Positions 1-64,000 of a stretch of 64,000 nucleotides of DNA are shown here, one piece after another. Positions within the stretch are counted from its first letter, which is position 1; every line of letters begins with the position of its first letter. The notes beneath the pieces are model-generated. The model was not told the origin of the DNA, did no database searches, and was given only the letters and a program-made list of their open reading frames with translations. Both the position numbers and the translations under genes were made by a program. Location of the stretch: positions 2,790,001 through 2,854,000 of the forward strand of contig CM102283.1 in assembly GCA_046563655.1 (NCBI GenBank), read 5' to 3'. Source of the DNA: Yuukianura sp. NJ FZ-2021 (lineage: Eukaryota).

Positions 1-439
1 AAAAGTATGCTGATCTTGGATTATTGTTCTATTGTTAAAGAGTTAATCGGTAGCGTGGTTACGCGTAATCAAGATGTTAAGATAATTTTTTAATTTTTTA
101 ATCTAACAGCACCGTCACCGACCATGAATCAACTTTTTCTGAGTCATTTTCAAAAATTTAGTTTCGAAAAACGATGTTGCAGAGATTTGTCTTTTACGCA
201 CGAGTTTCCATATTGAAAATTAAAATTCACTTTAGCAATTTTTTGAAATTAAAAAAAAATGAATTTACTTCAAAATTTGAAATGCCAAAAGCGATTGAAG
301 GAGAGATGGATGAGTGCTGAAATACTTATCGGTTACGTTTAAAGAATTAATTAATGAAATCGGCGTTGTTTGTCTGTCTGTCTGTCTGTTTGCAATCTCG
401 TTTTCAAAATTTTGTTTTTTTTTTTAAATTTTTTTTTAG

Positions 440-2910
440 GTTGGAATGAGTGGTGATACTGGGAGTGACTTGTACGAAATTCCAGACGGGAAACCAGTAC
501 ATGTGACACCACTGCCAATACTGTCCAGCACATCAACAGTACCGGAGTGGCTCCAGAAAGTTGAGGCCCACCACAAACGAGAATCTCTGCTACTTGGCAA
601 GTATCCACCGATTATCCCACCATCTTCATCATCTCCACCAGCAGTAGATGAGAACGTCAAACCACAAGCTGCAGTTTACATTGAAAATGTACTTCTTCCC
701 ACAAGGGCAACTAAGGTAAGAAAAAAAAAGTTACCGTAAATGTTCTATTAAATAGCTCCGAAATGTTTACGCCCATCTATTTGGAGATTTGAACACGCAG
801 ACGCATAAAACCACGCATACCTTATTGTAGTCGAAACAAAGTCCAGCCATTATTTGAAACTTTACGGTAAAAAGTTAAGTTAAGGTAAAGGTAAGTTACA
901 ATTATTTTGGTGTGTAGTCATGTGTGACCTAATGGTTGAAGCAGAAAATTTCAGAACAAGTGAAACTGTCTGAGAATTTTTATTGTAGAAAAAAATTCAA
1001 AGTTGAAAGTACAACTTGAAAATCCTGTTTGAATTTTTCAAAATGTTGCAGAGCTTAATGGAATAATTTAGATACACAAAGTGTGAAATTTGAAACAGTA
1101 AAAAGCCATGTTCTCGAGAGTCGTTAAAACCATTAAAGTTCAATGTCGCAGTAAATTTCAACTTGATGAACTTTAAAGTTATAATTACAGTATAATTGGA
1201 CTTCTCAATTAAAAGGAGTAAAATTTTCATCAAAGAGAAAGTTAAGTTGCGAAAAGAGAAGATTCTCTGTAATTTTATTGTCATTAATCAAGTAGAGTAA
1301 TTGTTCTCTTAAGTAATTAATGTTTTGGAACAATCTTCACAAAAAATAGCCTAGCATAATTTAAACTAACGTTAAGGTTAAGGTTAACCTAACCGAGTTA
1401 ATATCCTAATCTTGCGTCCTAAAAACTTTAACAAAATTTTGAATTTGTTTAGTGGAAAAAATTATATTTGGTAGTTCACATTCTCTACATTTTTCAATTT
1501 TTTAAAAAATAGAACAAATAATTATTTATTGCTAATTTGCATATTTTTTTTGCACAGGATGACGATTCTAAAAACTTTATCGAAGCACTCAAGCGCAAAC
1601 TGAGTCAGAAGAATCTGTTGGCTGGTTTACCTGGACAAAACACCAACAGCAATAACGTCAACAACAATAATGTCAACAGCAGTAGTATCAACAACAACAA
1701 TGCAAAACCATGTTCTGGCTCTGGTAACAACAGAATCAACAACAATTTACCCAAGAGTCAAAGTCATGTTGAACTTGAGAGGCTCAGTTCAATTGAAACC
1801 GGTGAGTCATTCAACGATATTTGAATTTTTTAAATTAAAAATTTAAATTTTGCCGCCTTTTTCGTGTCACTGATTATACCGCCTCTGCTTCATCAAAAAT
1901 TCAAATAATCAAAGATTATAAACAAAAAAGTTTGGCACAGTGTGAGTCAGAACACAAAATTTAGACGAAGCCTTTGACTCATTCACAACTTTCCAAATTT
2001 TTAAACAGTTTTTGGGGAACCTGAAAATTTGAGTTAACAATGAGAAATTAAGATTAAGAACATGAACATCTGATATCAAAATTGAGTTTTTTTCAACTCT
2101 TGGTACGATGAAAGTGTTTCATGTTCTTCAAACAATTGAAATTTTCAAAACTTTTGAATTTTCTTGTAAGTAAATTGGTTACAAATACATTATAATTTTT
2201 TACAACTTCAAAACACTGTATGCCAGACGCCATTAACCTACCGCGCACGACTGCACTCAAATGACTTGACACAACGCTTTATTCCAACAAAAAAGTGACG
2301 GTCACGATCAGGGTGATGATGATCGTTTGCAGAACATAAATCTTTTCTTCCTAAAAAATCATAAATCATATTCAAAAAAAGTTTTAAAAAACTTTTTACT
2401 AGTTTTTGGTTTTGAAAAACTGTTAACTTTTCCCGTTTTTTACAGAGAGAATCAAGAAAATCAAAGAGTCCGTTCAAAAGTTTCCGTGGTTCTACAGAGT
2501 GGATCGAGCAAAAGCCGAGCTGATTTTGGAAAACTGTAAGTCAATTTCACAAACTGCAAAAACTTAACACAAAAAAAGAAAACAAAATTCAAAATTGTCG
2601 TTTTTTGAAAATTTTGATAGACAATGCCGACGGAGCCTTCCTCGTCCGAGAATGTTATCACGGTGGACCAGACGTTCCGTTTACTCTAACAATTCGCTAC
2701 GCTCTGCGTCTGTTTCATATTCAAATTCGCGTTAGGCCTGACGCACACTTTGCACTTGGGAGTGCAAAGGTCAACGAAATGAGATTTGGGTCTATCCAGG
2801 AAATGATTGACACTTACAGGAAAACGGCACTGCAGCTACACACTGCCGGAAAGTATTTTGGTGAAACTAAACTCACTAATCCACCAATAGTTTACTCTTT
2901 TTCTAAATAA
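440..2910 (+). CDS. SH2-domain adaptor protein (BLNK/SLP-76-like); 5' part may lie upstream of the window
   Basis: Exons about 440-715, 1559-1801, 2446-2535 and 2621-2910. The spliced C-terminus PWFYRVDRAKAELILEN.NADGAFLVRE...PFTLTIRY..RLFHIQIR...FALG...F.SIQEMIDTY is an SH2 domain. An N-terminal DLYEIP tyrosine motif and a Pro-rich region fit the SLP-76/BLNK architecture. Confidence 0.75.
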
Positions 2911-3310
2911 GTTTTAGAAAAACAGAAAATTTTAGAACAACTTTTTAGAAAATGAAATTCTCTGGCCAAAAGAAGGCTGCTTTTTTTAAACACTTTTTGT
3001 ATCATAAAGTCCCAGTTACTTCACTTTTTTCAATTTTTATTTTCAGAACAAATTTTGATTTTAAATTGTTTAAAAAACGCTCTGTATATTTAAGCTTTTT
3101 TGTTCAATGTTTCTTAAACTTTTTTCTTAATGTTACCAAAAGAAAAGTAAATTAAACGTAATCGGTCATGAATAATTTCGGTGAAATTTTATTCAAAATC
3201 ACAATTCAGAAAATTCATTGAACGTTTTCACTAATTTTTTAAATTAATTAAAGTAATGACAAGTTTTTAGAAAAGTAAGTAAAATGTTTAGGACAATAGG
3301 CATTACAAAA

Positions 3311-4618
3311 TCATTCCCAGACTTGGGGCAACTTGAGACAATAAGCTTGGAGTGACTCTTGAAAACTTGATAGAGGTCGCATCGTGGTCTCCGGCATTGG
3401 AATTTTAAACGTTGGAAGAAAAGAGCCGGGAATTTTGACGACCTTGACTGCAGCAGCGTAGAAAATGTCATATGAGAGGGCCAATGGAAGTGTAGCGGCG
3501 GTAAAAATTTTGTAAATTTTGAATTGTCGGAGTTTCGCTCGCAAACTTTTCGCGTCAGCCGTAATCGCTTCTTCGAAAACTTTCAAAAATGGTTCTGGAA
3601 GTTCACGCCCTTCTGCTTCCGTAAATGCTTGAATTAACTCACACTTTCGACAAATCCAGTCCAGCTGATCGTCGTCGTCAATGTTGTTCAGGAATCCGTC
3701 GGCGGGAAAAGTTTCGTCACATGATTCCATGACGTCACATGACTCCATGACGTCCATGACGTCATATAACTCTGACGTGTCACGTGACTCTGACGTATCA
3801 CGTGAGTCTGACGTATCACGTGACTCGGAATACGTCATCGGACGACGACAAGGTTCACATTTGATGAAACCGCGGCGTTTCAAATATCCCAAAGCATCTG
3901 AATATCCCGCGTGGCAAATGCTGGCCAGTACTTCTGGTCCAGGCGGCATAATTGTGTGACTCAGACGCACAAAATTTTTTCTTGAGATTTCAAGCGAAGT
4001 GTGATTAAAAGTCATGATGACCCACGGTGACAAGCTTGGACCATCGCGTGGACAAATGTCTGACTCACCACAGAACGGACTCACAGTAACTGTAGACTTG
4101 TTTTGAATCAGCTGATTCCCGCCTGTTGAAAACCCACCGTCAATGTACCTCTCACCGCGGAATCTGGGTGGGACCAACCCGACGAAAAATGGAATCGTCA
4201 CGGCACAAATGAGAGCGTCAATAAATTCGGCACGAGAGTTGAATTCCGAAAAGACTACTTTTTGCATGTCACGGACGCGGGTCATTGCTATGAAAACTTT
4301 TCCGGATACTAGAAGATGAACGTCCGGTGGGAGACAGGATTCGAGATGCTGGCGGACACTTCCAGCGACGTCACTTGAGGGACTCAGAGCACCAATCACT
4401 TTGTTTCTTGTTGCCACACAAGTTTGGATCCACATTTTGGCGCCATCGGGAATTGGAATTCCAGCGACCAAGAAAGTACTTGCGAGGGCACCAGCACTTG
4501 ATCCGGACACTGTGTTTAAAAATTGTGGAACATAGTGTTTGAGACACGCAGCGACTCCGAAGTGGTACATTCCCAGGAAACCACATCCAGCAAAGGAGAA
4601 GTTCACTTCTTCTGACAT
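3311..4618 (-). CDS. Patatin-like phospholipase / triglyceride lipase (PNPLA2/brummer family), single coding exon
   Basis: Motifs NFSFAGCGFLGMYH (oxyanion loop), GSSAG (GxSxG nucleophile), RYIDGG (catalytic Asp) and TVSPFCGESDICP. Confidence 0.92.
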   Translation of the reverse strand: MSEEVNFSFAGCGFLGMYHFGVAACLKHYVPQFLNTVSGSSAGALASTFLVAGIPIPDGAKMWIQTCVATRNKVIGALSPSSDVAGSVRQHLESCLPPDVHLLVSGKVFIAMTRVRDMQKVVFSEFNSRAEFIDALICAVTIPFFVGLVPPRFRGERYIDGGFSTGGNQLIQNKSTVTVSPFCGESDICPRDGPSLSPWVIMTFNHTSLEISRKNFVRLSHTIMPPGPEVLASICHAGYSDALGYLKRRGFIKCEPCRRPMTYSESRDTSDSRDTSESRDTSELYDVMDVMESCDVMESCDETFPADGFLNNIDDDDQLDWICRKCELIQAFTEAEGRELPEPFLKVFEEAITADAKSLRAKLRQFKIYKIFTAATLPLALSYDIFYAAAVKVVKIPGSFLPTFKIPMPETTMRPLSSFQESLQAYCLKLPQVWE

Positions 4619-5783
4619 TTTCTGAAGGTCAAAGGTCAATCTTGAATGTTAAAGGTCAAAGGTCACCTCTGGAATTTTAAAGGTCAACTCGCTGAGAAGT
4701 TATTTCACTTGTCCCAAATATGACAAATTTGTTGTGTTCGAAGTTTTGATGTGTGAATCTGAAAAAGCAAAAGGCAAAACAAAAATTTTGAAAATCGAAT
4801 GTTTTGAATTTTTAAAAACTCGTCGGCAAGGCGCTAAAAATAGAAGTTTCCAACCTACTTCTTTTTCTACAGGTGGAGTTTTTGAAGTGGGTTTTTGAAG
4901 TGAATGAAATTCAAGGTTTTGTGTGAAGAACAATAGAGTGATTAAACCATATTTTGTTTAAAGTTTAGTTAAAGTGGAAAAATCAAAATTAAAAGTTAAC
5001 TAGATAACTTCAACAAGTTAAGTTCCTGGTTAAGCCAAAGCATCACGAGCACAAAGCAACTTTTGTTATTTTGTCAAACTAAAAAAGTGGACTAAAGGGC
5101 AAAGACACTTGAGTGAAAAGTGAATCAAACAGTTGATGCCACACGAACTTTTTTAACCACCGCTATAAATAGTTAATTGTAAATTATATTTAAATTGTAA
5201 TTAAATAATTAAATAGCAGTTCAACTTAAATATTTAATAACACTGTAATTATGTAATTGGCTACTAGAAAATAGCAGGCCTTACCTGTTGGAAATGCTAA
5301 ACTAATGTACTGGAAGTGTAATAAAAATGAATTATAAAAATTTCGAACAAAGGCTTTATATAAAACTCTCTTCTTAGTTAGGTGCTTGCTGGAAGAATTT
5401 TCAAAGCATAAAAAGTTAATTGAAAAGTAAGTGGAAAAAATATGATTGGAACAATGAGATTTTCACGATATGACTAAAAGCTATAAAAAATATTTCGTTC
5501 AGAGCGTTTTTGGTAATTGTTCATGCAATTTTCATCACCTTCACTCTGCTGCAGGTGAATCCACTTCGAAACAAAGGAAACTTTGCTGGAAAACACGTCA
5601 ATACTTTCAATGGATTTCCATTTTTTTTTTCTTGAGAATTTCAACTTGCACAACCGAGAATGCAACATCAACAAAGTAAGTTGTTGAGAACCTGTTCAAG
5701 AGTTGGCTCATTGTAAGTATTTTTTTTCAAAAAGTGAAATAAGTTTTTGAAATTTTCCATTCCAAGGTTCTTTGTTACGAAAC

Positions 5784-8700
5784 TTTTTATATGTACAAAT
5801 GGCGCAGACTGAAATGACGCAGCTGAAACCTCGTGCCAATTTCCAGTAGAAGAGACTTATCTGGAATCCTTGGTCATCAAATTGCTAAAACTCAAATATC
5901 AAACACATGTACACACAACATGTTACTTTACGCACAAACAAAACATCATACTTTTTTGGAACAAATAATTAGCACTTTAATGAAACACAATCACCTGCCA
6001 AAGGCAGGTTGGGAAAAGGAGTAGAATTTATGTTAGGTTATAGTATGAATAACTCATAGAGATCTTTCCCTGAGGGTAAGCTTCCCAAGATTGAGCAGGA
6101 GTTACCGCGTTGAACAGCAAGACTTATTCGTTGTAGCAAAAAGGCCGTAGCTCGTTTATCTCCAGATGCTTCTGACAGCCGATGTCCAATTTGTTTCAGT
6201 AGACGAAGGCCTTCGGATCCGAATACACCTGTAGTCTCGACGGCAATGATGGATACGATGAAGCGAGATTCTAGGTCACGATAGAGATGATGCTTGTGTG
6301 TCTCTGCTAATTCGGCTGCATGACCATAGTGGGAAGACGACGTCGAAAGGTAGGAATTGGCAAAGGTGTCACGGCAAGTGAAATCCCAGGTGAGGCAGCG
6401 TCCAGAGCTCCAAGGAATAAGCGTTACGCCGTCTGGCCGTTTACCATCTGATCTACAGCAACCGACAGGTTCTTTAATTGACGGAAAACCGGCGGATTGT
6501 AACGATCTGAAGATGATGTCGTTGGCTGCGTTGTGACGAGAGTGTCTTCCGGCGCTACGTTTACAGCTTAGGCCATGGAGGCCGTTGCTTGATACCGGAG
6601 CACCACATGAGCAGATATGAGGTTGGCATATATCAGCTCCTAGGCGGAGGGCACAAGATATCCTAAAAGATTCGTCCGAAAGTAGAGTTCCAAGTTGTCC
6701 AGAGGGAATTGCGTGTAACCAATCTCCCGAATGTGGTGCAGCGGCAGCCAGTAGTCTTGCTTTGTCGATAAGAGTTGAAGAGTTCTGGAGAAGAGAAGAA
6801 GAAATTTGCTTGAAGACTTGAATTTCCCAGAGGTTTTGTGATTTTTCGTCCTGGGGAATGACAAAGCCCAATTGAGACCAATTGAGTAAAGCCATATCCA
6901 TTGAATTGTCCAAAGGTGACAGGGAGGACGGAAGAAATGTAGAAATTAGCTCCGCACAACTATGAACTGATGCCAAAAATGAGTATGTAGCGCAGTCCTT
7001 AGCGTGGCGAACTCCTAATCCGCCCAAGTTCACCGGTAGACTTGACTGAGACCAAGCGTGCGAAGATAAAGTAGAGTTGAGAATCGATTCCATCACTGCA
7101 CGTAGCGCACAGTCGTATGCATCGAGAAGATCAGTTTCCATAAACGAAGGAGCACATCGGAGGAAATATAGAAGTCTCGGGGTTGAAATTGAAGCTCGAA
7201 GCAGGTAGAACGCGATGTGGGCTGGTAAATCCGACAACTTGGATGAGAGTGACTTAAAATTCTCTGTTTTGCATTTGAGAATCCGACGAGACGATTCTTT
7301 GAAAAGAGGCGCTCCCAAAAGTTCAGCTTGATCAGATTCAGGAAAGATGATGTCAGGAGAAACAGAATGGAATGATTGGACGATTGAGCGGGATTCATCT
7401 GCGTCTGCGCTTAGGATGATGGCTTCACATTTCTTCAGGTTGAGTTCTAATCCAAACGAAGAGGCTTCTCTTTGGATGTACTTGAGATTTTCGAGAACGA
7501 CCTCCGGAGTATCGGCAATCGTTGCGTCGTCCAAATACCAGATGTTGAAATCAGTGGTTAGTGAGGAGGCCAATTGGTGAATGGTTAAAGCAAAAAGAGC
7601 AGGACCAAGGGGATCCCCCTGCTGCACTCCTAGTTTTGATTTGATGCAAGCAGAGTCGTAGTAGAGATCCGATTCATGCAAATAAGCTTCAGAGACGAAG
7701 TTGTAGACGTCGGGAAGTAGAGTCTTCACAATGTCCAGCATACGGTCTCTTCGAACTACATTGAAGGCATTGCGGAAGTCCATCTTTAGTAGAACCTTGG
7801 CAGAGACATGGTTGGCATTACAGAAGATTCTGGCAGCGTGGGCGACGGCTTCAGCACCATTCTTGATTCCAACTCCAACTTGGATTGGGCTTAAAGATGA
7901 AGTAATGATATTCAACGAGTGAGATAGAATAAGTTTAGACACGAGGCGTCTCCACGTAAGGCCAATTGCGATAGGGCGAATGCCTCCTTTTTCTTTTGGA
8001 TTGCTAATAACGTTGCGCCGAAAAAAATTCGTCTCACTTCATCGGGAAGAGAACCATTTGTGATGAAGTTACACAATCCAGAAATTGATGATAGAAGAGC
8101 TGCTCCTTCATCTCCTGACGACTTTGAAGTTAGTTCCTTTAGAATCTGTGGTCGAAGGGAGTCCAGACCTCCTGCAGATCCATTTGGGAATGACGAGATG
8201 GCTTTGATGATGTGACGATGTTCAAAGATAACCTCAGATCTCGGAGGTGCCGCAGGAAACGAGGTTGGTAGAGGATGATCGGGATGCAACTGTTGCAGAA
8301 TTTCCAAAGTATTTGAGTATTTGGCGGCTATGCAGTCTTCGGAGACAAGAATACGAACTGCACCACGTATATCCCCGTCGGCTAGTTTAGATTGAATGAC
8401 CTTTGAGGAATTGCGGTGATGTGAGGACGGATTATTGCGATGAGAGAACTGCTTGAATTGATGATGGGAGATGTTTGCAGGCGACCCAGAAGTGATACGG
8501 CTAGCGTTTGTCTTCACCCATTTGGTAAGATTTGTGACAGCATCTTCTTTTGACGGGATAGGGAGAACTTGGTACGGGAAGTAGAATAATTTTGCCCAAG
8601 AATCTGTAGAGTTCTGCTCGATTGCTTGGTCGATGATGGTGGACAGGGCAGAGGCGGTCGTTCGTCTTGCTCCTTTTGGAATGTGTTTGAGTGTGGACGT

Positions 8701-9260
8701 AGATTTTCTCAAGTCAGCAAGCTTTAGCCCAAGAGAAGTTGTAGAGATATCCTCATTGGGAGAGGCGGACCAAGTGATGCCGAAGTAAGATTGTTCAGAA
8801 TGTTTGCGTCCGCCGGCTCGTGTTTTGGTAATGGATGGAAAAGCTTTTAATAGTTTCAATCCAATTGTCGCGTCGGTTAAAGGTTTCATCTTCACTTCAG
8901 AGCAAAATGAATGGTATTTGTCTTTTAGATCTTGTTTCTTGATCAAAGCTCCAGAAGCCTCCTGAAGGTTGTTCTTGATCCAGTCGTCAGTTAGTTTCGA
9001 AATTTGAGATTTTCTTAGACACCCAGTGGATGACGTAGTAGATGACGATGATGTAGGTGATGAACCACTGAACTCCAATCCGCAGTCATCGGATGATGAC
9101 CCGATTCCGGGGTTCTCCGTGGTTGTGTCCAGGGTGTTATCGCAAATCAGATTGATCGTTGAATTTGCTGGAAAATTGAGTTGGATGTTTGTTTCACCAA
9201 ACATCATACTTGTTTTTTTTTATAAATACACATATTACAATATAATATTATATTATAATT
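5784..9260 (-). mobile_element. Non-LTR retrotransposon, CRE-like clade (RT plus restriction-like endonuclease), one frameshift near 7990; boundaries approximate
   Basis: ORFs 7912-9207 and 6038-7942 join by a -1 shift into ...AIQKK/GGIRPIAIG... RT motifs are KMDFRNAFN, GVQQGDPLGP, WYLDD and LP..LGGLG. A zinc knuckle (CSCG...HGLSC), RHN and the RLE motifs RPDG...WD...AE..K follow. A short A-rich 3' end lies near 5784. Confidence 0.9.
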
Positions 9261-9284
9261 AACATTCTTTTACAAAATTTTCAC

Positions 9285-9298
9285 GTTACCGTGACAAC
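9285..9298. promoter_or_regulatory. RFX X-box-like motif upstream of CCDC61
   Basis: GTTACCGTGACAAC matches the X-box pattern GTTNCC-NN-RRNAAC and lies about 200 bp upstream of the CCDC61 ATG. Confidence 0.6.
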
Positions 9299-9497
9299 CA
9301 GAACGTTAAAAAAACATGCTGGTATCAAATGTATTTGGGAAAAGTTGTTAAAACTTTGCCATGCAAATTTGTGGTTTTGAGTAAAAAATTTTTTTGGGTA
9401 AAACTCAAGTGTTTAGCAATATTGCTTTTGTATAGGATTTGATACGAGTCAAAAGTTAAAGCAATTCTGAGATTTGGCGCGCTTGAGAATTTTTAAA

Positions 9498-12400
9498 ATG
9501 GAGAAAGCTAAAGGAGTGACTAATTCTGTTGTGAGTACTTGGACGTTTCGAGATGGAGAGCAATACGTAATTTCATTGGAAGTTACAGAGAATCCAAAAG
9601 CAGTTGCAATCCAAATTGCAAATAAAATCACTTCCGAAGAATGGAGTTGCCACTATGATTCCAAATGTGAGTTTCAAATTTCCCTCCAAAAAAAACTAAA
9701 AGTTTTAAATCTTTGACCTTTGACCTTGACTTTCTCTTTGTCCAAATCAGATATAGAAGAGCTGAGTCAGAGAACTGGAAACTACAAAACTTTTGACATT
9801 TTTATTGCTATGATCAAATCTGCTCTGCTCAAGGTAAAATTTCATAATTTTTGAAAAACTCATTTTCACTTTTCATTCAAAAATGAAAAATGTGAAAAAA
9901 ACAATGAAGATGAAGATGATTAGGAAGGAGTGGTAGGAATTGGCTTCTTTATCCTTGATGAATCAAGTTAGTGAAATTAATTACACTGTAATTCAGCATT
10001 GAAATTTTACGAATCCGCATTGCTTTGCAATTCTTCACACCCAGACGCGTGCTTCTTTACAAAAATTTCACTTAACGATTCCCATTCATTTCAAAAACTG
10101 AAAACATGAAAATCATAATAATAAAAATGAAATCCATCCTACTTTTGACAGAATCTGAGCAAAAGTGATAGTTTGTGCTTCTGAAATTATGATCGAGAGG
10201 AGTGGTTGACTTTGGCCAGACGATCTTCTCGTGCTCAAACTTCAACTTTAAGTGCAAAAGTGGGTCACATGATTGATTCAAACTGCTTTAACAAGTGCGC
10301 GCCAACTTTCAATTTCGATTTAAAAAGTTAACTTGAATTATAACCTTGTCAGTTGTGATTAATGAGATTCGACTAAAAGAGGAAAAGGAGAGATTAAGTT
10401 AGGTTGATTGGATTAACAAAAGAAATTATAGGCAGTGTCTGCACATGAGCAGACTTAAAATCTTACACGTACATAAGTACACTATGTTATACATTCATAT
10501 TAATATATTATAAATAAAGTAATAAATATAAATATAGATTAAGTTTTTTGACAAAATTTTTTGATATTTTCAGAGCACAGAGTCGGTTGAACTTGACTTA
10601 ATGACGTACGAAGACTTGAAGGCGCTGAAATCCAAGCGATTCAAAAATGGCTCCAAATTTGAATTCGCTTCGCCTTCAAAAATTGCCGACTCTTCTGCTA
10701 CAGTAGATGCAAATTCAAATCCGTCAAATCACTTGTTAAAACGCAAGTATCTGATAGTGAAATACGTGGCAGAGTTTGACAGGTAAAAGGTCAAAGGTCA
10801 ATGACCCCAAAAACTAATCAGGTCAAAGGTCAAGGTCATTGACCTTTATTTGTTTCAGTGTCCATTATCCACTGGCCTTGAGTCATACTAAGGGCCCTGA
10901 CCCCTTCATAATGGAGCAGCACATTAAGAAACTGCAAGGAGAGGTCACGTATCTGCGAACGACCAATCAGGAGCTTGTTGACAGTTTGAAAACTCTTGGC
11001 TTTGACTCGTCGAGGCTTGAAATTCAAAATGGGCGCCAAAATTTAAATTGTGGCGGGAGTGCACCTAATTTTGAAATTTCGAATCTTCTGGAAGCCATTG
11101 AGTCCTTGGAGAGAAACTGTGCCACAGAGAGAATGGAGCACTTGAAGGAAATGGAGACCCTGCAAGGGGAAAATTCAATCTTAAGGGACCAGGTACTTAA
11201 AGGGGTCAAGGGATTCCCTTAAGCTTTTTTTAAGAAAGAAAGTCCCGTTTTGTTTTGAAAAAGAGTTTTTGTTTCTTGAACTTTCGAAATTTCATTCAAG
11301 GATTCTTTTGAATTTTAAAAACGGTCAAGGTTGGGAAAGTTTTTTTTGAAAAAAAAAATTATGATCAGACGCCAGACCGCATTGACGGCCGTCTGCGGTG
11401 TGAAATAGCCGCGAGGGAAAATTTGAAAATGCAGCACGCGTTTATTTGGTGTGTACAAAACAATAGAAAGTTTGACGAACCAATTGTTACAATTTGAAAA
11501 AAAAAGATGTGAGAAAATTTTTCAAAATGAAAATTTTCAGGGCCAATTTTACTTTATGAAGTTTGAATGTGGCGCTTTTACTTTTTTTTTTGCCCGGCGG
11601 TGGTCAGCCTACTAACCGAAATAATCACAATAAGATCAGTCACGTAAATGAAACCACATGAGATTAAATTTTGCAACTGATATTCTATCTGGTCACTTTT
11701 GAATGTTCCCACGCATGCCCAAAATTTTACCAAAAACAATTAGTTTTTGAAAAAGTATGAAAATTTCAAGCATGAAATTTCGAAAACCGAAACACGACAG
11801 ATTCAAAAACTGAATCACACGTTCAAAAAACTGACAAAAAAGTCGAATCGCCGAAAAAATTTGACTTCTCAAAGAAAACTTTATAGATGCTGGTCGGAAA
11901 TACGAAAAATGGGGCAAGAAAATGTTGAAGTTCAAAATCTTGAAAACTTGGAGCCAGATATAAAAAGTAGAGGCACGAAAATTTGAAAAACCCTTTAACT
12001 GAAACTGCATTTTTAAGATTTCAGCGCTTCAGCGATCAGAAGAAGAGCTGAACATGCAGATCACGAGACTGGAGAGGATGAGTATGGGTTACGGAGTGCG
12101 TCGTCAGCAGTCGGGGCAATCGTTCGGCACTGTTCGGGAAAGTGTTCGGACTCAACGACCGTCACGTGAGCGTGATCGTGCTTCAAGCGACATGCGTAGC
12201 AGACACAGTTCGAGTAGTTCCGAATTTCGACGGAAACTTACGACTGCAGTCAAGAGTACAAGTACTGCACAGCAAACGAATTTGCCTGGCGTCAGAAATC
12301 GCTCCAGAACGCTGTCACCAGCTCCTCCTCCTAAGTTCAATCCAACGTCTTACGTCCGTGAAAAAAAGCAGCGCCAAGACCAAATTGCTCAACTCAGGTT

Positions 12401-13124
12401 TCAAAATTTTTGAACCTTTTTCGAAATTTCAATTTTTGAAATTTGTCATTCCGTATTTGTTGAACTTAGACTGGCCGAAATCCAGTCCAACTTTCTTAGG
12501 CACGGTCGTCAACTGCCAGAAAGTTCAAGTCCGCGTGGCAATGTTTTGTCGTCACCGAGATTCGTCAGGATCAATGGCGGTGAGATTAGCATGAGTTTGA
12601 CCGTGACTGAAGTCATTGACCTTTGACCTTATTCCAGTTCCTAACAATACTGAACGTCGTTTGGCTCTACGGAGAGAACGCAGTTTGAGTCTGGAGCGAC
12701 TTCGGTCACAAACTGACATGTCGGAGCGTCCGGCAGTTTCCGGAGACCGTCGCGGGCGCAGTCGTGAACGTCGTCCGTTTACAAACGTCGGAGTTCAAAC
12801 AAAAACTTTCAAACCAAAACCAAGACTGACTAAATTTGGAGTCACTGGACGAACGACAACAGTAGCTCCTGTAGTGAGACAGTCTCAGAGAACAACTACT
12901 TCTACTAGTTTTGGAACCAAAGACAAAAGTATTAAATATAACTGATATATTTATGTTGATTTAGTATATTTAATTGAGTTTATTTAAATGATATAGACGC
13001 TGGAAGAGCAACAGACTTCGAAGGATCGCTGGAAGCTTTGCAAGCCTACTTAGAAGATACGAATCAAAAACTAACAGCCTACCAAAACTTTGGCAAAATC
13101 TACGACGGAGCTACCAACAAATGA
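9498..13124 (+). CDS. CCDC61: Coiled-coil domain-containing protein 61 (SAS6/XRCC4-like head, centriolar)
   Basis: Spliced head domain EEWSCHYDSKYIEELSQRTGNYKTFDIFIAMIKSALLK-STESVELDLMTYEDL...KRKYLIVKYVAEFDR-VHYPLAL, then a coiled coil, the FNPTSYVREKK motif and a C-terminal LEALQAYL. About 8 exons. Confidence 0.88.
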
Positions 13125-13923
13125 TTAGCAAACGTTATAACCGTTATATTTTCAAAACTGGATTGCATATAACTTATAAATTATAAGTTATATTTTTAGA
13201 CTCTCGCACTTTTTTAAAATATTAAACCGTTATGTTATAGCATAAGAAGTAATAACGCAAATAAGCTCATTAGCGGCCTCCGCAACGTCAATAACGACGT
13301 TAATATCGTTTTTAACTACGTTCATAACGCATTCAAATGACGTTCATAAAGTTTTTGACTGCATAACTATAAACGCGTCGATGAAAATGAAGAGCGTTTA
13401 TTTGATAAAAAATCATGGACTTGCTTAGCCATCTCACGGCTTCAACTAAACTAATTTTGAAGGCGGGAAAAACTTTAAGTTAAAAGAATTTGTTATTATT
13501 GTTGCAAAAAATCCTTCATGTGCACCTACTTCGACAGTAATGGGTGCAAGAAAGTTAAAGTTAATAAGTAGTATAAGATTAAATGTAGTTTGGTAGTTCA
13601 GTACTAAAAATAATTGACGACTAAAGTAGTTGATGGTTTCATGTTATCCAATTTTTAATTGTGAAAATCTAGTTTTTGAAGTACATTTTTGAAATTTATT
13701 GCCCAACTATGTCGGGTGACGTGGTTGGAGTGTAGGGAAGAATTTACATGGACATTGACCAAATTCTGTTTTTTTTTCTGTTGAACCAGGAGTTTTTGAA
13801 TTGGTTGATCAATTGATTTTTTTTAGAATAATAAAGTTAATTTAATCGTTGTACTAGAACAGCTGAAACTTGTGTGATTAATTAGACGGTTTACCTGATT
13901 AATCAATAAAGTATTTCGTAAGA

Positions 13924-15563
<1,640 letters not shown>

Positions 15564-16180
15564 AGTCTACAATAGCCTTTTAATAGCATTTACATTTCAA
15601 ATGCAAACTCGTCATCACCAAACTTATAGTATTGTTTGTGAAAGAAACACAAAAGTCAACAGTTTTAGTTACTAAACCACAGAACTCTGTCTGCTTAAAC
15701 TTCTGTTTTTATTGTTATCCGACCAGGGTGAAGCAATGCAATTAGAATACTAGGTAAAAGGCTTAAAGTCTATTAATTTCAAAGATTTCAAAATTTCCCT
15801 CCTTGTTTTCCGTTTTCCTCTTCTTGTTGTTAACGTTTACATCTCAAAACTGATAGTTCTAGTCTGTAGTTACTACCAGAGTTGTTAAAAAGTTGAACTT
15901 TTCTTCTAAATTCTGACAATTTATCCACTGCCCTGCCTGCAGTTGTTGGCTAGTTAAATGTCCGAATATAAAATAAAATTCAATTGCGCTAAAAATTTAC
16001 GACGTGAAAAATATCAACGGCGGTGTAAAAAAAAGAAAAAGATTCAATCTTATTCCCTTCTGTGTTAAAATCATGATATAAATCATCAGCGTGGCATCAA
16101 TAAATGTTTAGCAGATTTTCCAGTGATTTCCACAAAAAAAATTAGTTTTTGCTACAAATCCTACAGTACTGGGGGAATTC

Positions 16181-16443
16181 CAGTAAAAGAAATCTGCAGG
16201 ACCGTATCAACCAAAACCTAGCCTAAAATGAACTAACATATCACTACCACGCCATTGATTGATTTGGTAGGCTATGTAATTAATCTAAGTTTTAAGTTCC
16301 AAGTTCAAAAAACTATTTTATTAAGTTTCAGTTTCATTAGATCTACGTTTACTTTAAGTTAAAGTAAATTTCATGTTAGGTCAATTTTTTGATGTACCTT
16401 TAGTTTTCAGTAAGTTACGGTCCTGCCAAATTTATTTTTGCTG
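16181..16443. repeat. Small foldback/MITE-like element
   Basis: Imperfect inverted repeat of about 28 bp (core GCAGGACCGTA / TACGGTCCTGC) enclosing about 210 bp of AT-rich DNA. Confidence 0.4.
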
Positions 16444-19172
16444 CTGCGTCATCGGCTCATTTGACCTTGGGCTGAAAATGGTTTGATTTTTGGTCTCTGT
16501 TGGGTTGGGCTGTGCGTCACCAGATAACCACCTACCCCCGTCAATTCTGACCATAGTTACACCACTGCTCATGATTAGGACTTGTTCTCACAGTTTTCAT
16601 CGATTAAACTCAAGTCATGCTGTAGTCAATGAGCAAAAAAAGTTGAAGAACATGTCAATTTTTTGCAAATCCAGTACGTCCAAAAGTTAAAGTATACATG
16701 TGAATTTTTTATAAACCCAGAACGTCCAAAACTTAGGTGAGTTTTCACCAAACAGAAAGTCTGAAAGTAACAGGTTTTTCCACTATACAAATGCCTCCAA
16801 AAGTTGGAGTAGTACATATTGCTTTTGAACACAAATGGAAGCTTGAAAGAGTACAAATTGAAGGGAGCGCCGTACGTCAACCGTATTTCCGGGTCAAAAA
16901 AGGTGAGCTTAACTGTGAATCGTTCATATTGTCCCTGCTGAACAAAAGAGGCTTCATAAACTGCAAAGTGATTAATATGGAGCACTGTTTTATTCGATTA
17001 ATCTCATCGGAAGTTGCTGTAATAATATTGAACCCTGTGAGTCATAGGGCAGGGTGCTATAGCGTATAGTTCCTAGGAAGATTAGAGTGTGGTGATACAT
17101 TTTGAGTGGCTGTGAAGTGGGAGAGCGAAGAGGTTTGGCAGAAGATAGGAAGGACGGACAGGACGACGTCGCCTGTGACGAAGTCACTTGGGAAGCTTAC
17201 CTCAAACGACGCGTTTTACGAATCACTCTACCATTGGACCTCATCTCGAGTGACGACGGTGACGACGGGAGACGTACATCACAACAGCATCATCCACTTC
17301 TAACCAGAGGAACCCCAATTGTAAGTCTACACTTTGACTCACTACCAACACCATCTCCAATCCTCTTCTTTAACACCCAACTCCACTTCCAACACTCCAC
17401 AACCACTTAAGTTATTAACAGTTAGCTAATCATAGTCTTCTAACCTCCTATGGCTAGGTACTACATGATTGTACAACTCAAGGAGTCAATGGTCACCACT
17501 TGATAACTTAACCTCGTATTGATTAACTCCAAATCCAGGTTTCATGGGGAAACAGCTGATGGACAATTAGACTGCATGAGTCAGGATCCAGGTTCTGGAA
17601 GTAAGTAGGCATTCTATTTCCAGCAGTCACGAACACGATCCAGTTCCTGCAAGTAGGCAATCGCAATCTGCGTTTATTGAACGTTTTGGACTTCAAGTGG
17701 ACCATGTCATCAATTTAGGGAATATCATGTTGGCATTGGATGTCGGAATACTCACAAATACTTAGGTAGTTAGTGGCAAAGTTAGGTTCAGTACTGACAT
17801 TCTTGAGGTTCCATCCAGTAATCTATTTTTACTTTCTCTCGATTTTTTTCACCGCATTTTCCGTTTGTGCTAGTAATGTTTTATGAATTAGTTTGGAGCT
17901 AGTATAACCGATATAATAACTGAATGACATTTCACACAAAATCATAGCTTTACACAAAATACTCGACATCACCGAGGAGACTTACGAGTAATCGTAGTAA
18001 TCGAGTAATCCTTAATAGTAAAAAAAACTCTGTAAATTCAGAGGATTTGGTCTCACTTTCATCATTTACAAGACTTAAATGTAGTCAGGTCAAGCTAACA
18101 ATTTGAAGGTCTTTCTTGTTTGGCAAGGATTTATTGGATTCTTTTGACCTTGAGGCTGACGACCAAGGCCAAACGATGATTTGCTCTTGTGCTATTCATG
18201 TACTTTCGAATGTTGCAATTTCGTAAGCAGTAAATGCAAACGGAAGGAAGCGAAAAATTTCCTTTTCTCTCTCTCCTCAATTCTCAGAGCGTTAAACGCC
18301 GGTAATTTATTTATGAAGGCTGCTGCAGAAGATCGATACTGTACAATCACAATACTGCAAACCCACTTGTTGTCATCGTTTTGGTTTGATTTGACCCCGG
18401 ATGACCTCTGATTGGTGTCACATGCCTTGGGTTTATCGGTTCTCCACTTTCGATATCGATATTCATTTCAAAGTTTATTGTTTTGGCGCGATACAGAATC
18501 AGAAAATTGATTTCCGAAAGCAAATATTTGGAGAAAGCCATTTTTCTTAAAATGCAATTTTGAATTTATGAGTGCCCGGAATGTCACGTGACACTGCATG
18601 GAGTCACATGACATCGGCATGACAGTGTGGGAAATCCATATCCATCAGCGCTTCAGACCTCCAGCGTTCCAGCGATTACTAAAAAAAGAACAACGTTGCA
18701 GTTGCAATGAAACAGAGAACTCTCTCTGATTATGAGAAGATGCTCCTCGTTAAATTTGATTGGATGAGTCAAAGTCGTCATGTTTACGTCAACGTCTCCA
18801 AGTGACGATTTTGACGACAAAGTTCCTGGAGTTGTTTTTTCCCAATGGCTTGACTGGTTAACCACCTTCAAAATTGTGATAAAATTCTAAATTTGGTAAA
18901 TTGTAAAACTTGAACTTAATTTTGATTCAGCGGAAACAATTTGAGGAGTGTACAGACAGACTGTCCCCCCCCCCCAAAAACATAGTTTTCTTGCACTGTC
19001 CAGCTAGACTGTTTGAAGTTTTTTTCTACAAAAAAAAAAAAACAAACAAACATTTTCTAAAAACCAAAAATTTTATAACCACCGAACTTTTTTTTTGACT
19101 AAACAGTTTGACCAATCGTGTTGTTCCGTTTTAAATGGGTTCATTCTTGTATTCCAGAGTGCCGGTCTACCA

Positions 19173-22100
19173 ATGGACGTCATTATACCCGACGTGAAGC
19201 CGGAGATTGACGAGCTGTCTCCGTCTGGCAGTGGACAAGTAGAGGAACATGTGAATGCTGGACAAGTATCCAAGGCTCCAGCAAGTAACAACAACACAAT
19301 CAAAACTTTGTCGGCGCAACAAGTGAAGGCTTTACAACTACAACATCAGAGTCAGATCAATACGACGTCAGGGTCGGGTGGTGGGACGGTGTACATCAAC
19401 AGTGCCAGTGGAACCCTCTTGGCCAATCCAACTCCACAGCCACAATCTTCGGTTAGAACTTCAACAATACTGGCAACAACTCCTGCCACCCCGGCTTCAA
19501 TTGTTGCTTCCTCGGGCAAGCAACAGTTGCAGTCAATGGCCAAATCAACTGGGCTCAATATTGTGCATGTCACATTACCTCAGGTGGAACGAAATTTTTA
19601 AATTTTGAAACCAAAATTAGTAACTTTTTCGAAAAAGTTTCTAAACTTTTCTGCATAACTTTTGTTTTTTCGTTCTCAATCAGTTTTTCTTTCCAAACTT
19701 AACTTTTTTGTGTTTTTTTTAACTTTACTTTTGGTTTCTTTTTATTTTTCTCCACCTTTCGCTTTTGTTTAGTTTCATGCATGAGCTCTTGTTGTTTTCG
19801 TTACGTCAAAATCAATATCCGTTTGGCGCCAAAGTCAAATTTGACGTCAAAATGGATATCAATGCTACGTCAAATTCGATGCGGTGTTAAGCCATTGACA
19901 TGTTTTGTTGTCGAAAGTGCACTACTGAAATTAGATTTGTCACTTCTGATGAGTTCGGATGACGCGATGATGACAAGACAAACAAACACAAAATTCGTCA
20001 TTTTTTTTTTCAAAAAACGCATTCACTCGTTCAAGAGAAATTGACAATGAAAACTGAAATTGCCAGACCATGAATCGCTGAGCTGATTGATGCTGAATGC
20101 TGAGCTCAACTTAAAAAAAAATTAAAGCAAACTTTTATTAAAATTCAAAATTCCATACCACTTGTGTTTAGTATACAGAAGTTTCAATTTTTAAGTTTCT
20201 ATCTGCTTCTGCTCTTTTGAGTTCTGTATTTTTTAACAACAGAAAAACACAGCTTTTTCCTCATAATTTTGATTGCTTAGAGACAAAATTTAAAGTTTAT
20301 ACATACGCTGAAAAAGTTCGAATTTTGTCATTCTGTTCGATTAGAGATAGGGGTCGAAATTCGGATTTTAACTTCGGATTCAAATCCGAATTTTTGACGA
20401 ATCCGAATAATTCGGAATTCGGATTTGACATCATGCGAATTCGGATTCAGACGAATTTGAGACTTAAATAGATGTAGGCGCAAATTTAAATTTTAAGAGC
20501 AAGAAATTGAAGTAACTGAAGAACCCCAGAATTTAGCAAAAAAAGAACAAACGCTTACGTACTGAACTGGAATCAAAACTCGATCAGGCATTAGATGACA
20601 TCTCAAAGCGTGCTCATCGATTCAAAACAAAATCTGGTGAAAAGGACTTAACGGCAACAATTAAGAAGGAAATGACCATGTTCGAAAATGGTGGTAACCG
20701 GGGACTACATTTGGAGCTCTGCTACAATTTCCTAAAAATTGTTCCACCAACAACAGTTGAAGCGGAGAGATCATTTTCGTCTGCCGGATATTTTTGTAAC
20801 AAAATACGATCACGCCTAAGCGATGACACTTTAGACAAACTCTGCTTTCTTCGTTCATATTTTCAGGTTCTCTCATTTACTGAGAGTCGTAGTGTTCACT
20901 ACTGAGTTTCAATACTTTTTACTTTAGAAAACAAGCTCAACATAAACGGGTAGTTAGTGTTCAATTATAAACAAAAGTGTTATTTTTTCATTACTGTAAG
21001 GGCGAATTTCTTAAAAAAAAATGAAATCCGAATCCGAATTCGGATTTTGCCGAGATGAAATTCGGATAAATTCGGAATTCGGATTTGGGCAAAACCTCGA
21101 CGAATTTCGACCCCTAATTAGAGACCAGTTAAGCAGCATTCAGCATCAGCTTCAGTAGATTCAGCATCAGCATCATCTATCATCAGTAGATTCAGCATCA
21201 GCATCATCTATCATCAGTAGATTCAGCATCAGCATCATCTATCATCAGTAGATTCAGCATCAGCAACATCTATCATCAGTAGATTCAGCATCAGCATCAG
21301 TAGATTCAGCATCAGCATCAGTAGATTTAGCATCAGCATCAGCATCATCCATCATCTGTAGATTCAGCATCAGCATCATCATCAGTAGGTTCGGCATCAG
21401 TATCATTACATTCAGCATTAGTAGAGACGGTAGCAATCAATGGTTGTTTACTTTCCGAAAGTTTTAGTTAAAAATTTGATTCAAAATTTCCAAGTTGTAA
21501 GTTTGTGCCGATGCTTTTATTAAGTTAAATTTGACGTTTGGACAAAAATAGCCTAACGAAAAGTAGTAGACGCAAATGTGAAAGAGCTGTTTGCTGAAAA
21601 GTGTTTTGCAAGAAAAAAAAGAGTCCGTACCTAGTTTTAACCAACAACGAGTTTGAAATGACGTCAATCTTTTTGGTTTGGTGGCTAGTGCAACTAAACA
21701 TGATCTGACTGATACTACAAAAAAAAAGTTAAGTGTGTGTGAGCCACCCCAGGTTTTTAGTTTTTACGTCATCCGGAAACTAAGTACGTTTGATAATCAG
21801 TGAAAAGTATTCGAGAAAAAGTCTAATTACAAAAATACAACTGCTATAGTCGACATAGTGCTAAAAGTCTAATAGTGAAGTGCTTTCGATTCAATTTGCA
21901 ATAAGAAAGAAAGTTTTTGAAGTCAGTAGGCATTTGGAGGTTGTTTACAACAGACACGCTCCATAAAAATTAGGTTTTTGTATTTTCTTATTACTTACGT
22001 CAAGGACCGTGTCATTGTGTATTTCATTCCATTCAACAAGTGCCATTTCTAATGAAACACAGTAATTAACACTTTTACATAACTTCAACTTGGTCATTCC

Positions 22101-24014
22101 GAGCCTATTTTCAACTCAAACTGTCCACTTTTTGAAAAAAAGACACTAGGTCAAAGTTCAACGTCAAATTTGGCTTTTGACGAACGTCGATCCCATAAAA
22201 ACGACACTTTTTTGAAATCTCGCTGCAACAAGAACAGCTGAACCAAATCGCTGCTAAAACTTATCGGTATTTTCCACTTTTTGAAAATTTTTACTTTTAT
22301 GAAAAGTTAGCTTAGGAAAAAGTTGAACAATTTTAAGTGGTTTTGAACTGAACGTCATTGAAAGATAGTTTTTGTCAAAATTTTGACGATAGTCAATGTT
22401 TTGGTAAAAATTTATGACACTTTTTAGTGTATTATTTGATGACGTCACGTTGACGTTGTCGTGATTCACACATCACGCATCCGGATTTTGTCACAAGTGA
22501 CGCCAGTGCTGCTAAGTTTTAGTTTTTCTATGATTTTTTGATAAAAGTGGATAAAATTTTGATTTAATTGATTAATTTCGTTAATTAATTGTGTATTTTT
22601 TATTCTAGTCGGTGATCCAGTCTCCATCTTCGGTGATACATAGTGCTTCTGGTCAAATCCAATTGTCAAAAGGGAACGTTATTTTGGTATCGTCCAAAGC
22701 CCCGTCCGGTGTAATTCAAGCAACAAGTGGAGCTCTGCAGGCCGTCCAGCTCCTGGAATCACAGCAACAGCAACTGAACAACAGTGACGAGTCGGGGTCC
22801 AACGACGGTGTGGATCTGCCGCCAAGGGCTGCTGGAACTGGTGCTGGTGCTGATCGGAAACGACGTGAAATTTTGACACGAAGGCCTTCCTACAGGAAGA
22901 TCCTCAACGACCTTGGTGGTGCTGAAATAACGGGTAGGTTGAGGAACGAAAAAAAAGTTGGAGGAAGGTTGAATCGAACCGGAGGCTTTTCCGTGGTTGG
23001 TTACGACAAACAGTTATACGACGTCGTAGTTTGCGGTTAATGACGTCGCAGTAGTCTAGAGTAGCTGAAATACTGGATGCTGCCGGCACAAATGACGTCA
23101 TTGGTGGTTCTGAGTCTGCGTCAACCATTAACTACCGTCATTACCCAAAGTTGTACCAGTTTGAACAAGAGTTGGAAAAAAAGAGAGTTTTTTTTTGTAA
23201 ACAAGCCAGACTTTAACTTGTCACAACCAGCCCCAAGTTGGCCACGCGTTCGATTCAACCTACCCCAACTTTTTTTGGTCGTTAGGATGATCCAAATGTT
23301 AATTTAGAGTAACCCAAATACTAATTGTTATGTTTTACTCTATCAGGAGAGCGCGGAGATTCAACTGCGACAACTTCCGAGTCAAGTCAAGACGGAATTG
23401 AGGACGACGGAGCCGGAAACATCATCATCGGAGGTCAATCATATCCGCAGTCCGTCGTCAAAGTTTTAAACGCCAACGCCCTGGGTTTAAGCGGTCCCGG
23501 CACGGCGGACGCCGCGGCGTCACTCCAGACCATCACCATGACGAACGCTGGAACGGGCGGTACGATTGTCCAGTACGCTCATCCCGATGGGCAGCCCTTC
23601 TATGTTCCAGGTAACCACTGGACAAGTTCTCCCGGTAATTACTAATTAGTCAATCACTAATTAACGAAATTGACCAAGGTGTTTATTTGATTTGCTAATG
23701 TTGCAGTAAGTGGAGACATTCAAGCCTATACTATTCGTCCAATGTCCTCTGCCAATAGTAACACTCCGACAGTAGTAGTTCATGGTGGAGGAGGCGGAGG
23801 AGGAGGACATCATCATCCTCCGGAGGAACAGACAAGGAAAAGGGAAATCCGATTACTCAAAAACCGGGAAGCAGCAAGGGAATGTCGGAGGAAAAAGAAA
23901 GAGTATATCAAATGTCTGGAAAATCGAGTGGCCGTACTGGAAAATCAAAATAAGGCGCTGATAGATGAACTCAAGAGTCTAAAAGAACTTTACTGTCAGC
24001 AGAAAGTAGAGTAA
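19173..24014 (+). CDS. CREB: cAMP-responsive element-binding protein (CREB/ATF1/CREM family)
   Basis: Exons about 19158-19582, 22608-22932, 23348-23610 and 23707-24014. Contains a Gln-rich Q1, the KID domain REILTRRPSYRKILNDL, Q2 (LQTITMTNA, TIVQYA) and the bZIP KREIRLLKNREAARECRRKKKEYIKCLENRVAVLENQNKALIDELKSLKELYC. Confidence 0.96.
20348..21116 (+). mobile_element. Non-autonomous hAT DNA transposon (internal deletion derivative) in a CREB intron
   Basis: TIRs TAGGGGTCGAAATTCG...CGAATTTCGACCCCTA with an 8-bp TSD ATTAGAGA (20340-20347 and 21117-21124). Subterminal TTCGGA repeats. Retains the hAT C-terminal dimerisation motif PPTTVEAERSFSSAG..CNKIRSRLSD. Confidence 0.92.
21132..21420. repeat. 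Tandem minisatellite (about 31-bp unit built from CAGCAT)
   Basis: Repeats of CAGTAGATTCAGCATCAGCATCATCTATCAT with degenerate copies. Confidence 0.9.
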
Positions 24015-25499
24015 TGGACAGTTAACAGTCAGGGTTTTAATTAACTAATTGAGTTTAAGTTAACTAACATAAGTTTAGATTGCCCCCCAGAATTTTGGAA
24101 TTTGTAAAATTTGCATATGTTTTGCAACTTTTACAATTTTGACAACATATGGAAGTTGAAACTAAACGTTTTTTAAATTAAGCCACGCCCCTTTCCTCCC
24201 CGAACTACTAATGGCTTCTGGTCCAATCAAATCCAAGTAATTGAAAAGCCGAATTTCCATTGTTTTACTTTCCATTATTGTCTTCAGAAAAACAATTAGT
24301 ACCTAAATAGTTTTAGGAAATTAAATATCATGTACATAACTAAGGTTAGATTAACTAACTATAAGTAGATTAGGTAAAGTTGGGTTAAATGACTATAAGG
24401 TTGGGTGACTAACTTTTAGTGTGGAGAATAGTCAAGGTCGTTCAAGGTTTTTAAATGTTTTTTAACTTCCCTCACTTTCAAAATTCAAAGTTTTTCAACC
24501 TGCCATAATTTTTTTTTTTTCCAAATCTGTGAAACCTTGGTCGTTATGTCATTCTCAGAAGTGAGACTGGTGATGATGCAGTTTAATTTTTCCCAGTTAC
24601 TAACTTAACTAATCCTACAAGTAAGCGTTAGAATTTCGAGAATACTATTTGGAAAATTTGTTTTTGAAAATTTTTCGAAATTTGGAATCTAGTAATTTCT
24701 GTTTTTGTTTTAACACCCCCGCTTCATCTTGTTCTCATTCTGATTAGGAAGTATTTTTTTTTAAACCAGTTTTAAAAACTTGACCAGCCATCATCACCTT
24801 CATGAGTTTTAAATTTAGTATATTTTTGAAAAACGAAGTTAGGGTTAAAACTAAATGTGTGCTAACTTAAGGGACGAGTATAAAGTTTGTTTTTTGGTTA
24901 GTGAGGACTAAACTTCTTTTCAAACAGAATTTTGATTTTGTGTTTTTCAAAATTTAGAACTTTAACTTTTGTAAGGTAAAAGAAAAAAACACACTAAAAT
25001 ACTTCGGGTTTTTTGGTGAAAGAAAACTTGCTCGCATGTCGTGATTTTTTGGGAACTCACGTAAGAGAAGTTTTTAAAAAATAAAAATGAAATAAAGAAA
25101 CTACTTTAAAAAAAAACTGTTTTTGAACAAGGTTTAAAAAAAATTAACTCCGTTTTGAAATTGTAACATTTTACTTTCTCCGGTTATAATTGCTAACACT
25201 TTACTTTAGGTAAAATTTCGATTTTTGGACAAAAGTACTTACAATGTAATTTAAGTCCGTTTAAAAATAAAGTGTCCAAGTGGACTGACATGAGGCTTAG
25301 CTTTCTCAAAACGAGCTAAACTAATTAACAATTTGCTTAGAAAATGGGTTTGCACAGCAATTATTTCTTAAGATTGTAGTTAATGCCAGAAAAAAACAGC
25401 GATTGTTTAGCAGCTAAGCGCATACATATGTACAAATCCATAACTTAAATGGCAAGCGTAAGGTGTTCAACAGAATGGAGAAGCTGGAGGGAGTAACTA

Positions 25500-26376
<877 letters not shown>

Positions 26377-27601
26377 TGCAGTGTTGATTGAGTGCGGCCG
26401 AAACGAGAACGAGAACTTGACCGGCCAACAGCTGTGTCTCGTCAAACCGATGAGCAGGGCACGTTGACCTTGTGAAATTGGATGACTTCGGTAATTCGTG
26501 TGAAGTTATTTGATGATTAATTGGTAACTTTGATTGAAATTGTAGTGTTTAATTGGAATGTTATGTTCTAGAACAAGTTTTAGGAAGGAACAGCGTGGTC
26601 GAGAAGCAGAAGGCATGCAAGTGCAATGCTTTACAATTCAAAACAAAACGGCACCACAAAAATGTGCAAAACTGCGCATCGCAATTTCATCAGTAAAGTG
26701 TGTTTCTTGATTCGAAATTTTGCGAATTTGGCTTTTATAACTTTCTCTAATCTCAACGATTCGGAAACGAAAAGAAGGATGATGCAAAAAATTCTATTGT
26801 TTACAAATCAACAAACATCTCAAGAAATCAATCATTTACTACTCACTATGGTAACAAAAGTAAGCAAAATATTGTTATAATGTTTTTAATGCAAATCATA
26901 AAAAGTATTTCGTAAAACGATTTCTGAAAAGTAAAACAAAAACGTTTAGAAAATGGGGCATGGTGTCCTCTGGGGATTTTCTGCCTTCCCCGGGAAATTT
27001 GGGTAATCCCCGGGGTTTTTCGCGGGAATTTGGGAATGTTCGAGGCTTTTGCGATGCTTTGTAAAGCACGGGCACAGCTTCTGCGCAAACGCCTGTATTT
27101 TAAGTAGCAATACTTTTTTTTGTTAACTACACTGTACGTAAGCGAAAGTATTTTAAAAAGTACACAATTTGTGTGCTACAAGTTACACTTCACACGCGTA
27201 CACTAATAAATGCACATGGTTTCGTAAAAATCCTTGAATTTTCGAAATTTTGAAATTGTTCAATTCTAAGGTCATTTTTAATTGAATTGCGATAAGCAAA
27301 TTAGTTGCTGTTTTTCTTGTAGTGTATTTTATGGGTTGCATGTATTTTGAATCCAAATTGAGATTTTGAGAGATAGAATTGAAATTTTGGAGACTTTTTG
27401 ATGATTGTCATAATCAATTCGCAAAATTTTTAGGTTTGTCGGTAATGGTTTTTGAATTGATCACGCACGCCTTTAATTCCGAAATTATTGTTTGAAATTC
27501 ATTTAAAAAGGATAAATTTTTCGAAAAAATCACTCACGCTTCTTTTTCGTCCCAATTTGAATTTTCCAAAAAAAATTTATCGAGAAATCTTCATTTTGAA
27601 A

Positions 27602-28003
27602 ATGAAAGTTGCTCTGATTCTCGTCGCCACTTTGGCTGTCTTCCTCGTCTTGTCTGCGCAGGTAGTTGAATAGTTTGGAAAATTTCATGAAATTTTTCCT
27701 AAAAATATTCAATTTAACTTCTAAAATCCTCAAATATTTAGTTGTATGAATTCCTGAACAAAAGTTAATGAGTTTTAATTCTTGTCAACTAGCCCGCGGA
27801 TGCCGTTGATACTGCCAACCAAGGTGTTGATGAAGGCGTGTTGAGTAAGTTATTAAGTTACGATTAGTTAATAATGTTAATTAATCTTTAACTGATTTAG
27901 TTTAATTGTGAATTATATAGACACGTTTGGAGCGACAGATAGACAGAAGAATGCTAAAGAAGCTGCCGATAAGAAGAAAGAGAAGCACCACAAAGATGCC
28001 TAG
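27602..28003 (+). CDS. Small secreted Lys-rich peptide, family copy 1 (divergent)
   Basis: Three exons (27602-27661, 27793-27844, 27921-28003) giving MKVALILVATLAVFLVLSAQ-PADAVDTANQGVDEGVL-NTFGATDRQKNAKEAADKKKEKHHKDA*. Intron phases match copies 2-4. Confidence 0.75.
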
Positions 28004-29161
28004 GCGGGAATTTAAAAAACAAAAGATGGACTGTCTCACCCTAAAATAAACTTTATTAGAATCTAAAAAAAAAGTAAACATGATTTATGAAATTGGCATT
28101 TTCGAAATTTCCATCCGAATAAACTTTTAAATAGTAAATATAAATCTCCGTCTTCAGAAAGTTGTCTTTTTCTACTGCTCCTTTTTGACGTTTCAAAATT
28201 TTGAAATGATTTTCTGAACTCCAGACAAATTAGTATACAAGAAAGGTGTCTGATGACTAAACTCATTAATACCACTAAAATTTAATGCAATGTTAATTTT
28301 CATTTTGTCGAGTTAAGCTTATTAAGAAAGTAGTTAAAGCTTCTTCATAATCTTGTTCGTGTGTCTGTCTGTCTGGGTTTCTGTCTCTCTGTAGATTTTT
28401 TACGGAAGTCACTTGATCGATTTCAAATCTGTTTTTTAAATTGATAAAATATCTCAAAATTAAGCATATGTTTTTTTTAATTCATTAATTGATAATTAAT
28501 CAATCGGTAAATTAATGACAAAAAACTTAATAGGAACCATAAGCAAGATTAAATATTAAATATGTTAGGTTAATAAATTAAATTTATTACATAGTCAATA
28601 AATAATTAATTAATTCATTAAATTGTTAATAAAATTATGATGAAATGAATCTTGTTCACTTCAAATGACATCTTCAATATAAAATCTCACCACTATTGTA
28701 CCTACATACTTTACAATCCAAAATTTTCGTTTCACCCAACACTGAATAACTGTCCAAATTTTATGCATTTCGTTCTTCCCTGTTACGTTCTGGTTTGCGA
28801 TACTTTAGCACATCCGGAATCATCTTCTTTGTTGCTTTAAAGTTTAGATATTGCGGATGTTTTTGAAAACGCGGATAAGCGGAAGTTTTGCCAATTAGGT
28901 TTTTAGAAACGCGTTCAAGGATTCGCGTGAGCATGCGCATTCAACTTTCAAAGATTCCTTTCACAAAAAGTTAAAATCACGCCCAATCTAAATAGCCACT
29001 AATTTTTAATGATTGAATCAATCATGCAACTCTTCGTTTTTGTTCAGGAAACAAACAAGGTCCGATTTTGGTATAAATTAGCCAAAAATTGTTCAATTTA
29101 AATCACACTAATACTTTCTTCTCAAAATTCAAAAAATCCCAACTTCGTCTTAAAAATCAAA

Positions 29162-29590
29162 ATGAAAGTCGCTCTCCTCCTGTTTGTTACTTTGGCGGTC
29201 ATCGTCATCTCTGCCCAGGTACAGCTTTTCAGATTCCAAATTCATAAAAAAAATCTAAATTTTTTCAAAACTGTAATTTCGAAATTACTTTCCTAAATTC
29301 TAAAGGCTTCGCCGGTGCCAGAAGAGGACGTTGCTGCTTTTGAACTAGCTGTGGACAGTGATGCTGCCTGTAAGCTTCCATAGAACGCCACTATTTACTA
29401 TTAATCAATTAATTAATCGATTAATTAGAAACATAGTTAATTTAATAAACTTTGGTTTGCAGTGACCTTTGACGCTGCCGCCGCTGCGGAAGGCGCTGGA
29501 GAGGGCAAGGGTAAGGGCAAAGGCAAAGGCAAAGGCAAAGGCAAAGGCAAAGGCAAAGACAAGAAGGACAAGAAGGACAAGAAAGATTAA
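29162..29590 (+). CDS. Small secreted Gly-Lys-repeat peptide, family copy 2
   Basis: Three exons (29162-29218, 29306-29369, 29463-29590) giving MKVALLLFVTLAVIVISAQ-ASPVPEEDVAAFELAVDSDAA-LTFDAAAAAEGAGE(GK)9(DKK)3D*. Confidence 0.85.
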
Positions 29591-30001
29591 TTCCAACCAA
29601 AGCTAAAACTTGCTCAACTAATCCAAGTCAATTAACTAACTAACAATCTGTATTCAACATTGATTTTTTTTTTTCAAAAATTGTCAAAATGGAACGCCAT
29701 TAGCAAATTAAAAATTGTGCCCAAATCAGGAAAGTTCAATTCAAAAGAAATAAAATACCTTAAAACCGCAACAATTTACGCTTCGACAACATCTCATTTT
29801 TTGCTCTTTATTTTTTTGCCTTACCACAAAATCTTTTCACTTAACTTTAATTCAAACTAGTATTTATATATTATGTATTATAAATCATTTTTCTATCAAG
29901 TTTATAATATATTATAGCAAATGTTTTGGCAAAAACAATTTCCGTTCATTTGATTACTTCTGCTTCATTCCTAAATTTTTATTCTTGAATTCGAAAGATA
30001 C

Positions 30002-30045
30002 GGTCCGAGTGGGATTCGAACCCACATCCTGACTCCGGCAATGCT
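30002..30045 (-). pseudogene. tRNA-like / SINE-head remnant
   Basis: Minus-strand B-box GTGGGTTCGAATCCCAC with no complete cloverleaf visible. Confidence 0.4.
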
Positions 30046-30216
30046 ACCTAAGATGCGTCTTGTAGTCGAGGAAATACGGTATTTACCACAGTTCACGGTT
30101 CAATGACATTTTAAAAGTTTTTTTTTTTTTCAAAAATTAGATTTCATTATTTTCAAAACATTTGAGTTTACGAGTAAAAAAGAGGAACAACAATACTCTC
30201 ATTGCTAACTCCTGTT

Positions 30217-31160
30217 CATAGTTGTACTGTCTTTCGGCTTCCAGTCTTCACGGCTTCCGAAGAGAAACTACTGATTCGGATTCTAGTCTTCCGACTTCCG
30301 GCTTCCAAATATTCTCTTGTCTTCACGGCTTCCGACTTCGCGCTTCCAGAGAATGTTTTGTCTTCACGGCTTCCGACCTCCGGCTTCCAGAGAATTTCTT
30401 GTCTTCCAATCTTCCGGCCTCCGGCTTCCAAAGATTCTCTTGTCTTCACGGCTTCCGACTTCCGGCTTCCAGAGAATGTTTTGTCTTCACGGCTTCCGAC
30501 CTCCGGCTTCCAGAGAATATCTTGTCTTCCAATCTTCCGGCTTCCAAAGATTCTCTTGTCTTCACGGCTTCCGACTTCGCGCTTCCAGAGAATGTTTTGT
30601 CTTCACGGCTTCCGACCTCCGGCTTCCAGAGAATTTCTTGTCTTCCAATCTTCCGGCCTCCGGCTTCCAAAGATTCTCTTGTCTTCACGGCTTCCGACTT
30701 CCGGCTTCCAGAGAATGTTTTGTCTTCACGGCTTCCGACCTCCGGCTTCCAGAGAATATCTTGTCTTCCAATCTTCCGGCTTCCAAAGATTCTCTTGTCT
30801 TCACGGCTTCCGACCTCCGGCTTCCAGAGAATGTTTTGTCTTCCAAGGCTTCCAGAGGATGTTTTGTATTGCAGTCTTCCGGCTTCCGGAGGATATTTTG
30901 TCTTCCGACCTCCGGCTTCCGGAGAATCTTTTGTCTTCACGGCTTCCGGCTTCCAGAGAATCTTTTGTCTTCCAAGCTTCCGGCTTCCAAAGAATATTTT
31001 GTCTTCCAACCTTCCGGCCTCCGGCTTCCAAAGAATATTTTGTCTTCCGGGCTTCCGTCTTCAAAACTTCCGGAAGTCGGAAGAATGAAGCCGGAAGACG
31101 GCTTCATTTGAAGAATCTTCCGGAAGACAGTACAAGACTGCGTCCTATTTGGTGACTATG
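30217..31160. mobile_element. Non-autonomous element filled with a higher-order CGGCTTC tandem array
   Basis: Inverted repeats TTGTACTGTCTTTCGG (about 30222) and CCGGAAGACAGTACAA (about 31120), with CATAG...CTATG outer ends. The interior consists of ~35-42-bp subunits arranged in ~120-bp higher-order repeats. Confidence 0.65.
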
Positions 31161-33212
31161 GTGACGAGGGTATTCAAGCTGCGGACCTGCTTTCCTTCTT
31201 CCTGGCTTTCCCGTTTTACGTTTGGAAATTTAATACCTGGTTGAATCAGCGATGACTATTGGTTTCCTTGTTTATTTGTTTTTGACGTCCAATTTTCAAT
31301 GAAACAATGATAGCCAGCAATGGCAATGTGTTTTCTTTTTTGATGAAGGATCATTTCTCCCGGTCGACAGAGTCGAGCGACGCTTTTCTAGTCACTCCAG
31401 ACACGGATTTACGGACTACTACAATTTCGGCTGGTAACTTTTGTTTAAATTCATCTGAATTCGTTAATTTTTTTTTCTGCTACATAACGTAAAATGATAT
31501 CTATTACGGCTGGATTTGGTTCTACTCATCCGGCTCATAGCTTGAAACTGTTGCTGGAACTGATTTACATGTTTTCCTTACTAAATTGTACTGTTTACAC
31601 AGTTAACTTCATGCTGCTGCGTTGCGCAACTGGGAACTCTTCTTTTCGTTCGAAAACCTCGGATTTGTCGTAATCAACGTCGGTCCCATGAATGTCCTCG
31701 CCCTTCGACGATAGATGCACTCAACATACGACCTAATTTATGACTTTGTTTATAATACTTTACGTTTTGTAAAATGTTTATAATGTTTCGTTGGTTCGTC
31801 GTTTCACATTTCCAAACAAAAAGTTACCTGAAATGAAATTTTCGCATACTTATACAAAGTTTTCTGTATTAGCACGAAGTGCTTTTTTTGTTATTAAATT
31901 AGAGACTCTTACGACACGGAAATAAAACAAACGATGACGATGATGTTGAACTTAAAATAGGCTACAACGTTTTTCTGGCAGTATTTGTTATAATTTTAAC
32001 ATTTTTCGTACATATTCTGTTAATTTGTGTACGTTTTTTAAGTAATATCCTACTCTTAGTAGAGATCTGTGTGTTGTGCAATTGTTGTAAGCCTCGTAAA
32101 AGCGTAAAATCATCAATTTTTCTTTAACTTTTGTTTTGAAAACACCCAATGGATCCACGGTCACGTAAATATTAATTTATTTATTTATTAGTCAAACCCA
32201 TCGGGCACTCAGCCCACGGGGCCCATAACCATTTCCTCACTGTTACCTTTTGACAATTTGGAGAACGAGTTACTACTTAAAAATCAACAAATTAATCATT
32301 ACATTTGCATCTAGCGTTAATTCCTCTCAATTTCCTCTGTGAGTGACTCACACCATTCAAAATATTCCTCAAAATGGTACTGAAATTCAAAAGAGACATC
32401 CTGAAAATAGTTTTCCCAATTTGAGTCCGTCCTTTTTGCACATTGTGCGCATTTTGTCTCCATAACTTTCTTAGCTAACATTTTTGATAATTTTGCAACG
32501 TCACTAAAATCACAAAGCTTTTCAGTCACTTCTTCGTCATTCCCCCGCAATACTCGATCTCACCATCTACGACGACGAAGACTCCACACCCCAACCAAAT
32601 GTATAACCTCCCCAATTTAGATTAATCCGCTACTAGCATAAGATTAGGATGTTATGGGGCCATGGCAACCGCAACTCGGGTAAGGATTTTCGTCCTGCTT
32701 TTAATGCGCAAAATAAGAACTTCCGCACTTCTCAACCAAATTTTACCTTGGCATAATATTATTTTAATTTTATGCAACGGTTGCAAGAGTAGCTTTTTGT
32801 GTCGTATCGTTTTCAAATATTTTGCACCTCTCGATTATTGGATTTTGTACTAGATAGAACATAAGGAACGGTGAAAATTTAAAAACAACAAAAATATTTT
32901 GTTTTTGTTTTCAGGAAGGAAGATGGAAGTAAAAGATTCGTGTGAGGTTGATTCCGGATGCGCATGTACACTCAAATTTCGTAGATTTCTTTTACAAAAG
33001 GTTTAAAACATTATAAACTATTTTAAATTGACGCTAATTTTTAATGATTGAATCAATAATCATGCAACTGGTCGTTTTTGCTCGGGAAAAAAAAACAAGG
33101 TCCAATGTTTGGTATAAATTATAAAAATTGGTACAAAAATTGTTCAGTTTAAATCAAACTAATACTATCTTCTTGTAATTCAAAAAATCCCACCTTCGGT
33201 TCAAAAATTAAA

Positions 33213-33617
33213 ATGAAACTCGGTCTCCCCTTGTTTGTTACTTTGGCGGTCATCGTCATCTCTGCCCAAGTACAACTTTTCAAAAAAAAATTTTTTTTTA
33301 ATTCAAATTTCTGTAAGTTAAAACTTTGAAATTTTGAAATTTGATTTTCTAAATTTTAAGGCTGACCCTGAGCTAGACGATGTTGCTGCTTTTGAACTAG
33401 CTGTGGACAATGATGCTGCCTGTAAGCCTCATATTACTTGCTCTTTTTTTTCCAATTAATTAATAAATTAACTAATTAAATAAAAACATACTAAGTTTAA
33501 TTAACTTTACTTCCAGTGACCTTTGACGCTCCCGTCAGGAGGGGACTGGACTCCAAAGAAATCAAGGAAAAGAAGGAAAAGAATAAGAACGAAAAAAAAG
33601 ACAAGAAGAAGGATTAG
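33213..33617 (+). CDS. Small secreted Lys-rich peptide, family copy 3
   Basis: Three exons giving MKLGLPLFVTLAVIVISAQ-ADPELDDVAAFELAVDNDAA-LTFDAPVRRGLDSKEIKEKKEKNKNEKKDKKKD*. Confidence 0.8.
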
Positions 33618-34111
33618 TAAATTCAAACGCTAATTCCAATCAAAGTTAAAAGTTAATCAATTAATTGAAGCCAATTAACTAACTATCAATCAATTGGCAT
33701 TCAAAGTTATTTTTCCCACATTACTAAATTGTCAAAATAGAACGATATTGACCACATTAAAAATTGTTCCCAAATCAGGAAAATTCAATTCAGAAGAAAT
33801 AAAATACCGTAAAACCGCAACAATTTACGTCTCGACAACATCTAATTTTCTGCTCTTAATTTACTCTTTATATTACCACAGAATCGTTTCATTAAACTCT
33901 AACTCTAACTAACTTAAACGATTATTATATTATTTATTATAAATTATTTTCTTATAGAATTTATTACATATTATAATAGCCAATGTTTGGCGAAAATAAT
34001 TTCCATTTATTACTTCTGCTTGTTTCCTAAATTTTTATTTTTGTATTTGTCTCAATCATTTCCTGACTGTTGATTGGCTTGACGGACAAATAATAATTGC
34101 GTGGAAAAATA

Positions 34112-34180
34112 TAGGAACCAAGTGTGATTCGAACCCACATCTCTTCACTCCGGGAAGATGCTCTCTACCACCGAACAATG
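34112..34180 (-). pseudogene. tRNA-like / SINE-head remnant, related to 30002-30045
   Basis: Minus strand shows an A-box-like GGTGGTAGAG and a B-box GTGGGTTCGAATCACAC, at an equivalent position downstream of a peptide gene copy. Confidence 0.4.
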
Positions 34181-34314
34181 CCATTCGACTTGCGCAAAGA
34201 AACGAAAGAGTTAGATCATGGTTTATTGGCATTTCAAAAGTTTTTTAGAATTGTGGAATTACATTTTGTCATTTTCAAAAGCATTTCAATTATAAATAAC
34301 AGTAAGAAAGGGAA

Positions 34315-36253
34315 AGCTTGTTTCAAATAAACCGGTTGTAAACCGCCCATACTGATAATAGCGAAGCAATAGGCCCTTCGAAGGGGTGTGTTTTCCCCAC
34401 TTTCCCGCCCCCCCCCCGGGGAGTAGGGGTGTGTTTTCCCGCTTCTTTGCTCCGCATCCCAGGAGGCGTGGGGGTGTGTTCCCCCCACTTTCCCGCCCCC
34501 CCCCCCCGCGGTAGTGGGGGTGTGTTCCCCCCACTTTCCCGCCCCCAGGGGTTTTGACAGGTGAGACGTGACAGCTGAGGCGTGACAGGTGACACCCGGC
34601 AAGTGACACTTGAGGGTGACAGGTGACACGCGGCACGTGACAGGTGACACCCGGCAAGTCACAGGTGACAGGTGACACCCGGCAATTAACAGGTGACAGG
34701 TGACACCCGGCAGGTGACGGGTGACACCCGGCAATCAACAGGTGACAGGTGACACCCGGCAAGTGACAGGTGACACCCGGTGGACACAGTGCATGAGTGT
34801 GTAATGTGTATATGTCAACTGCGTAATAGATTTTTTGCTAAGCAGAGAATCAAGTCCCATGCCAATTGCCTTTCCAGTCTCACAAGCAGAGTTTTGTTTA
34901 CCCACACTTGCATTACAAATGACCTTTGAAATCGACTTAGACAAATTTCGAGTTGAAGTTGAATGACCTCTCCAGACAACCCAAAAAATGACCTCTACAA
35001 AAGTTGTTCAGCTCGATGAGATGATCATTTTTTCTCCTATGACCTATGACCTTGTGACCTATCCCTAAGGCCACAGGTCGGCATAAAGATAGATGAAAAA
35101 CTTCGGAATTACCTATGACCTCAGGTATAGGTCACAGTGTCATAGGTCATAGGACAAAAAATGATCATCTCATCGAGCTGAACAACTTTTGTAGAGGTCA
35201 TTTTTCCTGTCGTCGCTTGGTTACTGAGTTATCGGGGGAAAACGGTTGACCTTGACCTTTGACCCAATGGGATAATATTCAATAGTGACCAAGCCCGGGT
35301 CATGACATGGTCACTGGTGAAAACCGGAATCAAATCGGACCAGTAGTTTCTGAGATAATTAATCCGGACAGACAGACGGACAGACAAACCTCTTTTATCA
35401 TAATAGCTTCGCTATTATAATAAAGCGATTATAATCCATTTTAGATTAATCTACGGTTGCGCGGTTACTCCAGCCCAAAATTTTTTGAAGATTAATCCAG
35501 CTGCGAAAATGACACCAGGCAACCAGAATAGGACATTCATCAAGCGGTTGAAAACGTTAACTAGCGGTCAGAGAAAGTCATCTAGCGGTAATAGAAAGTC
35601 ATCGAGCGATCGGAGAAAGTCATCGAGCGGTCGGTGAAAGTCATCGAGCGGCCGGAGAAAGTCATCGAGCGGTAAGAAAAAATCATCCAACGGTCAGAGA
35701 GCTTCCGCTAGCGGTCGGTGAAAGTCATCGAGCGATGGGAGAAAGTCGTCAAGCGGAAGTTGAAACTAGCTTAGAATTTAGATTTGGAAGAACTCCTCCA
35801 CAAATGGCATGTTGGAATGTGCATAGCTTTGACCGCTCGATGACTTTCTCCGAACGCTCGATGGATTTCACCAACCGCTAGCGAAAGCTCTCTGACCGCT
35901 GGATGATTTTTTCTTACCGCTCGATGACTTTCACCGACCGCTCGATGACTTTCTCCGATCGCTCGAGGACTTTCACCGACCGCTCGATGACTTTCTCCGA
36001 TCGCTCGATGACTTTCTATGACCGCTAGATGACATTCTATGACGGCTAGATGACCTTACATGACCGCTCGATGGCTTCCCTGGTCTCGTCGCATGGTTTC
36101 CTAAACTTTGGATTTTAGATTAATCTGCAAGAATCCTACTTTTTGTGGATTCTTTTTTGGGCGATTATAATCGGAAAAATAATCGGGCTGGAGTAACCGC
36201 GCAACCGTAGAATAATCTAAAATGGATTATAATCGCCTTATTTGAAACAAGCT
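34315..36253. mobile_element. Foldback MITE with long TIRs; the left TIR is interrupted by a nested insertion
   Basis: AGCTTGTTTCAAATAA (34315) plus GCGATTATAATCCATTTTAGATT...CTCCAGCCC (35425-35477) is the reverse complement of 36184-36253. Internal ~20-bp GAAAGTCATCGAGCG arrays occur in opposite orientations. Confidence 0.8.
34332..35420 (-). mobile_element. DINE-1/HINE-like non-autonomous Helentron
   Basis: Subterminal inverted repeats ATAATAGCGAAGC (34355) and GCTTCGCTATTAT (35406), a terminal hairpin CGGTT-GTA-AACCG, a (GTCY)n microsatellite near 35370, central tandem repeats (GACAGGT; CCCCACTTTCCCGCCC) and T-rich insertion ends. Confidence 0.7.
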
Positions 36254-36678
36254 AATAAAACTGTTGTTGGAAGAGTGTAGAATTTTGAGTCGTAGTTCGA
36301 ATAGTTTTCAAATCTTGAACCTCTCGTATGGGATTTTGTGTTAGCTAAAATAGAAAGAAGGCGAAAATTTTAAAAAATTACCGACATTCTGTTTTTGTTT
36401 TTCAGGAAGGAAGAAAGATGGAAGAAAAATATTCGCGTGAGATTGCTTCCGGAAGCGCATGGGCTCTTAAATTTCATAGATTCCTTTCATAAAAAGTTTA
36501 AAACGTGCGCAATCAATTCAATTTAAATGGCTACTAATTTTTAATAATTGAATCAAGCATGCAACTGTTCGTTTTTTGTTCAGAAAGAAAAACAAGGCCA
36601 AATTTTGGTATAAATTTAAATCAGAACCGTTAGTTTTCTTGAAATTAAAAAAATCCCACGTTCGCTCCAAAAATCAAA

Positions 36679-37237
36679 ATGAAAGTCGCCGTCCTCCTAT
36701 TTGTTACTTTGACGGTCCTCGTCATCTCTGCCCAGGTACAACTTTTTAAAACAATTTTTTTTAAATTGAAGTTTTTATAAAAGTTGAAACTTTGAATTAA
36801 GAAATTTTGTTTTCCAAATTCTAAAGGGTGCCCCTGAACCAGAGGACGTCGCTGCTTTTGAACTAGCTGCGGACAGAGATGCTGCCTGTAAGTTTCCAAA
36901 GAACGCCCTTATTTTCCATTAAGTGTTGCGACTTATCAAGTTAACTAATTAGAAACATATTTAGTTTAATTAACGTTACTTTCCAGTGACCTTTAACACT
37001 GAAGCCGCTGTAGGCGTCGAAGATGGCAGCAAAGGAAAGGACGAAGGAGCCAAAAATGGAAAGGGCAAGGGAAAAGGGAAAGGAAAAGGCCAGGGCAAGG
37101 GAAAAGGCAAGGGAAAAGGCCAGGGCAAAGGAAAAGGTAATGGCAAGGGAAAAGGAAATGGGAAAGGAAAAGGCAATGGCAAGGGAAAAGGAAATGGCAA
37201 GGGAAAGCAGGAAGAGAAGGAAAACAAGGATGAGTAA
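36679..37237 (+). CDS. Small secreted Gly-Lys-repeat peptide, family copy 4 (longest)
   Basis: Three exons giving MKVAVLLFVTLTVLVISAQ-GAPEPEDVAAFELAADRDAA-LTFNTEAAVGVEDGSKGKDEGAKNGKGKGKGKGKGQGKG...(GKGKGN)n..KQEEKENKDE*. Confidence 0.85.
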
Positions 37238-39713
37238 ATTTAAACAACGCTCAAATTTTAAACTTCCTCAACTAACTGAAGTCAACTAACTATTTATTAA
37301 TCAGTATTCAAATTTATTTTTTTCTTCAAATGGCTAATTAAAATGAAATTTATTAAATTAAAAAATTGCTCGCAAATCACCAAGCTCGAATTCAAAATAA
37401 ATACAATACCGTAAAACTGCAACAATTTACGCTTCGACAACCTCTCATTCTTCGCTCTAACTTTTTTTTAACCTTACTGCCCAAATGTTTCATTTAACTT
37501 CAACTACTTATAGATTATTTATTCTAAATTAATTACTTTGTAGTACATTATTTATTAGAAATTAATTACATCTAAAATCTAGTAGAAAATGTTTTGGTAA
37601 AAATAATTTTCATTGAATATTGCTGCTCATTCCTAGCCTCTTGTTGATTTTTTTTGCCACAAATTATTTAAATTACAACCGACTGTTTATTTGTTTCTGA
37701 TTACAAATTAATTTATTAAATTATGAAATTTAAATATTTAATTCCTTTTGTTGTAAAAATTAGTTACGGCATTCCGTTTACAAAATGTACGAAAAGTTTT
37801 CACATTGAGAATTTGTTTTCTCAGAAGTTGTTAGATGGTGCTGGCGCAGCGTAGATAGGAGTCCCTTCTGTGGTGTTTTTTTAGGAGAAAAAATCGAAGG
37901 AAAAGGCGAAAAAATTTGCAATTTTTTTGACATTTGAAGGCGAACGGCAACGAGGGAAGAAGAAGTTGACTGAATTTCTGGTTTTGTGCCTCAGCTGTCG
38001 GTGTTGGTGGTTCTAGGCGCAGCGTTGCGCAGTTTCGGTATCATCGACTAATCGTACGACGGTAAGTACTTCGCAAAGGTCCTACTGCATACTGTGGTCC
38101 TTGTTGTTCTCATTCGGAAGCGATTTGTGTAAGACATAAGAAGAGACTAGGTTACCTAGTGTCACATAACCTAAATAATCACATCACATCAGATTGCAAT
38201 TCTCTTGATTCTCATTAATATTAATCGGTACTAATCCCTGTCATATTGTCAAGACGTGGTTGGGATAAGGAATAGCAGAAGACATGAATTAGGTAATCGA
38301 TTAACGTTGTTTTGTGTCTAAAAGAAAGTCGGGGAATACCCAAAGCCACGCCTGTTTCGGAATTGGTGTATTCTGGAATCTGGAAGTACCGGAAAAACGG
38401 TACCTTGATACGTTTCGTTTTCTTTTTTTAAATCTTAGTATTTCATTTCTATCCAAAGGGCGGTTACGTTCTGGGTAATTGAAGTAATTAGTCAAAAGTT
38501 AAAGTTCATTTAAGTCATTTGTCTCATTTGTGACTGTGGTTTAGTTAAGCGTCATTGGTGTAAGTGTACTATTTTTGATGAATGGTGACTAACCTAACTT
38601 CCTACTTGTGAATTGTAATCTAACTGACGACTGTTTTTCTGTTTACTCAGGTACCTGATAGACACGTCTTGTGTCATCACCGCACCGGTTGGTTGCTGTT
38701 CTGTTAGCTGTGTAAACTTTACACTGTAAAGACAGTTGAGGAAGGAATCGCCCATTGTCATTGGAAATTGACACTTTTTACTACCTTGGAACTCTTCTGA
38801 TTCGCCTTCATTCTCAGAGAAGTTAAAATGGCAATAATCGTAAATCAAGTGGACCATTAAATTCGAATCAAACTGATTGGAGAACTTCAGACACCGAAAT
38901 CAAACACGTCCTCAACTTTAACAGTGCACCAGAACAGGACTTCGTCAACTCCAACCTTACCATTTGATCACCATTGCCGTCGATTTTCCAACTGTCAACT
39001 TCCGGGATTCAGTTGGTGAAACTACAGATCAGGAAAAGCTGGTAAGTTACGAATTACTGACGATTTTCTTGAATTGTCATGTAGTATCATAGGTCATAGC
39101 GAAATTCACGGCGCGATTTTTTGACGTTTTTGAGGGCATGACATTTTGGAACTTCTGATCTTATTTTTAAATAGCACTAGACTGAGGTTAAACATTTTAA
39201 CAACCACGTAACTTGGTTGTCCAGTTCTTGGAAGAGCCTGGATGGGTGTATTTTTGTGGCCGGGGCGTATTTTGGATGGTAATTTGTGACTGATGCCAGT
39301 CAGCCGCAATGTCCATTTCAATAATTGCATGAGACTAAAAAACTTTTTAGTCTAAAAGTTACAATGAGCCTAACACAGTTTTGACTTTTCCAGCTGACAC
39401 TTGATATCATGAATCTCTGGTAGTGATTACTAGCGTCAATTTTATCAGTGTCTATGCCTATTTATTTATTTCGTCTATTGACTCAACTCTCAGGTTCATT
39501 TAATATGATTTAACCATTCTTTAGACTCCGGACTTCTTGCCTCCTCTGCAACCCAACTTCAGTCATCTAAATTAAATTCATTCCGCAACATCATTCAAAA
39601 GTTGTTGGATTTGGACAAGTAGCTGCCCTCAACCTCTGAACTACTCCACGGTGCTAACAACGATCTTTCAGCCTTTCCACTTTGTGCATCACAAGTTATA
39701 ACACAAGAAGAAG

Positions 39714-42700
39714 ATGGCAACGGGACAGACAATAAGTGATCGACTACTGGCTGCAAAACATTCCTTAGCAGGTTCGGGATTGGCCAAGGCTGTGTGCAAG
39801 GCCACCACAGAAGAACTCATTCCACCAAAGAAGAAGCACTTGGACTGTAAGTACAAATAAGTTCTTATCATGTCTATTTCCTAAGTTTGACCTTGACCTA
39901 AAGTGTTAATGTCAAGCTCACACGACCTGTTGACCTTAACTCTTTTTTGTTTTTTTTTTTGTTGCAGATCTTGTACATTGTACGAACGAACCAAACGTGT
40001 CGATTCTTCAGTTGGCGAATCTCTTAATAGAAAGATCACAAAATTCTAACTGGGTTGTCGTATTTAAGACTTTAGTGACTACTCATCATCTTATGTGCTA
40101 TGGAAATGAGGTAACCAGTTATGTCACTTCTGAACAATCATCAATTGACAATCAAGAATCAACTAATTGCCTTCTCTAATTACTTTCCTTGATTTGCAGA
40201 GATTCACTCAGTATTTGGCATCTAGTAACAATACATTCCAGCTTTCATCTTTTTTGGATAAAGCAAATCCTCAGGGTGAGTCCATCAAAAATCAAAATTA
40301 CAAAAAAAAAAAACGTGAATTGTATAGTGTTGCCCCTGTAACTGTCAATGTCTAAACGTTTTTGTGGAATTTTTGTGAAGCTGCTGGACCCAGACTTGGT
40401 AAAAATCTCGTTTAATAATTGTCAAACTTTTAACGTTAATTTTGAAACGAACTTGGAAACTTTTAGTTGAGATGAGAAACTAAAGTTGTTTTGTAGTGTT
40501 CAGAGTTCAATACTCTTGACACTCTGTTTAAATTGCTTTTCATTTGGTTTGCTTTCATTTTGAAACATCAAAGAACCACAACAATGGGAGGGAAATCCAG
40601 CATCCTGGAAACAGGGATTCCTTTGGTATTTGGTCAGGTTTTCCTCCTCCTCCTCAAAAACAGCGATTTTTAAGCTGTTAAAAGGGAAGCTCACCATGTG
40701 GTATCGATTTTAGCCAGAAATCGATTCTCCCAAGCATGAGAAAGCTGTTGGACATAGTTTAACTTCCAGCAAGTAGTGGAAGCTAAAGTGTTTGTGATGC
40801 TGCTGTTGACCTACTCCCACGTCTTGTCGTGGAACATTGTAAATGTATCAAAAAGAGAAAGTAGGAGGCAGTAGTGAATAAGGAATTTATTAGGTTATGA
40901 AACCTTTTGCACATTTTATGGCTCCTCCATAACTTTTCTTGCACATAAACTGTTGAATAATTCACGAACTTGTAATTCAGTTGAAAAGCCAAAGTTAGGA
41001 AAATTATCAACAAAAAATAACTTCCCGAAAAAAAAAGTAGGTTGTTTTCATTTTTCCATGAAATTTTTCAGGAAACAAAAAAAGAAGAAAAAATATGAAA
41101 CCACATTAGGTCAAAACCGTTGCTTTTTTTTTGTCTGAAGTTATGTCAAAATATTTTTTTTTAATTTTATGAAATATATTTTACGAATTGTTAGGTTAGG
41201 TTCGATGGCTTTTGTTATGTTAGTGTTTTTGTTTTTGTTTTCCTAGTGTTAAACAAACAATCAAGATGTCAATGTCTTTTTTGTTGTTTTGATTTGCAGG
41301 ATATGAAGTGTCTCCATTTATTCGACGTTATGCGAAATACTTGAATGAAAAGGCCTTGTCATACAGAACGATGGCATTTGACTTTTGCAAAGTAAAGAGA
41401 GGGTGAGTTCACACAGTTCAAATACCTTTCAAAAAGTTTTCGAAAATTAACAACATTTCCAAATTTTCAACAACTTTTTTAATTAGTAGTATTTGGTAAG
41501 GAACGGTTTAAGTACGAGTAGCTTTTTGTATCGTGTGATTTTAAAATTTTGAAGCTGTTTAATTGTATTTTATGCTGGGTAAGGACAGAATGAATGTTTT
41601 TGATGCTTGAATTGAATGTTTGTTTTGAAAACTTTTTGTTTAAAAACTAATTTGTTGTTGTTTGTTTTTCAGGAAGGAAGATGGAACTTTGCGAACAATG
41701 GGAACGGATCCTCTGCTGCGGACGTTTCCAGTTCTGCAGACTCAGATGGATGCGCTCCTAGAATTTGACTCTTCTCCAGATGACATTCACCGGAACTCTC
41801 TAATGAGAGTAGCATTCTCACTCTTGTTCCGAGATCTGATTCGACTCTTTGCAACCTACAATGATGCCGTCATTAATTTATTGGAAAAGTACTTTACCAT
41901 GAATAAGAAAAACACGAGAGAGGCGTTTGAGTTCTACAAGAAGTTTCTCACGAGGATGGACAAAGTGGCTGAATTCCTCAAGGTATGACACAATCAGCAC
42001 CGGGGATCAAATCAAGATGAAATGTTAGTAATAAGTTGTGTCTTTGTGTTGTTTAGGTAGCAGAAGCTGTTGGAATTGACAAAGGCGAAATTCCTGATTT
42101 GACAAAGGCGCCCAACTCGCTTCTGGAGGCACTGGAACAGCATTTGGCGAGTATAGAGGGCAAGAAATTAGGTAGTTCCTCCAAACAGAATTCTGTGGAC
42201 GTGTCGTCCTTTAGCAACACATCCTCTGCCTTCATTGCTTCCGATGAGAAACAAAAGATACTGGCCGAAGAGGAAGCAGCACTCAATCAATTCAAGGAAC
42301 AAAAGAGTAAGAGAAACTCAAATTCTGCTTAGAAGTTGCAAATTCTGTTTAGAAGTTGCAAATTCTGCTTAGAAGTTGTCTCGAAAAGTTAAAATTTTGA
42401 ACTTGAAAACCGAAAACTTGTGATCTCAGTTTCGACTAACCCGTTTTTGGACGAAGCCCCGCCAGCCCCAGTGCAAACATCACAAAATCAACAAATCCTG
42501 GATCTGTTTTCGGCTCCGCCTCCACCAGCAAGTAGTAACACCAGTAGCGGCGGAGGAGGTAAGAAACTTTTTTGAAATTTTGGATCAAAATTTTTGAAGT
42601 TTTTGGAAAACTTTTTGATTTCGGTTTTAGGATCAGCGCTGGACGATTTGCTATCACTGGGGCTTGGGAACGGGTCAATGACTACAACTAGTGCCATGCC

Positions 42701-43727
42701 GCCACCTCCTTCGAATCCCTTTGCAGACATGTTTTCGTCACAGCCATATCAACAGCAGGCTCCAACGCAGCCGCAAATGGGAACCTACGGGGGAAATGGC
42801 TATGGACCGATGGGAGGAGGCATGGGACAAATGGGAATGCAAATGCATCAACAGCATCAGCAGTCCCAGTTCTTTTCTCAGCAGCATTCGACTGTTGGAA
42901 TGGGTATGGGCATGCAACAACAACCGTTCTACGGCGCTGGTCTAGGAAGTAATCACAGTTATAATGTCTTTGGCTCTAATAATGCTGCTTCCGACCAAGG
43001 TATCATTTGCAACTTTTGTTTATTTTCAAAATTTTATTTTTAGGTATCAATTTTTGGTTCAGAATTTTAGAAATAGTTTCTGGTTTTGTTGAGCTTCAGT
43101 TTTGCTGCAATGCTTCTGCTTTAAATGGATTAGAATGTTAGCGTTCCCAACTGATTGAATTTTGAAAAAATTCTGGTTAGTTGTGAAAGTTAACATAAAA
43201 TATACCGTGAACGTCAAAAAACGTGAACGTTAAAAGACGTGGACGTCAAAAAACGTATTTTTTTTTGAAAATGTTAATTTAATCGCAAGCAGCGACGGAT
43301 GGAGCTCCACCGCCCCCACCACCGTCTACGCCACAGTCATTTACTAAGCAGCCGCAACCTCAAGCAGGTACCCTTAAGGGCTCCTACAAAAATGACGCCA
43401 AAATGTAGCTCTTACAAAACACCGTCTTGTGTAATTAGTAGTTAGTGTAGTAGGACGGTGGAAGTAGTGATTAATTACCTGGTTAATTAATGTTGTGATT
43501 TTTTTCTGATTTTAGTTGACTTCTTCGGGCAAATTCTGACTCCGCAGTCATCGAATACTGGATTTGGAGGTCAAGGACAGCAACATCAGCAGCAGCAGCA
43601 ACAAGGTGCTAACAAACCTCTTCTGACGGGTGACCTTGACTCGACCTTGGCATCCCTCGCAGACTCACTCTCAATCAAGTCCAACTGGACGCCATCCCCT
43701 GCCAAAGTTGCCAAGGGTTCAAAATGA
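39714..43727 (+). CDS. PICALM: Phosphatidylinositol-binding clathrin assembly protein (PICALM/AP180/lap)
   Basis: ANTH domain [44 protein letters not shown]...[26 protein letters not shown]...[28 protein letters not shown] motifs and a C-terminal [16 protein letters not shown]. Probable 5' UTR exons end near 38061 and 39041. Confidence 0.95.
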
Positions 43728-43912
43728 AAGAGCTAAATACATGCAATGCTGGACTGGAAGTGTCACTGTCACTTTAATATTCTGAAACATCCAGTTCTGG
43801 ATAAAGAAAAAAAGAAATATTAGTATTTAAAATATGCATTAGAGTAATCCATTAGTGTTAATCATGCTTACAAACAAAGAATTCAGATGGTGGTTACGAT
43901 TATTATAACTAA

Positions 43913-45113
43913 TTATCCTCCAGTAATAGAAGTAGAAGTGGTAGGAAATAGTTGAATTGTTTCATTAATTTCCTCCCGTAAGGGAAGATTAGGATACAAA
44001 ACGTTTGGATCAGTAAAGACATGAGGCTGAAGATGACCCAAGTTTTCGTAGCGCTCTTCTCTAATTTGAACTTGGCGGATGAAATGGGAGTTGCCTGTTT
44101 CGAAATGGATTCGAGTGTCGCAGAGACGAACTAACACTTGGTCCACTCGGAGGAAGAAGCGGAGCAAGATGAAGAAACCGGAGGGCATCACTCGCTGAAA
44201 TTCAAAATTTCGTCGTTTTCATAACGTTGTCAAAAACGGGTCTGTTTTTATGTTTTTTGAACAACAACTTACGAGTTTGACGGAGAGATTGGATATGCCA
44301 TTGTCATGAAGTTCGTCCTCATAAAGTGGAATTTCGCCGAAGAAGAGAATGTTTTCGTGTTGTTTCAGTTTGTCAATGTTTAGTTGCGAAGTAGAGTCAA
44401 CTCTGATCACTGGTTGGGGTAACTCGATATTGAGGAATTCGACGGCACCTTTGTAGTCAGTGGAGTATGTCCAGTCATATGGAGCAATTGCTTCACCAAC
44501 TGGAAGTCCGGTTTGTACTCTGCAAAAAACAAGATGTTAATTAGCTTAGTTAGTTGATTGTTTATGGATTGAAGTGGAGTCAATTACTTCGAGGCCTTCC
44601 ATTCATCTGAGCAAGCTACATGGACAGCACACCCGTCCGTACTGATACGTTTCATGGCATCCAGAGCATTGAATTGCATCATCAATCCAGTCGGTTCGTA
44701 GATCAATCTGAGCATGTTGTCTGGAAATACCATTTCTGGAAGATGGTGAAGTGGAAGGTCACGAGCAAATCTGTTGAAACAGAAAGTATATACCGGTAGT
44801 TAATTAACTGCTATAGTTTAACAAATTAGGATAAAATTTGAATGGTAACTTACCGACAGACTTGGCATAACATGCCAGGAGGACTCCTGACGCCATGTTG
44901 TTGTCCATGATCCGTAGCTGTAATTGAGCTATGCTTACCAATAGTGACACTTCCTACATCGCAGTAGCATTTGGACGGCAGTATCGGGCTTTTTAGAACA
45001 GTGATGGACCAACCTTCGAATTCAAATTTTTCTTCGACGATGTTCCGTACCCCAAGGTTGGCATTCGGAGAGTTACGAGCACCCGAGGTTACCTGCACAC
45101 TTGGAGTACTCAT
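43913..45113 (-). CDS. TIPRL: TIP41-like PP2A regulator
   Basis: Four exons encoding LPLHHLPEMVFPDN, FNALDA, PYDWTYSTDYKG, ILFFGEIPLYEDELHDNGIS and RVMPSGFFILLRFFLRVDQVLVR. Confidence 0.94.
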
Positions 45114-45397
45114 CCTACCGACCGTAATTTCGATAAATCAAGTCTAATTAATTAATTAGTCAATTAATCTCTAACCAACGTTCAAATTAAATCAAAATTC
45201 AATTCTCCAAACGATTTACGAGTTCCCAAAATAACAACACAGATGATTTTCAAATTTTGACTTCCCACGCTTTTAATTTTCTCACTTTGCCCCAAAGGTT
45301 GCATGCCTTCGAATAAATGGAGCTCCGCATACTTGTCATGCTAGTTGGGGCTTCGCCCTATTCCCGTTCTATCTTCCAAATATTTTTAATCCACCGG

Positions 45398-45411
45398 TTA
45401 CTATGGCAACA
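45398..45411. promoter_or_regulatory. X-box-like motif in the divergent TIPRL/MFS intergenic region
   Basis: GTTACTATGGCAAC is a close match to the RFX consensus. Confidence 0.5.
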
Positions 45412-46213
45412 CAGGAAGTTGTTATGTCTGTTGACTCAACTGTCAGCATTTTGAAACGTACTATCAACATCAGCCACTAAAACAAGACGCTGCTCAAGGT
45501 AAATAGAATACGACGACGCACTATAGTCGGTTTATTTATTTTTTGGTTCTCATGGAATTAAATAAATTTTGTAAACAAACTGACTTATCAGCGCATTTTG
45601 ACCCAAAAATTGAGGTACCGATTAATTTTTTGCCTCGAAATGCCTCACCCTCTAATGACAAACCCAATAGCAATTAGCGTTCAGGAAGACTTGGTCTTCG
45701 ACATTTTGAGGTGCAAATCGGTAAATATTGCTTAATTATGGCAAGAGGCGTATCCAAAGTATTTCTGAATTCTTGTTTATTTTCTTGGTTGCAATAAGCA
45801 TTATTTGCGAATTTGTGATTTCGCAGTGACAACTTGATCTTATAAGTTGAGATTTAGCGTACTTTCGAAAAAATAATCTGAAACCAAATCATTCATTGTC
45901 TTTTGTGTCTGTCTGGTCGGCCGTCAATCAAGTCCAAGTCGTTTTTCGTGTCAGAGTCAACGGTTAATAACGGTGTACACGGTTTCCTTCTTTCAACCGC
46001 CACAGTTGTCAATGGAAACGGTGTGATTAAAGTTTGTTTCAAAATAGGACCGAACTTTTTTTTCAGATTCCGACCATAGTGCGACGCTCTGCTATGCTAT
46101 TGGCATTGTATTACATACTTTCACACAAACAACTTTCACAAAATGAATTAGAACCCCAAAATTTTAGAACAAAATTTTTTTTTAATTTTTTGTAAATTCA
46201 AAAATTTTGTTCA

Positions 46214-47255
46214 ATGGCCAGAGCCGTTGGGCCGTCATTAGTATTGGATATCCGGTCAGTAGCACTTCTAGAGGACTTGACCTTTGCTCAAAATCCATGC
46301 GCTGCTGGAACTACGCAGGTCAGACGTCAACGTTACTACGGTTCGGAATTCTTCCGTGACCTGCCGGAGGACAGTGACCTCCGGAATCCAGGGAAGTATG
46401 ACCGCAAGAAAGACTGGATCCACTGCGCATGCGCTGCTTTCATATGCTTGATTGTCCTCGGAATCCTCCATTCCATTGGTCTACTCCTGCCGCATGTTCG
46501 GTCTTCCTACAAAATGGGACCGCTCAAGGTCACAGTCATTTCCGCCATAACTTACTGTATCGTCTTCTGCGTAAGTTTCAAAATTTCAAAAAAAAAAAGT
46601 CAAAATTTCGAAATTCCGGCTTTTTTTTTTCTAGTTTAGCCCCTGTGCAGCGTCTGTTGTGCGATGTATGGGCAATCGCTTGACTTGTATCTTCGGTTTG
46701 CTGCTGTGTTTCATCGGGCTTGTGCTGGATGCGTTGGAAATTCACGTTTTCGTGTACTGTCTTGCGCACATGGGATTCATTGGAATTGGATCCTGTTTTG
46801 CACTTACCGCTGCTGCAAGTTCTGTCATGTAAGGTCAAAGGTCACAAGGTCAAACACAACTAGGTCACATCACATGTTACAAGCTACATAAAAATTTAGG
46901 CGCCATTTTCGAAAACGGCTGAAAATTGCTTTGGCTGTGCTCTGTTTAGCGGCTCCGGCTGGAACCTTCGTTTTCCATGTCTTGCTTTATTTGTTCGCCG
47001 TTGATGTAAGTCTGTTCAAAATTTTTGAAAACGAAAGTTTTTTTTTTTTGAAAATTTGAAATTTTTTCTTAGACAACACTAGGCTACAAGTGGGTTGTGA
47101 TTACGTTGGCTGCTTTTGTGCTTGTCAGTATCGCTCTGACACATCCGCTTCCTTCTACTATTCGTCCACCTCGTCATCCTAATCCGTTTAAAACCAAGAA
47201 GAAAAAGCGAATAATAAGAGAATGTCTGCATAAAGTTGAAGAAGATTTTGAAAAA

Positions 47256-47288
<33 letters not shown>

Positions 47289-48802
47289 CAAAGTCAAGGT
47301 CAAGGTCAAGATTCGGGCTACTGTTGCAGTGAGGTCAATTTAGCTGACCTGGCAGCAGAATCTTCTTTGACTCCTGAAACAGAACAAGATCCAAGTGTCC
47401 AATCACCGGAATCCGCCGATTCGGAAGAAGTGCCTGAGCATGATTCATGTAAACAAAAATATATTAAAATTTGAAAAGGCAAAAAGTAGTCAAAAATTTG
47501 ACTTTTTTGCTGTCAGGTCTTTGCGTTTGTGTCTTTGACGTGTCAGCAGTGACCGACCTGTCGTTTCTGCTCTGGGCAGTTGTCAGCTCATGCGCAGTGG
47601 TGGCTCTCTACGTTCCGTATCTGTTTCTCATCTGGTACGCCATGGCTGACTTTGGTGTCAACTTCCTAGAGGGACTGTACATCATGTTATGGCTGTCACT
47701 TGCTTCTGCTGCAGCTCGTGCATTTGTCGTCATGTGCGGCAATCACACGTTCTTCTTCAACCGAACTTTGTTTCAAGTAGGGTGTGTCGGTAAAGTCAGC
47801 CAAAGTTCAGCTTAGCTGACAATACATAGTATCGCTAGCATCGTAACTTGAAAAAAACGGAGTTTTCTACCGAGCGATCAGCGAAAAACGAAACGTTTTT
47901 GAAAAAATCTCACATTACCCCAGCTGAATTTGAAATTGTTTGAACAATAGCCAACAAAGTATGGAAAACTTTTAAAATTAATTTAAGAAACGACATTAAA
48001 AAAACTGAAAAATCAATTATAAATACAGCTTTAAATTCATTCTTAAATATCTTTAACTTATTTTGGGGTGATGTGAGATTTTCGAAAAAACGTCCGGTTT
48101 TTCGCTGATCGCTCGGTAGAAAAACACCAAAAAAAATTTCAGAATCGATTTCTACGAACAATAGTATTGACTTAACCTGAAATTTTTTTGTTCACAGGCA
48201 CAGGAATCATATACTTGATGCTGACCAAAGCGACTACATACGGTTGGTTGTTCATCTGGGGATTGATGGCGGGATTTCTGGAAGGTTTGATTGTTGGTGC
48301 CATTCCACGCGTGACCTTGCTGACTATTCCCAGGAAGTACATTGTGGGGTCATGGTCATGGCTTGTGTTCTTCAATGGATTTGCATTGATCATTGGACCA
48401 TACCTGGTCGTCTCTGTGAAACAATCCACTGGAGGAAACATTGCACTTGCTTGCATAGCAATCGGAATTATTCAAATCAGTGGCGGAGTTTTAGCATTTT
48501 TTATTCCAAATGAAGAATACTTTGAGCAACAGGATGATGTCGATGAACCTGAGACTCCTTTTGCACAAGAAACAGAAACAGCGGGAATTTTGAACTCAAA
48601 CGTTTCAAATCCAGAAGAATTTCCCGCCGTAACTGGAGGTCAAACGGAACTGAACGCTGATTGGTCCTTTTCAAACCAATACCGCTCTGGCGCCACTTTT
48701 TCAACTGTTGACCTCAATGACTTTTCTACATTCGATGTTTCAAAATTTGAAAGTCACGGGGTCACGGAGGTCAATGACCTTGAAAATGGATGTCAATGTT
48801 AA
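46214..48802 (+). CDS. Divergent MFS transporter (SLC16/MCT-like), paralogue A
   Basis: About six exons with multiple hydrophobic helices in two halves around a hydrophilic loop. An HFRKR.KIALA motif resembles the MCT YFxKRR motif. Homologous to 50439-53617. Confidence 0.65.
47851..48128. mobile_element. MITE-like inverted repeat in an intron
   Basis: Imperfect inverted repeat of about 65 bp (core TTTTCTACCGAGCGATCAGCGAAAAAC). Confidence 0.6.
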
Positions 48803-49220
48803 CTCAAACAATGTTAAAATTTGTCTAAATTACGAAAAATTGTGACCAAAAAAAACTATTTGAGGTAATGAAAATTTGAAAACTTTGTAAAATTGAAACC
48901 CCAAGAAAAACAGAAAATATGAAATTTTGAAAAATTCTGAGAAAATTTAAACCAAAGAAAAAATAAAACCAATATCAACTCACAAACTCCAATTTTCTTT
49001 TTTTGTTGTCAGTCAAATTCAGATGAGTTTTATTTCAGAAAAATGAGTTTAAAAATTTCAAAATGTTAAAAAATCGTTACTTTAAAGCCACGAGGAAGAA
49101 AATCTTGTAAAAAATAAGCCACGAATAAGAAAGTCTTGTAAAAATAGGCCGCAAGGAAGAAAATCTTGTAAAAAATCGTCGCGAATTTCAGGAAATTCAT
49201 CGCGTGACGAGTTTCTAGAC

Positions 49221-49682
49221 TTAACCCGGGTAACCGTAGCCTCCCATGCCTCCAGCTCCAGCCATTGACGAAGAAGCCGATTCCGAGCGAGATGCTGACA
49301 TGCCCATGCCAGTTCCCATGCCTCCTCCCATTGGTCCAGCTCCTGGCCATCCGTATCCGTAAGGGTTATAAGGGCCGTAACCCCCCATGCCACCTCCCGC
49401 ACCCATGGCACCAGCAGCACTCTGCGAACTGGAACTTGACATGGACCCAGCTTGTCCACTCCCCATGCCAAGCTGACGGGCAGCACGCTCTGAAAAACAA
49501 CAAAATCAAGCAATTTTAGAACAATTCTCAAGAAAAGTTTTGAAATTTTGAACTTTGAAACGTTAAGTTTTTGAAACTTTGAATTTTGCCGGAAAGTGTG
49601 GCTTACCTTCGTTATTCGGCGCTGCAGAAACAGCGACGATGAGGAGAGCGGCGCAGAAGAATCCGAAAACTTGTGGGGTCAT
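49221..49682 (-). CDS. Small secreted Gly/Met/Ser/Tyr-rich prepropeptide
   Basis: Two exons (49682-49607, 49488-49221) giving MTPQVFGFFCAALLIVAVSAAPNNE-ERAARQLGMGSG...GGMGGYGYPG*. TATAAAA lies upstream on the minus strand near 49810. Confidence 0.8.
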
Positions 49683-50438
49683 CGTAGAGGTCAAGAAAAT
49701 TTTCGAAATTTCGAAAAAGTGCGGAAGAGATGCTGGAAGCAAAGAGCAGTGGACGGTGACAGAGGTGGATGCTGAATGAAATTTGAGCTTTTGATGCAAG
49801 CCTTTTTATAGGGAGTTGACAGGAGTAAGAAACGGCACAATCCAACTCCAAAATGTAAATTTCGAAATTACTATTTCTGAAAAAAAAAAGGGATTTTTGA
49901 AAAACCAACACAAGTTTTTTCCAGTTTTTAGTCTGTAGAAAGGTTGAGATGATTCCCCAGTTATTTTTGAAACGTTTTTTTAGTATTAAGTTCAAAAACG
50001 GTTGGGATTTTTTAGCTACGTTGAAACACAAAACCAAAGAAAAACAGTTTGATGAAAAGCTTTTGTGTTGGACTTTTTGAATAATTTCGAAACAAATTCA
50101 ACCTTCTAGGAAGAAGTTAATTGAAAAATTTACATTTCCCAACAGACAATTTTATTTCTGATGCTTCTTATCCCACCGATGTCAAACTACCTGCTAAAAC
50201 ACACAAAAAACATGAAAAAAAAAACTATGAAACTTTTAATTTTATTTTTGAATTGGTCGATATCTATGACCTTCGGTTTTGCGATGACAATTTTTACTAA
50301 TGTTTTCAAAGTTTTCAACAAACTTTTTTTGAATGAACATTTCAATTACATTTTTCACCAAAATACAGTAATTTGGATATTTTTTTTAGTTTTTTTCTTC
50401 ATAATTTAGGTTTCGTAAAGTTATTTTTTTTTCTCAAA

Positions 50439-53400
50439 ATGGCCTCCTCTGCTCCAGGTATTGATGGAATGGTTGACATCCGTTCGTTTGCGATTCTTCA
50501 GGACGTGACCTTTGACCGGAACGACTGCGCCCATGGAGTGGCCGTGGCAGCAGTAAGTCAATTTGTGACCTTCACCTTGGATACTCCGTTGTAGTAACAT
50601 TCAAAGGTCAACTTCAAAGGTCAAAGGTCAATGACCTCGTTTTTTTAGGCACGCGGTCCATTCTACCGTCGCTACACCCATGCACTGCCAACAGCTCCAC
50701 TCTCCGTCATTCCCGCCAACACGCTTAACCTTGTTGACCCCGCCACAGGTCAACTTCGACCTGGAATTGACATGACCTCTAGTAGTCCGCGTGACCTCAC
50801 AAATCCATGTGCCTGTCCATGTCAACCTGACCGTCGGGGTACATTTAGCGGCCAACCAATCATAGGCATCGTTGCTGGAAGTCGACCAATCATTGGAGGT
50901 TTTTCGCCGTTCCTGTCTCAAAATGTTCCGGGTCAAGGTCAAGGTCATCAGCCAGAACAGCATTCGGCTCCATTTTTTAGCCAAGATGACGATGGACTGG
51001 AGCCACCAAAAAACTTGGATACTGCAAGAAGTTGGCTGTGTTGTTTCTGTTCAGTTGCTGTGATTTTCGTTATTTTTGGAACAATCTTCAGCTACGGTAT
51101 TCTGCAATTGCAGATGCAGTTGGTCTATGGACTGTCATTCATGGAGTCTGTCACTGTTGGAGCTTCATGTTTCACAATTTTCATACTTGTAAAAAAAAAA
51201 CAAAAAAAAAAACTTGCATTTTGAATTTTAGTTTCTGAAATTTCGAATTTCCATAAATTCAGGTCGGACCTTTGGCAACATTCGTGATAAAATGTGCTGG
51301 TTTTCGGTCTACTGCTATTTTTGGAATGCTGCTGATGTTTATTGGACTCCTGGCTGAAGGTTATTTGAAGGAGCATTTGAATTTCAAAATTTTGATTTTT
51401 TTTTCGAAATTTGAACACTAGATTTACATTTTTGACTTTTGTGAAGGCTTCATCACACACGTTATTGTTTTCTACGTAAGCCGACTGGCTTTGATTCCTG
51501 TTGGTGGTGGATTTGCTCATACAGCTTCACATTACATGACGTACGACCAATTTTTGAAATTTTTGTTTCACAAAAAAGTTATTGATTTTCTACTTTTGAA
51601 GATTTACATGATTGAATTTTGTTGGATTTTAGGAGTTTCTTTGAAACGAAGATTAAAATAGTTGTGTTGATCCTCTGCGCTTGCAGTACGCTAGGGATTT
51701 TAGTTTACTCTTGGTTCGCAGCCACGCTTCAAGGAATTGTAATTTGCAATTAAAAATTTCAGAATTTTGAAAAGTTTTGTTATGTGTTTTTTGAAAATTT
51801 TTTATTTCAGGTTAGCTACAAAGGAATTCAAGTGACCTTTGCCATAATTGTTCTGATGCTGATGACTGCTACGCACGCTTTTCCAATGAGGTTGCACAAA
51901 ACCAAGAATGTCCAGTCAAACCAAAACCAACAAATCAGGGACTGCGTTCACAAGAATGTCAAGAAAAATGTGATGGAAAGAGCAGGAAAAAGTGTCACAG
52001 AGTACAATCCAGATGGAACAGCTGAGCTCAAGTCATGTAAGACACAGCTAAACTCTTGTTTGACCTTAATGGGCACCACAGGTCAGCTAACTTATGTTAG
52101 ACCTAGCCACTGCGACAAGTCAGCTGACTTATGTTAGACGTAGGAGCTGCGACAAGCCAGCTGACTTGTTCGACCTTGCTAGTCAAAAAGTGGTCGCGGA
52201 CAGCTGATTTGTGTTAGATCTAAGTTCTGCGACAAGTAAGCTGACTTGTTTGACCTTACGAGTTATTTCGGGCAGTTCGGCTTGTTAGGACGTACGGTCG
52301 AAATCTAAGTCAGCTGAGTTCTTTTAGAAGTAAAATAGTCGCGACAGGTCAGCTGGACTGGGTTAGACCTAGTAGTAGTCGTAAGCTTGCTAGTTGGCTG
52401 GAAAATCGTGAGAGTTAAACTTTGTTGACTTTTTGGTTTGCAGGTCTCTGTGTCTGCGTTTGTGAAGTCGGTACAATTTGCAACCGCGGGTTTTTTCTTT
52501 GGGCGGGAATTACGATGGTCGCAAGTTTGACGTTCATCGTGCCCTACCTGTTCCTGTTTCTGTTTCAGCTGAACCTGGTGACCCCACTGCAGGTCGGCAA
52601 CACTCCGTTCAGACTCGTCCTTGCATTCTGTGTTCCCACACTAATCACCCGCCTTTGCTTAATTTGTTACAACGACCACACATTCTTCTTCAACCGAACG
52701 GTTTTTCAGATTGCTTTGGCGGGTAAGAATTCAAAAGTTAATTAAATGTCTTAATTAATTAGTTGATTAATCGTTTGCTCTTCCAGGAACAGGAGTTGTT
52801 CTGATACTATTCGTGAGAGTGACGACTTATGGGTGGTTGATGGTCTGGATGATGGGAATTGGCATGTGTCAAGGGCTGGTGACTGTCACGATTCCCAAAG
52901 TCACACTGCAGACGGTCAACAGGAAGTGGCTCAAGAAGGCCTGGATTGTCATCATCGTTCTGGATGCTCTGGGAGCCTTCATTGGACCCATTGTGCTTAT
53001 GATGTTAAGGTGAAGGTCAAAGGTCAATTGGATTAATCGTTGTAGTAATCGAAAGTAATTTAATTAGATTTACACAGTTTCCAACTCCATTCCGACTGCC
53101 TACGTTGATCATCGGGATCCTCCAATTTATTGCCACGGTGCTCACATTCCTGATTCCAAATGACGAATCGAATTACAAGGTTGAACAGCCACCAGCCCCA
53201 CCTCCCCCACCAAATTCACAGCCTCCACCGTTTACCCCAGCGACAACCATGATGCCACCAGCTCCACCTCCACCAATGCACCAGCCACCAGCTCCACCGC
53301 CACCAGTGCACCAGCCACCAGCTCCTGCTCAACCAATGCACCAGCCACCAGCCCCGGTTCGACCAATGCACCAGCCACCAGTACCACCAACGAACCCACC

Positions 53401-53617
53401 GCGCAGAGAATCTTACCGCGAATATTCGAATCCCGCGAAACTTCCTTCTAGGCGACCATCGAAAATTCCAGTTTCAAGTCGAGTATCGCGGGAGAATCGA
53501 AGTCGAAGCACTTTGGCGCCAATTCCGCAGAATCCTGATCTGGGGTCAATGCCCTCACAAGGATACCAGTACGACTACAAGTCCAACACTTATATCCAGT
53601 CCAGTCAGCCGCGATGA
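50439..53617 (+). CDS. Divergent MFS transporter (SLC16/MCT-like), paralogue B with a Pro-rich tail
   Basis: Shares DIRS.A.L.D.TF, GLCVCV, HTFFFNRT.FQ and TTYGWL...G..G...G....IP.VTL with paralogue A, and ends in HQPPAP repeats. Confidence 0.65.
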
Positions 53618-55310
53618 CATAAACAAGATGATGACAGAGTAATCTGAAGTATCAAAAGTACTTAACTTCCCACAAAGATAACGAATCCACTTCACACCTC
53701 TCTTTGAATCGATCCGTGAACGTTATCTCCAGTCACGTGCCTCTCTTCAACAAAATTCGTACTTATCTAAACCAAAACAAACACTTTACCATTTGTCAAC
53801 ATTACAAATCAAAATTCCTGCACAAAACATAATATGCATAATAACAAACATTCAAATTTTACACCAAACTGCACCAATGGTGCATTTAACCATATTGGGT
53901 TGACGTTGACCTGCAGTGACTTTTGTATCTTACGACAATTTTACGTTTTTGCAAGATACAGGATAAGCATAACTAAGATTCCGTTTGTAATACGTCGTAT
54001 ATGTTTGTAATACGTCGTATACAGTTGCTACCTTTTATCACAGCACCACGTGACCACATCGATTGCCCTTTTGGCGCTAATTATGAAACGTGATATACGT
54101 AGATTCGCTCTGGCTTATCACTGTGCGTGACATACTTTGTTGGCTAGTTTACCACTGAAGTTATGTTGGTCGGAAAACCTAACCACGGAGTTAATCAATT
54201 GAAGAAGTTAATTAAGGTGTGAAAAGTGACGCTCGTGAAGCGTGAAGTGAAGGGCGTAGATCGTGATGTTATAGTAAAGGGCGCCTGCGCCGCGGCCTCA
54301 GCATCTCAACTGGTGCATTTCCTCATGTTCATCGCACTTTCTTTTCCTTGTGAGGAGGTCTGAGGTGTGGAGAGACACGAGTGGTAAAGTGCTACAGTGA
54401 AGTCATTTACTATAAGTTAGGCAACATTACCTATTGTCATGTAAATTTTGGAAATTCCTATAGTATCATGCAACTTAAAGGGAGGGATCTCCAAGTTCAG
54501 CCGAAGTAAGTTACACGAGAAGTTCAGTAGAATTCAGTAATTCGGTAGAATTGAGGTAGTAATTCAGAAGGGGAAGGTCAAGGATTCAAGAAAGGCGCTG
54601 ACTCGTCGTATTGACAAAGTAATCTCTTACTCAGCTAAGATAAGTTAAGAAAGGATAAGAAAGTTTAGAGGTCAAAGTCCATTTTTAAAGTTCATCGGTC
54701 CAAAGAGGTCATCCTTGGTTTCTTTTCTCTCAAACTGTGATTATTCCGTTGAAGATTGTAACATAGTCTACAAGTAATTACTTTATAACTCATTCGTCAA
54801 TCGTCAGACGTAATTTGGACATCGACTATTGACCGCCGAATAAGGTTCAAGTCAGTCAGTGGAAGCTGGAAACGACAAGGTTAGCGGCTACTGCATAGTC
54901 AAGGTATTAAGTTAACTAATTTCAGGGTGTTGGTCTGTTCTTAATGTTTTGGTGGAATTAATTGATTAATTGATTGTTTGGTTAATCTAGGAACGACATT
55001 TTATACTCATGTTCACGGATCGATCTGCTACGACCTACAGACGGAAGATTTTAATTTGAACCCAGAAGTTATTTGAGTACAATTAAGATTCAGATCATCC
55101 GAGATTGCCGAACGAGTTTCGATTTCAGCTAATGCTTGGGATTAATGACAACTAAAGTAGTTAGCAGATTGACTTTAGCAGTTCCTCATGTAAACATTGA
55201 ACCAAATTACTACAATCAAGTAGAATCAGATTGTAAGTTTTCATTTTCAATGGGTTTTTCATACACATTTCATCAATGTTTCCTGTGAAAAATGATTTTT
55301 TAAATTGCAG

Positions 55311-58300
55311 ATGGGACAGCGGCCTTCATCCAACCCTCGACACGACACAGTCATTCTACACTCAAGCAACGGAATTAACGATTTGCTTCAGCGTATTCCC
55401 CTACTTGGAGGAGTGGAAATGGAATCTCATCCTAGACAAGGCAGACGGTCAAGTTCAAGTGACGAAAATTCATTATATGAAGTGGAGATTTGTGACTCAA
55501 AGGTACTTTGGGCTAAAAGCGACAGATAAGATACGCAATTCGGAAGTGTTGACATATTGAATTATTAATTAACTAAGCATTGATTTGTTGTTTGTAGGAA
55601 GCACCTCGTCGAAATGGATCAATCATTCACATTCAACTCCCACCTCCACAACCTCCACGAAAACAATTTCCAGAAGAACGAATAAAGACTGTCGTTGCCT
55701 TCATATGGCTAGCTTTCAACTTTGTGATTACCACCGTCTCTCTGGCTCTGACTCACGAGAGATTACCGAATCCAAAAGAAGTTCAGGCCTTGCCGGATAT
55801 AATCCTCGACAACGTTACGACCATAGACTGGGCCCTTACAGTCTCTGAAGTGATTCTCTCCATGGAGACTTTTGTCGCTTTCTTCATCCTGGCAGTTCAC
55901 AAGCATAGGTAAGCCTAACCTAACTATGCACTCTAATTTGATTAAAGTGAAAACCACTGTCGTTGCATGCCGAGAGACTATTAAATCTGGAACTTGCACA
56001 AATGGGGTTGTTTGTGGAATTGCCCATGCAACTTCCACTAGGTTTTTCACTTTAAACTTCCCGCTAGTTTTTAGGTTCAAATTTACCTCAATTTTAGGCT
56101 CCTTAGCCCCTCCCTCTACTACGCAGTTAGATTTGTCTTTTGTTCTGTTTTGCTCTGTTAGCCCTAAGTCGATCTTAGCACGTTGTTAACAGAAGTACCA
56201 TGCTTTCAGTCTGCTAAGTACTCGCTCTCTCACCTTTCAATCAACAATTAATTGTTTCTCCATACTAATTAACTTTCTTTAATTAAACGTTGGGTTAAAA
56301 GCCCTGATTAATCTGAACTTTCAGATTCTAGTTTTGCCTCAAAGTTATTCCTAAAAAGTTCAGTTTGAAAGTTACTGAACATTGTTTTTCAGATTATCAA
56401 AAATTAACTCTAATTAAAGACTCAGTGACTCCTTATCAGTGAAATGGCCTCTACTTCATCCTCCGACGTAGTGAGCTTCGGTTCTGCGACAGCTGGACTC
56501 GGTCATGTCAGGAAAACCATCGTTCGATTCCAGACGTCTTTGGATCCTGCAACATGGAAACCGGCCACTGTTCCCGAAGTCACCAGTAAGGAGAATCGAC
56601 TAAGCGAAATCAAAACTGAGTTCAACTACTGGAAACGTCATCTAATCTGTGCCAGTACTTCCTCCCAATCATTGGATGACATTGAAGATACACTCATCGA
56701 GTGTGAAGATCTTCTGGAACAGGTACAATTCACCCTTTGCACTGTTAGTGATTCAATTTGTAAACATGACGAGGATCAACCGGGTCCTCCAAGAATTCAA
56801 CATCACCCTAATTTTGAGTCTGAGTTTAAGCTCGAGAAAACTAAACCACCGACGTTTAATGGCGATTACACCGATTGGCAGAACTTCTCGGATCTCTTCC
56901 AGGCTGCCGTTATCCAGAATCCCAGAATTTCCGGTGCTCAAAAGCTCGTCTATCTCAAGAATTCACTGACTGGTGAAGCTGCGTCCATCGCTTCTTCATT
57001 CCCTCTCAATAACCTCAGCTTTAACGAAGCATGGGAATTGGTCGAAAAACGATTTAACAAAAAACGAGAAATTGTTTTTTCGCACCTAACTAAACTATTC
57101 TCTCTTCAGTCAGTTTCAGATACTTCCAAAGGAATCCTGAAACTGGTCGACACCATCAACCAGTGCCTACGTTCCCTCAAAATTCTCAACGTTGATGTCA
57201 CCCATTGGGACATTTTCATCGTCTTCTGGGCCCATTTGAAACTCGATCCAGAGACCAGAAGACAGTGGTTACTGACCACCGATGATGAACTTCCTACTCT
57301 TCCCCCGTTCTTGGAGTTTCTTGAGAAAAGAGCCAACGCCCTTACTCCAACTTCATCATCGTCATCAAAGGGAAAGTCAACCACTTCAATGTCCACTGCT
57401 CATCACACTACTACAGCACAAACCAAAACCAAGTTCGCATGTCCACAGTGTCATGACAAGAATCACCGGATCTTCAGATGTCCGGATTTCCTAAAGTTAT
57501 CTCCTCGCGACCGATCGGCTGCCGCCCGCGAGAAAAAACTGTGCACCAATTGTTTGCGCTCAGATCATCAACTTCGTGAGTGTAAAAGTGAGGGGGTGTG
57601 TGCCAAATGCTCTAATAGGCATCACACTTTTCTACACTTCGACACTCATGTCCCACCTCTTCAGCCGAAACCAAACGGGTCAACTTCCGGCCCATCTTCA
57701 AAAAATTCTTCAGCGGCAAGAACGACACCCTCAACATCCGGCTCAAGCGCATCTCCAGACGAACACGTCGAATCCCATCATTCGTCTTCTACGACTACCA
57801 CTACCAAGGTGGTTCTGATGGCGACTGTCGTCGCAAGAGTCATTGACCAGAATGGGGACCGTCAACTCTGCCGTGTATTTCTGGACCCCGGCTCCGAATC
57901 CAACTTCGTCTCAGAAGCTTTCGCCGATCGTTTCAAGTTGAAGCGGCAGAAGTCATGCATCAGCGTGACTGGAATTGGAGGATCATCCGGAGGCTCTACC
58001 CGTGGTGTGGTAAACTTCAAATTACTCTCACGGTTTGATAATTTTGTTTTTCCAGTCAGAGCTCTCATCTTGCCTCGTCTCACTGGACTTCTTCCACGCT
58101 CCAACTGTCAGGGGTCATTTCCTCACTTGGATGGTCTTTCTCTCGCTGACCCGGAATTCAACATTCCATCATCAATCGACATCTTACTTGGAGCAGAGGC
58201 GACTGCTCAAGTACTCCTGCCTGGACTGAAAATGGGACTCCCTGGAACTCCTACTGCCCAAGACTCTCGTTTCGGCTGGTTCCTGACTGGCACGTCCCCA

Positions 58301-61300
58301 TTAAGCCCAGGTCACACCTCGACTTTCTCTGTCACATCATGCCACGCCTCTTGTGATCCAAACGATCAGTGTTTGGAAGCATCACTTGAGCGATTTTGGG
58401 AATTCGAGGATCCGTCGCCGTCGACACCTCAACTTAAGGCTGATGATCTGGAAGCTGAAAGCCACTTCCAAAGTACCTTCTCCCGCGACTCAACCGGACG
58501 GTACCAAGTCAGCCTCCCATTCAAAGATTCTGGGGATCTGGGGGAATCCTTGAAGAAAGCTACATCCTGCTTCCTCTCACTGGAACGTCAACTAGACAAA
58601 GACCCCACCCTCAAATCAGCATACCACTCACAGATCCAGGACTATCTTGCCAGAAACTGGGTCGAGAAAATTCCGGAAGCTGAACTTTCTCCGAATCAAA
58701 GGATCAAGGTCACATCAGCCAATGGAACAGAACTCTCTCTCCGTCCGTTTTACTTACCTCATCATGTGGTTGTAAAACCGGACAACACAACGACTAAATT
58801 CCGGATCGTCTTCAACGCTTCAGCTAAAACGAGTTCCGGACAGTCTCTCAATTCTATTCTGCATTCTGGTCCGAAAATTCAGACAGACCTTCATCCTCTG
58901 CTCATGCGCTTCAGAACTCATCCAATCACTCTATGCGCTGACATCGTGAAATTTTACAACCAAATTCAAGTATCTCCTTCACACTGCAACTTCCAACGTT
59001 TTCTGTGGAGACCAGACCGGGGTGAACCATTCACTCATCTTCGCTTTCTCCGATTGACCTTTGGCGTAACCACTGCTCCTTTCCTGGCAATCCGCGTTCT
59101 ACGCCAACTGGGGGAAGAATACAGGGAAGACTTTCCTCTCGCCTACGCTTCAATTCAGAACGACTTCCTCGTGGACAACCTACTCTCAGGCGGAACCACA
59201 ACTGAAGAAGTCATCCAACTGAAGTCTCAAATCGAATCAGTCTTATCAATTGGCAAGTTCCCTCTTCAAAAATGGGCTTCTAACTGCCCGGAAGTACTCG
59301 AGTCACTTTCACCAGAAGAGCGGGAAAACTACTCAATGGACATACAAGTGGACGAGTCGGTCAAGACCATTGGTCTCTTCTGGCACCCTGCCTCAGATTC
59401 ATTTGGCGTCAAGATCACTCCACCACCGTCTCTTTCTTCATTCACCAAACGTGAAATCCTGTCACATGTGGCTCGGATCTTTGACCCTCTTCAATGGCTC
59501 TCTCCAGTCACCATTACAGCCAAAATCCTTCTCCAGTCCCTCTGGAAAGAAAAAATCGGATGGGATGACCCCATTCCTCAACATTACGTCAAGAAGTGGC
59601 TCAAATACTCTTTGGAACTTGAACTTCTTCGAAATTTCCGCATCCCTCGATGTCTCACTTTCGCTACTCCTGCATCCTCCACTGTGACCCATGACCTCAT
59701 CGGCTTCTGCGACGCTTCAAATCTCGCGTACGGTGCCTGCGTCTACTTACGGTCCAAGTGCGAGGACGAGGTGAAAGTACTGCTCATCGCAGCCAAAACC
59801 AAGGTTGCTCCTGTCGGCGGAGAAACGACTCCCAGACTGGAACTCTCCAGTGCCGTACTCCTTTCACAACTTGTGAACTACGTCTACACTGCTCTCATCT
59901 CTACTAAAATTAAAATTTCGTCTGTTCTCTGCTTCACAGATTCTACTGGAGCACTTGGACAACTCTTTTCCAATGAGAAGCAGACAGTCTTCGTGGCCAA
60001 TCGCGTCCGGAAGATCAAGAACAGTCCAGTCACCACCCGTTGGTACCATGTACCGGGAGAGCTGAACCCTGCCGACTGCTGCTCAAGAGGAATCTCACCA
60101 TCCAACTTTCTCAACCATCCACTCTGGCTCCACGGACCAGAATTCCTCAAGGCAGAAGATCTACCCCCTCAACCATACGCTGAAAATGTTGCAACTTTCA
60201 TAGCCTCACTGGGAGCTGGAGCAACATTCGCCTCATGTGGAATCTTTCGCCTCATCGAGTCTACTCCCTCCTTCACAAAGATGAAGAGGCTTCTCGCCTA
60301 CTGGATCAGACTCCAAAACAACAACCGAAGAGGAGCGATGCCGACGTCTGGACCGCTCACTTCAGCAGAACTGGAACAGGCTCAACTTGCCCTCATCAAG
60401 GAAGTCCAGAAGGCCTGCTTTCCCGAAGCAATCACTTTCCTAGCCAAGAAGAAGCAGACTAAAGGGAACATCAAATTCCTATCTCCGTTCTTGGACCACA
60501 ACGGAATCCTTCGCGTAGGAGGCAGACTCCAGATGTCGGCACTCGACTTTTCAAGCCGTCATCCAGTCCTTCTACCAAAGTGTCATTCCAAGCCAACTTC
60601 AACCGAAGACAGAATCTTCAGTCATTTCGTCCTTGCTGTGGCTCGTCACTTCCACGAAGCAAACCTCCACGCTGGACCGAAACTCCTCCTCTCGCTCATC
60701 CGCTCGGAATTCTGGATTCCACGAGGACCCGATCTCTGCAGCAGGATCTTCAAATCCTGCGTCATCTGCTTTAAACAGAGACCTCACCACTCCACTCAAA
60801 TTATGGCACCTCTGCCCACCGCTCGTGTCACTCCGGACTTCCCGTTTCTGAAAGTTGGCGTGGACTACGCAGGTCCACTCAAGATTGCCCTCATTCCAGG
60901 ACGGAAGCCACGCCTACTTGACGCCTACGTTTGCGTGTTCATCTGTATGGCCACCAAGGCCGTACACTTGGAGTACGTCGGAGGACTCTCCACTCCCGAC
61001 TTCATTGCTGCTCTCCAACGCTTCTGCGCCATCCGGAACACACCAGCAGAAATCTACTGCGACGGAGGTCGGAACTTCCTTGGCGCTAAGAACGAGATGG
61101 AAGCCCTTCAAAAGCTGCTGTCGTCACCACAACATCAGCACAAAGTTACACTCTTCGCCACTGGAGAGAAGATCAATTTCTTCTTCAGCCCCCCTTACGG
61201 ACCACATCACGGAGGACTTTGGGAGGCGGCTGTCAAGAGCATGAAGCTCCATCTCCACAGAATCATTCAAGGTCACCACATTTCACTGGAAGAATTCGTG

Positions 61301-63899
61301 ACTCTGCTCGCTCGCACTTCAGCTGCACTCAATTCCAGACCATTGACGCCTGTCTCAAATCACCCCGACGATTTCCAGGCACTCACTCCATTCCACTTCC
61401 TGTCTCTCCGTGCTCCTAAGTACATTCCGGAAGAGGATTTGACTTCAATGAAGTCACACCGCAGCCGCTGGGAACTTGTCCAGCAGATGGCGCAACATTT
61501 CTTCAAGAACTGGAGCTCCGACTTCCTGCAGTCTCTCCAGCAAAAACACAAGTGGCTCCAAACTCAACCTAATCTCGCAACTGGAATGATGGTGCTCGTA
61601 CAAGACGTCGACTCATCATTCAAGCACAAGCGCTGGATTCTGGGACGAGTAGAAGCCACCTTCCCTGGGGCCGACGGAAGAGTCAGAACCTGCGACGTTA
61701 GAATCCCGGTTGACAACTCCGACAAGAAAGGACCCCCTACCAAAATCTATCGACGCCCCATCACTCGACTTGCTCCTCTACCCATCGATGATGACGTCAC
61801 TGCAGCATTCTCCAACATCAACTAGATGTAGATTTGCTTTTCAACTTCCAGTAGAGCTTAGAGTTAAGTCCTAAATTTAGATTTTCTTAAAATTTAGGTT
61901 TAACTTAATTTTAGCCCTATCTCTTGTAAAATGTAAGTTTCTTGCGCTTGCGCGCATTTTCACAAGCAACTCCGTTTTCGTTTCCACTTTAATTTTCAAT
62001 TTTTCCTTGGTGGATTTCCTAAATCCACCAACGCCGGGGAATGTTTGTGGAATTGCCCATGCAACTTCCACTAGGTTTTTCACTTTAAACTTCCCGCTAG
62101 TTTTTAGGTTCAAATTTACCTCAATTTTAGGCTCCTTAGCCCCTCCCTCTACTACGCAGTTAGATTTGTCTTTTGTTCTGTTTTGCTCTGTTAGCCCTAA
62201 GTCGATCTTAGCACGTTGTTAACAGAAGTACCATGCTTTCAGTCTGCTAAGTACTCGCTCTCTCACCTTTCAATCAACAATTAATTGTTTCTCCATACTA
62301 ATTAACTTTCTTTAATTAAACGTTGGGTTAAAAGCCCTGATTAATCTGAACTTTCAGATTCTAGTTTTGCCTCAAAGTTATTCCTAAAAAGTTCAGTTTG
62401 AAAGTTACTGAACAGGGGTCCATCTCCATAAAAAAATTGCCACTGGAGCTGTTTTTTCTTTGTAAAACTCCTGGAGCGAGACAGTACTCACTACAGCAAA
62501 ACCTCTCTTATAGAAACTCCCTCCCATACCGTAAACTCTCGTTTATGGTACCGGTTTCTGGGAAAGAAGTTGTTAGAGAGCTTTTGCTGTAGTGGTTTCC
62601 TGAAATTACGAAAATGGATTCTCGTGATAACCATTACGAGTTAGATCGATATTGATGAGAAAATGCTATTTTTGGCTGGTCGATTCTCACGGGAAAACAT
62701 CACCCGACCTTCACTTTTTATAGTCTGGAATCTACTACAGAAAAAGCACTTTTTAGCACTAAGTTATGTTTGACGGGAACTGATTTATTGATTACGTTTT
62801 CAGGTGGATTGTCTTCCGTCGTGTCTTCTTTATTCTGGGATGGCTCTATCTAATGAGATCTTTCACAATGTACGTTACCGTGCTACCTGTCGCTTCTAGA
62901 TCATATGCCCTCCATGTCTGTGCTCCCAAAGCAAACAACACTTCGCCATTTGTAATTGCACGAAGAGCCATTCAGCTGATGAGTGGATTCGGACTCTCTA
63001 TGAATGGACATCACGTGTACTGTGGAGGTAATTTGCTAATTGAATTACAGTAAAACTCCTCGTTGTGCAACGTTTTCAAGGGTTGTAATTGTAAACTCTC
63101 AGTTAAACTTTCCAAGTATTGAAGCGGTGATTGGTGTGTACTTTATAAGAAACTTTACGGTAACACACGAAATATTTCGCAATGAGAGGTTTTACTGTAT
63201 TTCAGTTTAGCTATGAGCTGCATTATGGTATAAGGGTAATGCAATTCCGTTTTTGTACTAAAATCGATATTGTTCCATTTGCAGATTACATGTACTCAGG
63301 TCACACAGTTGTGCTCGTCACTTCCTTCCTCATCATTCAAGAATGTAAGTAAAATATTCCTGCTCTCCGTAAAATCAAATCGTTTTTTTTTTTCAAAATT
63401 TTTGTTTCTTTCTACTCGATTTCAATCGATTTTTCTCGTTGTTTGGTTTTCAGACAGCCCTAAAAGGTATCACATTTTGCACTGGATAGCAGGAGCTCTG
63501 AGTGTCGTTGGTGTTGTAATGATTCTGAAATCACGAGGACATTACACCATTGATGTGCTAGTGGCCTACTATGTAACCACGCGACTCTGGTGGACATACC
63601 ACACCATGGCGAATAATATCATCCTAAAGGTACCATGTCAAATTCAAAATTTTGAAGATTTTTGGACATTTTGAATGAAAATATGTCTGGATTGAGCAGT
63701 ATTTTGAAAATTTTCGATTTTGTTTTTGAACTAGAATTACTCTCCTTCCAATTACTTGGCGAGGATATGGTGGTTTCCAATTTTTCAGTACCTGGAGGGC
63801 AATGTGGGTGGAATTGTGCCCAGAAACTATAACTCTCCGTCTGCCTGTCTCTCAAAACTGCATGGACGTCTGTTTCGTCGTAACAACGTTCGTAGCTGA
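55311..63899 (+). CDS. Sphingomyelin synthase family (phosphatidylcholine:ceramide cholinephosphotransferase)
   Basis: Exons about 55311-55502, 55598-55908, 62804-63027, 63284-63343, 63454-63629 and 63735-63899. Motifs HERLP..LPDI, HKHRWIVFRR, MRSFTMYVTVLP, CGDYMYSGHT and HYTIDVLVAYY. Confidence 0.92.
56009..62414 (+). mobile_element. Full-length BEL/Pao LTR retrotransposon inserted in an SMS intron
   Basis: 373-bp LTRs TGT...ACA at 56009-56381 and 62042-62414, identical by eye. 5-bp TSD GGGGT (56004-56008, 62415-62419). Purine tract GGGGAA precedes the 3' LTR. Confidence 0.97.
56444..61825 (+). CDS. BEL/Pao gag-pol polyprotein (1793 aa, uninterrupted)
   Basis: Gag (PTFNGDYTDW) with three Cys/His knuckles, protease LDPGS, RT (YLPHH, RIVFNAS, LTFG, LVDN), RNase H (FCDAS, PRLEL, TDS, NPAD) and integrase (H..H..C..C, VDYAGP, CDGG, GGLWEAAVK). 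No env ORF. Confidence 0.96.
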   Translation: MASTSSSDVVSFGSATAGLGHVRKTIVRFQTSLDPATWKPATVPEVTSKENRLSEIKTEFNYWKRHLICASTSSQSLDDIEDTLIECEDLLEQVQFTLCTVSDSICKHDEDQPGPPRIQHHPNFESEFKLEKTKPPTFNGDYTDWQNFSDLFQAAVIQNPRISGAQKLVYLKNSLTGEAASIASSFPLNNLSFNEAWELVEKRFNKKREIVFSHLTKLFSLQSVSDTSKGILKLVDTINQCLRSLKILNVDVTHWDIFIVFWAHLKLDPETRRQWLLTTDDELPTLPPFLEFLEKRANALTPTSSSSSKGKSTTSMSTAHHTTTAQTKTKFACPQCHDKNHRIFRCPDFLKLSPRDRSAAAREKKLCTNCLRSDHQLRECKSEGVCAKCSNRHHTFLHFDTHVPPLQPKPNGSTSGPSSKNSSAARTTPSTSGSSASPDEHVESHHSSSTTTTTKVVLMATVVARVIDQNGDRQLCRVFLDPGSESNFVSEAFADRFKLKRQKSCISVTGIGGSSGGSTRGVVNFKLLSRFDNFVFPVRALILPRLTGLLPRSNCQGSFPHLDGLSLADPEFNIPSSIDILLGAEATAQVLLPGLKMGLPGTPTAQDSRFGWFLTGTSPLSPGHTSTFSVTSCHASCDPNDQCLEASLERFWEFEDPSPSTPQLKADDLEAESHFQSTFSRDSTGRYQVSLPFKDSGDLGESLKKATSCFLSLERQLDKDPTLKSAYHSQIQDYLARNWVEKIPEAELSPNQRIKVTSANGTELSLRPFYLPHHVVVKPDNTTTKFRIVFNASAKTSSGQSLNSILHSGPKIQTDLHPLLMRFRTHPITLCADIVKFYNQIQVSPSHCNFQRFLWRPDRGEPFTHLRFLRLTFGVTTAPFLAIRVLRQLGEEYREDFPLAYASIQNDFLVDNLLSGGTTTEEVIQLKSQIESVLSIGKFPLQKWASNCPEVLESLSPEERENYSMDIQVDESVKTIGLFWHPASDSFGVKITPPPSLSSFTKREILSHVARIFDPLQWLSPVTITAKILLQSLWKEKIGWDDPIPQHYVKKWLKYSLELELLRNFRIPRCLTFATPASSTVTHDLIGFCDASNLAYGACVYLRSKCEDEVKVLLIAAKTKVAPVGGETTPRLELSSAVLLSQLVNYVYTALISTKIKISSVLCFTDSTGALGQLFSNEKQTVFVANRVRKIKNSPVTTRWYHVPGELNPADCCSRGISPSNFLNHPLWLHGPEFLKAEDLPPQPYAENVATFIASLGAGATFASCGIFRLIESTPSFTKMKRLLAYWIRLQNNNRRGAMPTSGPLTSAELEQAQLALIKEVQKACFPEAITFLAKKKQTKGNIKFLSPFLDHNGILRVGGRLQMSALDFSSRHPVLLPKCHSKPTSTEDRIFSHFVLAVARHFHEANLHAGPKLLLSLIRSEFWIPRGPDLCSRIFKSCVICFKQRPHHSTQIMAPLPTARVTPDFPFLKVGVDYAGPLKIALIPGRKPRLLDAYVCVFICMATKAVHLEYVGGLSTPDFIAALQRFCAIRNTPAEIYCDGGRNFLGAKNEMEALQKLLSSPQHQHKVTLFATGEKINFFFSPPYGPHHGGLWEAAVKSMKLHLHRIIQGHHISLEEFVTLLARTSAALNSRPLTPVSNHPDDFQALTPFHFLSLRAPKYIPEEDLTSMKSHRSRWELVQQMAQHFFKNWSSDFLQSLQQKHKWLQTQPNLATGMMVLVQDVDSSFKHKRWILGRVEATFPGADGRVRTCDVRIPVDNSDKKGPPTKIYRRPITRLAPLPIDDDVTAAFSNIN
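63048..63197. mobile_element. Tc1/mariner/pogo-type MITE in an SMS intron
   Basis: TA-CAGTAAAAC...GTTTTACTG-TA ends with TA target duplication; 150 bp. Confidence 0.65.
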
Positions 63900-64000
63900 C
63901 TCTAGTGGAGTCCACTAGTAATACTTACAAGTGGAGTTCACTAATACTTGCAAGTATTTGTTCCCTTTTAATTACTGATTGAGTAAGTTCTTTCTTCAGA

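Follow-up and report, generated by a model that had tools for sequence, protein, structure and literature searches.

An RFX winged-helix DNA-binding domain in a lineage of RLE-type LINEs from springtail-like arthropods

LINEs that carry a restriction-like endonuclease (RLE), such as R2, are a model for site-specific retrotransposition and are being engineered for the insertion of genes. A central question for R2-type engineering is how the N-terminal DNA readers of these enzymes set the target. In the window analysed here, a stretch of 64,000 nucleotides of DNA, a sequence-only reading had proposed that an element of this class carries, at its N-terminus, the winged-helix DNA-binding domain of the RFX transcription factors. 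In this study, we asked whether the domain is genuine, whether it belongs to the element and its relatives, and what it may do there.

The retrotransposon copy and its reading frame

The element occupies positions 5954–9198 on the minus strand as a 3245-nt retrotransposon copy, which is 5'-truncated, carries one frameshift and finishes, at the 3' end, with a short run of A; its limits are given by steps in depth, contigs of the empty site and direct repeats. It is covered by two minus-strand frames, 9219–7912 (435 residues) and 8038–6041 (666 residues), which overlap near position 7990. Read from the N-terminal side, the minus strand encodes an in-frame Ser/Thr-rich stretch in which Pfam finds no family and which lacks its own start codon (8989–9198), the RFX domain (8770–8988) and a conserved pre-RT region, seen in alignments, that runs from an LKHIPKGAR motif to GSAGGLDSLRPQILKEL (8131–8691) and is common to all relatives, whether they bear an RFX domain or a zinc finger. 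The frame is uninterrupted from the RFX domain into this region. The reverse transcriptase (RT) domain follows (7313–7999; Pfam RVT_1, E 8.1e-18, residues 14–242 of P0002), with the motifs GGIRPIAIG (7961–7987), QQGDPLGP (7601–7624) and WYLDD (7526–7540). Pattern searches located a CCHC zinc knuckle, C-x-C-x9-H-x3-C (6563–6613), ahead of a restriction-like endonuclease core in which GRHSRHNAAND is followed by KRPD-x13-D (6383–6550). A stop codon (6038–6040) and a short 3' UTR ending in AAAA complete the copy (5954–6040).

The motifs that define the RLE (RH..N and KRPD-x13-D) are known from the R2 literature. Passages of PMC5678591 describe a CCHC knuckle in RLE LINEs. Together with a Y-x-D-D reverse transcriptase, a CCHC knuckle next to a PD-(D/E)xK-type endonuclease, a target-site duplication and 5' truncation, the element has no LTRs, and Pfam gave no match in it to an APE-type endonuclease (Exo_endo_phos). 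The earlier assignment to the RLE-type non-LTR retrotransposons is therefore borne out by RVT_1, WYLDD, the CCHC knuckle, RH..N and KRPD-x13-D, in the absence of an APE endonuclease. The same reading had placed the RFX domain in a separate upstream ORF, and this had to be given up. The two frames overlap at a frameshift site in an A/G-rich run (7988–7993), and a one-base length difference relative to the window at 7990 accounts for 4126.7 of 4126.7, 2559.9 of 2559.9, 604.9 of 604.9 and 80.8 of 80.8 of the depth in four sequencing runs. As all of the depth in all four runs differs from the window by this one base, the frameshift is private to the window copy and the ORF of the family is continuous. 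RFX, RT and RLE share this single ORF, the order of which is a low-complexity N-terminus, RFX, the pre-RT region, RT, a long linker, the CCHC knuckle and the PD-(D/E)xK-type endonuclease.

The state of the insertion was followed in Logan contigs of four DNA runs (X1–X4; three from one sample and one under another organism label), which were compared with positions 5700–9500. Word depth rises 10- to more than 200-fold inside the element relative to its flanks in every run. For X1 to X4 in turn, it lies at 41–49, 209–309, 20–31 and 1.7–2.5 in the flanks and at 1572–27971, 2168–10614, 154–1270 and 9–162 inside the element. Although depth derived from contigs is not a copy number, the step is sharp at both ends of the element and falls between the same bins in all four runs, 5827–5953/5954–6080 and 9129–9255/9256–9382. 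Among the X1 contigs, 201 of 509 are at least 99% alike, and a tblastn search found only one copy of the element within the 64-kb window.

An exact 13-nt direct repeat flanks the copy as a target-site duplication. At the 5' end of the element it occupies 9199–9211 and reads AAACATCATACTT on the plus strand, and at the 3' end it occupies 5941–5953; over the somewhat wider intervals 9196–9215 and 5938–5957, 18 of 20 positions agree. Contigs of the empty site join 5927 to 9199 in X4 and 5949 to 9213 in X3, whereas X2 gives a left-flank loose end before 9199. The empty-site contigs of all three runs hold AAACATCATACTT once, which confirms the 13-bp duplication, sets the bounds of the element at 5954 and 9198 and shows that the insertion is polymorphic: it is absent from some chromosomes in the public runs.

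Other copies continue past position 9197, as loose ends in X1 and X4 and by 353 nt in one contig of 1286 nt; the window copy is therefore 5'-truncated. Hand translation of the 30 letters beyond 9197 in these copies shows a frame that stays open, with no stop. The window frame appears to start at two ATG codons, both of which lie inside the duplication, so that this start is host sequence. The window copy retains 68 in-element residues upstream of RFX, which are rich in Ser and Thr and were predicted at a pLDDT of 30–38. The window thus holds a dead, very young copy of a high-copy RLE non-LTR retrotransposon whose insertion proceeds through target-primed reverse transcription.

The RFX domain in sequence and predicted fold

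The RFX winged-helix DNA-binding domain is encoded on the minus strand at 8770–8988 and corresponds to residues 78–150 of the 435-residue frame. In a search of this frame against Pfam-A, PF02257 (RFX_DNA_binding) was the only family reported, with an E value of 6.4e-11; its 43.2 bits exceed the gathering score of 27, and the match covers positions 4–76 of the 79 in the profile. Searched by itself, a 76-residue piece gave PF02257 at E 3e-12. A phmmer search of the RFX segment against the sequences of the PDB returned RFX5 (8zjr_M, E 9.8e-9) and RFX1 (1dp7_P, E 6.8e-5), after which all remaining matches had E values above 0.2. When a profile was built from 13 element-borne RFX domains, these values sharpened to 6.3e-19 for RFX5 and 3.6e-17 for RFX1, with ARID2 at 2.4e-5; four distinct sequences were matched at E ≤ 0.01.

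The predicted structure agrees with these results. An AlphaFold2 model of the window protein, for which the input was a 17-row alignment of relatives, has a pLDDT of about 90 over residues 70–150 and the element order H-E-H-H-E-E. The two best Foldseek matches to this fold in the PDB were RFX5 (TM 0.92, rmsd 1.2) and the DNA-binding domain of RFX1 (TM 0.90, rmsd 1.3). One match had an E value of at most 0.001, and everything besides RFX5 and RFX1 had a probability of 0.35 or less. By sequence and by predicted fold, the window at 8770–8988 is confirmed to encode a genuine RFX winged-helix domain, as the sequence-only reading had claimed from an alignment made by eye. That reading's remark that no C2H2 finger is visible also stands, since Pfam-A reports no C2H2 family in the RFX frame.

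The wing of the domain deserves separate mention. The retained R-x-G-x-R, which had been noticed beforehand, is present in the window copy as R-A-G-G-R. The lineage consensus of the wing, R-x-G-x-R-G-x-S-x-Y-x-Y-x-G-I, agrees with RFX1 and RFX5, and ten residues of the RFX region are invariant among the six closest sequences. The window copy retains the R, G, R, S, Y and G of the wing but has E-Q where RFX1 has K-Y, and its nearest relative has D-Y at these positions. As the wing departs from the K-Y of RFX1 in both, their specificity may differ from that of RFX1, or their binding may be weakened.

The domain shares sequence, fold and the wing R-x-G-x-R with the RFX transcription factors (RFX1-3, RFX5/7 and DAF-19). 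The window element differs from these factors in that the domain is fused to an RT and an endonuclease and is present in many copies, and Pfam finds no RFX activation or dimerisation region in the window protein. A whole RFX transcription factor was considered and rejected, as Pfam gives the DNA-binding domain alone and then the RT.

Related elements and their N-terminal modules

It is noteworthy that the combination of RFX, RT and RLE is not confined to the window copy. A word-indexed search for longer homologues returned 24 proteins, three of which (1075–1103 aa, one of them from Folsomia candida) contain both PF02257 and RVT_1. An exhaustive HMMER search, run on representatives at 50% identity, yielded 2408 matches at E ≤ 1e-3, and among the best 150 of these, 13 align from before query residue 100 and so include the RFX region. 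The window protein, the three proteins with PF02257 and RVT_1 and the 13 HMMER matches make up a set of 17 aligned sequences. RFX is matched at E ≤ 0.01 in 15 of the 17 (best E 2.6e-22), PHD in eight and RVT_1 in ten. RFX is missed in P0030, where the domain is degenerate, and in P0161, where a finger takes its place. P0037 (20.6 bits) and P0109 (25.7 bits) score below the Pfam gathering cut-off for RFX. A metagenome scan yielded 26 loci, nine of which are matched by the element RFX profile, and Pfam confirmed the domain in seven of eight ORFs tested. Full ORFs of 1020–1117 aa occur in the lineage, and both of its named members come from springtails, namely OXA58286.1 of Folsomia candida and CAL8107905.1 of Orchesella dallaii. 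Within the family of the window copy itself, depth over the RFX bins (8748–9001) is as high as over the RT in all four runs. The RFX-RT-RLE design is thus a feature of a whole lineage of diverse related elements, rather than a one-off fusion, and in this respect the suggestion made from the window alone was well founded. The sequences of lineage members are public under automatic names.

A further part of that suggestion, that RFX stands at the true N-terminus, does not hold, because the window copy is 5'-truncated and full-length relatives have either a PHD finger or a long repeat upstream of RFX. Most full-length members have the PHD finger. In one of them, the full-length element L002, it is of the ING type, with ING3 as the best match (E 8.6e-14), followed by ING4/1/2/5, Yng1/2 and Pho23. 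PHD fingers of the ING family read histone H3K4me3. The nearest relative of the window copy, L001, which is its sister in the tree with a support of 100, has no PHD finger and instead carries a Ser-rich tandem repeat of about 295 residues between the first Met and RFX. The N-terminus of the Folsomia member gave no usable match in the ESM Atlas.

The position of RFX in the protein becomes clearer when the lineage is set beside its finger-bearing sisters. We compared the N-termini of 62 relatives in which the LRRxPKGAR motif is preceded by 60 or more residues. What most often stands immediately before this motif is a single C2H2-like finger, CPxCP...RGLxIH, with or without a PHD finger upstream. 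A Pfam census of the same 62 gave RVT_1 in 38, PHD in 16, RFX in 15, UCH in 3, OTU in 3, SAP in 1 and several C2H2 models in 1–2 each. As the C2H2 finger is the usual module at this place and RFX stands there in its own lineage, RFX occupies the finger slot. The sister finger families (for example P0006, P0008, P0017 and P0043) have bodies 30–40% identical to those of the RFX lineage, and in both the LRRxPKGAR motif comes directly after the DNA-binding module. Several sisters also share the upstream PHD finger, and some have OTU or UCH. They differ in that a C2H2 finger is found at the position of RFX, and a tree of the bodies interleaves the two types.

This body tree was made from the region after LRRxPKGAR, with RFX excluded, by a quick LG+G4 search on 35 rows; it leaves out 24 proteins, from a total of 58 with at least 850 aa, whose start the motif pattern missed. 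All ten RFX rows fall inside one 18-row group (SH-aLRT 97) alongside the finger rows P0006/P0008, P0038 and P0012/P0014. With truncated gene models scored as unknown, at least four changes of module are required on the tree. A tree with all RFX rows in one clade fails the AU test (p 6.2e-5), although the test is weakened by the fact that the RFX group was named after the tree had been seen. These results suggest that RFX and finger modules were exchanged or replaced several times between related elements.

With regard to known systems, R2 was the only named comparator, and the match to the solved R2 protein is weak (E 2e-5) and covers the RT region alone. R2 elements (R2Bm, avian and reptile) share with the window element a single ORF, an N-terminal DNA-binding module, a pre-RT region, an RT, a CCHC linker, a C-terminal RLE and target-primed reverse transcription. 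However, R2 reads 28S rDNA by C2H2 fingers and Myb, whereas the window element has an RFX winged helix, with an ING-type PHD finger in some relatives, and the window copy lies at an intergenic site with a 13-bp duplication. As for membership of the R2 clade, the copy is not at 28S rDNA, and the window protein has no zinc-finger or Myb family. CRE elements of trypanosomatids reside in spliced-leader genes. Unlike these, the window copy is intergenic and promoter-proximal, and Rfam searches of the window and of 20 related loci turned up no RNA gene, hence no sign of an rDNA, snRNA, tRNA or spliced-leader target. The elements of the CRE clade (CRE1, CRE2, SLACS and CZAR), to which the sequence-only reading had tentatively linked the window element, HERO, NeSL/Utopia and R4/Dong also combine an RT with a C-terminal CCHC and RLE and have no APE; in contrast to the window element, the portions of their descriptions that we consulted mention no RFX domain.

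The N-terminal accessories of Utopia/NeSL vary and include zinc fingers, a Ulp1 protease and RNase H, as far as the relevant passages of PMC4640811 go. In those of PMC5678591, a ZF/Myb/-1 region is said to be present in all early-branching LINEs, and parts of PMC11204384 likewise treat ZF/Myb N-termini as the rule in these elements. Both sources, to the extent of these parts, agree with the premise of the sequence-only reading that zinc fingers and/or Myb domains are the usual N-terminal modules of RLE elements. In catfish, RFX and LINE parts are also combined, but in the opposite direction: an L1 ORF1p-derived exon was added to RFX5, a host gene, and the excerpts of PMC12129022 describe the L1-RFX5 product as a domesticated isoform, not a mobile element. 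The capture of host modules is also seen in two other classes of element. One is the chromoviruses, which carry chromodomain integrases. The other is the Ginger1 DNA transposons, which carry PHD, Ulp1 and OTU domains according to passages of PMC2836005. Like the RFX lineage, both have captured host modules that read chromatin or DNA; they belong, however, to transposase or integrase classes, and in the material consulted they are without RFX.

That the architecture had not been described before was the last of the earlier claims, and it agrees with our search of the literature, which found no account of an RFX domain in a LINE or of one encoded by any retrotransposon; Repbase, Dfam and the RLE survey of Fell et al. 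2025 lay outside this search. As far as searched, there is no earlier description of RLE LINEs, such as this lineage of springtail-like arthropods, that carry an RFX winged helix in place of the usual zinc finger.

The possible role of the domain and the choice of target

It is a reasonable inference that the RFX domain serves as a targeting module. The domain, aided by the PHD finger where one is present, would tether the ribonucleoprotein of the element to DNA or chromatin, and the endonuclease would then nick nearby AT-rich DNA and prime reverse transcription. RFX would in this way take the role that zinc fingers and Myb hold in R2-type elements. We regard this joint explanation, in which RFX sits in the finger slot of an RLE LINE lineage and tethers the ribonucleoprotein to DNA or chromatin, as probable.

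The surroundings of the insertions bear on how such a domain might act. AT-rich intergenic DNA surrounds the window copy, which precedes an ATG at 9498 by 287 nt. This ATG opens a putative first coding exon (9498–9716, plus strand) of what may be a CCDC61/VFL3-like basal-body gene. A later exon (10565–10786) matches only CCDC61 chains in the PDB (three of three, best 6hxt_A, E 4.9e-4); the first exon itself has no PDB match, and its assignment to a CCDC61-like gene is therefore tentative. Between the element and the ATG, in the host flank at 9285–9298, is a palindromic X-box-like motif, GTTACCGTGACAAC, which differs from GTNRCCNNRGYAAC at one position, whichever strand is read. The motif is 74 nt from the duplication on the 5' side of the element and about 200 nt upstream of that ATG. 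With up to one mismatch allowed, the X-box pattern has ten matches at seven sites in the 64-kb window against 3.36 expected, and none of 100 shuffles reached ten. Given seven such sites in 64 kb, the chance that a random point falls within about 90 nt of one is about 0.02.

L002, which has both the PHD finger and RFX, is flanked by a 12-nt repeat, the only convincing one among the seven loci with both ends. Its 511-nt upstream flank contains no full X-box. A second, frameshifted element that bears a PHD finger lies head to head with it, and the spacer of about 70 nt between them holds AGCAAC-N11-GTTGCG, that is, two RFX half-sites. Among the window and the seven RFX loci with upstream sequence, the motif with at most one mismatch occurs within about 100 nt upstream in two of the eight, the window and L004; only the window copy and L002 have a defined 5' end, and that of L004 is undefined. 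Several other X-box matches were set aside: the one in L006 falls within coding sequence of a finger-type element, those in L001, L008 and L009 are inside ORFs, and that of L016 is about 815 nt away. A more specific version of the tethering model would hold that RFX reads X-box-like DNA and, with the H3K4me3-reading PHD finger, steers integration to active X-box promoters near ciliary or basal-body genes. The motif close to the window copy and the half-sites beside L002 hint in its favour, whereas the count of two in eight loci and the two defined 5' ends hint against it. We consider this version improbable.

The alternative that survives best accepts that the RFX domain is real and borne by the element but denies that it selects the target. 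In that case, the domain might bind the promoter or 5' region of the element itself, compete with host RFX proteins or hold the template non-specifically. This would fit with the absence of any obvious target shared by the flanks of the window copy and L002, the two insertions with defined junctions, beyond AT-richness, and with the departure of the wing from the RFX consensus at two positions in the subclade of the window copy. It would also fit with the UCH, OTU and SAP domains noted above (3, 3 and 1 of the 62 relatives), which are accessory N-terminal domains with no DNA-reading role. However, RFX sits exactly in the slot held by C2H2 in the sisters, and it is the finger slot that reads target DNA in R2, according to the parts of PMC5678591 and PMC11204384 that concern it. 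Moreover, no X-box-like motif with up to one mismatch occurs inside the element (5954–9198). We see a role other than target selection as unlikely.

It may also be asked whether the RFX-RT proteins come from domesticated genes of the host, in which a family of transcription factors gained an RT, and not from mobile elements. Their names in the databases are indeed those of ordinary predicted proteins. This alternative is nevertheless contradicted by the 13-bp duplication, the polymorphic empty site, the excess of depth by tens to hundreds fold, the 5' truncation and the many near-identical contigs of the window family, to which the 12-nt flanking repeat of L002 can be added, and we give it very little credence. 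The idea that the window copy alone bears the RFX segment, either as a host exon captured once or through a chimeric assembly, is refuted by the equal depth of RFX and RT bins in four of four runs, by the presence of RFX in 15 of 17 relatives and seven of eight metagenome ORFs, and by the frame that stays open from RFX into the pre-RT region, and it has practically no chance of being correct.

Tethering through RFX, the preferred reading, would have consequences beyond this lineage. Nature appears to have run an experiment here, in which related enzyme bodies carry C2H2 or RFX in one slot, apparently swapped repeatedly and often behind a PHD finger. If RFX directs integration, these elements would be the first winged-helix-guided LINEs, and the DNA-binding module of RLE enzymes would be naturally exchangeable. 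As the family is young and high-copy in an arthropod genome, its preferences for insertion sites can be read from assemblies.

One further feature of the window concerns the host, a pancrustacean arthropod. The best named matches of its patatin-like ORF are 31–49% identical and come from a crab, a mayfly and the springtails Allacma and Folsomia, and in the ESM Atlas the same ORF falls among generic PNPLA clusters.

N-terminal variety among the relatives

Across the wider RT/RLE group to which the RFX-bearing element of the window belongs, N-terminal plasticity is marked, as seen in alignment A2 for the protein relatives P0016, P0057, P0061, P0065, P0070, P0110, and others. Accessory domains were found among the 62 relatives that have at least 60 residues before the conserved LRRxPKGAR motif, namely the ubiquitin hydrolase UCH (three proteins), the OTU protease (three), SAP (one), and a BED-type finger (one). 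For certain database proteins of the group, e.g., P0010 and P0007, the gene models appear chimeric or truncated. P0010, from Plutella xylostella, carries a fused glycosyltransferase family 4 domain, and P0007, from Folsomia candida, begins with the final residues of an RFX domain and has unrelated C2H2 fingers at its C-terminal end.

In the metagenome locus L001 (344-1234), the closest relative of the window element, about 15 tandem repeats of a 14-residue unit, S-D-x-H-S-E-I-Q-D-S-A-x-S-I, lie between the first Met and the RFX domain. Another metagenome locus, L002, contains a pair of PHD-bearing elements arranged head to head, 2-432 (minus strand) versus 512-4098 (plus strand), at a spacing of about 70 nt. 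Both have ATCGACA(A)TG surrounding the start codon; the minus-strand element has a frameshift between the start and the PHD finger and extends past the contig edge.

Host gene adjoining the insertion

The host gene at 9471-12945 (plus strand), which adjoins the insertion, looks like one encoding the basal-body protein CCDC61/VFL3. The PDB matches of its exon 10565-10786 are CCDC61 chains only, and this exon is followed 3' by coiled-coil and Arg/Ser-rich exons.

Other mobile elements, X-box sites, and repeats in the window

A BEL/Pao LTR retrotransposon, apparently intact, lies at 55763-62222. Its gag-pol occupies a single frame of 1798 aa (56429-61825) with DUF1759, Peptidase_A17, RT, an integrase zinc-binding domain, and DUF5641, and its terminal repeats match, ORF text being duplicated at about 55763-56189 and 61877-62222. 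There is also, on the plus strand at 20537-20905, a piece of the C-terminal dimerisation domain of a hAT transposase (Pfam E 5.1e-5).

X-box-like sites (at most one mismatch) are overall about three times commoner in the window than in shuffles, and the sole perfect match within it is GTTGCCATAGTAAC at 45397-45410 on the minus strand. A tandem repeat of about 1 kb (30178-31155) leaves several frames open on both strands, and the stretch in which it lies is GC-richer with a strong AT skew.

Follow-up and report, generated by a model that had tools for sequence, protein, structure and literature searches.

The X-box at positions 9285-9298 of the window, which is the whole 64,000-nucleotide stretch of Yuukianura sp. 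DNA analysed here, is older than the retrotransposon that lies beside it in the promoter of CCDC61, as the TSD of the insertion and contigs of the empty site showed. The retrotransposon is a recent, polymorphic, 5'-truncated insertion of a LINE family that carries an RFX-type winged-helix domain (RFX-LINE), and an earlier note had proposed that this domain might direct insertion next to X-boxes. At the other insertions of the family, strict targeting of X-boxes was refuted, and a soft X-box bias, affecting fewer than one in ten insertions, is plausible and not proven.

Structure of the element and of its insertion site

The element is a single-ORF non-LTR retrotransposon on the minus strand, with an RFX domain, an RT and a C-terminal RPDG-type endonuclease. 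The features of the element and of the host DNA around it, with the basis of each assignment, are as follows.

3311..4618, minus strand: patatin-like phospholipase ORF of the host, divergent from CCDC61 (ORF and profile match)
5941..5953, no strand: 3' copy of the TSD, 13 bp, AAACATCATACTT (repeat match)
5954..6037, minus strand: 3' UTR of the element, containing the family hairpin AACCTGC-N4-GGCAGG at 5994-6010 and a short A-tail
6038..7783, minus strand: C-terminal part of the ORF, with RT, cysteine/histidine knuckle and RPDG-type restriction-like endonuclease (RVT_1, E 6e-12)
7990..7991, minus strand: frameshift, a one-base gap against an intact sibling (sibling alignment)
8773..8991, minus strand: RFX-type winged-helix domain (profile and fold match)
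9197..9198, minus strand: 5' truncation point, beyond which full-length copies extend 352 bp further (sibling alignment)
9199..9211, no strand: 5' copy of the TSD, 13 bp, AAACATCATACTT, containing an in-frame ATG ATG (repeat match)
9212..9284, no strand: host spacer, 88% AT, from the insertion site to the X-box (composition)
9285..9298, no strand: X-box GTTACCGTGACAAC of the host CCDC61 promoter (pattern match)
9498..10786, plus strand: first exons of host CCDC61 (PDB chain matches of exons)

The endonuclease region had no Pfam match, and the RPDG motif in the C-terminus was read from the sequence; we take it to mark a restriction-like endonuclease, and from the same motif we assume that the element belongs to the CRE clade. 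The fold of the whole 3' UTR (z -1.16) was not beyond that of shuffles.

Homology to four close siblings stops at 9197. Three of the four begin 352 bp further upstream, at the 5' motif of the family, and start translation at an ATG of their own (+315); the 352 bp lost from the window copy include both the real ATG and an X-box-like block of the UTR. The earlier note had placed the element's start codon about 80 bp from the X-box and had been unable to define a TSD. A 13-bp TSD was found at 5941-5953 and 9199-9211, and the ATGs at 9207 and 9204 lie inside its 5' copy, that is, in host DNA; the ATG at 9207 was therefore ruled out as the start of the element. The suggestion that the X-box might belong to the element's own 5' UTR was also discarded, since the X-box lies 73 bp beyond the TSD and the 5' end of the siblings is different.

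The comparison with an empty-site allele that the note had recommended could be made, as contigs of two runs join across the element. A contig of run X1 joins 5949 to 9213, with 174 letters on its shorter side (9213-9387), and this empty-site piece differs from the window at 7 letters; a contig of run X4, from a different study, joins 5927 to 9199, with a weak shorter side of 22 letters. An empty allele thus exists, and these contigs, together with the position of the TSD and the 5' ends of the siblings, place the X-box in host DNA, outside the insertion. As read from the sequence, the TSD gives the truncated ORF an in-frame ATG (within 9202-9207), from which a host-driven, RFX-containing product of 431 aa may be made.

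The chance that at least one of 123 insertions falls within 100 bp of a strict X-box was about 10%, and the lone adjacency to CCDC61 is by itself no evidence for the X-box-targeting or the UTR-promoter reading. The same figure speaks for a reading of pure chance and selection, in which insertion is random in AT-rich DNA, copies survive in repeat-rich DNA, and both the motif excess and the UTR block described below are accidental, whether statistical or phylogenetic. We hold this to be unlikely, given the repeat preference and the UTR changes set out below.

The X-box in the CCDC61 promoter

The 14-mer at 9285-9298, GTTACCGTGACAAC, is one of two X-box matches in the window, against 0.04 expected from shuffles. 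The note had reported this X-box and put it at about 200 bp from the ATG of CCDC61, and both statements held: the distance to the ATG at 9498 is 199 bp, and exons 2 and 4 matched CCDC61 chains exclusively in a PDB search. Exon 1, searched alone, gave no significant match. The patatin-like ORF and CCDC61 are 1622 bp apart from ATG to ATG when the insertion is subtracted. Across the 98.66-Mb assembly the strict X-box, GTTRYYRYRRYAAC, occurs 445 times, against 153 for the reversed control.

The motif agrees with the restricted fly consensus given in PMC2375033, and at about 200 bp before the ATG of a centriolar gene it lies inside the 500 bp used here as the limit for a ciliary-gene X-box. Regulation of this CCDC61 gene by RFX is a prediction only; the paper itself warns that a degenerate X-box alone is no predictor of regulation. 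The motif at 9285-9298 is DNA of the host CCDC61 promoter and a predicted RFX site. CCDC61, RFX and the X-box are reportedly named together in one paper.

The second X-box of the window, GTTACTATGGCAAC at 45397-45410, precedes a minus-strand gene, presumably similar to TIP41/TIPRL, by about 290 bp. It is identical to the validated osm-5 box (PMC3245922, Table 1).

The RFX-LINE family in the genome

A Pfam search of the genome gave 43 RFX matches, of which 39 are elements and 4 are host-gene-like. The ORFs of the elements are 47-94% identical to the window copy, and intact siblings have a single ORF of 1065-1089 aa with RVT_1. The single ORF, central RT and C-terminal RLE of RLE non-LTR elements were all found, as were the 5' truncation, A-tail and TSD that form the signature of TPRT. 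Candidate TSDs were present in 38 of 49 set-1 cases, and the 30 kept after 8 satellite-borne or doubtful ones were dropped are 9-15 bp long. At their left edge we found A at -4 and -3, C at -1 and A at 0, a loose AAAC/AWTT bias in which positions -1 and 0 are partly an A-tail artefact; the bias recurred at 13 set-2 and 27 set-3 sites. The 3' hairpin, AACCTGC-N3-5-GGCAGG with a variable loop, has 120 matches in the genome and is common to most families, and many of the copies that bear it are 3' stubs of less than 150 bp. A search of Rfam with four full-length loci gave no match, and hence no known ribozyme.

Some members of the family depart from this plan. In one family (L054, 3222-6491, and L059) a PHD-like finger precedes the RFX domain; its Pfam match (PF23011, E 0.0016) was below the cut-off, and the finger may be a chromatin reader carried by a LINE. 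At L074 and L076 an ORF of the window family (~93%) is joined to the 5' UTR of another group and a tandem-repeat linker, a structure that suggests swapping of 5' ends between families. In a tandem array on two contigs (L011-L020, L092 and L093, on C17 and C4) a satellite alternates with truncated RFX-LINE copies, at least five in number.

Proteins with an RFX domain plus an RT are present in other data sets (P0003, P0032 and P0059), and no relative with flanks was confirmed among the metagenome contigs scanned. The proteins P0024-P0030, about 1000 aa long, have five RFX domains in tandem, three of them confirmed by Pfam. Among the papers listed in a search of the literature, Repbase and most subscription journals being outside its scope, none describes an RFX-bearing LINE. 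The window also holds a Bel-Pao-type LTR retrotransposon at 56004-62336, intact-looking, with an ORF of 1793 aa and LTRs that are ~99% identical; its LTR has 19 matches in the genome.

DNA contacts of the RFX domain

The presence of an RFX domain in the element, which the note had claimed, was confirmed by a match to the Pfam RFX profile (E 6e-11) and by a domain model (pLDDT 82.6) whose only fold matches at E<=0.001 were RFX5 and RFX1, so that profile and winged-helix fold agree. Nine DNA contacts of RFX1, taken from the available text of PMC12311785, were compared in 30 element rows, one of which is a truncated copy. R62 is kept in 30/30 rows, R58 in 28/30 and G60 in 20/30; mostly lost are K45 (2/30), R48 (5/30), R57 (1/30), K66 (0/30) and Y67 (0/30). 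In 28/30 rows a lysine occupies the next position downstream of K45, and in the window copy K replaces R19. Both wing arginines persist across families whose ORFs are just 47% identical. A changed or weakened DNA specificity of the element's domain is likely from these residues.

The residues bear in two ways on a reading in which the RFX domain would recognise X-box-like DNA, whether in the element's UTR block, in a Helentron-type repeat or in host DNA, and would load the RNP there, with the nick made at an AT-rich site within about 250 bp and with feedback on the element's own promoter. The conservation of R58 and R62 favours such soft tethering, and the loss of five of the nine RFX1 contacts speaks against it; in our estimate it is possible, on the doubtful side. 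The wing of the RFX-plus-RT relative P0003 is near-canonical (RRIG..GNQKYHY), which sets P0003 apart from the elements studied here and makes it a better candidate than they are for true X-box binding.

Insertions of the family and X-boxes

The test covered 122 other RFX-LINE insertions, 48 in set 1, 27 in set 2 and 47 in set 3. For set 3, 57 were examined among the hairpin matches listed (100 of 120), and 10 of them were set aside, being duplicates on the wrong strand, chance matches, part of another repeat, or ambiguous or identical copies. The tandem array mentioned above was left out of the insertion counts; at one of its ends a strict X-box lies about 380 bp away.

A strict X-box was found within 250 bp of 0/48, 1/27 and 1/47 insertions in the three sets (2/122 in total) and within 1 kb of none of the 48 insertions of set 1; the scan of set 1 also showed no strict X-box near the seven closest full-length or near-full-length siblings. 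The flank test at a fixed distance that the note had called for was negative, RFX half-sites showing no recurring offset at the 30 TSD-defined sites, and the R2-like combination of a conserved target and a fixed distance from the nick was absent. Site-specific targeting at a set distance from the X-box, as by R2 in the 28S rDNA, has only the window insertion and the genuine RFX fold in its favour; set against these counts, it is refuted for the copies of this genome, and we give it almost no credence.

When one mismatch was allowed, X-boxes lay within 250 bp of 4, 5 and 2 insertions in sets 1-3, which is 11/122 against 2.05 expected from a genome-wide count of 3388 such motifs, and the ring from 250 to 500 bp held just 1. 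The 11 motifs lie 33-223 bp from the junctions, on both sides and scattered. Of the proposed X-box-directed insertion, the fixed distance thus fell, 111 of the 122 insertions having no motif of this kind within 250 bp, and a weak form was left standing, X-box-like motifs being in excess by a factor of approximately 4 to 5. The excess and the near-empty ring argue for tethering, as does set 2, where the pattern, already fixed from set 1, yielded 5/27 against 0.43 expected. Three points stand against tethering: roughly 91% of insertions lack a neighbouring motif; the rule of 250 bp and one mismatch was adopted once set 1 had been seen; and set 3, for which the rule was fixed beforehand, gave 2/47 against 0.81 expected (P 0.19, not significant), a result that suits chance.

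Outside the Helentron-type repeat the count was 7/113 against 1.9 expected (P 0.004), three of the seven motifs being weak. Among permuted palindromes 1/100 was as extreme as the X-box. The best matrix score did not differ between near and far junctions (P 0.70), and the near/far ratio of half-sites was 0.98. Seven other promoter motif types showed no excess near junctions, the rare ones having little power, and an AT-rich TATA-like word was the sole other promoter motif with such an excess. Since the excess is specific to full X-box palindromes and other motifs are flat, generic open chromatin is insufficient as its cause. An excess of the k-mer ACGCAA near junctions was dropped, as it had no fixed position. 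In the flanks of L078, L088 and L093 we observed another dispersed repeat, with two X-box-like motifs near the three insertions.

A Helentron-type repeat and other repeats as targets

One repeat of about 1.03 kb, with ~272 copies making up 0.28% of the genome, contains 10/122 insertions, against 0.35 expected. All ten share one orientation, and they come from several subfamilies and mostly have their own TSDs. If insertions are limited to 10% of the genome the excess holds (P 0.003), and at 5% it fades (P 0.06, for the first 75 insertions). The persistence at 10% and the uniform orientation count against pure chance, and ten insertions of a single orientation in a motif-carrying repeat count in favour of tethering. 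However, copies of the repeat without the motif were targeted as often as those with it: a one-mismatch X-box is borne by 4 of the first 8 targeted copies and by 13 of the 24 complete copies in a sample of 40, and the motif is thus not selected among copies. A matrix derived from the UTR block gave 19 matches on the insertion-sense strand of the repeat and 5 on the other; outside the repeat the UTR-derived matrix showed no near/far excess (P 0.3-0.56), which also weighs against tethering. A nick-site matrix was considered as the cause of the preference and rejected, as it explains neither the excess nor the uniform orientation.

The repeat has the subTIRs, GTCY-type microsatellite, 3' stem-loop and T-rich ends of HINE/DINE-1 elements (PMC4067079), as read by eye with the ends counted; unlike those in the available text of that source, it serves here as a LINE target. 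A 156-bp satellite, the unit of which contains GTCTCCATAGCGTC, holds 3 insertions from three subfamilies where 0.22 were expected, and at the end of another repeat a GTAGCTTTAGCTAC palindrome encloses the TSD of L069; both observations side with tethering.

An X-box-like block in the 5' UTR

At +225 to +247, 15/15 full-length representatives from this genome share a block of 14 bp without gaps, RTYNCCWNRNCRAY. These representatives amount to about nine related groups, and their 5' UTRs are 41-50% identical between groups (four pairs compared). The nematode X-box consensus, which we take to be RTHNYYWTRRNRAC, was matched by 9/15 UTRs against 0.42 in shuffles, in seven of them at the +225/+247 block and in two at a second site near +315. 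Under the host X-box matrix the block ranked between 1 and 5 of 367 positions in every UTR; the strict X-box pattern was unmatched in the blocks of all representatives, even with one mismatch. The UTR block ATCTCCATAGCAAC is one base apart from the validated che-11 box, ATCTCCATGGCAAC (PMC3245922, Table 1).

The block precedes the first ATG; its reading frame varies from family to family, and in the window family a stop follows it, which argues for constraint at the DNA level. The note's side idea, that the element might autoregulate or be expressed in ciliated or sperm cells, would gain indirect support from this block, a different site from the X-box on which the note had based it. That it survives in different or closed frames, with substitutions mostly within X-box degeneracy, is evidence against an accidental origin, and its conservation would also accord with tethering. 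Pointing to accident, three other UTR blocks are equally conserved, the X-box-like block ranking 5 of 428 windows, and it is degenerate in some families (rank 5/367 in L069).

Discussion

The RLE-type clades are CRE, R2, R4, NeSL and HERO (PMC4640811). Like the RLE-type LINEs in the available text of that source, the RFX-LINE has a single ORF with an N-terminal DNA-binding module, RT, knuckle and C-terminal RLE, and it shows 5' truncations, A-tails and TSDs; unlike them, it has an RFX winged helix as its N-terminal module where theirs are zinc fingers. Its insertion is dispersed, not target-specific, and its behaviour is closer to that of HERO. The closest precedent is the capture of an MBD by Copia elements (PMC6673714), in which an arthropod retrotransposon likewise has a captured host DNA-reader domain and a bias that is statistical, not site-specific. 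CopiaMBD is an LTR element whose MBD reads methyl-CpG, with binding established by experiment, whereas here the element is a LINE and the RFX reader a predicted one.

On balance, we favour a reading in which a dispersed, single-ORF RLE LINE would insert through target-primed reverse transcription at AT-rich sites, the window copy having lost its 5' end and landed in AT-rich host promoter DNA. The RFX winged helix, standing at the place of the zinc fingers of other RLE LINEs, would most likely act as a low-specificity DNA or nucleosome clamp. The UTR block would most likely serve as a site of an internal promoter that host RFX recognises in ciliated cells or in the male germ line, and the element's own RFX domain may possibly read the block as well. 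The 4- to 5-fold excess would then most likely stem from chromatin opened by host RFX in the same cells and from the preference for the motif-bearing Helentron-type repeat. Several observations count against this reading, namely the X-box specificity of the excess, the excess and orientation in the Helentron-type repeat, which the nick-site matrix does not explain, the kept wing arginines and the strand-skewed matches of the UTR matrix (19 against 5).

It could also be envisaged that the captured RFX domain is an X-box reader twice over, serving the element's own transcription through the UTR X-box and loosely tethering insertion, chiefly to motifs in Helentron-type repeats and satellites, with ciliary promoters such as that of CCDC61 hit as a side effect; we put this forward tentatively, as rather improbable.

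The targets of RLE retrotransposons are set by N-terminal DNA-binding modules, and such elements are being engineered for gene insertion. With a natural swap to a transcription-factor domain that has a known motif, the effect of the module on targeting becomes testable. If a LINE promoter is tied to the RFX programme of cilia and sperm, this would be a direct path to germ-line expression, and if a LINE prefers a Helentron repeat with a bias in orientation, this would be a new transposon-on-transposon target.
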